Source: Cyanophora paradoxa CCMP329
Taxonomy: Eukaryota > Plantae > Glaucophyta
NCBI GenBank assembly: GCA_004431415.1
Contig: QPMI01000647.1
Location: 1 to 64,000 of the forward strand
DNA: 64,000 nt
Reading direction: 5' to 3'
Position numbers and translations under genes: made by a program. Shown here one piece after another: positions 1 to 64,000 of the stretch. The stretch's first letter is position 1. The number at the start of each line of letters is the position of its first letter. The notes beneath the pieces are model-generated. The model saw nothing but the letters and a program-made list of their open reading frames with translations. It made no database searches and had not been told where the DNA came from.

Positions 1-867
1 TTCATCTGGGCCATAACGAATTTCGAGTATAAATGAGCACAGGACCTCCATTTAAATCAGCAATTCGCTGCATAAAATCGTAAATCTCAATAGTCACAGA
101 GTAGAGGTCCAGCTTTGAATAAATATACTTGTACAAAGGATGTGCTTCAGTTGAATCATAGTATGCTATCTCGCCTGGACGAAGGACGCTTGGAATGCTC
201 AGCTTCGAGAAGAAGCCAGGTATTGACGTGTTCGGCATACTGACAAGGTCACCAATTTCAGGAATTCGTAGGAGCACATGATCATCAGGAGTGACATCAG
301 GCTCATAAGCGCCTGCTATATATTCAGTATTTATAGATAATGTCTTTGACCGAATCGGTAGAATTGATCTCAGCCCTAGAAGCTTTGCAGTTCGCTGAGC
401 CCTTGCAACGGCCTGGTAGTTTCTGACTTCCCGCCCACCCTGGTTCGTTGGCAACATCAGAGCAATAAAGAACTCGAAGTTAGCTGTGAACCCTATTAAT
501 TTGATCGCTGAATTATACGTGCACGTGATACCTGTTCCGTCAACCTTTCGTTTATCTCTGTCACAAGCGAGGTGACGTCGTAATTTCCAGGTGGAATTGC
601 AATGTTATCCACGCTCCAAATCCGGCCTGAGGTGGGTCGGTCCTTCATTAGTGGGATCATATTTGCACCAATATATATAGTGTTAAAGACTAAATCCTCT
701 GCCGGATCGAGTACATCGATTGTGCTCATAGTGTTGGGGATCTCAGCTGATACCAAGCGCACGGCTTTCACATCCTGATAAACTTTAGGCAGTCTTACTT
801 TAAATTTCGAGGTGGATGTCAGCTCCTCCGCTTGGTGACTTGCAATGCAGACGTAGTCCGTAGGCAT
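1..867 (-). CDS. Minor capsid protein (penton, single jelly-roll), frameshifted; joins ORFs 496..867 and 2..457
   Basis: N-terminus FKVRLPKVYQDVKAVRLVSAEIPNT, IPPGNY motif, DDHVLLRIPE and the C-terminal LYSVTIEIYDFMQRIADLNG all fit PLV/NCLDV minor capsid proteins. One missing G near 537 joins the two ORFs (LT-G-TGITCTYNS...). Confidence 0.8.
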
Positions 868-893
868 CTTTTTATATCAGTTAGAGAATAAAA

Positions 894-1811
894 ATGGTCA
901 AAGACAAGCATCGACGCTGCGCCAGGCTTACCTTTGACAGCAGAGACAGAAGGCCAATCGATTCAGAGGCAAACTTCGTGCTCGAAATCAATGAACCGAT
1001 AATCAATCCAGTTGCTGTTCGACTAACCCAGTGTGAGTTCGCAAACAGCCTTTACACCAGCATTAAAGCTGAGTATCTTTCCATCACCTTTCCCTACCTT
1101 GGAACGCAAAACGTGGAGGTGTTTGAGCCTGGCATAATTACGACTGCAAATCTGGGCGAAACAGATATTTACAACTTTGGCCTATCATTTAATATTGAGC
1201 TAGAAGGGATTTCAATTGCGTATTTTAAACTATTTCGAGACCCAGAGACGCTGAAAATGTCTGCGTATTGCAACCGTTCCTGCACACTGACCTGCCAGTT
1301 CAAAGCCTTATCGAATCTGCTCGGGCTGAACCGAAATGAGCCCCTCCAGCTGTCTCCTATTGTGCTTGAAGGGCCGCAAAGACCAGCAACTGCAGCTGAG
1401 CGGTATCTAGAGGTTGCTGGCATTCCAGTGACACCTGCTCACCCTGAGTACGGCGTGGATTTCACCGGAAGAATGCAGAGTATAGCACTTGGTTACGCCG
1501 TCGAATTTCCAAAGATAATCGACATGAACAGCGACCAGTACCTCTTCCTTGTCTGCGAAGAGCTACGGCCGTTTGCTTCGAAGCTTCGCCGTGGGGCTAA
1601 ATCAATGTGTAATTACGGGCTCGCTCGAATCCAGATGAGCCAGGATGTTGGCAAGTTCGTTTATATAAATCAGGAAAATGACGGCGAGTGGATCCACATC
1701 GAAGAGCGCCTGGTGCTGACCTCTCTGCGACTGCGCATTGTCGACAGAGATGGTGATGACGTCTCTCTGAATGGCCTGCCTTGGTCTGGTGAACTGCAAT
1801 TTCTAGTTTAG
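894..1811 (+). CDS. Minor capsid protein (penton), second paralog
   Basis: LTFDSRDR N-terminal motif, PVAVRLTQCEFANS, DQYLFLVCEEL, ARIQM and the C-terminal LTSLRLRIVDRDGDDVSLNGLPWSGELQF. Confidence 0.85.
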   Translation: MVKDKHRRCARLTFDSRDRRPIDSEANFVLEINEPIINPVAVRLTQCEFANSLYTSIKAEYLSITFPYLGTQNVEVFEPGIITTANLGETDIYNFGLSFNIELEGISIAYFKLFRDPETLKMSAYCNRSCTLTCQFKALSNLLGLNRNEPLQLSPIVLEGPQRPATAAERYLEVAGIPVTPAHPEYGVDFTGRMQSIALGYAVEFPKIIDMNSDQYLFLVCEELRPFASKLRRGAKSMCNYGLARIQMSQDVGKFVYINQENDGEWIHIEERLVLTSLRLRIVDRDGDDVSLNGLPWSGELQFLV

Positions 1812-3283
1812 GTAACGTCCCCGGAAATCAAGCCGGAACGCGTTCACATTTATAAATTCGTTTGTTATAATTTGCACATAGTTATACACCTGTGGGGTGA
1901 TCAAGTGCGAGTCACTATGCATTATATCGAAGCCTGTCATAGATGGGTTTGCAGCAAGCACATTGGCTAGGACCGTATTTTCAAATAGTGACCCGTCTCG
2001 TAAATATCCTAAATTGGTCAGAATGCTGAAATTAAATAGGACTCCGGCGGCAAAGGCTGGCCCATACATAATTATTTGATGTAGCTCAAAAGGCTTAGGA
2101 AACTCGACTTTGATCCAGGGATTAGGTAAAGTGCCCCTTGGAACCCTGTTGAGTTAGGTCGAACGTGAGAAGGTGGGTGCAATTCCTCAAAGTCGTTGCT
2201 TGTGATGTTTGCATCTGGAATTATAAACCAGTTGACATCAAATGGCGGCTCAACTGTTAAGGTAGACGATATGATAAGTCTCTCATCGTTCAGTAGGTCG
2301 TAGTTCGCCAGTAGAAAGCTGCAGAGTGCATTTATTTTAGCATTTATTTCGGTTTGTTTCAGCCATAAATCAGTCGTGGAAATCAAATAAGAAATATTCG
2401 AAGGGGAGGCATCATCAAGCTTGCTCATAACTGCAGCTGGCAGCGGAACACTTAAACGCCAGTATCTAGTTAAATTTCTATCTGCATCAACTGGAAGCAG
2501 CTCCTGCATTTGAAAGTGCGATTCCAGCTCGCTCCCAGCCATTAGCATAGAAATAATTGGGCTGCCTGAGAGGATAAGATCCAGCCCAGGGCGCCCCAGC
2601 CTGACGTCTCCGCATTCGAAAAGCCTGCAGTCAGTTGCTCACTGGCTTGGACCTCACCACAGCTGATGCTCACAAGAACAATTGGATCCTCTGCATCATA
2701 AATTTTGCTGGCGTGGCTTAGCGCTGCAACTGAGGGATTATTTAAACAGGCGATGGCCCCATCAACAAGGTTTTTGTCTCCTAGAACCTTCGGTGGAAAG
2801 AATGTTGGCGCTGCAGAAGATGCTCTAACTGCATCACGAATCAGCGTGCTCGAGTATGGCCCATCTTTGGTGAAAACTACGGGCTGCATCCGAACTGTAT
2901 CAAACGCTGTAATTAATATGTCTTTGGTCGATTCTGCAATTGTGTAGTCTAGGGCAACGTCTGTGAGCACCGACTCCAGAGGGTTTCCATCATAGCGGCT
3001 TCCTGAGAGCAAGCTTGTGAGTGATCTCGGATTTGCGAATATTACAGGTAGGTTCGTTTGATATAAACTGAAGATATCACCTGCAGAATATCGATAAGCG
3101 AGAACAGAGCCTGGAGTTGATGGATAGCCAAACCGGCCGCTATTATTGCCCTGTTGAGGTGCCTGCAAAGAAATCAAACAGCTGTGGAATTGCTTTCCCA
3201 GTAATCGCCTCGATCCGCTGTAGAATTCGGGCAATGACTATGCCACGAGCACCTCCACCTGATAGTGAGAGAATGACCTTCAT
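1803..3283 (-). CDS. Patatin-like phospholipase with C-terminal extension, frameshifted (ORFs 3143..3337, 2542..3234, 2072..2548, probably 1803..2069)
   Basis: LSLSGGGARG oxyanion loop, GTSTG nucleophile elbow, RASSAAPTFFPP and catalytic DGA...NNPS. One missing G after GTSTG (~3150) restores GAIIAAGLA. Whether the distal ORFs belong to the same gene is inferred. Confidence 0.85.
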
Positions 3284-3306
3284 TTTTAAAAGGGGCTTAT
3301 ATAAAA

Positions 3307-6300
3307 ATGTCCTACATCTTGAAGAAGCCAGTACCACTTCGTAAAGCTCCAGATTTTGTGGATGATCGCATATAAATATTCGCGTATTTGGGAGTACTCT
3401 AATTGACTACAATGCTGACAAAGATATACACCAGACTGAGTTTAATCGCCCAGCTGCATTAATTCTGCGCAACGCACATGTTGGCGCCCAGATATTGCAC
3501 AGAGATTTTGTCTGGGTCCAGCTGAGAATTATGTTGCTGAAATAATCGGATCCAGGGCGTTGCCGCGGCACCTGCGAATTGCCTCCTCAGGCACAGTTTC
3601 CAAATATGATTCTGGTAGATTAATCTTTAGGCTCCAAAATGATAGAGGGGTCCACACATCAGCTCTACGTCTAATTGATGAATCCAATGCTGTCACAAAC
3701 AAGACTGCGGCTCACATTACAGGGCGAATTCTCCTTGGCGAAGAGTCGCAGACAAGCCGAAGGCAAGGAGCACTTGTGCTCCGCACAGCGACGCTGCGCC
3801 TGCTGGAATATCAGTGCTAGCATCGCAAATCCAGCGTTTCCCTGGATCTACTTTTTACAGCTGCACGAGAAGCGAATATTTTATACGGTTTTGATGTAAA
3901 TCAAATCGATACTGAGCCAGCACCAGGTTAGATATTCCTGGATGCACCTTGGGCTCTATCCTGATTGAAGCTGACAGGCACCTGCTCCCTGCGTTGCATG
4001 ACAGCTACGATCTAGGGCTCCGCACCAGGCAGTGGCGAAATATTCATGGAACAAATATTTATCAGGATGGTAAGAAGGTTAGCACTGAAGAGGAGGTGAT
4101 CAACATTTTCAACTACTACTTCGGACCTATTGTCCCTATACCACCTATACCACCTCTTCCAGGGCTACCGAAGCCGCCAACCCCGGACGGCCCAGGTCGA
4201 GAGCGAGTTGCTGATGAAACAGTTCCTTTCGTCAACATATTGTCAGTTGGGAGCAAGTTCGCAATAAACCTATCTTCGAACCGAAAAGCAAATAGATGAA
4301 CAGTATTTACCTCCTGAAATCGATATATTAGAGCTTGAAGAATACCAATTGTCCCAGATGAGGAAGAGTATTTACCTGACGGTTTCGACCCGCAAGAGTA
4401 TGAATATGATCAATATGACCCCAATGAGGAAGAGTATTTACCCGATGGTTTAGATCCACAAGAGTATGAGTATGAACAGAACTATGAACCCCACGAGGAT
4501 TATTTAGCAGATGGCCTCGAGCCTCCTGCTGTTGAGTATGCGCAGCCTTATGAACACCATGAGGAATTATTGCCAGATGGTTTACAACCTGAGATTTTTG
4601 AGATGTACCTTGACTGGGAGCAGATCAACAATAAACCCGCGAGATATCCACCAGAGGATCACAACCATGACTGGGATGAGATCTTAGGTAAACCTGAAAA
4701 ATATCCACCTGAAGATCACAGGCATGATTGGGGCGATATTGATGGAATACCACCTGAGTTTCCGCCGGAAGACCATTTACATATTTGGAGCGAAATACGA
4801 GAGCAGCCCACTTTTGCATCAGCAGGTAATGTTTTACTAGGAGATATTAACAATGGGGTAAGTCTCTACCAAAATATAGACACACCAGAAAGATTACAAT
4901 TAAATGATTACTATGTGAATCGCAAAGGAATCGATGCAGGCACCACAATGGAAGGCGAATTATACATTAGACCCCTACAAGAAATGGAATATTGGGACTT
5001 GGTGTGGTATTGAAATTAAAGACACCAAACCAGGTATCTATCTTACCAGCTACTATGCAGATGACATCCCAATGACAGGAGGATTGATCTCTCTACCATC
5101 TGATCCAGCAAACTATGATGATAAAAACGCAGCAATCCAAATTAATGTTACTGATGTGAGTGATTTAGATTCATCAAGACCGAAATTAATATTCAGCAGA
5201 GAGAGATTGTTACCAGATGCACTTTTGGGGAACCGAGATGACTATAAACAATGCGAGGTTGCATGGATTAAAACGAATTATAATGGTGGAGTTGGTGAGG
5301 GAGTTTTAGAAATTAATCAGAGGGCAGCAGCAAAGAATATTCACAATGAGACCATATCAAGAGTGGTAACAGAGGATTATCTGAGAGACAATGGAGCAAC
5401 AATCATCGCAGGAATTGCTGTGGAGGGTGCTTACCTTCCTCTCACTGGTGGAACTGTCACAGGTGATGTTCATGCTCCGAATTTCCTTGTTGATACTCCA
5501 AATGCTCAGACATTTCCTGTTGTTCACCCAGGTGCTGAATATATATTAGATGCAAACACTCCAATTAGTAGAGTCGAATTACCAACGAATTTCACCTTTA
5601 ATCTTGTAGATGTGTTCCCAAACAGCCATAATCTCATGTATTTCTCTTCTGAGAATTACCTTTCAGGTGCATTTTCGCCCATTGAACTCTCCATACCAAA
5701 GCAAAAGGTGAGCTACAAAGAACTCACAGATGTCCCGGCAGGATTTAGTGGTAAATGGACTGATATTACGGAGAAGCCAACTTGGAGTAGTGTAGCATTC
5801 ACAGGTGATTACTATGATTTATCAAGAATTCCCGATTTCACCACTTATATACCTCGTTGGATTGATCAAAGTGTAATTATATCAGAATCTACACTCCCTT
5901 TCAATGGGACATGGATAGACTATTTACTAAACCGAATTTGCATGCTGTGGCTACAAGTGGTGACTACAATGATTTAACTAACACCCCTACTGCACCGACC
6001 TTGCATGCTGTGGCTACAAGTGGAAACTATAATGATCTCGTTAATACACCAAACTTGCATGCTGTGGCTACAAGCGGGAACTATGACGATTTAATTAACA
6101 CACCCACTTCGCCACCTACTCACAATCACAGCATAGAGTTGCTTACGAATTTCGGTAATTATGTGAATGCAAATGCATATGTGCAACAGGGGACAGCGAA
6201 TGTAGTCATTCCTGCCGGAGTCTATTACAAAGGGGATTTTACCACAGTATCGGGAACCGTTACATTTTCTAACCCATATAATAGTGATCCAATAGTTAAT

Positions 6301-6534
6301 GCTACTCTCGAAAATGATATTATCTTAACAAGTGTCAATTTTACAAACAGCATATATATCTCCGCTGAATTTGTGAGTGGGAACCGTGTTGGTTTCAAAA
6401 ATAAATTCACTTGGATTGCTATATTTACTTGTTACTCGGACATCAATTATACGAATGTGCCCCAAAACGAAAGAACCCTTAAACTCCATTGGATTGCTGT
6501 CGGACCTCTCCAAAACAATAATATTCTCACGTAA
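3307..6534 (+). CDS. Large mosaic tail-fibre-like structural protein (~1,000 aa), broken by several frameshifts; may be two genes
   Basis: Near-continuous coding across ORF fragments. Motifs: LLPALHDSYDLG..RQWRNI, 4x acidic EEYLPDG repeats, 3x PPEDHxHxW, YLPLTGGTVTGDV, 3x LHAVATSG(D/N)YxDL and a C-terminal GTVTFSNPY...LHWIAVG lectin-like head. Confidence 0.7.
4355..4800 (+). repeat. Coding repeats: 4x ~21-aa acidic EEYLPDGxxPxxYEY followed by 3x ~18-aa PPEDHxHxWxxI
   Basis: Direct in-frame translation of 4358-4800. Confidence 0.85.
5938..6105 (+). repeat. 3x coding repeat TTGCATGCTGTGGCTACAAG... (LHAVATSGxYxDLxNTP)
   Basis: Near-identical copies start at 5938, 6001 and 6055. Confidence 0.9.
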
Positions 6535-6554
6535 TTATAAAGAGCAATTTAAAG

Positions 6555-7508
6555 ATGACAACTGTATTCACGCCTGTGTTTTCTTTGAGTGCAAGTGCTG
6601 TCCACAATGTCCAACACACTGTTTATGATTTATCTCCAAGCCACCCTTCGACTGAGACAGCGAAAACCGATTCTTTTAATGACCAAAGCATACTCAGAGT
6701 CAAAGAACTCCGAGCTGACAAGGCTGATGGAGTCGTTAAAGCTACTCAAATGATCGTATCTAATCGACCCGCAATCTCTTCGGGGCTGGTCACCAAAGAA
6801 AATCTATATGAAGGTCAACAGGATTCCAAAACGGCTTTTAATCCGGCTGATAGGAATTCGGCGGCTTTTCAAGTTTACAGTGGTGGGGCATGGATTGGGA
6901 CTGGACTGAGTGTGAATGGGACAGTGACAGCGACTTCTTATGGGGCTGTGAGTGCAACCACTGGACGTTTTCAGGTCTCTTGACAGGAAATGGTGGAGTG
7001 AAAACAACTTCTGTCGATTCAGGAGCAGATTCTGATATAGTTTTGAAGCGAAATAATACAACGATAGCCACCATCACAACTTCTGGTCTCAGTTTGGCGG
7101 ATACTAAATATTTGAAGGCTAATTTTACCCATCATGTCGTGTTTATCATGCAACATCTACTGCTTATACAGCTGGTCAGGTGATCAAATGGGCAAACATT
7201 TACTACAATGTTGGGGATGCTATAATTCAGCTACTGGTATTTTCACATGCCCTGTGGCTGGGATGTATGTTGTATCTTTTGGTGCATATGCTGATTCATC
7301 TACCTGTGATGTTGTGTGTCGACACAACGGTTCATCTACATTTTTAAGTCTTTTGAGTATAAAAACAACTTCAACACAAGGAGGAAGCCCTTGTGCAACA
7401 TTTAAAGCCAATTCGGGCGATTACTTTGATGTTGCTGTGTCCCAAGGGACAGCATCAATTATCGCAAGTCAACAGAGTTTCTGTGTTGCATTAATTTATG
7501 CAGTATAA
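6555..7508 (+). CDS. Fibre paralog 1 with C-terminal C1q/TNF-like head (frameshifted; ORFs 6555..6983, 6890..7183, 7134..7508)
   Basis: N-terminus shares RVKELRADK..GVVK with the two downstream paralogs. C-terminus YNSATGIFTCPVAGMYVVSF...GDYFDV...SFCVALI is a C1q signature. Confidence 0.75.
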
Positions 7509-7529
7509 TAAAATGTTTTGCTATAATAA

Positions 7530-7778
7530 ATGTCGAACATCTACCAAGTGGTTCTAACTGATACTGAAAAACTGGGAATGGAATACTGTGCCTACTCTGT
7601 TCAGGATTGGATCGATAATGCTGCTCATAATCGGGCGAGAATTGCGATTGATGAGATTGTGGACAAAGAAGTTAAATCGTGTATTGCCGCTGGAATTCCG
7701 ATTCCACTCACAAAGGAAGCGATTGTAGAGCAAGCGTTTGCAAGGGGACTGTTCGAAAGGCAAGCGAAATTCCTGTGA
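7530..7778 (+). CDS. Small protein resembling a phage tail-fibre-associated family
   Basis: LTDTEKLGMEY.A.SVQDWIDNAAHNRARIAIDEI resembles small proteins that I recall following C1q fibre genes in aquatic tailed phages (recognition from memory, not searched). Confidence 0.6.
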   Translation: MSNIYQVVLTDTEKLGMEYCAYSVQDWIDNAAHNRARIAIDEIVDKEVKSCIAAGIPIPLTKEAIVEQAFARGLFERQAKFL

Positions 7779-7923
7779 GTGCTCCTATGTAAAGAACTCG
7801 AATTCGAAGAATGAGAGATGGGTTAATTGTTATTTTTCATAGATCATGCATAAGAAAGGCATGTATCTTGCATGTCCTTCTTGAAAGTCGTTTATTTTTC
7901 TTTCCTTCTTAGTAAAAGAAGCA

Positions 7924-8769
7924 ATGGGTGAATATAATCGAGTTCAACTTCCAATATATTCCCTTGGATCCCCTGCTATGCACTTTCGCCAGCATGAAGT
8001 AAATGATGAGGTTCGTGGATTAGAATCCACAGAGAGACCCAATTCCAATGGTAACTCCTTTGATAAGAATTCGATTATTCGAGTTAAAGAACTTCGAGCC
8101 GACAAAAACTCAGGTGTGGTTAAAACAACTCGACTTCTTGTGACTAATGCCAACTTCTTTCAACCTACCAATGGAGGCCCTGATGCTTACAGTGTAAATC
8201 TGAAAGCTCTTGATTTCGATAAAAACACTGCTGCTGCTACAATTCGTTCAGGCGGTGCTTTTATTGGTGGAGGTTGCCGTGTATCCGGTCAACTCTCTTC
8301 ATCTGTTTCGTTTAATGATGTCCCTGATACTCTCGATCAAAATGTAGAGAATCCACAGCGTATTAGATTATATACACCTGTTGCACAGCAACCATTTGTT
8401 CAATTTTACGTAGGTTATACAGTTACACTTGCAACCTCTGAACTAATTGAAGGAACCAAAAGAGTAATGAGAGGTCTCGCCATTCCAAACGCCATGCTCT
8501 CTTTATGTAGAGCCAACAACAACCAGCCAGGTCACAGGTACTATTTCAGTGTGCAGGGATATGATCATTTCGGCACAGGCTTCTGTGTTTATAACAATAA
8601 TTTCACTTACGATTTGTTTGTTACAGACATTGGCAAATATACTATAACAATTATCGGTTTGAGAACAGATATAGCAGCTGTTTCAGTTCTCAGAGGTGTT
8701 ACTCCTGATACTCTTTCAGTATCAGGGTTTTACCAGGAACCAGATGTGATCGATGACCCCACTCCCTAA
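7924..8769 (+). CDS. Fibre paralog 2 (conserved N-terminus, variable C-terminal head)
   Basis: SLGSPAMHFRQH...IRVKELRADKNSGVVKTTRLLVTNANF...GGAFIGGGCRVSG. Confidence 0.7.
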   Translation: MGEYNRVQLPIYSLGSPAMHFRQHEVNDEVRGLESTERPNSNGNSFDKNSIIRVKELRADKNSGVVKTTRLLVTNANFFQPTNGGPDAYSVNLKALDFDKNTAAATIRSGGAFIGGGCRVSGQLSSSVSFNDVPDTLDQNVENPQRIRLYTPVAQQPFVQFYVGYTVTLATSELIEGTKRVMRGLAIPNAMLSLCRANNNQPGHRYYFSVQGYDHFGTGFCVYNNNFTYDLFVTDIGKYTITIIGLRTDIAAVSVLRGVTPDTLSVSGFYQEPDVIDDPTP

Positions 8770-8793
8770 AATATATATATATGTTTAATATAA

Positions 8794-9627
8794 ATGGCTG
8801 AACCACCTCCAATTGAGCGTATTGTTACAGCACAGCTTTCATTAGCTGCACCAGCTAACCACGTTCTGCAGCATGCTACTTTCGATGATGTAGAAGGTCT
8901 GCAATCAACAGAGGTTCAACCTACGATGAACACCTTCGGTTCCACCCATAAACTGAGATTGCAGGAACTCAGGTGCGATAAAAATAATGGTATAGTTAAG
9001 ACCACGAAATTACTTGTAACTAATGCGAATTTTAGTGCCCATTATGGTGATCCAGACAGTTATGGCGCCCCTCTTTCGACTTATTCTTTCGAGTCTAGGT
9101 CAGGAGCTATTAACTGCAAGACGGGGGGAGCATATATTGGTGATGGTTTGCGGGTTGGTGGAGCTGTTGGTGCTCCTCTCTTTGTTAATGATCAACCAAA
9201 CCCTATTGATCCTAACACGAGAATTCGAACCTATTTGCCAAGTATGAATGCACCATATATTATAAAGATCTTCCCAATCGTTGTTAATGAGCAGACATCA
9301 GTAGTTGATTCTCTTGTGGAAATTGGTGACCACTACAAGGTGGTTGTTGATATCCCTCCAGACGTCTACGCTGTTTGTCAAGTAGAGGGTGGAACCCCAA
9401 ACATTGCTGTGGTGATTACTCCATATGATAATTTCGGGATCGCTTATCATGGTGTAAATTTCGGCCTTGAAGACTACCAGTTCTTGGTGAGAGCTACAAA
9501 ATTCGGTATTTATAAATGCATTCTCTATGCAGAAAGAACCGATGCTATCGCAAGGCAGAATACCTATGCGGAGTACTACGGCACTAATAGGTACTTCCCC
9601 ATTTTCGGACAGGATACTGCCCCGTAG
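8794..9627 (+). CDS. Fibre paralog 3 (conserved N-terminus, variable C-terminal head)
   Basis: SLAAPANHVLQH...LRLQELRCDKNNGIVKTTKLLVTNANF...GGAYIGDGLRVGG. Confidence 0.7.
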   Translation: MAEPPPIERIVTAQLSLAAPANHVLQHATFDDVEGLQSTEVQPTMNTFGSTHKLRLQELRCDKNNGIVKTTKLLVTNANFSAHYGDPDSYGAPLSTYSFESRSGAINCKTGGAYIGDGLRVGGAVGAPLFVNDQPNPIDPNTRIRTYLPSMNAPYIIKIFPIVVNEQTSVVDSLVEIGDHYKVVVDIPPDVYAVCQVEGGTPNIAVVITPYDNFGIAYHGVNFGLEDYQFLVRATKFGIYKCILYAERTDAIARQNTYAEYYGTNRYFPIFGQDTAP

Positions 9628-9644
9628 AGAATATCCCTAATTAT

Positions 9645-9905
9645 TTGCCGAGACCTCTGATAATGGCCTCATGTCTTGCAGGAGTGTTTGAGTTGCTGCG
9701 TCACTTCCATTCGCATGCTCGCCTACAGTCGCATTGTTGTACAGCGGATTTAGATCTTTCTTTTGGAGGTGATCATGACAGCAACAGCGCCAACCGTGAA
9801 GCTGAACTCGAAGCTCTTCAGCACGTAGAAGATCCAGCACCGCCCGGTGTGCACTACCAGAGGGCCGCTCCGTCAATAATGTACCATCTATATCAGGATG
9901 CTTGA
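9645..9905 (+). CDS. Small hypothetical viral protein
   Basis: Fills the gap in the same orientation as the fibre cluster. Hydrophobic N-terminus and SHCC motif. The true start is probably the ATG at 9663. Confidence 0.4.
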   Translation: MPRPLIMASCLAGVFELLRHFHSHARLQSHCCTADLDLSFGGDHDSNSANREAELEALQHVEDPAPPGVHYQRAAPSIMYHLYQDA

Positions 9906-10000
9906 AGGCTCGCTGAGGTGGCCTCGACATCATTTTGTTTGCTTTTGAAAAAAAGAAACAGGGACAGCCAGCCGTTTCAAACACATAGATAGCTTTTTAT

Positions 10001-10564
10001 TTACGCCCTGTTTTCAATTGGGAAATTAAGACGTAGAAAAGGCCAGTCTGCCTCTGCAGTGTGCTCAAGTAGATACTGATCTCGAGCTCTGGCTGCTTCC
10101 TCCGCTGTGGAGAAGCATCCAACATCGATTGTTTTTCTATTTTTGCCAATGGTAGCAACCCATCTGCTTTTCGATCTGTTGTAACTCACTCCAAGGAATC
10201 CGCTGGTGTTATTCGAATTCTTGTCTCGATGCATTCGGTGCTGCTGTTTTGTTACGAACTTTAGATTATCTCTGCGACAATCCAGTTTATCCCCGCTGAC
10301 ACAGAGGATGCTATGATCTGCAGGAGCTTTCCCCTTCACCAGATCTCTAAATTTCTTATGCCATCTCTCTTCAGGGTGGAATGCTACTGGATAGCCATTC
10401 GAGTCTATGTAGAACCTCAGACCAGAGAATTTCTCCTCGTCATCTTTCGAGATTAGCACTGAGTGCACTGTGTTTGGTGTCTTCACCTGAATTGCAGAGT
10501 CCATGTATCTTCCTTTCGATAATATAAGAGATTGTGTTCTCTTTATGTCATACACACCTTTCAT
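10001..10564 (-). CDS. HNH-AP2 domain protein (nuclease motif degenerate)
   Basis: GDKLDCRRDNL (HNH remnant) followed by NNTSGFLGVSYNRSKSRWVATI...VGCFSTAEEAARARD (AP2 domain). Confidence 0.85.
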   Translation of the reverse strand: MKGVYDIKRTQSLILSKGRYMDSAIQVKTPNTVHSVLISKDDEEKFSGLRFYIDSNGYPVAFHPEERWHKKFRDLVKGKAPADHSILCVSGDKLDCRRDNLKFVTKQQHRMHRDKNSNNTSGFLGVSYNRSKSRWVATIGKNRKTIDVGCFSTAEEAARARDQYLLEHTAEADWPFLRLNFPIENRA

Positions 10565-10987
10565 ATTAAACCGGGAATTTCTAGTGCGGCCTCTCAGTGG
10601 ACACTAGAATGCCTAAGCTCATACCCTAAAGTGAATTCCCAATCAGCCTCAAAGGCTCTCCCGTTAGCTACCTCCTCGAAGCTAAATCGAATTTTATTTT
10701 TCAACCCCTAAGGTACCCACGCACACGCCCTCCGGCACGTAATAGCAGAGGGAAACGTGTAAAACGATTTTGGTACACGCACGGCAAAATCAGATCGATC
10801 TAGTGAGGGGAAGACGCTAAATACCCATGGAACCGCGGCCCGGAGCGAAGCGAAGTGGCCGTAAGCGGGGTCCATGGGTGTACAACATGCGTTTGTACAT
10901 ATAGAGCGGCATATACATGGAAGCTCGATCATCGAGGATAATGAATGGAATTGCCCGGCTGCCTCTAATCGATTATGGGATGCGCAG

Positions 10988-12699
10988 GAGGCGCTGGCGT
11001 ACTACTCGCGCTTCCAGATGGACACGAACGCCATCATCACGATGGCCGTAGTCGAGGGCTGGTGCGTGCTTAATTATATAAGCTTTGATTCGGGCTACTG
11101 TAAACTTGAAGACGCCCGAAAACTCTTAGTACTATCAGTATGCAGCACACTAAATATTTCTAGCTCTATTCGGATTCGGACTGCTTTGTTATCGATTCGG
11201 ACTGCTGTAAATATTAATCGCACCAAACCTTTTTAGTACTGTAAATATTTAATGTGCAGCGTACTTTATATTTCTAGTTCTGCTGCAGCAGCTTCATTCG
11301 GATCCGATATGTACCGATTATCCACGGCGACAATTGCGGTGCCGACACCGATGCTAGATACTAAACGTGGTTTTCTAGTTTCTAGTTCGACGGTTTCTCT
11401 ATCCTAAATATATACTATACTAATGCGCGCCAGGGCCTCGCTCCTGACGGGCCGCGACGTGCGGGCCGAGGCGCTGGTGGACCGAGCGCGGCGGGCATCG
11501 CTCGAGACGGCGCGCGGGGGCCTATGGACGAAGGAGACCGTCCGCATGCTCGACGCCGTCCTCAGGTCCGCGCACTTAGGCGTACCGAAATTCGTTCGAT
11601 CCCGAAATTCGTTCGATCCCGACGCCGTCCTCAGCTGGCGGGCCGGCGACGTGCCCGCCGCCGCCGCCGCCGTCGAGGCGACGCTCGCCTTCTGGCGCAC
11701 CCAGGTCCGTCGGGATCGAACGATTTTCGGGATCGAACGATTTTCGGGATCGACGCCGTCGCAGCCTTTTGCTGAGCGTGGTCGCCGCGCGCGCAGGTCG
11801 CCACTGCAATCTGGAACTGCATGCGTGCGCTCCGGATACCCGCCCCGCCCCGCCCCGCCCCGCCCGTGCTTCGGCTATGAACCATGAACCGCCCCGCACG
11901 CAGCGGCGATGCTAATCGCTCTGGACTTTGCGCTCTGGTGGCGGTGGGACTCGCGCCGCCGCCTGGCGGCCCTCGAGCCGGGGCGCCCCGCGGCCGCGGC
12001 CGCCCGCCCCGATCGAGATCGAGAGCCGCTCCTGCGGCGCCTCCTCTGCCTGGGCCCCCGCCGCCCACGCCGCCCCGCCTCCGCTGTCTTTCCCGCTCCG
12101 GTCGGGCGGCGCCCGAGCCTCGCGGCCAACTCCAGCACCTCGTCCTCCTTCTTCTTCTTCGCCGGCCCCCGCCGCTCCAGCCTCGCCACCACCTCCTCCA
12201 CGCGCCCCCCGAGCTCCAGCGCCGTCCACGTGCACCCCGCGGCCAGCGCCGACGGCGATACCGACGGCGCCGACGCGGCGCCGGTGCCGATGCCGGCGCC
12301 GGTGGCGACGCCCGTCACGGCGGAGGCGGCCGCGGCGGAGGCGGCGCGCGCGGCGGCCCTCGCCCGCACCGCCGTCGGCCTGGTCGAGCGGATGGCGCCG
12401 CGCTGGCTCCCCGCCCTCGCCCCTTCGCGCAGCTCGCGCGAGCGCTGGACCCCGACGCGCCGGCCCCGCGGCGCCTGTCGCTCCTGCGGACCGCCCGGGA
12501 CGCCTTCGTGCGGGGCGGCCTGCAGCCCTGGGTCGCCCTGTCTTCACTCTGGCTCGCCCGCTGCGAGCCCGAGCCCGACGACGCGGCGGAGGCGGCGGCG
12601 GCGGCGCGCCGCGTCGCCCGCGAGACGGGCCTCCGACTCCCGCCAGCGAAGACGGGGGCCAAGAGGGGTACCGACGAGTACATCTCCCTCTGGGTGTAG
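10988..12699 (+). CDS. Host multi-exon hypothetical gene (5' part uncertain)
   Basis: GC-rich exon-like segments (EALAYYSRFQMD..., ASLLTGRDVRAE..., LIALDFALWWRW...) separated by GT..AG introns. Confidence 0.4.
11586..11753. repeat. 17-bp tandem units (TTTCGGGATCGAACGA-type) in inverted orientation on either side of a small exon; related 18-bp units at 14359-14409
   Basis: CGAAATTCGTTCGATCC x2 at ~11587 and CGGGATCGAACGATTTT x2.5 at ~11711. GATTCGGGATCGACCGAA x~3 at ~14360. Confidence 0.75.
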
Positions 12700-13379
12700 C
12701 TTGTGTCTAAATATAGCTAGCTCCATATTAACGCGGGGGCGCGCGCCCCGTCTCCCGCCGACGTAGTCTAGATCTTCCAATTTGCAGGTCTCTTCTCGAT
12801 CAGTACTAGTACCGTAAGTAGTACGTCGATCCTTTTTTTATTGTCGTTTTTTTCGGCTCTTTAATTTGTCTGGTCGTTCTTCGTACTCTTAATCTTGTCT
12901 TAGTTATTTTGCTTTTTTTTTGTCCCTGTGCCCCTTGGCAGCCCCCGCAGTGCTGGTGTCTAGAGCCTGTGGCCGGTAACTCACCAAAAACAAAAAAAGA
13001 GGAATGCAAATCGCCTCTTGCGCAGTTTGATTTCCGCGCCCCCTGCGCATGCGCAATTTCGCGGTAGAATTTATGCGAGAGAATTAGGTCCCTCGCGGGT
13101 GTGGCGGAGGCGCTAGGCGTGCTTCCGTTCAAGAAGCGGCGGCGTCCCCCGTTCGCGGGGCGCAGAAATGCGCGCGCCTCGCGGGCGCTGTCGTACGTCA
13201 GTTCCCGTGCGCATGCGCAATTTCGCGCAGTCTCGCGCCATGGATTCGGAGCCCTCGCCTGTATGCATGCCACAGGCCGGCGAGGCCCTCGCGAAAGGAT
13301 CCAGACTCGAGCGGGGCGAGTTGAACAGTTGAACCAACATGTGCAAGAAAATTTAAAGAGACCAATACTGTAACCACTA

Positions 13380-14720
13380 CATACAAGGGATCACCCGGCC
13401 GTTCACAGGCTAGGGCGGCGAGGGGACGTCGGCGGGGCGGAGGCCGAGGGCGTCCCGCAGCCCGAGCGCCGCCCCGCCCCGCCGGCCCCGCCCTCCCCGC
13501 CGCATCGAGAAGCGCCCCCGCGACCTCCACGTACCCTTTCTGCTCTGTTTTCGGTGCGGGAAAGAGCGGCGGGCGACTGCGCGGGCGCACGCGGCAGGCG
13601 ATGTGGAGGGCGTCGCGCCGAACTTGTCCTGCGCGCAGAGCGCGGCGGCCGCCTGCGGCGAGTCCAGCATCGCCCGGAGGAGCGCGCCGACCTTGCCGCC
13701 CATCGCCGCGACGTGCAGCTGCGGGCGGGCGGGGGAGCGTGAGGCGCGGGGGCCGTCGGCAGAGGCCGACAGATCGGAGCGCGCACGGGGGTGCGGCCGG
13801 CGGCGTCGGGGGCGAGCAGGTCGGAGGCGGCGACGAAGGCGCGGGCGGCCTCCTCCAGATCGCCCCGCGCGCCCGCCCACTCCTCCCGCAGCTGCCGCGC
13901 GTGGGCGTGCAGCGGCGTCTCGCCGGCGACATTGCGGAGGGCGGCCGCCGCGGGGCACGCCCCCGCGAGCTCCCGCAGGAGGGCGAGGCCCCAGGGCCCC
14001 TGAAGGCGGCGCTCAGGTGAAGCGCCCCGTTCCCCTCCGCATCCTGCGCCCCGCTCGGCGGTCTGGGGCGAAGGGGGCAAGGGGCGGGCGGGCGGGGCAG
14101 GCCTGGGCGGCGGGGTCCGAGTGCGGGAGGAGGCCCCGGGCGACGGCGAAGCGGCCGGCACGGCAGGCGAGCATCAGCGGCGTCCGCCCTGCCCGCGCCG
14201 CGCCTCAGAATCAGCAGAATCAAGGGCAGGGGCGGGCGGGCGGGCCTTCGGGATCGCGGAGGGCGCAGGCGGCGCGGGATCGCCCAGGGCGGCGAGGGCG
14301 GCGGGCAGCGCGTCCTCGCTCAGCGTCGTCGCCGCCTGCCGCACAGCGAGGAACAACGGATTCGGGATCGACCGAAGATTCGGGATCGACCGAAGATTCG
14401 GGATCGACGGTGCACGCACGTAGTGGATCGGCGCCAGGCCGAGCGCGTCGAAGAGCTCCGCGCGGGCGCCCGCGCGTGCAGCATCTCGACAACCTTCAAC
14501 CGCAGGTTCCTCCGTAGCTCGCGATCGCGGCTGCGTGATCGCGAATCCGCTTTTTCGCTGGTCTCGCTTGGGGAGGCGGTGGCGAGGAAGACGGGGGAGG
14601 GCTGGCCGGGCGGGGCGCGGTGCACGTCGACCCCGGGGCCTCCAGCAGCAGCTCCGCCGTCCCCAGTCCCGCTCCGCGCACGCGTGCCACAGCGCCGTCC
14701 TGCGCAGGCGTCAGCACCTT
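13380..14720 (-). CDS. Host ankyrin-repeat protein (multi-exon, approximate limits)
   Basis: QDAEGNGALHL, RNVAGETPLH, DAAGRTP/LHVAA, QDKFGATP and GYVEVAGALL ankyrin motifs across exons. Confidence 0.7.
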
Positions 14721-14863
14721 GGCAGATCGTTTGGTGGGCTGTTAGAAATTGCGCACCGCCCGTCCGACGAAGCCGCGTTCACGTCGACTTCGGGCCGGCT
14801 CAAAAACAGCTGCGGCCAAGATACACAGGCTTTGAGTCAGGCGGTCTAAGAGCAAAGGGAACT

Positions 14864-16770
14864 TTAGCGCCCGCAGATCAATATTCGAACCTTGATCGCA
14901 TCGGACCACAATTTCTCGGTCTCGCTGTCCGGCCCGTACTTGGAGAGCACCTTGGCCTTGCCTCTAACGGCGAGGTAGAGGGGCGCGTTCCCGTCCCGGT
15001 CCGCGAGGCCAGCGTTTAGCTCCGGCCGCTCTAGAAGGGGGTATAAGCAAAGTATTTTAGATCTAGATATCTTGCACGCACCGAACAACTTCGACAGCGT
15101 CTCGAATAATATGTAGTCGTACGCACGCATTGCTAGATCCTCGTTGAGGAGAACGTGCAGCGGGGTCAGGCCTTCGTTGTTGACGGCGTTCACGTCGGTG
15201 GAGCGCTCGAGGACGGCGAGGAACGTCGGGGTGTCCGTGCGGACGGCGTAATGCAGGGCCGTGCAGCCGTACTGGTCGCGGGCGTTCAGGTCGAGCCCCG
15301 GGACCGACAAAGTCACGTGCCACATGCACGCGATGCGGCTGCCCTCGGCCTCGTCGTACTCTTTGTGCTGCGCCTGGGCGGCCTGCTGTCTCATGTAGGA
15401 GGCCACATCGCTGAACGGAGCGTTCGCTTGGGGGCGGCGATCGGGACTGGAAGCGTCGTCCGTGCAGCGAAAGGCGCTGGGCCCTGCAGACGCGCTGGTG
15501 CCAGCTGCAGGCTTGAGCGACGGGAAGGCGTGGGCGGGGTCGGCCCCGGGGAGCGCGAGGAGGGCCCGGACGAGGCCCATCGCCCCAGCCTCGACGGCCT
15601 CCCGCAGCAGCTTCGCCGCCGTGTCGCCCCACTCGATCGCGCCGGCCTCCACCAGAGCCAAGATGCCGCCCTCCAGCCGCTTAAACTTCGTCCCCGAACA
15701 CCGGGACAGGAAGTGGCACCAGTACTGCTTGACCGCGCGGTCGAGGGGCGAGATGCCCCGCCGGTCTGCGGCGCCCTCAGCTCGTCAAAACTCGTAAATC
15801 ATTATAATTATCTCAATGGGGCCTAAAGCTAAAATTATTCCATGAACGATGCATATCGATGCCCGGCCCTTTCAGACTCCGGGGCCAACTTCGGGCACCT
15901 TTGACATGGATGAGGCTCGGGTGGGCGCGCAGAAGCGCCCTCACGACCTCGAGACCGTGATCCTCGCCGCGCGTGCACGCGCGCATCGCGGCAAAGAGGG
16001 CGTTGTCCCCGTACCCGTTCTGGGCAGCCCTCGTTCAGATACATACGACGAGGAGAGCGAGCGCTGCTTGAAGGTAGCCGAAGAGAGATTAACTGCAAGC
16101 TTAAGCACCTGGAGAAAGGGGTCGGAGCCGAGGGCGAGAAGGACCGAGACGGCTGTTTCGTGGCCGCGTGCCGCGTGGGCGTGCAGTGGCGTCGCCCTCC
16201 GACGCGTCCAAGTCCGCGCGTTCGCGAGCGGCGCGAGCCCCAGCGAGCGCAGCCGCTGCGGCATTGGCGTGAGGGGCTGATAAATCAAATATGAGCATTT
16301 GCAATTGCCAGCTTAATATCAATCGCAAGCTCGAAGTTTGAGTTCTTGATTAGAAGGAACTCGAGCTCGCCACAGACCTTGGCAAGGTCGGCCGCGGTCG
16401 CTGGTCGCGGTCGCTGGATCAATTGCAAGTGAAGCGCAGTGGCGCCCTCGACATCCGCATTGGGCCCGCCGTCTCTGCCGTGTGCCAAAGTTCAAATAAA
16501 GGGACCTGTACGTCAGAAAGAGCAAGTTGCTTAGACCTATAGAACGCCTTGTTGGGGAGGAAGGGAAAGGGACTCCCCTGCAAATAGAGCCAAAGAGTCA
16601 GCTGCAGAGCAAACGGCAGCGCCCGGAGCCTGCGAGGGCGCGCACCCAGCGCTTGGCGGGGCTGGCGGCGAAGTAGGGGTACGGGTGGCACACGGCGGAC
16701 GTGTCGGCCCCCGCCTCCTTGAGGCGCCGGGCGAGGTCGAAATCGCCGGCCTCCACCGCCGCTGCAAATT
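14864..16770 (-). CDS. Host ankyrin-repeat protein (multi-exon, approximate limits)
   Basis: DLNARDQYGCTALHYAV, DVNAVNNEGLTPLHVLL, DRDGNAPLYLAV, TPLHAHAARGHETAVSVLLALGSDP and DVEGATALHL. Confidence 0.75.
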
Positions 16771-16933
16771 TATAAGTAGAGAAGTTCAGGCGGCTGGAAA
16801 GCGTCGCAGATTGGGCTGACCGAGAAAGGGCGTGCGGCCTTCGGCGTTGCGGGCCTCCAGGCCCGCGCAGGCGTCGCCCGGCATCTTGGCGAGCGCAGAG
16901 AAGAGCCGGTTGAAAGTTCCCGGATCCAGCGGT

Positions 16934-18838
16934 TTAGGGTCCAGTATCCTTTCGGGGCTCAGCTGCGCTTGCGTTCGTTAGGGTCCAAAGGAAAACGCAA
17001 GCACGGGGCGGGCCCAGGGCGGTGCGGGGCCGACGAACCCCGCCGAGGAGCTCGCGGTCGACGATCCTGATCTCCGCCCGCCTCTCGAAGCGTTCGAAGG
17101 CGGACTCGTATCTTCCCTCGGTCCAGAATGGCGAGCCTACACCTGAAAATCTGCAGCAAGGCGTTCGAAATGGTGTCGTCCCGCCAGGAGCTCGATGCAG
17201 CTGCTTCGCCAAATCTAGATCTAGATCTAGACGCACGCTTGCAGTCAAATTCTGCCAAGCGAACCTTTTCCACACTTCAATCAGCGATTCGTCCCTGTAA
17301 GTTCTTTTATCGAAGTCCAGGTCCTTCTTGAGCCGTACCTGTGCCAACTTTATGAGACAAAACAAGCTACTTGATCACGAACGGGCTTAAGCGCACGAGG
17401 TAGAGGTCGGCGAGGGACGGGTGCGCGTTGACGAAGTCGACGAGGAGGCCGTCCTTCACGTCCGAGTGCGACAGGTCCAGCGCCCGCAGCCGCGGGAGCC
17501 TGCACGCGCGACCCGTCGGACAGCGTTGACGAGCCCAGCTTGCACGAATGTTATACATGTTAATACGACTGCGCACCTCAACTCGGCGATGGGCAGCAGA
17601 ACGGACATGGAGTGCGCGCGAAGCTTTTCGTCTTCGTCAGATCGGAAGGAATAGGATTTCTTCTTCTTCGAGAAGAGACAGGCGACGAGTGTGTTTCTGC
17701 CGGAAAAGTGACCGGGGCTTGAGCACGAAAATTGCAATCGGGCGGGGGCGGGCGGGGTGCGGGGCGGACGAGAGGAACAGGCTCTGGAGGGTGGCCGAGG
17801 CGCCCGAGACGACGGAGCGGAGCGCGTCGGGTGTGATGATGACGTCGGAAAGGTTCAGAGTGACGAGGGATCGCAGGGGCGGCAGACTCCGGATGACGAG
17901 CTGCGACAAGCCATTCGGAAGTTAAGCAATCGGAGCACGATTCGACATCGCTGCGCACCGGATGAACGATTCCCAGCTCGTCTTGCCGCCTTCGGTCGCC
18001 GTAGGGGTCACGATCGTACTCCCCGTCCTCGCTCTGGTCCTCGCTGAAATGCTTGACGTCGTCGGCCCTCGGGACGCGCATGTGCGCCAGCGAGAGGTGC
18101 GTGAGATGAGGCGTCCTCGAGAGCACCTGCGAGCGATGGCCCCGGTCAGCTTGCAGTCCGATCCTTAGCTCCCATGGCCAGTTCCTCAGCTAGTCCTAGC
18201 CCAGGCCTTGATCATGAGCTTCTCTCACCACGTTCACGATTCGGGAGGTCTCTTCGGACCCGAGCTCGCGGAAGAAGAAGCCGCTGAGGCAGAGCCTACG
18301 GACGAGGTGGCCCGCGTGCTTCAAGCACGCGTCGACAAGCGGGAGATCGCTGTCCCGCTCGCGCGTCGCGCCCAGCTGCGCGGCGCGACGTCGGCGCGCG
18401 TCAGCGCTCGCGTGGAGATATGAGCGCCGAGGCGGAAACGGGGCTTGCCCCGAAATCGGGCTCCTCGAAGAGCGCCGCGTGCCAGCACATGCCCCGCAGG
18501 CGGCGCGAGGCGCCGCCCAGCGACCGGACGAGCCCGAGGACGCCCTCCGTCCGCGCGACCTCGCAGTAGACGGCGAGCAGGATGTCGTCTGCGGGCCGCG
18601 GGGCAGCGATCAGCGCGGCGTCGAGGGATGCGGCCCGCGGCAGCGGATGGGCGCTGAGCGGATGGGCGCCGGCGTGGAACGCACCTGGGAGGCGCTCGAG
18701 CGCGGACAGTGCCGCAGAGCTGCTCGGGCCCTCCGCCCGCGCGCTGCGCCGCCGGCTTTTGACAGGAGCCCCACACGCTGAAGTGGAGGCGCTCGCCGTG
18801 TCATTGGGCTCCGGCTGCTTCCGCTTCCTGAGCTGCAT
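16934..18838 (-). CDS. Host F-box/leucine-rich-repeat protein (multi-exon)
   Basis: LERLP/DDILLAVY...ASRRLR F-box-like N-terminus. LRR units: PHLTHLSLAH, SLVTLNLSD, TLQSLFLS and PRLRALDLSHSDV. Confidence 0.65.
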
Positions 18839-19529
18839 GGCGCCGACGAGCGCTGGCGGTGCAAAGAGCGGCCAGCCGGGTACGACCTCGCTGTCCGCGG
18901 CCGGGTACGTATACACGTGCATGCGCAGTGCAAGCCAGCAAGCTCAAGCTCGAGCCAGTGACGTTGACCAGGTCGCGTGGCCGGCGTGTGACCAGGTCGC
19001 GTCACACACAGACTCGCGTGACCGTCGGACCTTGGCCGCCGGCGCAGCAGCAGCAGCAGCAGCCAGCCTGGCAGCGGGCTCGAGCGAGGCGGAGGCGTCC
19101 AGCTCGAGCTCGGCGCCGGCGGCATCCAAGTCGAAGAAGCGGAAAGGCGGCGGCGAGCTGGCGAAGCTGATCTCTGAAACGTGGCAAGAAGTCAAGATCA
19201 CCGAGAGCCGGAGGCGGAGGGGGCGCCCGGAGGGCCGGGGCAGCGAGAGCGAGGCAAAGAGGGCGGAGAAGGAGCGGGCGAAGGCGGGGAGGAAGGCCAA
19301 GCGGGAGGAGCGGCGGGGGCGGGAAAAGGAGCGGGAGAAGGAGAAGTTAAGGCGACAAGCTGCACGGAGCCAGCGTGAGCGCGCCAGGTCTAGAGCGCGA
19401 GCTGCACGCGTCCAGAGCGGACTTGGCTTCAGCTAGCGATACTAGCTAGCGCGTCTAAGTATGCGCCTAGCGCACTGCATTCGAACGCGATATCGATTGC
19501 TTGCATTGGAACATGTACATCGTGAGGGG

Positions 19530-19825
19530 CTACCGGGGGAGGCGGGGCCGAGGCGGCGCCCGATCGGTCGCGGGCGGCGCGGCGGGCGCCGAGGAACCGC
19601 GCGGCCGGCGGGGCGAGGGCGGCGAGGGTGCGCGCCGCGCGGCCGGCGGCGCGGAGGGCGTCGGGGTCGCCCCACGCGCCCTGCGCGGCCCGCACGGCCG
19701 CGATCGAGGCGCGCATGAGGACGCGCAGCTCGGGCGCGAACGGCTGCCGCGCCGCCGCGTACGGCTTGACGGCTCCCTCCATCTGCGCGCACTCCTTGAC
19801 CCACTTGCTCCGTACCGCGTCCGGC
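19530..19825 (-). pseudogene. 3' tip of duplicated filamin-gene fragment, copy 1, separated from the rest by the Polinton insertion
   Basis: DAVRSKWVKECAQMEGAVKPY... matches the other three copies and continues at 31354. Confidence 0.85.
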
Positions 19826-20229
19826 AGCTCAGCACTGCGCCGTGTCTCCAAAAAAATACCCGCAAAAAAATCAAAAACAAATCAGAAAACAAACCATTCC
19901 CAGTAACCCAATCTTGAATATCAGTAAATCTCAGTAAGCCTCAGTAACAAAAATTTAATTAATCGACGTTATATCATAATCTCGATTAATTATATCTTAT
20001 CGCAGTTATATCTTTTTTATGCGCCGTGTCTCCAAAACAATTCCCAAGAAAAACAAACCATTCCCAGTAACCCTATTCGTATTCAACAGTAATCTCAGTA
20101 AGCCTCAGTAACAAAAATCGAATTTATCGAAGTTATATCTTAAATCTTATTTATCGAAGTTATATCATTATCTCGATTAATTATATTTAATCGAAGTTAT
20201 ATCCTTTTTATCCGCCGTGTCTCCCATGA
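19826..20229 (+). repeat. Left terminal inverted repeat (404 bp)
   Basis: AGCTCAGCACTGCGCCGTGTCTCC...CTCCCATGA is the reverse complement of 30950-31353. No mismatch seen by eye. Confidence 0.95.
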
Positions 20230-20230
20230 T

Positions 20231-21291
20231 TTAGCGTTTCGTTAAACCACTTCTCAAATTGTATCTCCTCCGAATTACATTACTCCGATTGGGTTTTATG
20301 CCTTCTTTTGCTACCAATCGATTCACTTTATTCGTTTTATTAACCTGCTGAATCCGTTTTTGTGATGGTATCTTAATGATATCATCTTTATTCACCTTTT
20401 GCAATTCTTGTTTCTTAAATCTCCTCTTCACTTCTTTTGTTTCCTCACCATCATTATCTTCAAGCACTTTGAAACGATTCCTATCAGCCTTTGCAACAGT
20501 GTAGACCTTCTGACTGAATTGCGCACCTTCTTTTTCAAACAATCCCTTTGGTTGCAAAACTCGAACTGTGTCTCCTGGTTTCACTTGATTAGTATCAGCC
20601 TCCTTTACACGATTGTTGTGAACAGTATCCCTCATGTAAATAAATAACTGTTTATCTTCATTTGTATACACTGCATTTGGAGAGTCATTTTTCAATGCAG
20701 AATGGGGACTGCCATTATACAAGTCAATTACATCACTAAGTAGATCGATCCATTTCGTGGTTCCCTTTGCTGTCATCGATTTTCTGAGATACTGTTTGAA
20801 AGTCCTAGTGAACCTATCAATTATCCCCAGTTTATCTCCTACTGTGATGTGGTCATCCTTTGCCACATCTGTGTATAGCATTACACCATGTTCACTGCAC
20901 CAATTTCGGTATACTGCCTGGGAAAACTCATTATCCCAGAGAGAGCATTAACTTTGCCTGCTTCTTGCTTGAACCTATTTAAAATGCTCGGGATCTCACT
21001 GCTGTTTTTAAAAGGATAAACAAATCCTTTGCGACTAAGTATGTCTACGAAACTAAGCATTTTGAAAATGCCATTGTTGGCAGTCTGAAACCCTCTGAAA
21101 TATGTTATATCGATTTGAAACGATCTAGGCTTTGCCACTATGCGAAGAAACGATTTGGGTTTCCTTGGTTTCTTGTAAATTTGCTGGAGTTCTGAGTTTT
21201 TGAACTTCTTTTTCAACTCTTTTTCATCAAAACTCACTTTTTCATTAATCAGTTTCTGCCTATACTTTTTGAATGATAATACACTATCCAT
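20231..21291 (-). CDS. Retroviral-like (rve) integrase of Polinton type, one frameshift at ~20936
   Basis: FQIDI, VDILSRKGFVYP, restored SGDNEF, IIDRFTRTFK, KWIDLLSDVIDLYNGSPHSAL and KPGDTVRV...FEKEG. Confidence 0.9.
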
Positions 21292-24200
21292 TATTGGGCG
21301 GCACAGTTACACTTAATATGAGAGAGGAAACAATTTTGGTAATGTGAGCCACAGCATTATTAATTCGATCTACCGAAATATCTTCAAAGTCCATGGCATT
21401 GTAGCATCGCAGGCAATGCCCATACTGCTTCCCATATCGCTGCTTGATCCAATCCCATGTGATGTAATCATGCTCATCGAATTGTCTGTTTGCTGCTCGG
21501 TCCTGATCCTTGTAAGTCGAAATCTTCTCGTTATTCTCTCTTTTCCACACTTTCCAGTGAGCCATTTCGAAATTATCATGGTAAATAACAACATCATCCA
21601 GCCTTGTGGTTCGAGTGAGAGCAACATATAGCCACTTCTTTGAAACAAATGGCGCCCCAGTTTCGAACACGACTACCCTGTTCCCTTTGCAGCGAATCGT
21701 ATCACCTTGAACAACATGGCAGGTGTTTGCGTAAGCCAGGGCGAAATGTTTGACTGCATCCCTGCTGAGAACAATCTCATCCTTCTTGTTGGCAATGTCA
21801 GCAATAATGAAACTGTCCTTTGAGAGCTTGACAATCTTGTAGACAAATCCATTATGAACTATCTTCCCACCCTTTGCAATACGAGTCTTTGCAACAACTT
21901 TGATCCCGCCAGCATAAATGGAAACATTATCCCCGTAGTTCATTTTGTGAAGGGCTAGGTTCACCTCTGCACCCTTGCGGTTTGTATACACAATGCCTTT
22001 ATCTGTCTTTGCCAATTCGTCCACAACCTTGAACCCGTACTTTGCTAGGACCTCACTTACACTCAAACCTTTCTCGAATAAATCAATTCGAATTTGCTCA
22101 ACCTTTCTGCGATCTTCCTCAGTCTCATGGCGCTTGTTCACTTGGAGTAACAATTCGTTGGGGAACAGGCGATGGAGGATATCAAGGTAATACTCATCTT
22201 GATCAACACTCATATCCTGAATGGGTGGGTTCTGATACGGGTCACCTGTGGCAATGTATACCTTATCTGGGAACTGCTCATTCATGATGTGGTCCAGGGC
22301 TGCCAGTTCTCCAATCTTAAACTGACAGATCTCATCAATAACAATGCAATCAAATTCTACCAAACCAGATGCATTCCCTCCTACGATTTCATCCATGTTC
22401 GACTCATCGATTTTGAGATGAAGGGCATCATAGATTGTCTTCACATTTTTCAATCCTTGCTCTTTCATTTCCTTCACTCGCTTGTTGGTCGGAACAATAT
22501 AGAGGGATTTTTGAAACGCTTCCCATATTCAACTGTCATGTGAGTCTTTCCAACTCCTGGAACTGATCCGAGAAGAACCCATCGTTTTTGTGTAGCCAGC
22601 AAATCACAAATCGCGGTTGTGTCATACTCATCAACCACAGAGTGTTTGGTATAACTGTAGTTCTCGATTTTCACAAAGTCAGTCGCTCTCTCAAACTTTC
22701 CGTAACGAATTCGTTTTGCCTCGAGGTCTTTCTTCTCACCTGAAAACTTTTTAGAAAAATTGGGGCAGCATTTCACACTGAATTTTCCAATATTCTCAAA
22801 GGCATTGCGATCGAATGACACTGGGGCAATGGGTTCATAAGCGATCCCATAAACACAATCGGTGTTCAAAGCGAGTGGTCGGATCTGCTGTTTAGCGAGT
22901 TCGACACACTTCTCATACATACACATCCTCATAATTGACAAGAGGGTAGTGTACAATGGCATGAAGCCATCAATGAGCTGCTTTTCTGCTACCTGATTGA
23001 CATAGTAGATATGGGGTTCGGTCATCTCTTCCTCACACAGAACGAACTCTGTCTCCTCATAAGTGGCAAGAGTCTCACCAAAGAGGTAAATTTTAACCTC
23101 CCCTCCGTTCTGTTTCTGGAACTCGATCGCATCGTCTCTGTTGTGGAAAATGGTGGTTTTCACTCTGCTATTTCGTTGCTTTCCAGTTTGCCCAATTGCA
23201 CTCACCAAGATCTGCTTCTTATCAACAGGATCGAGGTCGCTATCTAAGATTCGAGCAACTGTGTTGCCTGCAAGGTTGGGAATGAGTTTGTAAGGTCGCA
23301 GAACCGCTTTGATGGAGATGTCATCCTTGAAATCCTCGAAATGCTTTTTGAGAACCAAACCAGGAACGACATTGTACTTGGAATCAATGATCATCCTCTT
23401 GTATCTGTTGTAGGTGTTTGCTTCGTACTCCTTTCCGTTCTTGTCTTTGGCTTTGAAAAAGTATTTGTCGTCCAGTTTCACGTAATAGAAGCTGTATTCC
23501 TCGATTTGCTCTGCATCTGTGATTGTCACACTCTTGAAGACATCGAACTTGCTGAGAACAGGAACGAATTTGATCATCAAGGCTACAATGTAAGGGTATG
23601 CTTTGCACATATCGAACTCGTAAATATCTGTGTTATAGCGAATTTCATCAAAGGTCTCCTCATCCACATCAAAGAGACCACGAAGGGCAGTCTGCACTCC
23701 ATTCTTGAATGCATTTATGGTTTGCTCATTGTAAGTACTCTTGTTGGAAGTGTTGATTAGAGACCTATACATATCCAGATTTAGTTTCTCGAATTTATCT
23801 CTGTACTCAGCATTCTTGAAGCTAATCTCGAAAGCTGTTTCCACATCTGTATCGTTACCAGGTGGGGTCACGACAACATCCTTATCGTCAATAGTGAAAC
23901 GAATATGGGTTGCCTTTCCGATTTGGGAGAACCCAGGTTGGACCTGATAATTATGCACCACAATGAACTCTCTGAGTAGTTCATCCAGTGAACCACCATA
24001 GCAGATTCGAATGCTCGATTGGTTCTTTGGATTGTCAGACCTGACAATTCTCAGAATGTCATCGGGATTTGTGGCAAACTCCTTGAACCTTCTTTGCTTT
24101 ATAATCTTGTAACGAGAACTGAGTGGAACATTGGTATCTTTTGGCTTGGAGCCATTGAAGGACTGTGTGAGAGCCTTAATATTGTGATTTAACAAATACA

Positions 24201-25373
24201 TGTGACCATTCTCAATCTTCACATATGCAACAGAAGGGGTCAAGTGTGTGTTCCTGGTCTTGGGCAGGAAAGTCAGTTCAGGGACAGGGGTTCTGTCGTC
24301 CTTTCCAATTGTAACCATGCCTAGGCGCAGTGGGTCAAGAACCTTCTCCGAAATGGACTTGAAAGAAATGCCCAATCATCTCCTTCAACAGGGTCTCGCC
24401 CATTCACCATCTTAAAGAGTCCGTTGTAAGACCAATCGATTCGCTTGTATTTCCCTTTGGTCTTAGCCTTCTCAAACGCTCCTCCAAACCATTTGATGAG
24501 GACATCGAAAACACACTTCCCAACCTTGAATGAATCACCTTTCAAGAACATTTCCTTGAATGTGGTGGCTTGGGGGTTCCCTTCGTTTTAATGAAATTCG
24601 AAATAATCATTGGAGCGTTTGTATTGTCTCTGAGGACTTGTTCATTTCTTGGGATGTATTCTTCATTATCTGTCGTGATGACTCTTTCAATTGTCATAAT
24701 ATCGGGTAGGTATCTTGCTCAATTAGTTTTAGGTAGCGGAAATCTTGATTGGTCGAGTTAAACTCAATAACTGCTGCAATAAATTCAGCAATGACAGTCC
24801 CTCAACACATGGGAACGTATTGAAGGTGGATTGAACCAGACCGAGAGCATTCAGAAAAGCTGCCTTGGTACACTGGATACCAAAGGGGCGATTGTTCCGA
24901 AGCCTCTTCGATTCAATGTAGGTCACACCATTCTCAGTGACCCTGTTTGCATTTGCAGGGGCTTGTTCTCCCTCTTGCAACTCACGGAAGAGTCTCACAT
25001 TCAGGGTGACCATGTTTCCAGGTGAGTTTTCAACAAACTCACGGAGGTTAGCAATCATCTGCTGGAAAGGAGTCAAGCGCTTCCGCTCTCTCGCTTGCTC
25101 CGCTTTCTTGTTTTGCTTCTCAACATTCTTAGCGGCTCTCTCAGCCCTCTTCTCCTTCTTCTCCTGCTTGCGATACAAACGAGGCTCTACGATACCTCTC
25201 AGTGTATCTCTGATATCAATCAACTTTGGAATTCTAATTGCTTTGAAAGTAAATTCTCTCAAGAAATAGATATCCTGCTCTCGGGTCAATTTGTCTTCTA
25301 CTTTTGCTTGCATGTAGTAGCCAAGAATCTCATCCTGCAAATTTTTCGAAATTCGATTACTTGGTCGAGGCAT
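21291..25373 (-). CDS. Family B DNA polymerase-like domain fused to superfamily 1 helicase and C-terminal HNH/Zn domain (~1,350 aa, several frameshifts)
   Basis: PolB motifs A (FDMCKAYP), B (KQILVSAIGQTGK) and C (LNTDCVY). Helicase motifs: Walker A GVGKTH, Ia IVPTNK (after restoring one base at ~22505), IDEI, GDPYQNPP, TCHVVQG and YVALTR. C-terminal CxxC...SVDRINN..H...NC...CN. Confidence 0.85.
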
Positions 25374-25614
25374 TTCTTTGTTCACTCTATTAATATATAC
25401 CTACAAAAGTTTTCTTTAAATACTTTTATACTCGCGTCAAATTTTACCGACAAAACCAAAAGTCTCCAACAAAATAAATTTAGTCGAGGGCATTCATAAA
25501 AATAACAAAGGGTTGGCTCGATCATCGAACTCTAAAAATAACAGAATGATTATATTTGTGGTTCCAGCGCGTTTCCCACGGGTTTCTCAGAGCAGATCGC
25601 GCTGAGAAAAACGA

Positions 25615-25872
25615 TTAACAGAGATATTTCGATTTGCGACCACGGTTAGAATACGGGACACCATAGAGATACTTCACAAAGCAGACTGCATTGGAAGCAT
25701 AGAGACGCTGGGAACTCTCAACGATCTTCATGGCTCTGTAACACTCATCAGTATGGTATAAGTCACGCATTTGCTTTGCAAATCTGGCATTGTACTTTTT
25801 CAAATATTCCTGACCTTTTTCAGTTTTACGATAACGATAAGTAGCACGCTTCTGAGCCTCACTGATTGGCAT
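25615..25872 (-). CDS. Small basic putative DNA-binding protein
   Basis: MPISEAQKRATYRYRK-type basic helical N-terminus, common in small viral proteins. Confidence 0.55.
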   Translation of the reverse strand: MPISEAQKRATYRYRKTEKGQEYLKKYNARFAKQMRDLYHTDECYRAMKIVESSQRLYASNAVCFVKYLYGVPYSNRGRKSKYLC

Positions 25873-26221
25873 GTTGTCCTTTTCTACTCTCTTAATATAT
25901 GTTAAGAAATCTTTAAGTAGTTTTTCTGTCTGTATATAGCGAATAAACTCCTGTCAAATTTTGGTCCCGATTGCAGAGCATCCAGTACGAAAGAAGATGC
26001 TGGAAAAATGATAAAGCCACCGATACCCAGAAGGTTCACTTGTCGGCTGCAAGTTTCTACCACTGAACCCGGTAGAACAGGTGATTAAAGTGATTTACCT
26101 ATGGATATTTCACTTCGCTCTACAACGCCTCCATAAAAATGAAGAAGTTTTGAGCCTACGGGATAGGATTGGTTACGTAGCGCTAACAATGTTTGAGAAA
26201 TTATATTATTCAGATTGATCC

Positions 26222-26983
26222 TTAACGGCGATAACCGGGTCTTATACCAAGCTTGGCGAATCCAGAGACCATTGGGGCAGCATTTGGAATCGAGTTGACT
26301 GGATCAGCCTGCGAAGTGGCAACCCGAAGGATCGACTTATTGAGAACCGGCAAATCCGTTTTGTTGGAGTCTTGATACTCAATGGTCTTTGCAATCAATT
26401 CTGTAGGTGAGTCTTTTGCCACATGAACAGGTTCGGGAATAACTTCATGGGTTACTTCTGGTTTCTTCTCAACCTTTTCCTTTGTGATTGGCTGTTCCTT
26501 GATCTTGTTTTCGTTTTTGGTCTCTGCTGCAATACCATCAACAAGACTCTTAGCATACTGATATGTTACAGATTTCAGTCCACCAGTGGTTGAACGAATA
26601 AAGTAGCGGTTGCGATGGTCTTTCTCGGAATAGGTTGAGTAGAGTCGCTCACCACCATCAAGCAGTTTCAGCAGTGTCGATGATGAGGCAACCTTGTCCT
26701 TTGTGGATGATTTGAACTGTCCTTTCTTGATTCCTCGTTTGGCTCCGGGCATGCGGTTCAGTGGGACTTGGTCAACAAGGGCATTATCATCATTACTGTT
26801 TTTCGTAGTGGCTTGGGTGAATTGGTTTCGTTCTTTATGGACTTCCTTTTCGAGGTCACCAGTTCCGTATGCAGCGAGTCCTTTCGATTTCTTATACCAG
26901 TTCCTTCCATTCTCACCATTGCCAACATCCGCTTCAGCGGCTGGTTTGGCTAAGAAATTCTTGGGTTGAGTCTTGCGAGCCAT
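26222..26983 (-). CDS. Lysine-rich hypothetical protein (candidate virion core protein)
   Basis: Intact 253-aa ORF, basic and low-complexity, directly downstream of the penton gene. Confidence 0.6.
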   Translation of the reverse strand: MARKTQPKNFLAKPAAEADVGNGENGRNWYKKSKGLAAYGTGDLEKEVHKERNQFTQATTKNSNDDNALVDQVPLNRMPGAKRGIKKGQFKSSTKDKVASSSTLLKLLDGGERLYSTYSEKDHRNRYFIRSTTGGLKSVTYQYAKSLVDGIAAETKNENKIKEQPITKEKVEKKPEVTHEVIPEPVHVAKDSPTELIAKTIEYQDSNKTDLPVLNKSILRVATSQADPVNSIPNAAPMVSGFAKLGIRPGYRR

Positions 26984-27019
26984 TTGTAATATTGAAACAA
27001 ATTTATTCTACAGTATTTC

Positions 27020-27906
27020 CTATGACCGTGAGAACGGCAGGTAGAGTCCCTCCAACTCTTTTATGACATTCTTCAATGCTTTTTTCGTCAGATCTTTATC
27101 ATCTTCAGTAATCAGTTCAAGAGTCATCGACCAGTCGGTAGTAATGTCTGCTGTGGCTCCATTCCAGTAAGAAAGTCTCACATCTAGAGTCTCAACCTCA
27201 ACCAAGCCATTCTGCTCGTGAACGATCATGGAATTATTCGATGAATCATATTTTAATAGACTGCCAACCGTTTGGTCAATCTCAATTTTCGCGATAGCAT
27301 TGTTATCTCGTTTGTTATTGCTCACATATCTTCCTTTCAGTGGATCAACATGAAGAAGCAAATAGGAATTAAATAGTAGATCTAATGGCATTTCACTATC
27401 AATGTAGTGAGCATAAGTAAAGGCTCCAACTGTGACATTAGATGATAGAGGACTCGATTGGTACAGTGTGTTAGCATTTTCAAAACCACAGAAATTGGCT
27501 AAGAGTTGAGTGTTCATAGTGATTGAGAATGGAACCTCACACATGAACCTTAGAAGCAATGTTGTGGGATCATAGGTTACATAGAAATGGCGAGTGTAAG
27601 TTCCGCCACCCGCTTGATTATAGGGCTGGGATCCAATGCGAGCGATCAGATAATTCACCAGTGAATCCGGTGTATATGCACCTCGGAGGACTTCGTTGTT
27701 TCTATTCTTTGGGTTCCCAGCATTATCGAGTGTTTGTGTGGTGAGGGTTCCTACTTCAGAGAGGTTGTAAAGATTGTGAAACATCTCAAAGTTCGTTACT
27801 CGACAGGCTCTGACCTTTTGGATCGCATAAGGGAGTCTGTATGTGAAATTAGTTGGGGTTCCATCCGATCGGTCCTGGAATCAATATTGAGATAGTAACG
27901 CGTCAT
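27020..27906 (-). CDS. Minor capsid protein (penton), one frameshift at ~27874
   Basis: Restored N-terminus MTRYYLNIDSRDRSDGTPTNFTYRLPYAIQKVRACRV. Also SYLLLHVD, AIAKIEI and LDVRLSYWNG...DWSMTLEL. Confidence 0.85.
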
Positions 27907-27958
27907 TCTGTTTAATAAAGCATTTTAAAAATTTCTTTTGGTATTTTAAACATAAGAG

Positions 27959-29181
27959 ATGGCACTCACTGGAACTACCCTGAAGGAACTCCTCGTAACT
28001 CCCGGTTCCGATCAAATTTATCTTTCCCCTGGTCTCCAAATCGGAACCAACCCAAATACAAACCATTCCTCGAGCAAGTTCGTCCCCGGGCAACACTTTT
28101 GGCTTCAAGAATACCGCTTACTTTGATCTACCTCGCAAGCAACTCCTTGCTGGTGTTTCGCTCTATTTCAAGATTGCCACTGGTGGTGGTGTAGCCTGCA
28201 CCCTCCCCAATGGTGGTTCTTCTTTTATTAATGAGGTCCGTTTCGTTCATGGTGGTTTCAAGTATATTATCCCTGGTGATTGGATCACTGTAAACGCCCT
28301 GGTCGATAATGATCACGCTACCATGAGCAGCATGTATGCTTCTCTCGGTTACTTCAAAGAGACAGATCGTGAAAGCACAGATGAAGCAATGGAATACATC
28401 GTTAGAATCCCGCTGCTTTCTGGAAGAAGCTTATTTCCCATTATGTACGCTAGCCGATATGCCAACAATCGAGGTTGATTTCCGTGATGCTGCGATTGTC
28501 CAAGTTCCGGCTGGTGGATCTGTAACCTTTGCGGATTGCTCTCTGATCTGCCAATTCGTAAACATTGCTTCGGCTGAGGCTGAGACACTCCTTAAAATGG
28601 CGAACGAACAAGGTGGCATTCGCATCCCGATCACAGAGGTCATTCACAAGAAGACCCGAGCGCTCAAAACCGCTGATGCTGGTGAATCTGTTGAGGTTAC
28701 ACTCGCTAATGTTTCTGGTCTGGTTCACTCGATTCTGATGACTGTTCGAGAGGTGAACAAACTTAACACCTACACTCACTCGGATTTCTGCGGTCATGAA
28801 TCTGCTGTTAAGATTGATCAGTTCCAGATCTTCCACAACAATCGCTCCCTGGATATATCTAACAAACCCATTTCCGGTTTCCTCTCTGCTGTCAATCACA
28901 TTCCTTCTCACTACAAGGGTGTTACTGTGGGCAATACCACGTACGGATTCGAGTCTGGAAATGTTTACGGAATTGTTCTTTCCAAGTCTGGAAAAGATTC
29001 GCTTCGGAACTCGGTTATGGGTTACCAGGATTTCTTCAACAGCAGCTCGAGTTACATGGATCTCACTGTTTCCGGATGCACTGATGCCGCTCCTGTTCAG
29101 GTTGATATCTATGCCCTCCGACACAATGTTATGGTACTTAATGGCTACAACATCTCTACCCTGAAAGTCTCGAACTTCTAA
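27959..29181 (+). CDS. Major capsid protein (double jelly-roll), ~2 frameshifts
   Basis: An unlisted upstream frame FGFKNTAYFDLPRKQLLAGVSLYF...FINEVRF...YIVRIP joins YFPLCTL...IEVDFR. C-terminus VDIYALRHNVMVLNG. About 405 codons, between the penton and ATPase genes. Confidence 0.8.
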
Positions 29182-29260
29182 AGTTCTTTCTTTTGTTAGT
29201 GTAGGAAGCGCAATTATTTGTAGGTGTGTACTTTATTTTGTTTTTTATCTTATTACTGTA

Positions 29261-30019
29261 ATGGATAACACAGTAAATCTTGATGATATTCCGGAGTTCG
29301 ATCCGAGTAAGACGGTTCGAATCCCGACAAGAATTTTGAATGTTGGTCGCTCCAATACAGGTAAGACAATGTTCACAAAATACTTACTTTACGAGCTTCG
29401 TGACAAGATCGATCAAATCGTTATATTTAGTTCAACAGCTTTTACTGGACAATTCAATGACATCACCCATCCCGATAACATCTATGAAGAGTGGGATGAT
29501 AACATTGTTTTGAGATTGATCAGTATGCAAAAGAAACGAATTGAGAATAACGAAAAGCGAAATAACCTAGTTATCATACTCGATGACATGATAGGTTCAA
29601 ATTTGGATATGCATAATTCGGCTGTGTTATCTAAATTAGTAACGAGTGGAAGACATTATTCAATCTCGGTAATCTTTAATGTTCAGCGTTTGTGTTCTAT
29701 TTCTACTACCATTCGTCGCAATGTGGAGTTCGTTGTATTTTTCAATATTCTTGGGAACGAGAAAGAGTTCAATTGCGCCTTTGATGAGTACAATGGTGGT
29801 TTGGATAAGAAGACCTACAAGGAATTGCATAGACTATGGGGTTATAATTACCAAACTGTCATAGCTAGCCTGCAAGGTTATGATATCAAGACCTATACTG
29901 ATAGAGCAGTACTCACTGATGATGATATAAAGGGCTTTAAGAAGTTTGTGAAGAGAAAAGCAATTAAAAGGAGTCAGATGGCTCGGATTCAGCGAGAAAT
30001 GACCACAATCAGTGTGTAA
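29261..30019 (+). CDS. A32/FtsK-HerA family genome-packaging ATPase
   Basis: GRSNTGKT Walker A, LVIILDD Walker B, SGRHYSISVIFNVQ arginine-finger/sensor motif, and IRRN. Confidence 0.95.
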   Translation: MDNTVNLDDIPEFDPSKTVRIPTRILNVGRSNTGKTMFTKYLLYELRDKIDQIVIFSSTAFTGQFNDITHPDNIYEEWDDNIVLRLISMQKKRIENNEKRNNLVIILDDMIGSNLDMHNSAVLSKLVTSGRHYSISVIFNVQRLCSISTTIRRNVEFVVFFNILGNEKEFNCAFDEYNGGLDKKTYKELHRLWGYNYQTVIASLQGYDIKTYTDRAVLTDDDIKGFKKFVKRKAIKRSQMARIQREMTTISV

Positions 30020-30261
30020 AAGGTCGATTTTGAGAAATGTTGTATAATAAGGTAGCTTGAAATACTGTGGGATTGCACAGTTGCGTAGAGCTTAAACAGC
30101 GCTTCAAACCGATATGCAGAACGTTGCGAGATCATAATCTGGTGATGAGATACAAGCGTTTGAAGATGCCGATAATCGATTTACCGAAACTTCGGTGAAA
30201 CGTGAGCGAAACTTGAACCGTGAGATCATATACCCTACTATGGTTTATTCCCCGGGTTTTC

Positions 30262-30348
30262 ATGGCGCATTTAATGGCGCATTTAATGGCGCATTTAATG
30301 GCGCATTTTATGGCGCATTTTATGGCGCATTTTATGGCGCATTTGATG
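30262..30348 (+). repeat. 12-bp tandem repeat ATGGCGCATTT(A/T/G) x7
   Basis: Directly visible. Confidence 0.95.
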
Positions 30349-30407
30349 AAAAGTCCCTACTCTGTGGCATGAACCAATCAGAAGCCAGCAAATTTAAAAT
30401 TAATATA

Positions 30408-30512
30408 TGAGGTATTATCTGAGATATAATCTGAGGTATTATCTGAGATATAATCTGAGGTATTATCTGAGGTATTATCTGAGGTATTATCTGAGATGTT
30501 ATCTGTGATATA
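30408..30512 (+). repeat. 12-bp tandem repeat TGAG(G/A)TAT(T/A)ATC x~8-9
   Basis: Directly visible; two interspersed variants. Confidence 0.9.
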
Positions 30513-30949
30513 AACCTGGGGAGAAGTTGAAGGGGGATACAACAAAACAAGTAGCACACCAATCAGATTGCGTCACACATATATACATATACATCATGAC
30601 AATATACACATCGCCGTGATCGTCATGATCTCCCGAATAAGCCGGTGTGTCATATATATCAGATACATATACATCATCATCATGACGTCATATATGAATA
30701 TATATCACATATACACAAATTGATATGTTATAGGTTTGACTATAAATCGATTTCCTATGATATATATGATATATATTACAGTGATATATTGACGTATATA
30801 CGATTCAAAAACAATTAAAATTCTATTGTTTTTATTGTCGTTTCTATTGTTGTTTCTAGTGTAACAAATACAGTAAAAAATCGTTCAAAAAATACAGTAA
30901 AAAATGAGAGGTTTTTCTTTCGAGGTTTTAACTAAACTTACTTAGTTAT

Positions 30950-31353
30950 TCATGGGAGACACGGCGGATAAAAAGGATATAACTTCGATTAAATATAATT
31001 AATCGAGATAATGATATAACTTCGATAAATAAGATTTAAGATATAACTTCGATAAATTCGATTTTTGTTACTGAGGCTTACTGAGATTACTGTTGAATAC
31101 GAATAGGGTTACTGGGAATGGTTTGTTTTTCTTGGGAATTGTTTTGGAGACACGGCGCATAAAAAAGATATAACTGCGATAAGATATAATTAATCGAGAT
31201 TATGATATAACGTCGATTAATTAAATTTTTGTTACTGAGGCTTACTGAGATTTACTGATATTCAAGATTGGGTTACTGGGAATGGTTTGTTTTCTGATTT
31301 GTTTTTGATTTTTTTGCGGGTATTTTTTTGGAGACACGGCGCAGTGCTGAGCT
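30950..31353 (-). repeat. Right terminal inverted repeat (404 bp)
   Basis: Reverse complement of 19826-20229; ends ...GTGCTGAGCT. Confidence 0.95.
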
Positions 31354-33132
31354 CCGGCAGCGCAACGGCGTCGGGGGGCGCCCCCGGCGCCAGCGCCGCC
31401 GCCGCGCGGGCCCCGACGTCCGCGCAGATCTCCCGCAGCCGGTGCTCCAGCCGCTGGATCGCCAGCAGCTGCGGCGGCGCGTAAGTCGCAGACGCGGACG
31501 CGCGAACGGAACGAGGGGGGTACCTGGACGAGGCATCGGGCGTCAACGGAGAGGCGGGAGACGCGGCCCGTGGCGACGAGCGGCCGCCCGTCCCCCGTCT
31601 GGTCCACGAGGCTGAGGGACCAGTCCCAGTTCTCGCACGCCTGCAGCGCCGCGTACTCCTCCGCACCCTACAACAAAACAAGGTGAGCAGGGGGGTACGC
31701 GGAGGTCGATGGGGGGTACCTCGATCCAGAAGGCGGCGAAGGCGTCGCCGTCGGGTCCGAAGGTGACGGCGCGGGCGCGCTTGACGCGGGAGCCCGCCGG
31801 CTGGCCCCCGACGGGGAACGGCAGCTTCAGCTCCGCGTCGCAGTACCGCGCCGCCAGTCCCGCGTCCGCCGCGATCTGCGGGGGTACCGCGTTAGGAGAC
31901 GGGGGTACACAGCGGGGCAGACGTGGCGGGGGGCGCACGGTCGCGAGGGCAACCTCGAGGGTCTCCTCGCTCGAGTCTGGCGGGGGAGGCAATCGGCATG
32001 GGGGTACGAAATCGGGGGAAAGGGGGGGGGGGGGGTTACCGCCGGTGGGCAGGGCAACGTAGGCGCCGAGGCGCGCGGGGCCGCAGATGTCGTCCTGCAC
32101 AGTCTCGAGGAAGACCCGGTCCTGGGTACGGGATCAAAAAGGTTCCGCGGGGGGTACGGGATCGGGTGGGGGAACGCACGGCCTCGACGGGGGCGATGAC
32201 GTGGAAGGAGAGGGGGGGGGAGCTGCGGCATGAGCTGCGGGGGCGTCAGGCGCGCCGAGAAGAAAGGGCCCCCGCGGGATTCGAGCCCGGGCGCACGGAG
32301 ACGAGGGCCTCGAGGCGCGGCTCGAAGTGCTCGGGCGCCAGACGCCGCCCGTCCTAGAGAAGCACCTGGGCGGGGGGGGGAGAAGTTAGCGGGTACGGGG
32401 TGGGGTCGAGAGGGGAGGGGGTACCAGGACGCAGCGGGCGCCGGCGGCGATGTCCTCTGGCGTGAGGGACACCGCGAAGGTCCGCAGCGCGTCCGCAAAG
32501 GCGTACATCTGCGTTCGGGGGGTACAGTAAAGAGGAGATTCGGTGGCGGAGCAGCCGGGCCCGGGGCGGGGACCCACCGCGACGGCGTGGGGCAGCCGTC
32601 CTCGTCGGCCCCTTCGAAGCCGCGGGCCCAGCCGCGCTCGACGCCGAGCGCCGGGTCCGCTCCCAACGTCATCTGAGGCGCGGGACGCTGATCTGAGGCA
32701 CGGCGAGACGGAGGGGGGTACAGGCACGCTCACCTCGCTGGCCCTGCGGGGGGTACAGATGAAGACATCGGGCTCGAGGCCGCGGGCGCTCCCAACAAAG
32801 CGGAGGAGGGATACGGTGGCGGCCTTGAGCGAGTCCAGGAAGGTACAGACGGCCGCGAGGAGCAGCGTGCGCGGCGGGCGCGCCGCCGCGCCGGCGCGCT
32901 GCAGCGCCGCGCAGAGGAGCGTCCGTTGCATGGCCGAGGCGTGGGGGCCCGAGCCCGACTGGACCAGCGCCAGGCTCGCGCCCAGCGGCTGCCGCAGCGC
33001 CGGCGTCGACCGCCCCGCCCGCTCTGCCGCCGCCTTAGAAAACGAAAAAGAAGGGGCGGGGGGCGGGGAGGGCCGGACCGCGGGCGACGGTCCAGCAGAG
33101 GGGGCTCCCCTGCACCGCCTCCCCGTTGACCT
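31354..33132 (-). pseudogene. 5'-truncated duplicate of filamin gene 3' end, copy 1 (Polinton-disrupted)
   Basis: Same exons and introns as 48289-50349. Confidence 0.8.
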
Positions 33133-35081
33133 CAGCTGCCGCGAATGGCGCCGGAATGGCAATGGCACACGATTATGGTTCAGCTCTGCCCATTCTCCGT
33201 CTGTGGCCGCGCAGTGAGCCTGTTGCGAGCGCCGTCAGCTGACCATGGCCGCGGGCCGAGCCGGCGCTCCTGCAGAGGCGAGCGCGTTTCCGAAGTTCCG
33301 CTCGCGGCGACACAGGCGGCGCGAGTCGCGGCGCGACAACGTCGGTGGGGCCTCGGTTGGCTCCGTGGATCGTCTCCGTGGAGCTTCCGTGGAGCGAGGG
33401 CGGCAGGGCGGGGGTCGGCGCGACAGCCGTTGAACGTCGACGGGCCTGCGGCAGACCGCGGCGTTTTAGAGCGTCTTGCGCGAGCAGCCAGGTGAGCTGT
33501 GTGCCTCTAATTCAAAAAGAGCACCGCAAGGTTGCTTGCACGTTGAAGTCCATCTTTCCCGACTCGGCCACGTGCAGAGCGCCGGGCTGTCGTTTTCACA
33601 GCAGTTTGGGCACTGTTTGGCCCGATCAGGGGTACACTGTCTCCGGCCATGGGGCGTACGCAGCTCGAAATCGGTTAGGGTCTTGTTCAAAGTCCTTGCA
33701 ATTGAAGATCAGGTGGTGGATTTTCACTGAGTCAAGCCTTTGCAGAACGTGCGCTCCGCATGCTTCTGAAGCTCCTGCACGCGTGGTGTCTTGAACCCGC
33801 ACGCTTCTAAAGCTTATTCCGCAGGTTCAGTTAAATGGAAAGTCAAGGCAGACTGCTTTGGAGCGGTGAGCGCGTTCCGCGCGCGGGTCCCTCGACCTCG
33901 GCCGCGGCCGCGGCCGCTTTCACCTCAAGCCCGGCTCCGTCGCCGGGCGGATTTCGTGTCAAGAGATTCTCCGTGCACGGTCAGATGCTCTCGCTGTCAA
34001 AGACCTCGCCCGGTGCCCTCTGAAGGCTTCGAATTCCTCTGCATGCGCAGGCCAAGGCGTCGGCGCCGCTATGCATGCAGTCCAAGTGAAGGAGAAGAAT
34101 TCGGCTTCGCATGTATCCAGTTCCCGAAAGTCGTCGCCCAGCGCCCACGTGCACGTTTTCCTTGCGATATTAATTGGCGGCCGCGGCCCTCGAGCTCGGC
34201 CGTTCTTCACTCCCGCGCTAGCGGTCTCGTCCGGCATCAAGCGCCTTCTGGCGTGCAGCCGTTCGGAGGTCTCGTCGAGCGCTGTCAGCATTCTTCGCAT
34301 GCCGCTGTTCAGCAAGCTGCAGGTGAATCTCCTTTTGCTCCCTTTGATTTCGCCGAATCAGACGCTCGCCCGGCCCGATGCTTTCTGCAGGCCGGCTCCT
34401 CTGGCCATGCCGACCCCGAGGGCCCGACCACCCTCCCGCTCACTGAATCGATCGACTGGCGCTGCGAGCTGGAGGACGCGTTGCCAGGCGGTCTGGGAAA
34501 AGCGCTTGTTCGAGTGGTCGCCGTGCTGATCCAGGCGATGTCGCGGGCCGAGACGAAGATTGTTGTTAGCACGATGATGTTGATGATCTTCATGCCCATA
34601 CAAACGGTAATTATATAATCTTAGAGCTGTTGCCCACCTGCAATATTTCTTACTCGTGTCTCAGTTTCTCGTTATCTCGCTCATGCACCAGATGGGAATG
34701 CTGTAGGCATCTATAGCTAGATTTTGCAGCTGCAGACTGCTGAATGTCTGTCGACTATTTGTATGCATATGCAGGACCCCGGCCGCCGGGCCGGCTGATC
34801 GCATGCAGAGGGTCAAACAGGCGCGGGTTGCCGGCAGCCGCCAATGCATATGCATATGCAGGCCAAGGGCTGGATCCGGAGCATGTGGCAGCCGCCTCTC
34901 AAGAGTCTGATGCGCTCGGGATCGGATCGGCAGCATTCGGAAGGGAGCTCGAGCGGAGGAAAAGGCGGAGGAGGGAGCGAGCTCGAGGGCGAAGGAAAAG
35001 GCGGAGGAGGGAGCGAGATCGAGGGTGGAGGATCGCTTGCACTGGAATGGAACATGTACATGGTGAGGGGCTACCGGGGGG

Positions 35082-37153
35082 CTACGGGGGAGGCGGGGCC
35101 GAGGCGGCGCCGGAGCGGTCGCGGGCGGCGCGGCGGGCGCCGAGGAAGCGCGCGGCCGGCGGGGCGAGGGCGGCGAGGGTGCGCGCCGCGCGGCCGGCGG
35201 CGCGGAGGGCGTCAACGTCACCCCACGCGCCCTGCGCGGCCCGCACGGCCGCGATCGAGGCGCGCATCAACACGCGCAGCTCCGGCGCGAACGGCTGCCG
35301 CGCCGCCGCGTACGGCTTGACGGCCCCCTCCATCTGTGCGCACTCCTTGACCCACTTGCTACGCACCGCGTCCGGCAGCGCCACCGCGTCGGGGGGCGCC
35401 CCCGGCGCCAGCGCCGCCGCCGCGCGGGCCCCGACGTCCGCGCAGATCTCCCGCAGCCGGTGCTCCAGCCGCTGGATCGCCAGCAGCTGCGGCGGTGCGT
35501 AAGCCGCAGACGCGGACGCGCGAACGGAACGAGGGGGGTACCTGGACGAGGCATCGGGCGTCAACGGACAGGCGGGAGACGCGGCCCGTGGCGACGAGGG
35601 GCCGCCCGTCCCCCGTCTGGTCCACGAGGCTGAGGGACCAGTCCCAGCTCTCGCACGCCTGCAGCGCCGCGTACTCCTCCGCCCCCTGCGGCGGCCCGAG
35701 GTGAGCAGGGGGGGGGGGTACGCGGGGGACGAGGGGCGCGGGGTACCTCGATCCAGAAGGCGGCGAAGGCGTCGCCGTCGGGTCCGAATGTGACGGCGCG
35801 GGCGCGCTTGACGCGGGAGCCCGCCGGCTGGCCCCCGACGGGGAACGGCAGCTTCAGCTCCGCGTCGCAGTACCGCGCCGCCAGCCCCGCGTCCGCCGCG
35901 ATCTGCGGGGGTACCGCGTTAGGGGACGGGGGTACACGGCGGGGCAGGCGGGGGGCGCACGGTCGCGAGGGCAACCTCGAGGGTCTCCTCGCTCGAGTCT
36001 GGCGGGGGAGGGAATCGGGCTGGGGGTACCGAATCTGGCGGGGAGGGGGCGGGGTACCGCCGGTGGGCAGGGCGACGTAGGCGCCGAGGCGCGCGGGGCC
36101 GCAGATGTCGTCCTGCACAGTCTCGAGGAAGACCCGGTCCTGGGGTACGGAATCAAAGGGGTTCGGCGGGGGGTACGGTATCGGGTGGGAGAGCGCACGG
36201 CCTCGACGGGGGCGATGATGTGGAAGGAGAGGGGGGGGAGCTGCGGCATGAGCTGCGGGGGCGTCAGCTGCGGGCGCGCCGAGAAGAAAGGGCCCCCGCG
36301 GGATTCGAGCCCGGGCGCACGGAGACGAGGGCCTCGAGGCGCGGCTCGAAGTGCTCGGGCGCCAATCGCCGCCCGTCCGAGAGCAGCACCTGGAGGGGGT
36401 GAAAGTTAGGGGGGTACGGGGCGGGGTTGAGAGGGGAGGGGGTACCAGGACGCAGCGGGCGCCGGCGGCGATGTCCTCTGGCGTGAGGGACACCGCGAAG
36501 GTCCGCAGCGCGTCCGCAAAGGCGTACATCTGCGTTCGGGGGGTACAGTAAAGAGGAGATTCGGTGGCGGAGCAGCCGGGCCCGGGGCGGGGACCCACCG
36601 CGACGGCGTGGGGGCAGCCGTCCTCGTCGGCCCCTTCGAAGCCGCGGGCCCAGCCGCGCTCGACGCCGAGCGCCGGGTCCGCTCCCAACGTCATCTGAGG
36701 CGCGGGACGCTGATCTGAGGCACGGCGAGACGGAGGGGGGTACAGGCACGCTCACCTCGCTGGCCCTGCGGGGGGTACAGATGAAGACATCGGGCTCGAG
36801 GCCGCGGGCGCTCCCAACAAAGCGGAGGAGGGATACGGTGGCGGCCTTGAGCGATTCCAGGAAGGTACAGACGGCCGCGAGGAGCAGCGTGCGCGGCGGG
36901 CGCGCCGCCGCGCCGGCGCGCTGCAGCGCCGCGCAGAGGAGCGTCCGTTGCATGGCCGAGGCGTGGGGGCCCGAGCCCGACTGGACCAGCGCCAGGCTCG
37001 CGCCCAGCGGCTGCCGCAGCGCCGGCGTCGACCGCCCGCCCGCTCTGCCGCCGCCTTAGAAAACGAAAAAGAAGGGGCGGGGGGCGGGGAGGGCCGGACC
37101 GCGGGCGACGGTCCAGCAGAGGGGGCTCCCCTGCACCGCCTCCCCGTTGACCT
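35082..37153 (-). pseudogene. 5'-truncated duplicate of filamin gene 3' end, copy 2
   Basis: Same exons as 48289-50349. Homology ends at ...CCCCGTTGACCT. Confidence 0.75.
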
Positions 37154-39087
37154 CAGCTGCCGCGAATGGCGCCGGAATGGCAATGGCACACGATTATGGT
37201 TCAGCTCTGCCCATTCTCCGTCTGTGGCCGCGCAGTGAGCCTGTTGCGAGCGCCGTCAGCTGACCATGGCCGCGGGCCGAGCCGGCGCTCCTGCAGAGGC
37301 GAGCGCGTTTCCGAAGTTCTGCTCGCGGCGGCGCAGGCGGCGCGAGTCGCGGCGCGACAACGTCGGTGGGGCCTCGGTTGGCTCCGTGGATCGTCTCCGT
37401 GGAGCTTCCGAGGAGCGAGGGCGGCAGGGCGGGGGTCGGCGCGACAGCCGTTGAACGTCGACGGGCCTGCGGCAGACCGCGGCGTTTTAGAGCGTCTTGC
37501 GCGAGCAGCCAGGTGAGCTGTGTGCCTCTAATTCAAAAAGAGCACCGCAAGGTTGCTTGCACGTTGAAGTCGATCTTTCCCGATTCGACACGTGCAGAGC
37601 GCCGGGCTGTCGTTTTCACAGCAGTTTGGGCACTGTTTGCCAGTGTTTGGCCCGATCAGGGGTACACTGTCTCCGGCCATGGGGTGTATGCAGGTCGAAA
37701 TCGGTTAGGGTCTTGTTCAAAGTCCTTGCAATTGAAGATCAGGTGGTGGATTTTCACTGAGTCAAGCCTTTGCAGAACGTGCGCTCCGCATGCTTCTGAA
37801 GCTCCTGCACGCGTGGTGTCTGGAACCCGCACGCTTCTAAAGCTTATTCCGCAGGTTCAGTTAAATGGAAAGTCAAGGCAGACTGCTTTGGAGCGGTGAG
37901 CGCGTTCCGCGCGCGGGTCCCTCGACCTCGGCCGCGGCCGCTTTCACCTCAAGCCCGGCTCCGTCGCCGGGCGGATTTCGTGTCAAGAGATTCTCCGTGC
38001 ACGGTCAGATGCTCTCGCTGTCAAAGACCTCGCCCGGTGCCCTCTGAAGGCTTCGAATTCCTCTGCATGCGCAGGCCAAGGCGTCGGCGCCGCTATGCAT
38101 GCAGTCCAAGTGAAGGAGAAGAATTCGGCTTCGCATGTATCCAGTTCCCGAAAGTCGTCGCCCAGCGCCCACGTGCACGTTCTCCTTGCAATATCAATTG
38201 GCGGCCCTCGAGCTCGGCCGTTCTTCGCTCCCGCGCTAGCGGTCTCGAGCTCGTCCGGCATCAAGCGCCTTCTGGCGTGCAGCCGTTCGGAGGTCTCGTC
38301 GAGCGCTGTCAGCATTCTTCGCATGCCGCTGTTCAGCAAGCTGCAGGTGAATCTCCTTTTGCTCCCTTTGATTTCGCCGAATCAGACGCTCGCCCGGCCC
38401 GATGCTTTCTGCAGGCCGGCTCCTCTGGCCATGCCGACCCCGAGGGCCCGACCACCCTCCCGCTCACTGAATCGATCGACTGGCGCTGCGAGCTGGAGGA
38501 CGCTTTGCCAGGCGGTCTGGGAAAAGCGCTTGTTCGAGTGGTCGCCGTGCTGATCCAGGCGATGTCGCGGGCCGAGACGAAGATTGTTGTTAGCACGATG
38601 ATGTTGATGATCTTCATGCCCATACAAACGGTAAGCTTAGAGCTGTTGCCCACCTGCAATATTTCTTACTCGTGTCTCAGTTTCTCGTTATCTCGCTCAT
38701 GCACCAGATGGGAATGCTGTAGGCATCTATAGCTAGATTTTGCAGCTGCAGACTGCTGAATGTCTGTCGACTATTTGTGTGCATATGCAGGACCCCGGCC
38801 GCCGGGCCGGCTGATCGCATGCAGCCTGGCAGAGGGTCAAACACAAACAGGCGCGGGTTGCCGGCAGCCGCCAATCAACATGCATATGCATATGCAGGCC
38901 AAGGGCTGGATCCGGAGCATGTGGCGGCCGCCTCTCAAGAGTCTGATGCGCTCGGGATCGGATGGAAAAGGCGGAGGAGGGAGCGAGCTCGAGGGCGGAG
39001 GAAAAGGCGGAGGAGGGAGCGAGATCGAGGGTGGAGGATCGCTTGCACTGGAATGGAACATGTACATGGTGAGGGGCTACCGGGGGG

Positions 39088-41269
39088 CTACGGGGGAGGC
39101 GGGGCCGGGGCGGCGCCGGAGCGGTCGCGGGCGGCGCGGCGGGTGCCGAGGAAGCGCGCGGCCGGTGGGGCGAGGGCGGCGAGGGTGCGCGCCGCGCGGC
39201 CGGCGGCGCGGAGGGCGTCGGGGTCGCCCCACGCGCCCTGCGCCGCCCGCACGGCGGCAATCGAGGCGCGCATCAACACGCGCAGCTCCGGCGCGAACGG
39301 CTGCCGCGCCGCCGCGTACGGCTTGACGGCCCCCTCCATCTGCGCACACTCCTTGACCCACTTGCTCCGCACCGCGTCCGGCAGCGCCACGGCGTCGGGG
39401 GGCGCCCCCGGCGCCAGCGCCGCCGCCGCGCGCGCCCCGACGTCCGCGCAGATCTCCCGCAGCCGGTGCTCCAGCCGCTGGATCGCCAGCAGCTGTGGCG
39501 GCGCGTAAGCCGCAGACGCGGACGCGCGAACGGAACGAGGGGGGGTACCTGGACGAGGCAGCGGGCGTCGACGGAGAGGCGGGAGACGCGGCCCGTGGCG
39601 ACGAGCGGCCGCCCGTCCCCCGTCTGGTCCACGAGGCTGAGGGACCAGTCCCAGTTCTCGCACGCCTGCAGCGCCGCGTACTCCTCCGCCCCCTGCGGCG
39701 GCCCGAGGTGAGCAGGGGGGGGGGTACGCGGGGGACGAGGGGCGCGGGGTACCTCGATCCAGAAGGCGGCGAAGGCGTCGCCGTCGGGTCCGAAAGTGAC
39801 GGCGCGGGCGCGCTTGACGCGGGCGCCCGCCGGCTGGCCCCCGACGGGGAACGGCAGCTTCAGCTCCGCGTCGCAGTACCGCGCCGCCAGCCCCGCGTCC
39901 GCAGCGATCTGCGGGGGTACCGCGTTAGGGACGCGGGTACACGGCGGGGCAGGCGTGGCGGGGGGCGCACGGTCGCGAGGGCAACCTCGAGGGTCTCCTC
40001 GCTCGAGTCTGGCGGGGGAGGGAATCGGGCTGGGGGTACCGAATCGGGAAGGTGGGGAGGGGGGGTACCGCCGGTGGGCAGGGCGACGTAGGCGCCGAGG
40101 CGCGCGGGGCCGCAGATGTCGTCCTGCACAGTCTCGAGGAAGACACGGTCCTGGGGTACGCGATCAAAAAGGTTCCGCGGGGGGTACGGGATCGGGTGGG
40201 GGAACGCACGGCCTCGACGGGGGCGATGACGTGGAAGGAGAGGGGGGGGGAGCTGCGGCATGAGCTGCGGGGGCGTCAGGCGCGCCGAGAAGAAAGGGCC
40301 CCCGCGGGATTCGAGCCCGGGCGCACGGAGACGAGGGCCTCGAGGCGCGGCTCGAAGTGCTCGGGCGCCAGACGCCGCCCGTCCGAGAGCAGTACCTTGA
40401 GGGGGGGAGAAGTTAGCGGGTACGGGGTGGGTTGAGGTGGGGTTGAGAGGGGAGGGGGTACCAGGACGCAGCGGGCGCCGGCAGCGATGTCCTCTGGCGT
40501 GAGGGACACCGCGAAGGTCCGCAGCGCGTCCGCAAAGGCGTACATCTGCGTTCGGGGGGTACAGTAAAGAGGAGATTCGGCGGCGGAGCAGCCGGGCCCG
40601 GGGCGGGGGCCCACCGCGACGGCGTGGGGGCAGCCGTCCTCGTCGGCCCCTTCGAAGCCGCGGGCCCAGCCGCGCTCGACGCCGAGCGCCGGGTCCGCCC
40701 CCAGCGTCATCTGAGGCGCGGGACGCTGATCTGAGGCACGGCGAGACGGAGGGGGTACAGGCGCGCTCACCTCGCTGGCCCTGCGGGGGGTACAGATGAA
40801 GACATCGGGCTCGAGGCCGCGGGCGCTCCCCACAAAGCGGAGGAGGGAAACGGTGGCGGCCTTGAGTGAGTCCAGGGGGGTACAGACGGCCGCGAGGAGC
40901 AGCGTGCGCGGCGGGCGCGCCGCCGCGTCGGCGCGCTGCAGCGCCGCGCAGAGGAGCGCCCGCTGCGTCGCCGAGGCGTGGGGGCCCGAGCCGGACTGGA
41001 CCAGCGCCAGGCTCGCCCCCAGCGGCTGCCGCAGCGCCGGCGTAGAGCGCCCCGCCCGCTCTGCCGCCGCCGCGGCCTCAGAGGGGGGCGGGGGGCGGGG
41101 GCGGGAGGCGGGGAGGGTCGGACCGCGGGCGACGGTCCAGCAGAGGGGGCTCCCCTGCACCGCCTCTCCGTTGACCTGCGCCCGTCCAAGACCCCCTCTC
41201 AGGAGCCAGCACAAGGGGAAAGGGGGGGAGAAGGCGGGTGTACGGGAGCGCACGGCGACGTGGAGGGCG
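39088..41269 (-). pseudogene. 5'-truncated duplicate of filamin gene 3' end, copy 3
   Basis: Same exons as 48289-50436. Homology ends at ...GTGGAGGGCGT. Confidence 0.75.
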
Positions 41270-41701
41270 TCGGCTCAAGAGGGCGTGGAGGGCGTGACGA
41301 GACTAAGCATTATTGACTCGTATATATATTGACTCATATGAGGCAGCGATTGGGGCGGGGGCGCACGGGTGCGGCCGCGGCGGCGCGGCGGCGCGGTCAT
41401 GCATATGAAACTAGTGCGCTGGGGTCGGCGCCCGGGCGCGGCGCGGCCGCGGGGGTTGTAGAGCGTTCCGAGTGCGTGCTGCCGCCGGGCGCTCTCGAAG
41501 GTGCAAGGAATCCGCACCCCACCTGCCAGCCTGCGCGGAATCGCGTCGAGTCGGGCTGAAAGCATGCGAGTTGGCGTTCTTACATCGGCGTAAGCTTCCT
41601 GTGATGTAGAGCGGGGAGCTGTGCCGATCCTGGGCCCGGATGAGCAAACTTCTCCCGAGGTCGGCGCAGCTGGAGAACGCAAAGGGAGCTCGCGGGGACC
41701 G

Positions 41702-41888
41702 ATCCAGCGCACAAAGCATTCCGCGTAGCTCTCGGTACGCTGCTAAGCGCAAGCGGACTGCTGCGATGCTGCACTGAATCTGAGCGACGTCGACTTCTCG
41801 CGTGGTCGGACGTGCGGACCATCCAGGGCGTCAAGCATCCCTCGTAGCTCTCGGTACGCTGCTGAGCGCGAGCGGCCTGCAGCGATGC
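41702..41888 (+). repeat. Pair of ~68-bp imperfect direct repeats
   Basis: ...CGTAGCTCTCGGTACGCTGCT(A/G)AGCGC... at 41702-41769 and 41821-41888. Confidence 0.8.
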
Positions 41889-44055
41889 CGCGCGCGCTCA
41901 TCTGGCCATGTCATCTGCGGTAGGTCTTCGAGCCTGGGGTACCGGTTTCGACCGGGCTTTTCGCGGTGCAGCGCCCACAGCCAGGGCCACACTGTGAGTG
42001 ACAGGCGAGCGAAGCGTGCAGAATCGCGACCGCGTGCAGCTCGTACGCGTGCAGGTCGACTGCGAGAGCGGGTCGCGGACTCGCGCGCGGGTACCGGTGG
42101 ACTTCTCAAAAAAATTCGAAATTTTTTTTTGAGAGACTACGGTGGGGCGAACCCCCCGTAGGTAGTGATATTAAAGACAACAAAGCAATCACAAATCAAA
42201 GATACAGTAAACTAGCACAAAATATATACAGAATCAAGAGGGATCACGAGAAAGGACACGATCAGAAGAACGCAAAAGATAAGGAGAACGAGCACGAGGA
42301 GAAGGAGTAGAAGAGCTCAAGGGCGTCGATGCAGAAGTACTAGTCACACTAGAACGACGAGGAGCACGGGGACGCAGCAAATAAGGAGAACGAGCACGAG
42401 GAACTACAGTCGAAGACGAAGATCTAGACGAAGACGACAAGACAGAGCTAACAGCAGAACTAGAAGACGTAGTCGCAGGAGGCAAAGGCGGTAGAACAGT
42501 AGGAGAGGCGAAACGTAGGACACCACTAGAGGGGAAAGTCGAAGCTGGCGGAGTGTCTAAACGGAATCGAGATTGTAGAGTTGGTAAAACAATGGACGGC
42601 TGAAGACTAATCTGAGGAACTGGGACGACACGAGGAAAGGGGCAGAGCTCGGGTGCAGACTCGGAATCGGCAGTATAAGAGGAGGGGCGAAACGCAAGCC
42701 AGTAGTGACAGGGAAGGCAGACGATGGGGCTGAACCAGGCGGGAGAGGCAAATATAGCGAAGTAGAAGAGAGAGAAGGGTACACACGAGGAACGTCACCA
42801 TACACAAAATACTCGCTGCCAAAAACTATACGGTCTGACGGTCGCTGAAGATAAAGAGGCGGAACTGCCTGAGGGCTAACAGTGAGAGATGGAGGAGGAA
42901 GAGGCAGAGCTAACGACAAAGGGAACGGAATCAAAGGTACAGGGAAGGCATGGAATACACGAGGAACTGGAAGGTGGAGGGGCCAGTGCTCCTAACTAAC
43001 ATCGATGAAGCATCTGATGGAGGTGACGGCAAAACAACTGAGGGTAAACTAAGTTGAGGTGAAGCGAAGATTGATACAAGACTATCATGAATCAAAGGGG
43101 GCCATGCAGGAACCGGCGGGCGAGGTGGATCTGGCGGGACAGCCAGAGGGAAGCCGAAGGTACAGGAGAGGAAAGCCGCAGGCGCCGAGACACATGGACA
43201 GGGGACGGATCGGCATCGGGAGGCAAGGTTGAATTCGACGGAGACCGGGGGCGGCGGATTCGTGAAACGGAAGGTATCAGAGAAGGACTAGGGGGGGGCA
43301 GGGAAGTACGGAGCCGCTGAGCAGGTGGCGACGGTGAGGGTGCAGGGGAGCGAATCCGTCGCAAAGTCGGAACAGGCATAATGCCGGCCGGCGGCAGGAA
43401 TATGTATGCACTCTGTACCCGTCTAATGATCAAGCCGATTCATGCACACAATTTGCAACACCGGTTGAACAACACCGTGCAATTGCAAGCTTAAGCTCGC
43501 CACGGGCGTCATCCGATTCTGCTCGACATCTGATTTTGATCATGAAGCGTCTCCCGAAGGTGAGATCCAGACGTGAGCGAAGCGAAGCCGCGAGCCCGCG
43601 CGAGGGAGTCGCCGGGAACGCTCTCCGCTTGGCTGATCGTGCCCTCCGCTTCAATGCCAGGTCGCGACGATGCGGGAAATCCCGGAACGAGTCGCAGGGC
43701 AGCCATCTCTCCAGCTCAGCGCGGTATTTGAAAGCTCGCATTTGGCGGATTCCTGCGCACTCCCTCATGAATCGTGCAGCCGATTACAAGCTCGAGGCCG
43801 GACGTGCCGCGCTCGTCGTCAGCCGACGGCCTAGGCGGCGCCGACGATAGCGCTAGCGATGGTTCGTCGCCCCGGCCCGCACCTCGCGAGCGATCCCCGG
43901 CCCTATAACTACGTATACGTATTCGCCTTCTCATATATATTGGACGCTCCGGATCTGCCGGCGCAGCACGCTCTGACCAGCTTGATCGGGACTATCGCGA
44001 GCTCGATCGCGAGTCGAGCAAACGGAGGCAGCGGAAGCGGAAGCGTGGAGGGTAC

Positions 44056-45560
44056 GTGGATGAGGATCCGGAGCTGGACGATACGAACGCGGATGAGTCG
44101 GGCAGCGAGACGGAGGACGAGGAGGAGGGCGGCTCGAGCTCCTCCGCCGAATCCGACTCCTCCGCCCCCAAGAAGCGCGCCCGCGGCCGCGGCTCGGGCT
44201 CGGGCGGGGCCCCTACCCCCAAGCCGCCCAAGGTCCACATCCGATCCGCCAAGCTCCCCCACGGCTGCGCTTGGGGCCGGTGCGCCGCACACCCCGGCCC
44301 CCCGCCCCGCTCCCTACTCCGCCTGCTCCCGCCCCCGCCCCCGCCCCCGCCCCCGGGGGCCCCGCTGAGCCCCTCTCAGCGCGCCCTTCGCGAGGCCGAC
44401 GCAGTTAAATACTCTGATGAACGAGGCTGTGCGTTTCGCGGCCGCGGGTCCACGCCGCTTTGATCCGCGGCCCGTGACCCTAAGCCTGCGCCCCACCCGC
44501 AGAACCGCGTGGCGGCTTGGGACTACTACGGCATCGTCAGAAAGCACGCGCCCTTCGCGAGGGAGGTCTACGGCGAGGTCCTCTCGCCCTTCGTCCGCAT
44601 CGTGCGTCCGAGCCCGCCGCCGCGCGTTGCTGTCCGCCCACGGCGCCGCCGGCAGATCATCAAGGAGCTCAGGCTGACGAAGGACGACGTCTTCCTCGAC
44701 GTCGGCTGCGGCTGGGGCAACGTCGTCTTTCAGGTTCGGCCGTACCCGTCTGGCCACGACTCGCTTTGCTCTGACACGGCGCGCAGGTGGCGGCGCTGGT
44801 GGGCTGCCGCGCGGTCGGCGTCGAGGTCCGAAAGGATCTCCACGAAGCCTCCATGACCGTCCTCCCCCACTTCGAAAGGGCACGCCGCCCCGCCCCGCCC
44901 CGCCCCGCCCCAGCCACGGCCTGCCCTAGCCTGTCAAGCCCCCTCCACTTTATTATTACTGCAACCTCGCCTCTAGATCTGAGTCTGCTGCTGCTGCTTA
45001 AGCTTATCGCCCCCGAAACGCAGCTGATGAAGGAGAACGGGATCAAGGCGGGCCAGTGCGAGTTCCACTGCGGAGACGCCGGCGCCGGAGACTGGTCATT
45101 CGAGAGGCACGCACGTCCGGCCCCTGATCATGAGCCTCCGCTGTTCCCGTCCTGGGCCTTGAGAATTAAGAAGAATTAATTATGAAGCCCTAGGCCTGCG
45201 CCCCCGCGAGCTCCGCCCTCCCCTCCGAGGCTCGCGCTCAGCCTGGCAGCAATGACGCCGGCGCCGTGGCCAGGTTCAATAAGATCTTCATGAATAACTC
45301 ATTCTTCGATTTTGCTGAGGATACTTCTCAACAACTCCTCGATCGGTTCAAGGCGACCCTGTCTGCCGGCAGCGTGGTATACAAATGAATTCGCACACAC
45401 CAAGACAAATGGCTAGGGATATGACTGCAGTGTCCATCTGTGTCAAGTCGAGAGATGAGCCTACGGGAACAAGCCTTTCGGACATCGGACCGGGTGGAGC
45501 TATTGTACTGGAGAAAGGGGCCTATACCTGCCTAGAAGCACTGCCTACACCTGCCTAGAG
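44056..45560 (+). CDS. DOT1-like histone H3K79 methyltransferase domain protein (multi-exon)
   Basis: Spliced reading VYGEVLSPFVRI/IIKELRLTKDDVFLDVGCGWGNVVFQ/VAALVGCRAVGVEVR...FHCGDA...KIFMNNSFFD. Introns 44602-44655 and 44734-44786 are GT-AG; 44880-45023 is GC-AG. Confidence 0.75.
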
Positions 45561-46289
45561 AGCCGAAGCAGAGCAGAGCTACTATAACCCCCCTCAGGAC
45601 AAGGGCGCCTACAGAGAGGACCGATGTATAAGCGAGGATGAGGTCGAAGCGGCTGAGCCTGAACTATAGCCCTCAATTTGGCAGGGAAGAAGCGCACTAA
45701 GAGAGCAAGGCCGACTAACCCCAGGGAGGGCCGGAAACCGGAGCCCGTGAGAGCCCGGGTGAAAACCGGCGGGCGCACAGCATCGCCGGCCGCAGCCGGC
45801 GACCTGTGCTCCTCGGCCGAGAGATACCTCCTCCAGCTGGCGCGCGCGCGCGCGGAGTCCGCTGCGGCGGGGGTTGGGAGGCCCCGGGCCGCCCGAGTGC
45901 TCAGAAGCACGTCGCCTCGCCAGGAATCCAAGCATCTGTGCGGCCGCGACGCCCACGGCCGCGACGCGGGCGTGCACTCACACGACCGACGATCATCTGC
46001 GCGGGCGCAGCGCAGGTCGCCGGCCCCATAGCCGCGGGCGGCCGATCGCTGCCGCAGAGAAGTGCTTGGGCTGAACGAGAGAGCAGCTGCTGAAGCCGCC
46101 GCTGGTGTCCGCTGGAGTAGCTCGCCGAACCGACCCACGGAGCGGATTCCTAACGGACGCGCGGCTAACCAGCTAGAGGAGGGCTAAAGGCACCGCCGAG
46201 GCGATTCGCGGCAGCCGGAGAGGCGCCCAGCGGGCAGGAGCCCGCTACCTACTTTCTCTCCAGGTCGGGGTACGCGAATCGCCGGCAGC

Positions 46290-48170
46290 GTGGTATCCCC
46301 CCCGCGCCCTCTTTTTATGGTGGTTATTGCTGTCGCCCCAGCCTTCGATCTCTCCGCGACCTTTAACTCTGCTTTAATCTCGCGGCTCGCAGCTCCTCAC
46401 GCTCCGCCACCTCGGCACGAAGTACAAGCCCCACTCCGGCTACTTCGTGCGGCTCGCTTGCGCATCGCCTCGCCCACCGGCGCCGCGGCCGGCGCCGCGG
46501 CCGCAGCTGAATCAGGTCCTCCCGCAGGCGGACTCGCCGCTTCAGATTTTCCGCTGGCCCTTCCGCCACTTCCGCGCGCAGGAGGACGTCGCCGTTGTCA
46601 GCTGGACCACCAAGAGGGTGGTGAGCGCGGCTGTACATGTCTCACACGCTCCGCGCTTGCTCCGTATTAATATTAATATTAGTGCACCCCACTCATGATC
46701 ATGATCGACGTGCATTAATATTGCTTACAGGATGGCTTCGTGTATGTCGTGGATCGCAATTGGAAGCAGGCCGGCGCGGGCTCCGCCAAACCAGCGACGT
46801 CGCGATCGACCGGCCGGCGCCGGCGCCCCGGCAAACAACCGGCCAACCCGGCCGAAACTGAGGAAGCGGCAGCGCTAGCCCTGGCCGACGAACGCGTACT
46901 GCCAGCCGAAGAAGCAGAGGGCCCGGTCAACCAAGCCGATCAAGCCGCGGCCGGTAATTATAATGGGAAACCGGCTGGTAACAACAAAGACACCATCGAG
47001 GTGCGATATAACTCGCGATCGTCTTAAGATCATTGATGCTGATTATCCTGTGACGGCAGGATCCGGAGGAGCTCGAGCCTTTCCACTTGAGCGCCGGCCC
47101 CCGCGCGCCTTCTGAAGCAGGAGCGCTGGACGATATCGATGTCGACCAAGGCGTCAATTTCGCGTGCGCTGTATTTCGCAGCAATTTCCGCTGCGCTCCG
47201 TCCCGAAATTAACGATCGCGAGCTTGCGCTCGTGGGCTGCAGGCTGCAGGCGGGTCCACATGCAGCTGCTCCCGCTGCAGCAGAGGCCGCTGGATCTGGA
47301 GCTCATGGGCCGTGCGTCCTGGAACTTGAAATTTGAATTTAAATTCAAATGATTCGCGCTGTGATTCTGATTCGAATTCGCTTGCAATGGCGTTCTCTGG
47401 TATACATACAGGCCTCATGATTATGATCAGCTGCCCCCTCCTTTTGATCCGCCGACTGCGCCTGCACCCGCTGCAGCCCCATGGCCAGCGCTAGCTCCAG
47501 CTCCAGCTGCGGCCGCGGCCCCGTGCGTCCTTGCAGAACTTCTGCGCTGTATATATATCCAAAGCATTCAGTGGCTAAATTTAACTTTTTCGTGGATCTG
47601 CATCCAGAGCGGCGGGCGCCGACGTGCTGTCCCTGGGGCACGAGGGGTTCTGGGCCCACCTCCAGACCACGCTCCTCGCCAAGCGGAGGCTGCCCGACGA
47701 GTCCGCCCCTTTTCCGCTCCGCTTTATCGGACATCGATTTAATTCGGTTCATGTTTTCCTGCCCGCAGAGACGCGGAGGTCCTCCGGGGCCTCCAGCTGC
47801 GCGCAGAGAACCTCCTCCGCATCCCGACCGACGTCATGTGCAAGCTCGTCAAGAACGCTACGAAGAAGCCCCTCTCGGAGGGCCTCTGGCTCCTCTTCGC
47901 GCTGGACTGGGAGGAGACCGCCGAGGAGTTTTACAAGGAGGGCCTCAAATGGTGCGTCGACGTCCGTTCACTCTCATATATAATTAGAAGTGCTTCCTAC
48001 TTGTATAATTTGAATCTGCGAATTAAAGATTCGCCTTGATTCAGGTACGCGGCGAACGGGCGGGAGGACAAGGCGGTCAGTCTGCGGGACCTGTGGAGCA
48101 AGCGTGGAGATCCAAAGCATAATGCAGATCTAGACAAGCTTTTGAGTGCTTTGGAATCTGTAAAGCGGTG
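46290..48170 (+). CDS. Host multi-exon hypothetical gene
   Basis: Exon-like segments (DGFVYVVDRNWKQ..., LSLGHEGFWAHLQ..., MCKLVKNATKKPLSEGLWLLFALDWE...) bounded by splice signals. Confidence 0.4.
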
Positions 48171-48288
48171 ACCTTTCCCCCCTTCTCTCCAATTTCAGAG
48201 CTGCTCCACCGTGCGTTGCATTCGAACGCGATATCGATTGCTTGCACTGGAATCGAACGTTAACATGTACATCGATTTCGGGGAGGGG

Positions 48289-51200
48289 CTACGGGGGAGG
48301 CGGGGCCGAGGCGGCGCCGGAGCGGTCGCGGGCGGCGCGGCGGGCGCCGAGGAAGCGGGCGGCCGGCGGGGCGAGGGCGGCGAGGGTGCGCGCCGCGCGG
48401 CCGGCGGCGCGGAGGGCGTCGGGGTCGCCCCACGCGCCCTGCGCGGCCCGCACGGCCGCGATCGAGGCGCGCATGAGGACGCGCAGCTCGGGCGCGAACG
48501 GCTGCCGCGCCGCCGCGTACGGCTTGACGGCTCCCTCCATCTGCGCGCACTCCTTGACCCACTTGCCCCGCACCGCCTCCGGCAGCGCCACCGCGTCAGG
48601 GGGCGCCCCCGGCGCCAGCGCCGCCGCCGCGCGGGCCCCGACGTCCGCGCAGATCTCCCGCAGCCGGTGCTCCAGCCGCTGGATCGCCAGCAGCTGCGGC
48701 GGCGGCGCGTAAGCCGCAGACGCGGGCGCGCGAACGGAATGAGGGGGGTACCTGGACGAGGCAGCGGGCGTCGACGGAGAGGCGCGAGACGCGGCCCGTG
48801 GCGACGAGGGGCCGCCCGTCCCCCGTCTGGTCCACGAGGCTGAGGGACCAGTCCCAGCTCTCGCACGCCTGCAGAGCGGCGTACTCCTCCGCACCCTACA
48901 ACAAGAAAAGGTGAGCGGGGGGGTACGCGGAAGATGAGAGGGGGGATACCTCGATCCAGAAGGCGGCGAAGGCGTCGCCGTCGGGTCCGAAGGTGACGGC
49001 GCGGGCGCGCTTGACGCGGGAGCCTGCCGGCTGGCCCCCGACGGGGAACGGCAGCTTCAGCTCCGCGTCGCAGTACCGCGCCGCCAGCCCCGCGTCCGCA
49101 GCGATCTGCGGGGGTACTCTGTTAGGGGACGGGGGCACACAGCGGAGCAAGCGTGGCGGAGGGCGCACGGTCGCGAGGGCAACCTCGAGGGTCTCCTCGC
49201 TCGAGTCTGGCGGGGGAGGGAATCGGCATGGGGTACCGAATCGTGAGGGGCGGGGGTACCGCCGGTGGGCAGGGCGACGTAGGCGCCGAGGCGCGCGGGG
49301 CCGCAGATGTCGTCCTGCACAGTCTCGAGGAAGACCCGGTCCTGGGGTACGCGATCAAAAAGGTTCCGCGGGGGGTACGGGATCGGGTGGGGGAGCGCAC
49401 GGCCTCGACGGGGGCGATGATGTGGAAGGAGAGGGGGGCAGCTGCGGGATGAGCTGCGGGGCGTCAGGCGCGCCGAGAAGAAAGGGCCCCCGCGGGATTC
49501 GAGCCCGGGCGCACGGAGACGAGGGCCTCGAGGCGCGGCTCGAAGTGCTCGGGCGCCAGACGCCGCCCGTCCGAGAGCAGCACCTGGAGGGGGTGAAAGT
49601 TAGGGGGGTACGGGGCGGGGTTGAGAGGGGAGGGGGTACCAGGACGCAGCGGGCGCCGGCAACGATGTCCTCAGGCGTGAGGCTCGCGGCGAAGGTCCGC
49701 AGCGCGTCCGCAAAGGCGTACATCTGCGTTGGGGGGGTGCAGTAAAGAGCAGATTCGGCGGCGGAGCAGCCGGGCCCGGGGCGGGGGCCCACCGCGACGG
49801 CGTGGGGGCAGCCGTCCTCGTCGGCGCCTTCGAAGCCGCGGGCCCAGCCGCGCTCGACGCCGAGCGCCGGGTCCGCCCCCAGCGTCATCTGAGGCACGGG
49901 GACGCTCATCTGAGGCGACGAGAGAGAGGGGGGTACGGGCGCGCTCACCTCGCTGGCCCTGCGGGGGGTACAGATGAAGACGTCGGGCTCGAGGCCGCGG
50001 GCGCCCCCGGCGAAGCGGAGGAGGGATACGGTGGCGGCCTTGAGCGAGTCCAGGGGGGTACAGACGGCCGCGAGGAGCAGCGTGCGCGGCGGGCGCGCCG
50101 CCGCGTCGGCGCGCTGCAGCGCCGCGCAGAGGAGCGCCCGCTGCATCGCCGAGGCGTGGGGGCCCGAGCCCGACTGGACCAGCGCCAGGCTCGCCCCCAG
50201 CGGCTGCCGCAGCGCCGGCGTCGACCGCCCCGCCCGCTCTGCCGCCGCCTCAGAGGGGGGCGGGGGGCGGGGGCGGGAGGCGGGGAGGGTCGGACCGCGG
50301 GCGACGGTCCAGCAGAGGGGGCTCCCCTGCACCGCCTCCCCGTTGACCTGCGCCCGTCCAAGACCCCCTCTCAGGAGCCAGCACAAGGGGGGGAGAAGAA
50401 GACGGGGGTACTAGCGCACGGCGACGTGGAGGGCGTAGTCGCCGGGCAGCTGCGGCCGGAAGCCCACCTCGAAGCTGCGGCGAGGCGAGGCGAGACGCTG
50501 AGACGGGGGGGGGGGGAGGGCGGGGGGTATGGGGCGCACGTCCCCTCGCCGCCGTCCTTGACCTCGCAGAAGCAGCGCGCGGGGCCCACCACCTCGGCGT
50601 GCACCGCGTCCTGGGGGGGGGGTACAGCGCTGGTTCAGAAGAGGTGGGGGTAGAGAATAAAAGGGGAAGCGGGGGGAGGGCTCGCCAGGACGTCGAGCGT
50701 CCGCGCCACGTTGCGATTCTTGTCCCGCGCCACGAACGACGCTGTGCAGCTGCGAACGAAGGCGTGAGAGGGGGTACGATAAAGGGGCGAGGAGGAGGGG
50801 AAGGAAAGAGGGTACCGGGGCCCGACGCCGAGGCCCTCGGTGGCTGAGACGGGTACGACGACGGGCCGCTCCGGCGGCGGCGCCAAGCGCTCGATGGATG
50901 TCTCCGCCCCCACCGCCCGCCCTGCCGCTTGGGTTTAGAGGGGAGGGGGAGGGGGAAGAGGCACGGGAGAAGGGGGTACGGGACGGACCGGGCTCAACGG
51001 TGAACTCGTACGGGGAGCCGGCGGGGCTGTACCCGTCGAACGTCACCGTCAGAGTGCAGTCGCACGCCTGCATCGCCGCGCCCGAGATCTGCGGCCGAGT
51101 GTTCGAATCCGGCCGGGAGCGATTCGAGGGGGTACAGCGCTCGCCTCGAAGACGACCTCGCCGGCCCACTCGCTGGGCCGCTCGACGATGGCGGGTGACG

Positions 51201-54200
51201 TCACGGCCGCCGCCGGCTCGAATCGCGCCGTGAGCTTCTTCCGGACCTCCTCGGGGGGTACCACGTCGTCCGGGGCCGAGCGGAGCTTGAAAAGCGCCGC
51301 GAATCGCTCGCCGGAGCGTACTGCGGGCTCGGCGGGGGGTACGAGCTGCACGGAGCGCGCCCCCTCCATGACCCGCCACGGCATCGGGGTACCCCGAATG
51401 CGGGCCCCGATACCCCTCGCGGACTGCCCGCCCTGCGTCGTCGTACCCCCCGCGCCCGCCTGCGCAGCGGATCGCCTGCCTGAATTTCTAAGAAAGGCTC
51501 AAACGGCGTACCCCGAGGACGGAGGCCATGATGGTGTAGTCCCCGGGTACGGGGGGTACGAACGAGAGCTCCAGGATGCCCCCGCCCGCGTCGCGCACCG
51601 ACATGGGGCCCCGCACCTGCCCCCGCCCCCTCAATCCACGTACCCCCAGACAGTAAAAAAGCAAGGGGGGTACGGCATCGGGCTGGTCGTTGTGGACGTA
51701 CTGCGCGGCGACGGGCGCCTCGCGGAGGGAGGCGGGGCCCCCGACGCACGCCTGCCCGTACCTGCATGCCGCGAGGACGCTCAAGACGGATCGAAAGTTC
51801 ACGAAACTTCTCCTTCGAAACTTCGCGGAAGAGGGAAACTTCGGCCGAAACTTCGTCCGAAACTTCGGACGCACCGGTCGCGGGCGCGGACGAGGACGAC
51901 AGAGCGGACGCCGGCGACGCCGTCCGCCGGCGCCTCCTGCCCCTCGTTCGGGTTCGCCTGCCGGGGAGGAAATCGGCTCAGATCAGATCACATCAGATCA
52001 GATCAGATCAGATCAGTTCCTATGATTGATTGTGGGGGCGCCTGCACGGCCTCGGATAGCTTGCCGGATCTCTTAGAATTCTAGCTTAGAAGGCCTAGTT
52101 CTTTTCGTGGATTTGAAGCATTATTCCTTAGGAGGGAACGCACGGCCTCGGAGAGCTTGAGGAATCTGTTAGAGTTCTAACTTGAAATTTAAAGCCTAGT
52201 TCTTTGCGAATTTGAAGCACAATTCCTTAGGAGGGCGCACGGCCTCGGAGAGCTTGGGGTCGATGGGCCCCGGAAGGACCGTCCACGCCAGCGAGCCGGC
52301 GGCGCCGGCCCCGGGCAAGCCCCCCGCCAGCCGCTCCGAGTCGTGGTACACCTGCCCGCCTCATCAGGGAAAAAAAGCAAAGGAAAGGAAGGGAAAGAAA
52401 GAATAGGTGCCTCGAGGGTGTAGCGGCCGGCCTTGACCGGCGTGAGCCGGACTTCGAAGTTGGCCTGGGGGGAGGAGGCGGAGGAAGAAGAAGGGCCGGC
52501 GAGGGCCCCCGCGCCGGCCGAAGAGGGCGCGGCGGCCACAATCTGAAACATACACCATAAGAGAAAGGTAAGAGGACAGACAAGGACGAAGGACTATACC
52601 TTCGCGCCGTCGACGCGCGAGGCGGCGCCGTCGGCCCCGAGGCACTGCACGATGGCCTTGAGCTTCGCGGGGTCGATTCCGGAGGGGCGCTCGTTCCCGA
52701 ATCGGTCCCGCAGGTCGATCCCCGCCGCGATCTGAGCGAACGGCCGTCTAAGTAAGCTACAAAAGTAAGAAGAAGGCGATAAGAAGGTGCGCGCCTCCTC
52801 GCCGCAGATGGCGAGGGGCGCGCTCGGGTCCTCCGAGGGCGGGGCCCCCGCGAGGAGCGAGGGCCCCGCCAGCTGGACGCGCCGCAGCCCCGACTTGGGC
52901 GCCGCCACGGGGCCTGGGCGAGGCGAAGAGGAATGAGGGGAAGAAGGAAGACATAAGGAAGGGATGAAGGTTAAGATAGTTAAGACAGTTAAGGTAGAAA
53001 GAGCCTCAATGCAGAGAACTACGAGAGAGACGGACCGGGGCGGACGGTGAAGGAGATGTCGGAGCCCTTGACGTGCGCCTCGCCCTGCGCCACCTTGATC
53101 GCGTAGCGGCCCGCCCTCTCCGGGTTGAACCTGAAGTAAGAAGAAGGAGAAGAAGTTAGGAGGAATTAAGTAAGGATGGGTGGGTGGGGAGGGGGGTACA
53201 GGAGGACGAAGAGGCCGGCGGCGGCGTCGAGGGCGCTGTGCGCGAGCTGCAGGGGCCCCTCGTCCGCCTCGGCGCCCTAAGGAAAACGGAAAGACAGAAG
53301 AGTTCAGAATTAAGAAAGGATAGAAAGTAAGGGGGGGGGGGTACGCGTGCCTGGCGGGAGGCGGTCGCGGTGAGGGTTTGGACGAAGTCGGAGGCCTCGG
53401 CGCCCTGCACGACGTTCCCCACCCCGTCCCGCACCTGGGGGAGGGAGGGGGGCAAGCGAGCGAGCGCAGAGGATGAGAAGGGCGGGGGAGGATAAGAGGC
53501 ATCAGCTGAAGGCGAATGAGCAGTTTGTGTGTGTTGTTTCGGATGAGCAGAAGGAAAAGATTAGAGGGAGCGTCCCGTAACATGGTTCGCGTTCGGGTCG
53601 CATAATAATAATAATAAGAAGGCGCGCGGCGCCTCCCTCAAGTGCGCTCGGGCACCTCGAGGCGGAGCTGGCTGGAGGAGCCGGCCTCGCAGATGACCGG
53701 GTCCATCGGCGTCAGCTGCGACTTCGCCGCGTTCGCCGCCCCTGCGCGCCGGTGTGAGAAGAGACAGAGCGCAGATCCGCGCTCTAGATGGCTCGTCGCG
53801 TCTCTTTAAGCTCGTCTACGAAGTCGCTCATTTCTATGAGATTCTTCTTCTATAAATGAACATTTCTATGAGATTCTTCTATAAACAAACATTTCTATGA
53901 GATTCTTCTATAAATTCTAGAGGGGAGGGAGCTCTAGAGCGCACCGGTGGCGACGTCGAGGGGGAGCGGGTGGGCGGCGCGGTCGGCCCCGTGGGCGACG
54001 TAGAGGACCCAGCGCCCCGGCGCCGGCGGCTCGAACTCCACCGCGTAGCTGCGCGGCGGCGAAGGCGGATGAGAGTCGGACGCGGGTTCGGACGCGGAAT
54101 CAGACGCTCGCTTGCTCGCGAGCGAGCCCTCTGTCTGTCTGTCTGTCTCCGGCCTCTTTTTGGGCGTTCTAGCATAGGGAAGCGCACCAGCCGCCGCCGA

Positions 54201-56601
54201 TGTCCGTGATGCTCGGCGTCGCGCTGGTCTGCGCGAGCCCCGCCCTCAAAACGAGGCCGCGGGGCGGGACAGGGAGGAGCGGGGCCTTCTGAAGCCTTCT
54301 ACAGAGCGGAGGAAGGGGCGGGGCGCGCGGCGGGGGCTACAAGGCTTTGATAAAGCTTCGGTTCAGTTGAGCGTTAGATTTCGCGCGCCCGGAACGGAAA
54401 GGCGGGTTGAGAGTTCGGTTGAGAGCCTTCTAAAGCCTTGTACGGGACGGGACGGGGCGGGGGTGCGCACGGCGGCGGGCTCCTTGACGCCGGTGCCGCG
54501 CTCGAGCGTCGCGATCGCGTTCCAGCGGCGCTCCCCCTGCGACCCAAGGGGGGCGGGGCATCGGCGAGGGCGAGGGGCGCCCAGAGCGGCGCTCGCGAAG
54601 AGGCGCCGCGTCGGCGAGGGGCGCCCAGAAATGAAGGGGTGCCCCGGCACCTTGGGGTCGGAGGGGGAGGCCTCCTGGTCGCCCCCGGCCTCCCGCAGGT
54701 TCCCGAACTCGTCCCGCGACTGCGAGCGGGGGCCGGGGCGAAGTCAGCGCGAGAGCCGGGGCGAGCGGCGCGGCTTAGGACCAAAGGCCCAGCTTCAGAG
54801 AGAGCTTATAGGAGAAAGCCTATGAGATTCTTGCGAGGTCACTGTCGCGGGGGATGCCGGAGCGAGCGGCACGGCTCAGAAGATCTCAAGGTCAGGCCAG
54901 CAACCGAAGCTAGCATAGCAACCAGGCCACGGCCCGGCTGGCTCCCTTCGACTCGGGGCGGGGCGGGGCGGGGCGGGGCGGGGAGGGGAGGGGCGGGGCG
55001 TTGAGGATTGCGCGGACGGGCTCCCCCGCCGTCCTCTAAGCTTCTTTAGTCTTTGCTCTAAGCTTCTATTATGGTCTTAGTTGTCTTAGTTCTACATAGA
55101 AGCTTAGAGCAAAGACAACTAAGACCATCTAGTGTAAGCTTAGAACTCCCGGACCTTGAGGATTGCGCGGACGGGCTCGCCGGCGCGCAGCAGGGCCCGG
55201 GCCCCCGCGCGCCCCTCCTCCAGCGCCACCTCGCTCCTCGCCGTCGCCGGCGGGCCTGCTTTATGTTAGAGGGGGGAGGGGGAGGGGGAGGGGGAGGAGG
55301 AGGCGCTGGTAGGTGCTAGGAGGGAGGACGGCGTTGGAGGGAGAAGTAAGAGGAGAGAAGCTTTACATAAGAGAGAAGAGGCGTCGGGGGAGGAGGCGGT
55401 TTGTATGCGTATGGCGGGGCGTTGCGTATGTACCCGGGAGGACGCGGAGGGGGGAGCGCCCCTCTGCGAAGGGCTCCTCGTGGAAGCAGGGGACGGCGGC
55501 CGCCTCGCCCGCCAGCCGCACCACCGCCGACACCTGCCCGCGCGTTAGAAGGAGCGGGTAAAGAAGCACTCGCGTTAGGAGGAGCGGGTAAAGAAGCGGG
55601 TAAAGAATGTTGGAATACGAAGAGGGGGAATGTAAGGATTTCTGAAGCCATCCATCTTGTAGCGGCAGCGGTCCGGGCGTCTTTAATTTGAGATCGTCTA
55701 TGAAGTTGCTAATCTCTACTATGAGAAGCTTCCTATAAGTTCTATGAAGTTCCTAATCTTGAATAGGATGAGGCTCTAAGGCGTACCTCATAGCGGGAGA
55801 CCTCGTAGCCGAGGAGGGCGCGCACGCCCGTGAGCGCGAAGGGCGGCGGCCCCGCCGGGAGCGCCGCGTCGGTCCCCACGGGGCGCGTGACGGGCGCCCC
55901 GTCCTTCAGCGAGCACAGGTACGCCTGCGAGGGGGCGGCGTCAGTCTTCTAGAGAGACCCCGAGAAGAAGAGAGGCGGCGCACGTGGCCGCCGGCGGCCG
56001 GCTCGAAGAGCACGGAGAGGTTCGCCTCGTCCGTTCCCTGCGCGGAGGTGAGAACGCGATGCCGTCGCGGGGGCGGGGCGGGGGCTCGGGCGGACCGGGG
56101 GCCGGACATTGCCGCAGACGTCGTATGCCTCCACCACGAACCGCACCTGCCCGATTCGAAGTTTGTTTGGTCAGTTGGATTGGAAGTTATAGAGGAGGTT
56201 GGATGAAGTTGGAGAGGAAGTTGGAGAGAGAAGGAAGAGCGGGGGGCGGGGGCACCTCGGAGCCGGCGACGGCCGGCGTGCCCGGCTCGGGCGAGAACGA
56301 GAGCACCTTCGACTTCGCCCCGCTCGCCCGCGCTGCGGTGCATGTTAGGGGGTACATGGGTGGGTGGGGGGATGTGAGGACCCGGGAGGACGGTCCAGGG
56401 GAGGGGCGTGCCCGCGAGGGGCGCCCCGTCCACGCTCACCCCCACGCTCAGCTTCCCCAGCTGCGAAAGAAAGGAGAAAGACAGCTGAGCTTCGAAAGCC
56501 GAAGAAAGCAGGAGGAGCTTCGAGAGCTTCTAAGATCTCTTAAAAGAATCTCTTTCTAAAGATCTCTTAGAAGAATAAACTGTAAGAACAAGGTCTCCGA
56601 G

Positions 56602-56632
<31 letters not shown>

Positions 56633-56695
56633 TTCTCGCTCACCTCCTCGGGCCGCCTCATATCTTAAAGAATCTCTTTATAAAGATCTCTTAAA

Positions 56696-56753
<58 letters not shown>

Positions 56754-59700
56754 AAGGACCTAAAGCGCCCTCCTCCTTCCCACTCAGTCACCTCCTGGGG
56801 CCGCCACTGGGCCTCGTAGCCGCCCTCGACCTCCCTCCCGAAGTCCGCGCGGGGCACCACCTGCCAACCCCGCCGCCCATCAGGCCCGAACGCGTGAGAA
56901 AACACTACAACGCCTTTAAAGAGGCGAGATCATGCGTGATAAAACACTACACCCTTATGTTTCCAGATCTATAAGATCGTGTACTAGCTTCGCACGCCTC
57001 CATGGGGATTCGCTCCATGGAGATCTATAAGATCTATATGAGATCTGCTCCAGATCTGCTCTTTATGATCTCTTTCTAACGATCTCTTAAATGAATAAGA
57101 TGTAAGAATGAATAAGGTCCTTGGGACTAGTACTCGCCTCCATGGAGTGGTGGGAGGATGCGTCTGCGGCCGTCACGCGCGCCGCGAGCCGCCCAAGGTC
57201 CGCCTGCGAGTACAAAGGAGGAGGAGGGGTCAGGCGAGGTAGAAGAAGGGACCGGGCAGGGCAGGGGGGACAGCAGAAGGCGTGGCGTGGCACCTAGATC
57301 TTAGATCTTAGATCCTCAAGAGTATAAGGGCGGGGGAGCGGTCACCTTGGCGGGGCGGGCGTTGCGGAACTTGTCGCGGCACACGAAGGGCACGCGGAGG
57401 AGCTCCCCCGCCCCGCACTCCGCAGGCCCCTCTGCCGACCGGAGAGCGAGCGAGGGACGGCGATCAGCGAGGCAGCTTCTTCCTTTTCGCACGCCGAACG
57501 AGGACGAGGGGGCAGGAGGGCGGGTGGGGGCAGGAGGGCGGGTGGGGGGAGGGGGGGGGGGTATGGGGGGCCTTCTTCTGCGCTCGTAAGAGGCACACGA
57601 CATCTAGAATCCTTCTTCAAAGGAACCGATCGAAGAAACAGGTTCCTAGATTCGAATCGAATTTGCGGACCGAGGGCGAGGGCGCAGGAGGGCGGGTGCA
57701 GCGCGTCGGCCTCGACGGCGAAGCGGTGCGGGCCGTCGGGCACCGCCTCGCCCTCCACCCGCACCGCCATCTCGTACTCCCCGGCCTGCAGGCCAGAAAG
57801 CAAGCTCAGAAACGGGCGACGCGTTCCTTGGTAGGGAGGAGGTCTTAAGCTCGCTCGCGCAGCAAGTGGCGCGATGAAAGGCGCGTTGCTAAGAGACTCT
57901 ATTTGCGGGGCCGCCGTTAGTCATCGGATATATATACTTCCGGCGTGCTTGCAGAGCAGCGCGACGCTTAGGAAGGCTTCGGAGCGGCGGCGGGCCCCGG
58001 GCGGGGCGCACGGCGGTGGTGAGGATGCGGAGGGCGTAGGCGCCGGCCTCGCCGGGGATCCCCTCCACGTCGACCTTGGCGTCCCCCGGGCCCGTCACCG
58101 TCACCTGAGAAGAGAGAGAGTCAGAAGAGAAAGAGGGAAAGAAAGGGTTCTGAAGCCTAGGAAGACATCATTTCGTTTCACAGAGGCTCTACTTCTACGG
58201 GTTTCCCGCACGCACCTCGATGGAGTCTGCGTCGACCATGGGCGGCCGCGCGTTCCCGCACACGTCCCGCACCTGCCGACAACGTGCGTGCGTGAGGGGA
58301 CGGAAGCGCGAGGCCGGGATCAAGGGTGAGGGGGCCGGGCGAGATCGAGAGCGCGGGAGCGCTCTAGGTGCGCTCTAGGCGCTCCGGATCCAGGCAACCC
58401 CGCGGTGCAGCACCGCGAGCGCGCTGTACGCGCTCCAGGCGACCGTGCGCACCGCGACGGCGGCGGAGACGGTCTGCCCGGCCACCGTCCGCGCCGCCGG
58501 CAGCGACGAGAGCGACGAGCGCGACGCGTTCGCGCGCCCTGCGGGAAAGAAGGTGAGAGAGGGAGCGAGGAAGGAAGGAGGGTGGATGGAGGGAGGGAGG
58601 CGAGGACCCGCGTGGACGGCCATCCATAAGCGGCTTAGGTGTGGCGGTGGAGTTTAGGCTAGGCTGTGCCCGGCAGGCACGCGTGCCTGGCACGCGTTGC
58701 GGTGTCCTTTATCTATCAACTCTAACCGTCCCGGGCGGCCGGCGTCTCTAGGAAAGACGATGGAGGATGGAAGGGGGAAGGAGGGGGGCGCCCCGCGCGC
58801 ACCCGGGTGGACGGCCCAGGGGATGGAGGCGCCGCCCTCCAGCCCGATCGTGTGGGGGCCCACCTGCGGCCGAGCAACGAGATTCAAGCCAAGTCGAGAT
58901 CCGGGCTCCAGCGCGAAGGGCGCGAAGCGGGCGAAGGCTTAGATTCAAAGGCTCAGATTCGATCCGCCTCGCCCGCACCTGCTTGGGGGTCCACTCGCCG
59001 AGGAGGACGAAGCCGGCGGCGCGCTGCAGCGGCACCCGCTGCGGCGCCGACCCCGCCGCCTGCCCCCGACCAAGGCGCCAGCGGGCGTCAGCTGGAGGCG
59101 GGCGGGCGCCGATGGCGCGGCGCTCGAGCGCCGCTCGAAACGGCTCGCTCGCTCGCGGCTTCGAGGCGGAGCGGCGCTAGCTGTTCTAAAGCCCCCTCGA
59201 GTTCTGCTCTAAATGGCGTGTTCTTAAGGGCTGCTCCAAAGGTCTCGCTCGCTCGCCGTCAGCTGGAGGCGGCGCTGGAGCGCAAGGCTCGCTCGCTCGC
59301 GGCTCAGAGGCGGAGCGGCGCTAGCTGTTCTAAGCCTAAAGGCGGGCGAGCGCCGATGGCGTGGCGCTGAAGCGCAAGGCAGAGGCGGAGCGGCGCTGTT
59401 CTAGAGGGCACGCTAGCTGTTCTAAAGGGCACGCTAGCTGTTCTAAGCCCGCCTGGGAGGGCGCCGCTCTAAGGGGCGCGCTCGCCCGTGCGTAGATCTA
59501 GAGGCGAAGCGGCGCTGTTATAAAGAAAGCGCCGCTCTTAGGGGCGCGCTCGCCTGGGCGTAGATCTAGAGGCGAAGCGGCGCCGCTCTAGAGGACCCGC
59601 TAGCTGCTCTTAAGCCCCCTTACGTTCTGATTTAAATGGCGTGTTCTAAAGGGCTGCTCCAAAGGTCTCGCTCGCCTGGGCGTAGATCTAGAGGCGAAGC

Positions 59701-62700
59701 GGCGCTGTTCTAAAGGGCTGTTCTAAGTTCCCGTTAGGACGTGTTCTAAAGAAAGGGGCACTCTAAGCGGCGGGCTCGCCTGGGCGTAGAGGCGGAGCGC
59801 GTTCTCGTCGCCCAGGCCCTCCCGCCCGTTCCCGAACCGGTCGAAGCACCCCACCGAGATCTGAGGCCGAATCGTGAACAAGAGATAGGGAGGGAGGATG
59901 GGAAGGGGGCAGGGGAGCAGACCTTGAGGGGCTCGCCGGCCCAGGAGGCGCCCCCGCCGTCGCCGGCCGTGACGCGGCACGCCGCCGGGTCCAGCGCCCC
60001 TGCGAGCCGAAACAAATCCCATCGCGCAAGTTAAAATTATCGAGTAGTAGTCTTAGCTAGACTGATTAGTTAGAGTAGAAGCTAAGACTCTTCTCCTTCT
60101 TCTTATTCTTAGTCTGCTTCGTTCGCACCGGGGCGGACGAGGACGCGGAAGAGGGCGCCGGGGACCTGGATGGCGTCCACGCCGGATCCCACCTTCACCG
60201 AGAACTGCGAACGAAGTGAGGGGTAGAGGAGGAGGAGAAGGAGAGGGGGGGTACCTCGAAGCCCTCGGGGTCGACGCGCTCCGGGGTGCAGGAGACGCGG
60301 TACAGCGCCGGCGTGTCCGGGATCTTCTCGACCTACGAAAGGAAGAAGCTAAGATAGATAGATAGAAAGACGTAGAGGAACGGAGAAGGCTGGCCTTGGC
60401 CTTGAGGGCGACGGCGCCGGAGCCGGGTCCCCCCAAAGGCCGCAGCTCGGCGGCGAGGAGGGCGGCGTCGTCGAAGCCGGCGCGCGCGTTCCCGTACTTG
60501 TCCCGCACCTGCCCCCGTGGCGTAAGTGAGGGGGGTGGAGGGATGGAGGCGGGGGGCAGGGAGAGGCGGGCGGAGCGGGGCGGAGGCGATTTAGAACCAA
60601 AACTAAACAAAACTGAGCTAAACTCCCTAAACAGCGGGAGGGGTACGGCGGACCTCGACGACGCAGGCGAGCTCGGCGGCGGCCTCGGCCTCCGCCGGCG
60701 CCGCCTCCTTCACCCGGCAGTGCGGCCCGTACGGCAGCGCTGCGGGGCAGGGCGCGGCCCGCTCAGCTTTGCTAGGCTCAGCCTTGGTTGGAGGGTGGGT
60801 TGGGCACCGGCGCCGACGGGGAGCTGGAGGGGGGATCCGCCGGCCGCCTTCTTGTCGATCTCGACGTTGACGGTGTACTGCCCCGCCCGCTCCGGCACGA
60901 ACCTGCGGGCCGGGTCGTCAGGACCCCCCAGGGAAGGCCGGGAAGGCCCTACAGAACCCTCCCTGTGCCCCTCTTCCAGGGGGAAGGGCCGGGGGGGAGG
61001 GCGGGGGAGGGGGGTACGGGCGCACATGATGCCGTAGACGCCGTCGCCGCCGTCCGCGAGCTCCGACGGCACCGCGTTGTCCTGCCGGGGGCAAGGGTGG
61101 CTTAGGGGAGCCCGCCGGGCCGGCCGGCTGGGATCTAAGCAGCAGACGGGGCAGGGCGGGGCGGGGCGGGGCGGGGCGGGGCGAGGGTGGGGCGGGGGTG
61201 GGGCGGGGCGTGGGCGTGGCCCGCCGAGAGGGAAATAGAGCTTGACGCGACCAGAAGCTAAGGGCGGGGCGGGGCCGGGGGCGGGGCCGGGGGCGAGGGC
61301 GGACGGAGGGCCCGAAGACGGTGGCCTGGATGAGCGGCGCGTCGGCCCCCGTCGGCCGCCGGTTCCCGTACTCGTCCCGGCACTGCCGCGCGCGGGGAGG
61401 AAGGAAAGGGTCAGTTTGGGGAAGCGGTTGGGTTCACAGCTGAGAAGTTCGATACGAAATTCTAGAGTTTCTGAAATGGATTTTATAAAAGCTTCTTCTT
61501 CTTATGCTCTTGGAGCCCGCGGAACGGCCCCGCTGTGCTCCTTAAAAGCTCTATAAGTAGTTCTACAGTTCATTACTTAGTTCTTGGTTCTGGCGCGGCG
61601 CGTCGCGGGGGCGCGGGGACGCACCTGGAGGATTGCGCGGTTGGGCTCCCCCGCCGTCCTGGCCCCCGTCGGGGACGTCTCCAGCGTCGACTTCCCCGCG
61701 CTCACGGGGCCTGCGCGGGGAGGGAAGAGGCGCTGCTGTTTCGCTTCTAGAAGGGAAAGAGGGGGAGAAGGGGGAAGAGGAAAGGAGAGGAAGGGGCTCG
61801 GGGGGCGGCTCTGTTAGCTTTAGGTTAACCCCCCAAGGAGAGGAAAGGGCTCAGGGAAAGCTTCTTGCTTATACACTCGTTCGCTCGAACTTGGGCTAAG
61901 CTCGGGGGGCGGGCGCACCCGGGGCGATCTCGAGAGCGGCGGGGCTCCCCGCGACCGGCTCCCCCTTGGCCGTCGCGTGCACCTCGTACTTCGCCGCCAC
62001 CTGCCCGGGAAGGCTCTCAGATAGGTCTCTAAAAGTAGAGGCCGCGCAGGTAGCCCTGGGCCACACGGACCGTGGCGGCGAAGGAGACGGCGTACTCGCC
62101 CTCGGGCCCCGCCTCCACCTTCCGGGGGGGGCGACGGTCAGTAAGAGAGTAAAAGGAAGGAAGGCTCTGAAGGCTTCGGAACGCGGAGAGATTTAACGCG
62201 AAGGAGAAAGGTTTCGGGGTGGGGACGAAGGTCAGAAGGTCTTTATAGAGCGGAAAGGAATGCTGAAGGCTTCTTAGGACCTCAGAAGGTCCTCCGACGT
62301 GGGGAAGGAATGCTGAAGGCTTCGGAAAGCGGGGGCCCGGCCCACCTTGACGTCGGAGGGGCGGATCTCGACGGCCGCCCCTCCGGTCGCCGCGCCCGCC
62401 ACGCGCACCGCCAGCAGGCCCGCGTCCGCGCCCTGGCGGGGGCGGGGGCGCGATCAGATCGGACTCCGATAGAAGAGAGAGGAAGTTGGAGCTAAGGGCC
62501 CGGCGCGGGATGGGGATCGGACCTTGGGGCGGGGGTTCCCGCTCCCGTCCCGCATCTTGACCACCGCCCGCACGGGCTCCGGCCCGCACTGCGCCCCCGC
62601 CCGAAATCAGAGATTTCCGAAGGAAATATATCGAATTCTCCTCCTCCTCCGGACCTGGCGGGGCGCCCCCGGGGCGAGGCCGGGGACGGGTACGAGCTCC

Positions 62701-64000
62701 AGCGTCGACGCCGCCGGGTCCAGCGCCGCCGGCTTGACCTGGTGGGGGGGGGGGAATAAGGGGGGTAGGAGGAGGGGGAGGGGTAGGGGGAGAGAGAGAG
62801 GACCTTCCACTTGATCGGAGTACCCGCCAGCGGGCCCTTCCCCGCGATGGCGACCATGATCTTGTACTCCCCCGTCGTGTCCAGCTCCAGCGGGATCTCG
62901 TACCTGCGGGGGGAGGGGTACGGTAAAAATCACGAAGAAAAGCAGCCGAGAGCTATGCTGAGGGCGTACAGGGCCTTCTCGAGCGGGACGGCCTTGGGGT
63001 GCCCCCCCTTGTTCTCTCCCGGACCCTCCAGCGAGACCTGCGAACGAAGGGCGCTCGGTTCGAGCAGGTGGGGGGGAAGGAGATCGGGGGGTACGCGCCT
63101 CGATCTCGTCAGCGTCGCCGCCGGCCTCGCGGGGGTTGCCGTACGCGTCGCAGACCGTCAGCTTGAGAGCGAACTACGGTAGAGTTCAGAAGAGAAGAAG
63201 AGAGAAGAGTTGAGAAGAGAAGAAGAAGAAGAGATGAGCGGGCCTTGTCGCCGGCCTCAGAGTCCTTTCGGCCGCCTGCGTCCACCTTCGTCTTGTTCGG
63301 GTCGGGCGGCCCCGGGACGACCATAGCGCGGAACGGCGAGCCCGGCACCGCCTCCCGGGCGACCTAAAGAAGAAGAAGAAGACGTTAAGAAGGGAAAGGG
63401 GAAGAAGGGCGGGGTACAGTGCAGACCTCGACGTGGAGCGCGTACTCCCCCGCCGCCTGCGGGGCCGCCGAGAGCTCGTACGCCCCCGGCTCCTCCTTGA
63501 TCGGCTTCACCTGAGGCGCGCCAAGCCTGAGCTCGAGAAGGGGGGTACGGGAAGGGTCCGGGGGGAGGCGTACATTGACGGGGACCTCCGGGGCCTTCAC
63601 GTTGCCGTGGGACTCGCCCACGAGCCGCGCCACGAACTGCGTACGTACCCCTCAGACGGGGAAGAAGAAGGAGGGGGAGGGATGGAGGGGGGTACAGGGC
63701 ACCTGGCTGGAGTCGTCGAACCCGGGGCCTCGCAGGTTTCCGAAGAGGTCCCGGGCAAGCAGGGCCCAGGAGAGGGGCTGCCCGGCCGGCGCCGCCCCCT
63801 CCGGCGGGCCCCGCAGCAGCGAGCACGAGGTGCCCACGGGCGGTCCCGGGTAGATCCGGATAGGCAGCGGGCAGTCCTGGATCTACCCGCCGATCCGATC
63901 AGGTTCGAGGCCGGCGCGGCATTAGGAAGGCGCGGGTTCGAACCAGGGCGGCGTCCTTTCCGAAGCGGATCTCGAGGTCGTAGTCGCCCGCAGCGCGCAG
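48289..64000 (-). CDS. Giant host filamin/Ig-like repeat protein with a possible vWA-like C-terminal domain; 5' end beyond window
   Basis: Repeated (V/A)RDxxGNxR, GxYxxxV and GSPFxxxVxPGP filamin motifs (VRDKYGNAR, GQYTVNVEIDKKAAGGSPL, VPGSPFRAMVVPGP) over dozens of short exons. C-terminal CVL/VLLSDG...FHIIA. Confidence 0.85.
51978..52016 (+). repeat. (CAGAT)n pentanucleotide microsatellite in an intron
   Basis: Directly visible. Confidence 0.85.
56602..56750 (+). repeat. Poly-C tract and (CT)n microsatellite in an intron
   Basis: About 28 C at 56602 and about 25 CT units at 56700. Confidence 0.9.

What the first reader, a model, noticed from the sequence alone, without database searches (positions are those of the whole stretch)
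1..10710. Endogenous tailless eukaryotic DNA virus carrying a bacteriophage-style fibre arsenal
Seen: about 6.3 kb of the visible 10.7 kb encodes four fibre-like proteins built from tailed-phage motifs, next to two pentons and a patatin. Known: Polinton-like viruses and virophages have jelly-roll capsids without tails. Inference: this is a vertex-attachment and entry module (pentons + multiple fibres + phospholipase) assembled from phage parts. It may define an undescribed PLV lineage with broad or switchable receptor use, possibly binding a host cell, prey bacteria or a helper giant virus.
Basis: partly seen in the sequence, partly recalled or inferred. Interest (0 to 1): 0.82.

Follow-up and report, generated by a model that had tools for sequence, protein, structure and literature searches.

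The report
Algal provirus with two pentons, fibres
This is the right end of a multi-copy virus integrated in a likely algal genome; its two different vertex-protein genes, four fibre-like genes (two with phage-tail-type parts) and a lipid-cutting enzyme likely form its attachment-and-entry kit, a design already reported for polinton-like viruses apart from the second vertex gene.

Summary
Bases 1 to ~10,887 (not 10,710) are the low-GC right arm of a multi-copy endogenous virus. It encodes two unalignable pentons, a patatin likely fused to a discoidin domain, four fibre-like genes (5.76 kb) and an HNH-AP2 nuclease. The frameshifts are absent from short-read contigs, and 43 of 61 listed variants are synonymous, so the family is likely intact. 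Fibre A carries phage-tail repeats. Fibre B's C1q head plus the small gene behind it recur as a pair in phages. Fibre D is predicted to trimerise (0.70 against control 0.00). C and D show no phage sequence homology. The capsid, ATPase and integrase genes lie outside the window and no genome is held, so the lineage cannot be placed; a polinton-like virus is likeliest. The concept is published: phage-like fibres and patatin-discoidin fusions in glaucophyte PLVs (PMC12220804), fibre and lipase in Gezel-14T virions. Not found in print by my searches: two divergent pentons in one PLV, and three fibres sharing one N-terminal domain with heads that vary among copies. Earlier scan notes describe hairpin-ended PLVs and another fibre-bearing element in this genome; none matched this DNA by sequence.

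The parts
1..867 (-). Penton (minor capsid protein) 2, about 290 aa, frameshifted in the window, runs to the window edge
   Evidence: 30.7 bits on penton profile A1 against a best shuffle of 6.2; weak DUF5901 hit E 0.014; indels in contigs at 38, 536, 638
894..1811 (+). Penton 1, 305 aa, intact, head-to-head with penton 2 (26 bp apart)
   Evidence: Profile hits PBCV-1 P1v1 and P1, E about 2e-6; 7 relatives at 23-30% identity; not alignable to penton 2 by blastp, best E 0.32
1803..3283 (-). Patatin-like phospholipase, likely fused to a C-terminal discoidin (F5/8 type C) domain, about 495 aa across 4 slips
   Evidence: Pfam Patatin passes in two pieces; glycine loop, GxSxG and DG motifs present; piece 1806-2153 nearest to F5/8C clusters at 0.96 in the ESM Atlas, no direct Pfam hit; the fusion is inferred
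3412..6534 (+). Fibre A, about 1,040 aa across 12 slips: acidic repeats, 3 PxDHxHxW repeats, 3 LHAVATSGxYxDL repeats, beta-rich C-terminal head
   Evidence: Minimum of 12 slips, 11 of them accounted for by contigs; PHROG tail families; 447 and 33 phage records hit; 668 longer relatives; repeats listed; head unassigned
6555..7508 (+). Fibre B, about 318 aa across 3 slips: shared N-terminal domain, short shaft, C1q head
   Evidence: Pfam C1q 26.0 bits, cut-off 23.7; contigs with 0 substitutions and 3 gaps in 4 runs; N-terminus aligns with C and D
7530..7778 (+). 82-aa gene, candidate fibre chaperone or partner; possibly longer (indel at 7743)
   Evidence: 44-53% identical to phage genes that lie directly behind C1q-headed genes
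7924..8769 (+). Fibre-like protein C, 281 aa, paralog of D
   Evidence: 33-36% identical to D over its length; no phage or family hit
8794..9627 (+). Fibre-like protein D, 277 aa, predicted homotrimer with a beta-sandwich head
   Evidence: Trimer score 0.70, best control 0.00; head resembles H-type lectin and fibre-tip folds only weakly, Z up to 5.2; two relatives at 64-65%
10001..10564 (-). HNH-AP2 homing-type endonuclease
   Evidence: Pfam HNH_3 and AP2 pass; phrog_99 E 4.5e-27
10587..10887 (.). Likely right terminal repeat, about 300 bp, with an imperfect 57-nt hairpin at 10823-10879
   Evidence: Contig 10587-10887 has 2.2 times the depth of the adjacent HNH contig in run X4; a low-depth flank contig starts at 10860 in 3 runs; hairpin z -2.05 to -2.77

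Best explanation
The stretch is the right arm of a multi-copy endogenous virus, likely a polinton-like virus of a protist, and its genes likely build the vertices and entry tools of a tailless jelly-roll capsid. Shown: two penton-family genes, a patatin, a C1q head, phage-tail repeats, many related copies under purifying selection. Predicted: fibre D, and by paralogy C and B, forms trimers with an intertwined shaft and a beta-sandwich head. Inferred: the fibres dock on pentons at the five-fold vertices, B, C and D through their shared N-terminal domain; the heads bind glycans on the alga's own surface; the discoidin domain would hold the phospholipase at the membrane, which it would cut to let the particle in or out of the endosome. 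The phage-type repeats and the C1q-head-plus-small-gene pair were likely taken from tailed phages, and heads likely get exchanged among copies.
For: Penton identity. GC island and a sharp right boundary with a doubled-depth end. Contigs of the HNH gene run at about 8-12 times the flank depth in 3 runs (the tool warns that depth is no copy number). Frameshifts absent from contigs that otherwise match exactly. 43 of 61 listed substitutions synonymous. Trimer 0.70 against best control 0.00, runs agree in at least 76% of contacts, pLDDT at least 51; the mark was reached by 21 of 30 solved homodimers and 0 of 23 monomers of microbes, 17 of 29 and 0 of 30 in eukaryotes. C1q gene directly upstream of the 82-aa homolog in 15 of 17 viral loci with an upstream ORF and in 2 of 2 named phages. 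Nine differing contigs upstream of 7529 in run X2. The same kit is published for PLVs.
Against: No MCP, ATPase, integrase, replicase or left end is visible, and none of 8 locus scans returned a relative with a penton or B/C/D gene in context. The penton's best solved matches are from a giant virus, and pentons do not separate PLVs from virophages, mriyaviruses or NCLDVs. The monomer model of D is poor (pLDDT 45.8) and its fold matches are within the common range. The trimer calibration was made on two-copy jobs. The patatin-discoidin fusion rests on 4 slips, of which only 2 were among the indel rows shown. Docking, glycan binding and virion incorporation are untested.
Confidence: 0.74

Rival explanations
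1. The arm belongs to a small Nucleocytoviricota relative (mriyavirus-like, 35-45 kb) or to a larger giant-virus insert, where more than one penton type and phage-like fibres are already known.
For: Best solved matches are chlorovirus P1 and P1v1; DUF5901 hits; two minor-capsid types or a penton duplication occur in some Yaraviridae (PMC11253617); an earlier unchecked note reports a Gamadviridae-like element with fibres in this genome whose coat gene lay outside its window.
Against: The neighbouring complete PLV's penton scores 60 bits on the same profile, so the profile is not NCLDV-specific. A short terminal repeat with a hairpin and high copy number fit the PLVs noted in this genome. No look-alike window by sequence.
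Confidence: 0.13
2. It is an endogenous virophage proper, and the fibres attach it to a helper giant virus or to the host during co-infection.
For: Virophages integrate, are AT-rich and carry pentons; mavirus virions hold a predicted alpha/beta hydrolase (PMC6048507); phage-tail repeats occur in Organic Lake virophage.
Against: The profile search of solved structures gave the chlorovirus pentons and no virophage penton at E up to 10. Patatin-discoidin is reported for glaucophyte and rhizarian PLVs.
Confidence: 0.06
3. This copy, or the family, makes no capsid of its own: the arm is a decayed or satellite cassette that lends vertex proteins and fibres to sibling viruses.
For: At least 20 frame breaks in the window copy; no MCP seen; the neighbouring 11.5-kb PLV shows no fibre gene among its ORFs of 90 aa or more.
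Against: The breaks vanish in short-read contigs and variants are mostly synonymous; the arm is cut by the window edge, so the missing MCP means nothing.
Confidence: 0.05
4. A bacteriophage contig was mis-joined to eukaryotic DNA.
For: Fibre A repeats, the C1q pair and the HNH-AP2 gene all have phage relatives.
Against: Two pentons; 19 DNA-type runs of one organism hold 0.69-0.74 of the words; a contig bridges the end into the low-depth flank; no terminase, portal or HK97 capsid hit among 16 ORFs.
Confidence: 0.02

Closest known systems
Glaucophyte and rhizarian PLVs in Bulzu-type survey PMC12220804 (section 13 part 1, passages, Supplementary Fig. S6 text read)
   Same: Phage-like fibres as a general PLV trait; discoidin fused to patatin in Glaucocystophyceae (n = 11 with discoidin) and Rhizaria PLVs; a PTR-PTR-H_lectin fibre in one Cyanophora PLV; small phage chaperone genes next to fibres; proposed role in attachment and entry.
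   Different: No C1q head, no three-paralog fibre set and no second penton in what I read; Pfam PTR and H_lectin did not score on fibre A here. Their per-element annotation table (Zenodo) was not seen, so this very family may be in their set.
Gezel-14T / PgVV-14T (10.1101/2022.07.28.501842, passages)
   Same: Long phage-like fibre (Ltf) and a putative lipase found in virions with MCP and penton; a homing endonuclease in the structural module.
   Different: One penton and one fibre named; alpha/beta hydrolase instead of patatin; gp36-like repeats.
Tetraselmis PLVs TsV-S1, S2, S3 (10.1101/2025.10.09.676808, passages)
   Same: Structural arm with penton, tail fibre and FA58C (discoidin) protein clustered at one genome end.
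   Different: Stand-alone discoidin protein, one fibre, one penton named.
PBCV-1 pentons P1 and P1v1 (PMC9617893, passages)
   Same: Two pentons of about 10% identity in one virus; sequence profile similarity.
   Different: Giant virus; P1v1 is 530 aa and carries the spike at a unique vertex, while both pentons here are about 290-305 aa and no unique vertex is shown.
C1q-headed fibre plus small downstream gene of Synechococcus phage S-SRM01 and Limnohabitans phage DC33
   Same: Gene pair and order; 47-49% identity of the small protein.
   Different: In phages the pair sits among tail genes; here the head is grafted on an N-terminal domain with no phage homolog found.

Membership tests
Polinton-like viruses | Single jelly-roll minor capsid protein (penton) | tested here: met
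   Profile hits PBCV-1 P1 and P1v1; second gene 30.7 bits. My own fold prediction failed (pLDDT 30.9).
Polinton-like viruses | PLV-type double jelly-roll major capsid protein | not testable with these tools
   Outside the window; no genome held; no related locus found.
Polinton-like viruses | A32-type packaging ATPase | not testable with these tools
   Outside the window.
Polinton-like viruses | Terminal inverted repeats, 14-40 kb length, target-site duplication | tested here: inconclusive
   Right end with a doubled-depth segment of about 300 bp; left end not visible.
Polinton-like viruses | Integrated, GC content far from the host's | tested here: met
   0.438 against 0.675; junction contig in 3 runs.
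Virophages (Maveriviricetes / Virophaviricetes) | Virophage-type MCP, ATPase and cysteine protease (required, PMC9952930) | not testable with these tools
   Outside the window.
Virophages (Maveriviricetes / Virophaviricetes) | Virophage-type penton | tested here: inconclusive
   No virophage penton listed among 3 PDB matches at E up to 10; sequence search only.
Mriyaviricetes / other Nucleocytoviricota | VLTF2, VLTF3, HUH endonuclease, NCLDV-type MCP, 35-45 kb or larger | not testable with these tools
   None in the visible arm; the rest is outside the window.
Tailed phages (Caudoviricetes) | Terminase, portal, HK97 capsid, tail tube | tested here: inconclusive
   No such PHROG hit in 16 ORFs of the arm; upstream unseen; pentons argue against.
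Trimeric viral fibres | Homotrimer with shaft and C-terminal head | tested here: met
   For D only, as a prediction: 0.70 against 0.00, interface 93-134 and 205-247. A, B and C were not folded.
Patatin phospholipases | Glycine loop, GxSxG nucleophile, DG aspartate motif | tested here: met
   All three present across the breaks; Pfam passes. Activity untested.

The most novel reading that the evidence does not exclude
A small polinton-like virus builds two kinds of vertex, as PBCV-1 does: one penton type carries the long fibre A and the lipase at a special entry vertex, the other carries the three short fibres through a common docking domain, and the endogenous copies act as a library of exchangeable receptor-binding heads taken from phages.
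Probability: 0.2. Interest if true: 0.65.

Novelty: new member of a known kind. Interest (0 to 1): 0.33.

Why it matters
As a class the finding is known: PLVs carry phage-like fibres and lipases. What this copy adds is an unusually full kit in one arm, with two unalignable pentons, three fibres on one shared N-terminal domain and signs of head exchange among copies. If the two pentons mark two vertex types, a small virus with many endogenous copies in a likely culturable alga would be a simple system for asking how PLV particles choose and enter a host, which has not been shown for any PLV in the papers I read.

Tried and rejected
No genome held, so no upstream sequence. Word-index homolog search with penton 1: nothing. 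Locus scans with penton 1, penton relatives, D, the C/D alignment and the patatin: nothing in viral or metagenome contigs; alignment A1 had no searchable stretch. Single-sequence fold of penton 1 failed (pLDDT 30.9). P0006 is a repetitive plant protein, left out of A1 as chance. Foldseek of D against the PDB: no match at E 0.001; BFVD hits are phage tail-like but with TM about 0.25-0.3 on a poor model, a lead only. ESM Atlas for D: viral clusters at 0.93-0.94, no family, recognition below the tool's mark. My by-eye reading of fibre A's head as an H-type lectin was not confirmed. PDB sequence searches for the discoidin piece and C/D: nothing. No RNA holder was listed; run X20 holds only a few pieces at depth about 2. 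My recollection that mavirus-like elements have a second penton was wrong: MV14 is of unknown function. Searches for two pentons in one PLV (passages) gave no report. Look-ups of earlier findings by sequence, by words and nearby: nothing relevant. Prey-bacterium binding set aside: no evidence, and glaucophytes are phototrophs not known to feed on bacteria (recalled).
Full report
What is there. The first 10.9 kb of the window are AT-richer than the flank (GC 0.438 over 1-10887, 0.675 over 11500-19800) and densely coding. From left to right: two head-to-head penton genes, a patatin, four fibre-like genes with an 82-aa gene among them, an unassigned ORF, an HNH-AP2 nuclease and the end of the element. 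The window cuts the element at the 3' end of penton 2, and no genome is held, so everything upstream is unseen.

It is an integrated, multi-copy element. Of 24 listed runs, 19 hold 0.69-0.74 of the sampled words and carry one organism label. In three runs a contig starting at 10860 runs into the flank at low depth (25.7, 74.7, 89.2), while the HNH contig lies at 295.5, 581.9 and 768.2, about 8-12 times higher; in run X4 the contig 10587-10887 lies at 1685, 2.2 times the HNH contig, as a repeat present at both ends would (the tool warns that depth is no copy number). The end is therefore near 10,887, not 10,710. An imperfect hairpin sits at 10823-10879 (z -2.05 to -2.77, 3-5 of 200 shuffles as good). 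Terminal palindromes are reported for Halocafeteria PLVs and virophages (10.64898/2026.07.28.741278, passages) and in unchecked notes on 28-kb PLVs of this genome. Those notes name the host as the glaucophyte Cyanophora paradoxa; I did not test this.

The frameshifts are likely assembly errors. Fibre A needs at least 12 slips and fibre B 3, patatin to discoidin 4. Contigs covering 6902-7558 match with no substitution and exactly 3 gaps in four runs, and 4935-5080 with no substitution and 2 gaps. The indel tables showed 12 of 40 and 12 of 18 rows; most shown rows are a single G or C missing beside the same letter. The neighbouring element has split genes too, and false frameshifts in long-read assemblies of such elements are documented (PMC10120064, passages). 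These contigs pool sibling copies, so real breaks in this one copy are not strictly excluded. Of 61 listed substitutions that fall in assignable frames, 43 are synonymous and 38 are at third positions (only the best-supported rows were shown, 40 of 315 and 40 of 61; frames chosen by me). The family is under purifying selection.

Two pentons. Penton 1 has 8 hits among 1.84 billion representatives, 7 of them full-length relatives without names and one a repetitive chance hit that I dropped. Their profile matches the PBCV-1 pentons P1v1 and P1 (E 1.7e-6, 2.2e-6) and DUF5901 in 3 of 8 members. Penton 2, read with X at breaks, scores 30.7 bits on this profile against a best of 6.2 in 500 shuffles, yet does not align to penton 1 by blastp (E 0.32). 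They are old paralogs or of separate origin. PBCV-1 uses two pentons of about 10% identity, one at the spike vertex (PMC9617893, passages), and some Yaraviridae have two minor-capsid types (PMC11253617, passages). Three paper searches and four passage checks found no PLV with two pentons; the library is incomplete and bioRxiv supplements were closed.

Patatin-discoidin. Two pieces pass Pfam Patatin and the catalytic motifs are present. The last piece, 1806-2153, has no Pfam or PDB hit, but its nearest Atlas cluster scores 0.96 with F5/8 type C in 49% of members, and 10 of the 10 best family hits share the clan. The fusion is inferred.

The fibres. A (about 1,040 aa) has acidic repeats, three PxDHxHxW and three LHAVATSGxYxDL repeats; pieces hit PHROG tail families, 447 and 33 phage records annotated partly as tail proteins and 668 longer proteins, mostly through the repeat. 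Its head is unassigned. B ends in a C1q domain above the Pfam cut-off. The 82-aa gene behind it has phage homologs at 44-53%; my script found an upstream ORF in 17 of 23 viral loci, 15 of these 17 carry C1q, as do both named phages; the 15 are about eight distinct sequences. The pair is thus a phage module. B, C and D share an N-terminal region of about 120 aa (32-36% identity) with only 3 unnamed relatives found and no phage match, so 'built from phage motifs' is not shown for C and D. D's monomer model is poor (pLDDT 45.8); its head ties at Z 5.2 with Helix pomatia agglutinin (rmsd 3.5, 88 aligned), WSSV VP37 and TcpB, followed by phage and pyocin fibre tips, all within the range the tool calls common. 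As three copies D scores 0.70 against a best control of 0.00, with at least 76% agreement between runs and pLDDT at least 51; the mark was reached by 21 of 30 solved pairs and 0 of 23 single chains of microbes, 17 of 29 and 0 of 30 of eukaryotes, on two-copy jobs. The confident interface covers residues 93-134 and the head, not residues 1-58, which fits free docking arms. In run X2 nine differing contigs lie upstream of 7529, and summed depth is high over B's start and the 82-aa gene but low over B's head: copies likely differ in this head.

How it likely works. Shown: the gene inventory, copy number, selection, domain matches. Predicted: trimeric D. Inferred by analogy to adenovirus (recalled) and to Gezel-14T, whose virions hold MCP, penton, a phage-like fibre and a putative lipase (10.1101/2022.07.28.501842, passages): fibres dock on pentons, their heads bind host surface glycans, and the glycan-anchored phospholipase opens the plasma or endosomal membrane. 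I put this at 0.74; the main rival is a small Nucleocytoviricota relative (0.13).

Comparison with what is known. PMC12220804 (section 13 part 1 of 2, passages, supplement search, supplement 2 part 1 of 2) has a section on phage-like fibres in PLVs, reports discoidin alone, paired or fused to patatin in Glaucocystophyceae and Rhizaria PLVs, one PTR-PTR-H_lectin fibre in a Cyanophora PLV, and the same entry hypothesis. Tetraselmis PLVs cluster penton, tail fibre and discoidin on one arm (10.1101/2025.10.09.676808, passages). Lipase and phospholipase clusters are shared by Gossevirus PLVs and virophages (PMC7805220, passages). The element works like these PLVs; membership cannot be completed without MCP and ATPase.

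Verdict. A real and likely intact element, correctly read as an attachment-and-entry module, but of a published kind. What remains open and worth a look is the second penton and the three-fibre set with varying heads. New member of a known kind; interest 0.33.

Noticed in passing
window 19826-31353: A second, complete and small (11.5 kb) polinton-type element: 404-nt perfect TIRs with AG..CT ends, 5-bp target duplication, rve-like integrase, helicase with a polymerase-like upstream frame, penton (60 bits on profile A1), a split MCP-like gene and an A32 ATPase; no fibre or protease gene recognised. The MCP and polymerase labels are by eye.
   Followed up: partly
window 10823-10900: Imperfect terminal hairpin containing GCGAAGC, followed by a second short palindrome across the likely junction.
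   Followed up: partly
window 3744-3844 and 6961-7826: Sibling copies skip or replace these stretches: a variable segment near fibre A's start, and a low-depth variant that skips B's head and the 82-aa gene.
   Followed up: no
window 9953-10565: One low-depth contig in run X1 skips the HNH-AP2 gene, as expected of a mobile homing endonuclease.
   Followed up: no
window 9637-9996 (-): ORF of about 115 aa without any family hit.
   Followed up: no
window 31353-42000 and 48000-50500: High-GC host repeat of about 4 kb in several copies; the second element is inserted in one copy.
   Followed up: no
window 30389-30537: 12-bp tandem repeat inside the second element next to its right TIR.
   Followed up: no
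L001-L025: The 82-aa protein family has no Pfam model and follows C1q-headed genes in freshwater phages; a candidate unnamed fibre chaperone.
   Followed up: partly

What the first reader, a model, noticed from the sequence alone, without database searches (positions are those of the whole stretch)
21291..25373. PolB-SF1 helicase-HNH fusion that keeps both catalytic aspartates
Seen: single-base corrections join four ORFs into one polyprotein. Motif A (FDMCKAYP) and motif C (LNTDC) retain the two metal-binding Asp, motif B lacks the NxxYG Asn/Tyr, and no exonuclease motifs were recognised. Known: SF1 helicase fused to an inactivated PolB is a described signature of transpovirons, Tlr1 and some Polintons/PLVs. 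Inference: this is the element's only replication protein, so the PolB may be active (a TD-type motif C as in primer-independent PolBs), giving an all-in-one nick/unwind/synthesise replicase.
Basis: partly seen in the sequence, partly recalled or inferred. Interest (0 to 1): 0.75.

Follow-up and report, generated by a model that had tools for sequence, protein, structure and literature searches.

The report
Polinton-like virus polymerase-helicase, likely active
A small DNA virus integrated in a eukaryote's chromosome carries one 1,362-residue gene joining protease, DNA polymerase, helicase and nuclease domains; the polymerase is likely active, but this protein family and that prediction are already published.

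Summary
The fusion is real. Short-read contigs carry one extra base at six places in the gene. Read through these, window 25373-21291 is one 1,362-aa ORF in an 11.5-kb polinton-like virus (404-nt terminal inverted repeats, 5-bp target duplication, rve integrase, capsid, A32 ATPase). Both catalytic Asp and the motif B Lys and Gly are invariant in 115 of 115 long homologues at 21-34% identity, so the palm is likely active. This is the known 'Tlr1-like helicase'. Krupovic et al. 2024 (PMC11161782) already renamed it pPolB-S1H and predicted activity by the same motif C argument; I found no biochemical test. Small differences from the published picture: the motif B Tyr is gone across the set, the window's subclade also lacks the Asn, and an exonuclease remnant seems to persist. 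De novo priming and a nicking role have no support; protein priming fits better. The scan found this family before on other DNA (e1-7145383, e1-7769355). New member of a known kind.

The parts
19821..19825 (.). 5-bp target-site duplication, left copy
   Evidence: empty copies of the same host repeat at 35367 and 39373 hold the five bases once
19826..20229 (+). left terminal inverted repeat, 404 nt, starts AG; internally duplicated
   Evidence: I1, 100% complementary to 30950-31353; I2-I5
20231..21291 (-). rve-type integrase, one assembly break at 20934; its ATG overlaps the replicase stop (TAATG)
   Evidence: (rve_3 E 0.013, below cut-off)
21291..25373 (-). pPolB-S1H ('Tlr1-like helicase') replicase gene, 1,362 aa, six assembly breaks
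21291..21541 (-). C-terminal zinc-binding HNH (His-Me finger) domain, PacI-type DR-x6-H-x3-N
   Evidence: PacI best PDB match, E 1.8, weak; Pfam HNH in 4 of 12 rows, best E 0.0057
21586..22590 (-). SF1 helicase, Pif1/RecD2-like; Walker A GVGKT, Walker B DE, motifs III-VI
   Evidence: best solved-structure match E 2e-21; Pif1, RecD and Dda entries among the hits
22770..23757 (-). protein-primed-type PolB palm, fingers, TPR1, TPR2; Asp589 (23613), Lys721 (23217), Asp840 (22860); no KxY motif or thumb recognised
23760..24090 (-). likely dead remnant of the 3'-5' exonuclease domain (ExoI strand missing, ExoII and ExoIII Asp lost)
   Evidence: structural alignments run into the exonuclease domains of phi29, Tgo, 9oN-7 and P. 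calidifontis enzymes; collinear profile match, E 0.03, best of 13 windows
24150..24610 (-). vOTU-like cysteine protease, Cys288 (24515) and His392 (24204)
   Evidence: Cys 111 of 111, His 114 of 114; Otu2 chain 8c83_x, Z 4.4, rmsd 1.9, 55 residues, weak; architecture as in PMC11161782
24611..25373 (-). variable N-terminal region, presumed to include the terminal protein (not tested)
   Evidence: no invariant column among 51 well-filled ones; 10 of 10 variant codons are synonymous
25615..25953 (-). small basic ORF, about 85 aa from its ATG, unknown
   Evidence: (no Pfam match)
26222..27007 (-). unknown ORF, about 250 aa
   Evidence: no Pfam match
27020..27906 (-). presumed minor capsid protein, one break near 27873; label from position and look only
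   Evidence: no Pfam match
27959..29181 (+). [quoted passage not shown]
   Evidence: (feature score 0.97-0.98; Capsid_NCLDV on 13-18% of cluster members; recognition value low)
29261..30019 (+). A32-type packaging ATPase
   Evidence: Pox_A32 E 1.5e-15
30950..31353 (-). right terminal inverted repeat, ends CT
31354..31358 (.). target-site duplication, right copy

Best explanation
The gene encodes one pPolB-S1H ('Tlr1-like helicase') polyprotein of an integrated polinton-like virus, and its palm is likely a working, proofreading-free DNA polymerase that would copy the linear genome from its ends by protein priming. Shown: the single ORF, the domain order, the phi29-type fold and the invariant catalytic residues. 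Inferred: the vOTU cuts off the N-terminal region, which serves as terminal-protein primer at the two identical ends. The palm then extends it with the two-metal mechanism (Asp589, Asp840, Lys721). The fused SF1B helicase moves 5'-3' on the displaced strand and opens the duplex, standing in for the lost exonuclease and thumb. With the motif B Tyr gone (and the Asn in this subclade), fidelity would be low. The PacI-type HNH is likely a kept DNA-binding or cutting module whose step (excision, resolution, or none in replication) is open. Insertion is by the rve integrase with a 5-bp duplication.
For: One frame of 1,362 aa; most homologues are single proteins of 1,200-1,400 aa. 27 of 29 variant codons between copies are synonymous (30 of the 36 variant rows used). 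In 115 homologues of 900 aa or more (of 150 listed; 21-34% identity over the palm), Asp589, Lys721, Gly729 and Asp840 are each 115 of 115 and Tyr594 is 111 of 115. Only 2 of the window's 23 palm Asp are invariant, the two catalytic ones. Near-invariant columns are as dense in the palm (8 of 241) as in the helicase (10 of 318). The AlphaFold model from a 70-row alignment has pLDDT 87.7. It matches phi29 polymerase (Foldseek E 9e-10; Z 14.1-14.9 over 352-356 residues, rmsd 4.6-5.2) against Z 8.7 or less for other family B polymerases. The Asp sit at the end of the motif A strand and in the motif C hairpin turn, the Lys on the fingers helix. Profile alignment to 13 phage pPolBs puts motifs A, B, C in register (E 0.002). 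vOTU Cys and His are invariant. No other replication gene was found. PMC11161782 makes the same prediction.
Against: No activity assay exists here or in the papers found. Motif B Asn and Tyr, which bind the dNTP and guard fidelity in RB69 gp43 (PMC3564110 passages), are both absent in the window's protein. The KxY motif is not conserved (K.Y within 40 aa in 16 of 113); PMC5499653 took this loss as a sign of inactivity. The homologues were found with a query that holds the motifs, which favours rows that keep them. None of the variant codons lies in the palm, so the synonymous bias says nothing about it. The Asp-Asp distance could not be measured. The terminal protein was not identified. Sequence-profile scores against phi29-type enzymes are weak (probability 15%).
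Confidence: 0.72

Rival explanations
1. The palm keeps its metal site only to load the first nucleotide or few nucleotides onto the terminal protein, or to bind the primer end; host or helper-virus polymerases do the elongation behind the helicase.
For: Loss of motif B Tyr across the set, of Asn in the window's subclade (14 of 17 Asn-less rows in one clade of 16, support 0.92), of KxY and thumb and of proofreading. The 2016 paper read such losses as inactivation.
Against: TPR1, a long TPR2 and the full palm are kept. The Lys proton donor and the sugar-gate Tyr are kept. PMC11161782 lists active enzymes with the same motif C.
Confidence: 0.17
2. One reading: a primer-independent, piPolB-like enzyme, in which the HNH nicks, the helicase unwinds and the palm primes de novo or extends the nick.
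For: TD-type motif C. The HNH is kept in 98 of 116 rows with a conserved His where PacI has its catalytic Tyr, more than a passing intein remnant would suggest.
Against: Motif C of this type is shared by unrelated groups. The invariant vOTU dyad and perfect terminal inverted repeats fit protein priming. The HNH is absent or replaced in some members (P0132 has a different C-terminal domain; Tlr1 has GIY-YIG). No piPolB was compared directly.
Confidence: 0.08
3. This copy is a decayed provirus and the fusion is an artefact of joining separate or broken genes.
For: The window sequence has seven breaks in these two genes and more in the capsid genes; raw reads of this one locus were not available.
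Against: Short-read contigs carry the extra base at all or nearly all of the depth at most breaks; all seven breaks are in homopolymer runs; the terminal repeats are 100% identical; homologues are single proteins.
Confidence: 0.03

Closest known systems
[quoted passage not shown]
   Same: Size 1,000-1,400 aa; order N-terminal domains, vOTU with Cys/His, palm with TPR1/TPR2 and TD-type motif C, SF1B helicase, C-terminal HNH; no motif 4; no catalytic exonuclease; predicted active since 2024.
   Different: The 2024 paper calls motif B conserved; here the Tyr is gone across the set and the Asn in a subclade. It describes the exonuclease as lacking, while a dead remnant seems to lie between vOTU and palm here. 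It reads the HNH as an intein remnant; here it is PacI-type and kept in 98 of 116 rows.
Tetrahymena Tlr1 element (PMC5499653, PMC11161782)
   Same: Terminal inverted repeats, rve integrase, MCP, mCP, packaging ATPase, no maturation protease found, pPolB-S1H as replicase.
   Different: HNH instead of GIY-YIG at the C-terminus; only 11.5 kb and seven genes.
pMVRE group 2 elements with palm-retaining truncated pPolB (PMC13215967, passages; supplement search, four rows seen)
   Same: Endogenous elements with terminal inverted repeats and a truncated pPolB fused to an SF1 helicase. The supplement has 12 Cyanophora entries in its element table (the two rows seen are group 2); unchecked earlier notes name that alga for this genome.
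   Different: I did not match this element to a listed one, and did not place it in their tree.
Bacillus phage phi29 DNA polymerase (1xhx, 2pyj)
   Same: Best structural match; motifs A, B, C in register; TPR1 and TPR2.
   Different: phi29 has a live exonuclease, DTD motif C, NSLYG motif B, KxY and thumb, a separate terminal protein and no helicase.
OmPLV Helicase SF1-pPolB of Oxyrrhis marina (PMC12721341, parts 1-3 of 7 read)
   Same: SF1 helicase and pPolB in one protein of an endogenous PLV, fragmented in the assembly.
   Different: Opposite order (helicase first), full exonuclease, independent origin by that paper's tree, tyrosine recombinase.
Primer-independent PolBs of pipolins (recalled; cited in PMC11161782 for motif C only)
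   Same: First Asp of motif C missing.
   Different: From recall they keep a proofreading exonuclease and have no vOTU, terminal protein or helicase; not compared here.

Membership tests
pPolB-S1H / Tlr1-like helicase | single 1,000-1,400 aa protein with PolB palm N-terminal to an SF1 helicase | tested here: met
pPolB-S1H / Tlr1-like helicase | protein-primed-type palm with TPR1 and TPR2 | tested here: met
   phi29 Z 14.1-14.9 over 352-356 residues against Z 8.7 or less for other family B enzymes; insertions at both TPR positions
pPolB-S1H / Tlr1-like helicase | vOTU domain with catalytic Cys and His upstream of the palm | tested here: met
   Cys288 111 of 111, His392 114 of 114; weak Otu2 match to the modelled half
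pPolB-S1H / Tlr1-like helicase | no functional proofreading exonuclease | tested here: met
   ExoI strand absent, ExoII and ExoIII Asp not conserved; a remnant fold likely remains
pPolB-S1H / Tlr1-like helicase | SF1B (Pif1/RecD-like) helicase | tested here: met
   motifs near-invariant
pPolB-S1H / Tlr1-like helicase | C-terminal HNH or GIY-YIG domain | tested here: met
pPolB-S1H / Tlr1-like helicase | terminal-protein-like domain before the vOTU | not tested
   the N-terminal 335 aa were not modelled (both folding jobs used)
pPolB-S1H / Tlr1-like helicase | falls in the Tlr1/transpoviron/PLV clade of helicase or palm trees | not tested
   no named reference member was at hand; the trees hold unnamed homologues only
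Polinton-like virus (Tlr1 type) | double jelly-roll MCP and A32 ATPase | tested here: met
Polinton-like virus (Tlr1 type) | terminal inverted repeats, rve integrase, 5-6 bp target duplication | tested here: met
Polinton-like virus (Tlr1 type) | minor capsid protein | tested here: inconclusive
   candidate 27020-27906 has no Pfam match; not folded
Polinton/Maverick proper | full pPolB with catalytic exonuclease, plus maturation protease | tested here: not met
   exonuclease motifs lost; no protease match among the element's ORFs
piPolB (pipolin primer-independent PolB) | de novo DNA priming | not testable with these tools
   needs biochemistry; no piPolB sequence or structure was compared
PacI-type His-Me finger (group 20 of PMC5714182) | no canonical His; catalytic Tyr in the omega loop | tested here: inconclusive
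   Arg at the canonical position in 95 of 99; His, not Tyr, at the loop position in 94 of 99; match to PacI E 1.8

The most novel reading that the evidence does not exclude
This subclade holds the most stripped-down working family B polymerase: no proofreading, no thumb motif, neither Asn nor Tyr of motif B. It acts as an error-prone or initiation-only enzyme, and a His-type PacI-like nuclease on the same chain cuts at the element's ends to free the provirus for protein-primed copying.
Probability: 0.15. Interest if true: 0.6.

Novelty: new member of a known kind. Interest (0 to 1): 0.28.

Why it matters
Whether Tlr1-like palms polymerise has been open since 2016 and was predicted in 2024; I found no test in print. 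The 115-of-115 invariance of the catalytic residues in a separate, wide set of homologues adds weight to that prediction. This compact, apparently intact and recently inserted element is a handy test case, and its Asn-less motif B would probe the minimal needs of family B catalysis. The family, architecture and prediction are published, so a specialist would not be surprised.

Tried and rejected
No whole genome is held. Word-index homologue searches with the 633-aa piece found nothing in the 'longer' and 'near' length classes; the full HMMER search found 153. Single-sequence folding failed (pLDDT 30). No related loci in viral contigs (no conserved stretch, 13 pattern matches, none confirmed) or phages, so the gene context of the homologues was not seen. 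Atlas search of the palm piece gave only a 0.81 lead. Pfam does not see the PolB in the window piece or in 19 homologues. The family profile does not hit any polymerase in the PDB by sequence. Profile against phi29 alone was not significant. The HNH piece alone hit nothing relevant. No RNA holder was listed, and the two RNA-guess runs gave only short low-depth pieces: no evidence on expression either way. dN/dS across homologues was not attempted at 21-34% identity; column conservation was used instead. Contig depth was not used as copy number. 35 of the 150 listed homologues (under 900 aa) were left out of the counts. One fetched, unannotated phage record (L010) was left out of the 13-sequence pPolB profile. 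No look-alike among earlier findings by sequence or nearby. The SI of PMC11161782 and the figures of both Krupovic papers were not seen; they may already show Asn-less motif B rows or an exonuclease remnant.
Full report
Setting. The finding lies in an AT-rich island (40.5% GC, 11,528 nt) in flanks of 61-75% GC. The island is bounded by 404-nt perfectly complementary inverted repeats, 19826-20229 and 30950-31353, with AG...CT ends. Five bases are duplicated at the insertion; two empty copies of the same host repeat in the window (35367, 39373) hold them once. The element encodes an rve-type integrase (E 0.013), the replicase, two unknown ORFs, a presumed minor capsid protein, a double jelly-roll capsid protein and an A32 ATPase (E 1.5e-15). 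It is a Tlr1-type polinton-like virus. Earlier notes name the host as the glaucophyte Cyanophora paradoxa; I did not test this.

The fusion is real. Twenty of 24 listed runs hold the stretch or part of it. In the two DNA runs laid, the contigs carry one extra base at six places in the gene and one in the integrase. In one search three of the six are listed for 4 of 4 runs; the rest of that table was cut, but gap counts agree. X6 and X9 share a sample. All seven breaks are in short homopolymer runs. Read through with X, the gene is one ORF of 1,362 aa from 25373 to 21291, made of seven pieces in the raw window. Of 29 codons that differ among copies or runs, 27 are synonymous, including all 10 in the N-terminal region (30 of 36 variant rows used, four lying outside the gene and two from a depth-2 contig). 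None falls in the palm. A full HMMER search gave 153 relatives, 150 listed, mostly single proteins of 1,200-1,400 aa.

Catalytic residues. I aligned the 115 homologues of 900 aa or more; identity over the palm is 21-34%. Motif A Asp589, motif B Lys721 and Gly729, and motif C Asp840 are each present in 115 of 115; the sugar-gate Tyr594 is in 111. Of the 23 Asp in the window's palm only those two are invariant; the next is 107 of 115 and the rest 58 or fewer. Near-invariant columns are as dense in the palm (8 of 241) as in the helicase (10 of 318). The first Asp of motif C is Lys, Asn, Arg or His in most rows. The motif B Tyr is not among the six commonest residues of its column. The motif B Asn is kept in 99 of 115 but is Val in the window; 14 of the 17 Asn-less rows form one clade of 16 (FastTree support 0.92, that column excluded). 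In RB69 gp43 the Lys is the proton donor, the Asn binds the triphosphate and the Tyr guards fidelity (PMC3564110, passages). The KxY motif is not conserved. One bias: the query held these motifs.

Fold. The 633-aa middle piece folded well from a 70-row alignment (pLDDT 87.7, pTM 0.84). Phi29 polymerase is the clear best match (E 9e-10, Z 14.1-14.9 over 352-356 residues, rmsd 4.6-5.2); other family B enzymes reach Z 8.7 at most. In the viral library the best hit is an unnamed 999-aa protein (H6WBE3, E 6e-15), followed by protein-primed polymerases, including that of mavirus. Profile alignment against 13 phage pPolBs puts motifs A, B and C in register (E 0.002, probability 15%).

Cys288 (111 of 111) and His392 (114 of 114) mark a vOTU protease, with a weak structural match of the modelled half to Otu2. 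Between vOTU and palm lies an alpha/beta domain (aa about 430-540). Structural alignments extend from it into the exonuclease domains of phi29 and three archaeal enzymes, and its profile aligns collinearly with phi29 residues 27-177 (score 17.6 against 14.2 or less for 12 other windows; E 0.03, weak). The ExoI strand is missing and the ExoII and ExoIII Asp are lost, so it is likely a dead remnant. The helicase is Pif1/RecD2-like. The C-terminal domain has its first CxxC in 98 of 116 rows, Arg at the canonical His position (95 of 99) and a His seven residues on (94 of 99). Its best solved match is PacI (E 1.8), where the His aligns with a loop Tyr; PMC5714182 (passages) says a loop Tyr replaces the catalytic His in PacI. 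Cutting is therefore possible but unshown.

Mechanism. Most likely (0.72) the polyprotein is cut by its vOTU, the N-terminal part primes at the two identical ends, the palm polymerises without proofreading, and the helicase opens the duplex ahead. The architecture and the conservation are shown; every catalytic step is inferred. Rivals: initiation-only palm (0.17), primer-independent nick-started replicase (0.08), decayed or artefactual fusion (0.03).

What is known. PMC5499653 (parts 1-3 of 5) described the fusion, with a C-terminal HNH in PLVs, as inactivated. PMC11161782 reversed this: the missing first Asp of motif C is also missing in active mavirus, pipolin and archaeal enzymes; the proteins have TP-vOTU-palm-S1H organisation and are predicted active; they should be called pPolB-S1H. 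PMC13215967 (passages and a supplement search) catalogues such elements in 97 eukaryote genomes and has 12 Cyanophora entries in its element table. PMC12721341 (parts 1-3 of 7) describes an unrelated helicase-first fusion. PMC12220804 (passages) gives 14-40 kb as the PLV range. Five searches found no biochemical test; subscription journals are mostly outside that library.

Verdict. Observation confirmed; interpretation partly supported and already in print. New member of a known kind, with minor twists: the Asn-less motif B subclade, the exonuclease remnant, the PacI-type HNH and the 11.5-kb size. Interest 0.28.

Noticed in passing
window 19826-31353: At 11.5 kb and seven genes the element is below the 14-40 kb range given for PLVs in PMC12220804, yet has integrase, replicase, capsid and ATPase.
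   Followed up: partly
window 21289-21293: The replicase stop and the integrase start overlap (TAATG on the minus strand), which suggests coupled translation.
   Followed up: no
window about 20790-20830 (integrase): The integrase reads IIDRF where rve enzymes usually have Glu as third catalytic residue (motif recalled), so DDD rather than DDE; the clean 5-bp duplication suggests it or a sister enzyme works.
   Followed up: no
window 21327-21337, 25375 and 25500-30380: Contigs with loose ends leave the window sequence at both ends of the replicase gene, and many more variant contigs cover the capsid side. This fits sister elements that share the capsid module but swap the replication gene; depth is not copy number.
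   Followed up: no
window 1-11400: A second AT-rich virus-like element: minor-capsid-like ORFs, patatin phospholipase (E 2e-11), fibre-like repeat ORFs and an HNH-AP2 protein; its left part runs off the window.
   Followed up: no
window 30250-30530 and 19826-20229: Two tandem arrays (12-nt units) lie just inside the right terminal repeat only, and the terminal repeat itself holds a roughly 190-nt internal duplication; possible origin or protein-binding sites.
   Followed up: no
window 31353-50500: The insertion target is a GC-rich host repeat of about 4 kb present in several tandem copies (D1-D7).
   Followed up: partly
window 11585-11747: Inverted blocks of a 17-nt repeated word just beyond the right edge of the first element (I6).
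   Followed up: no
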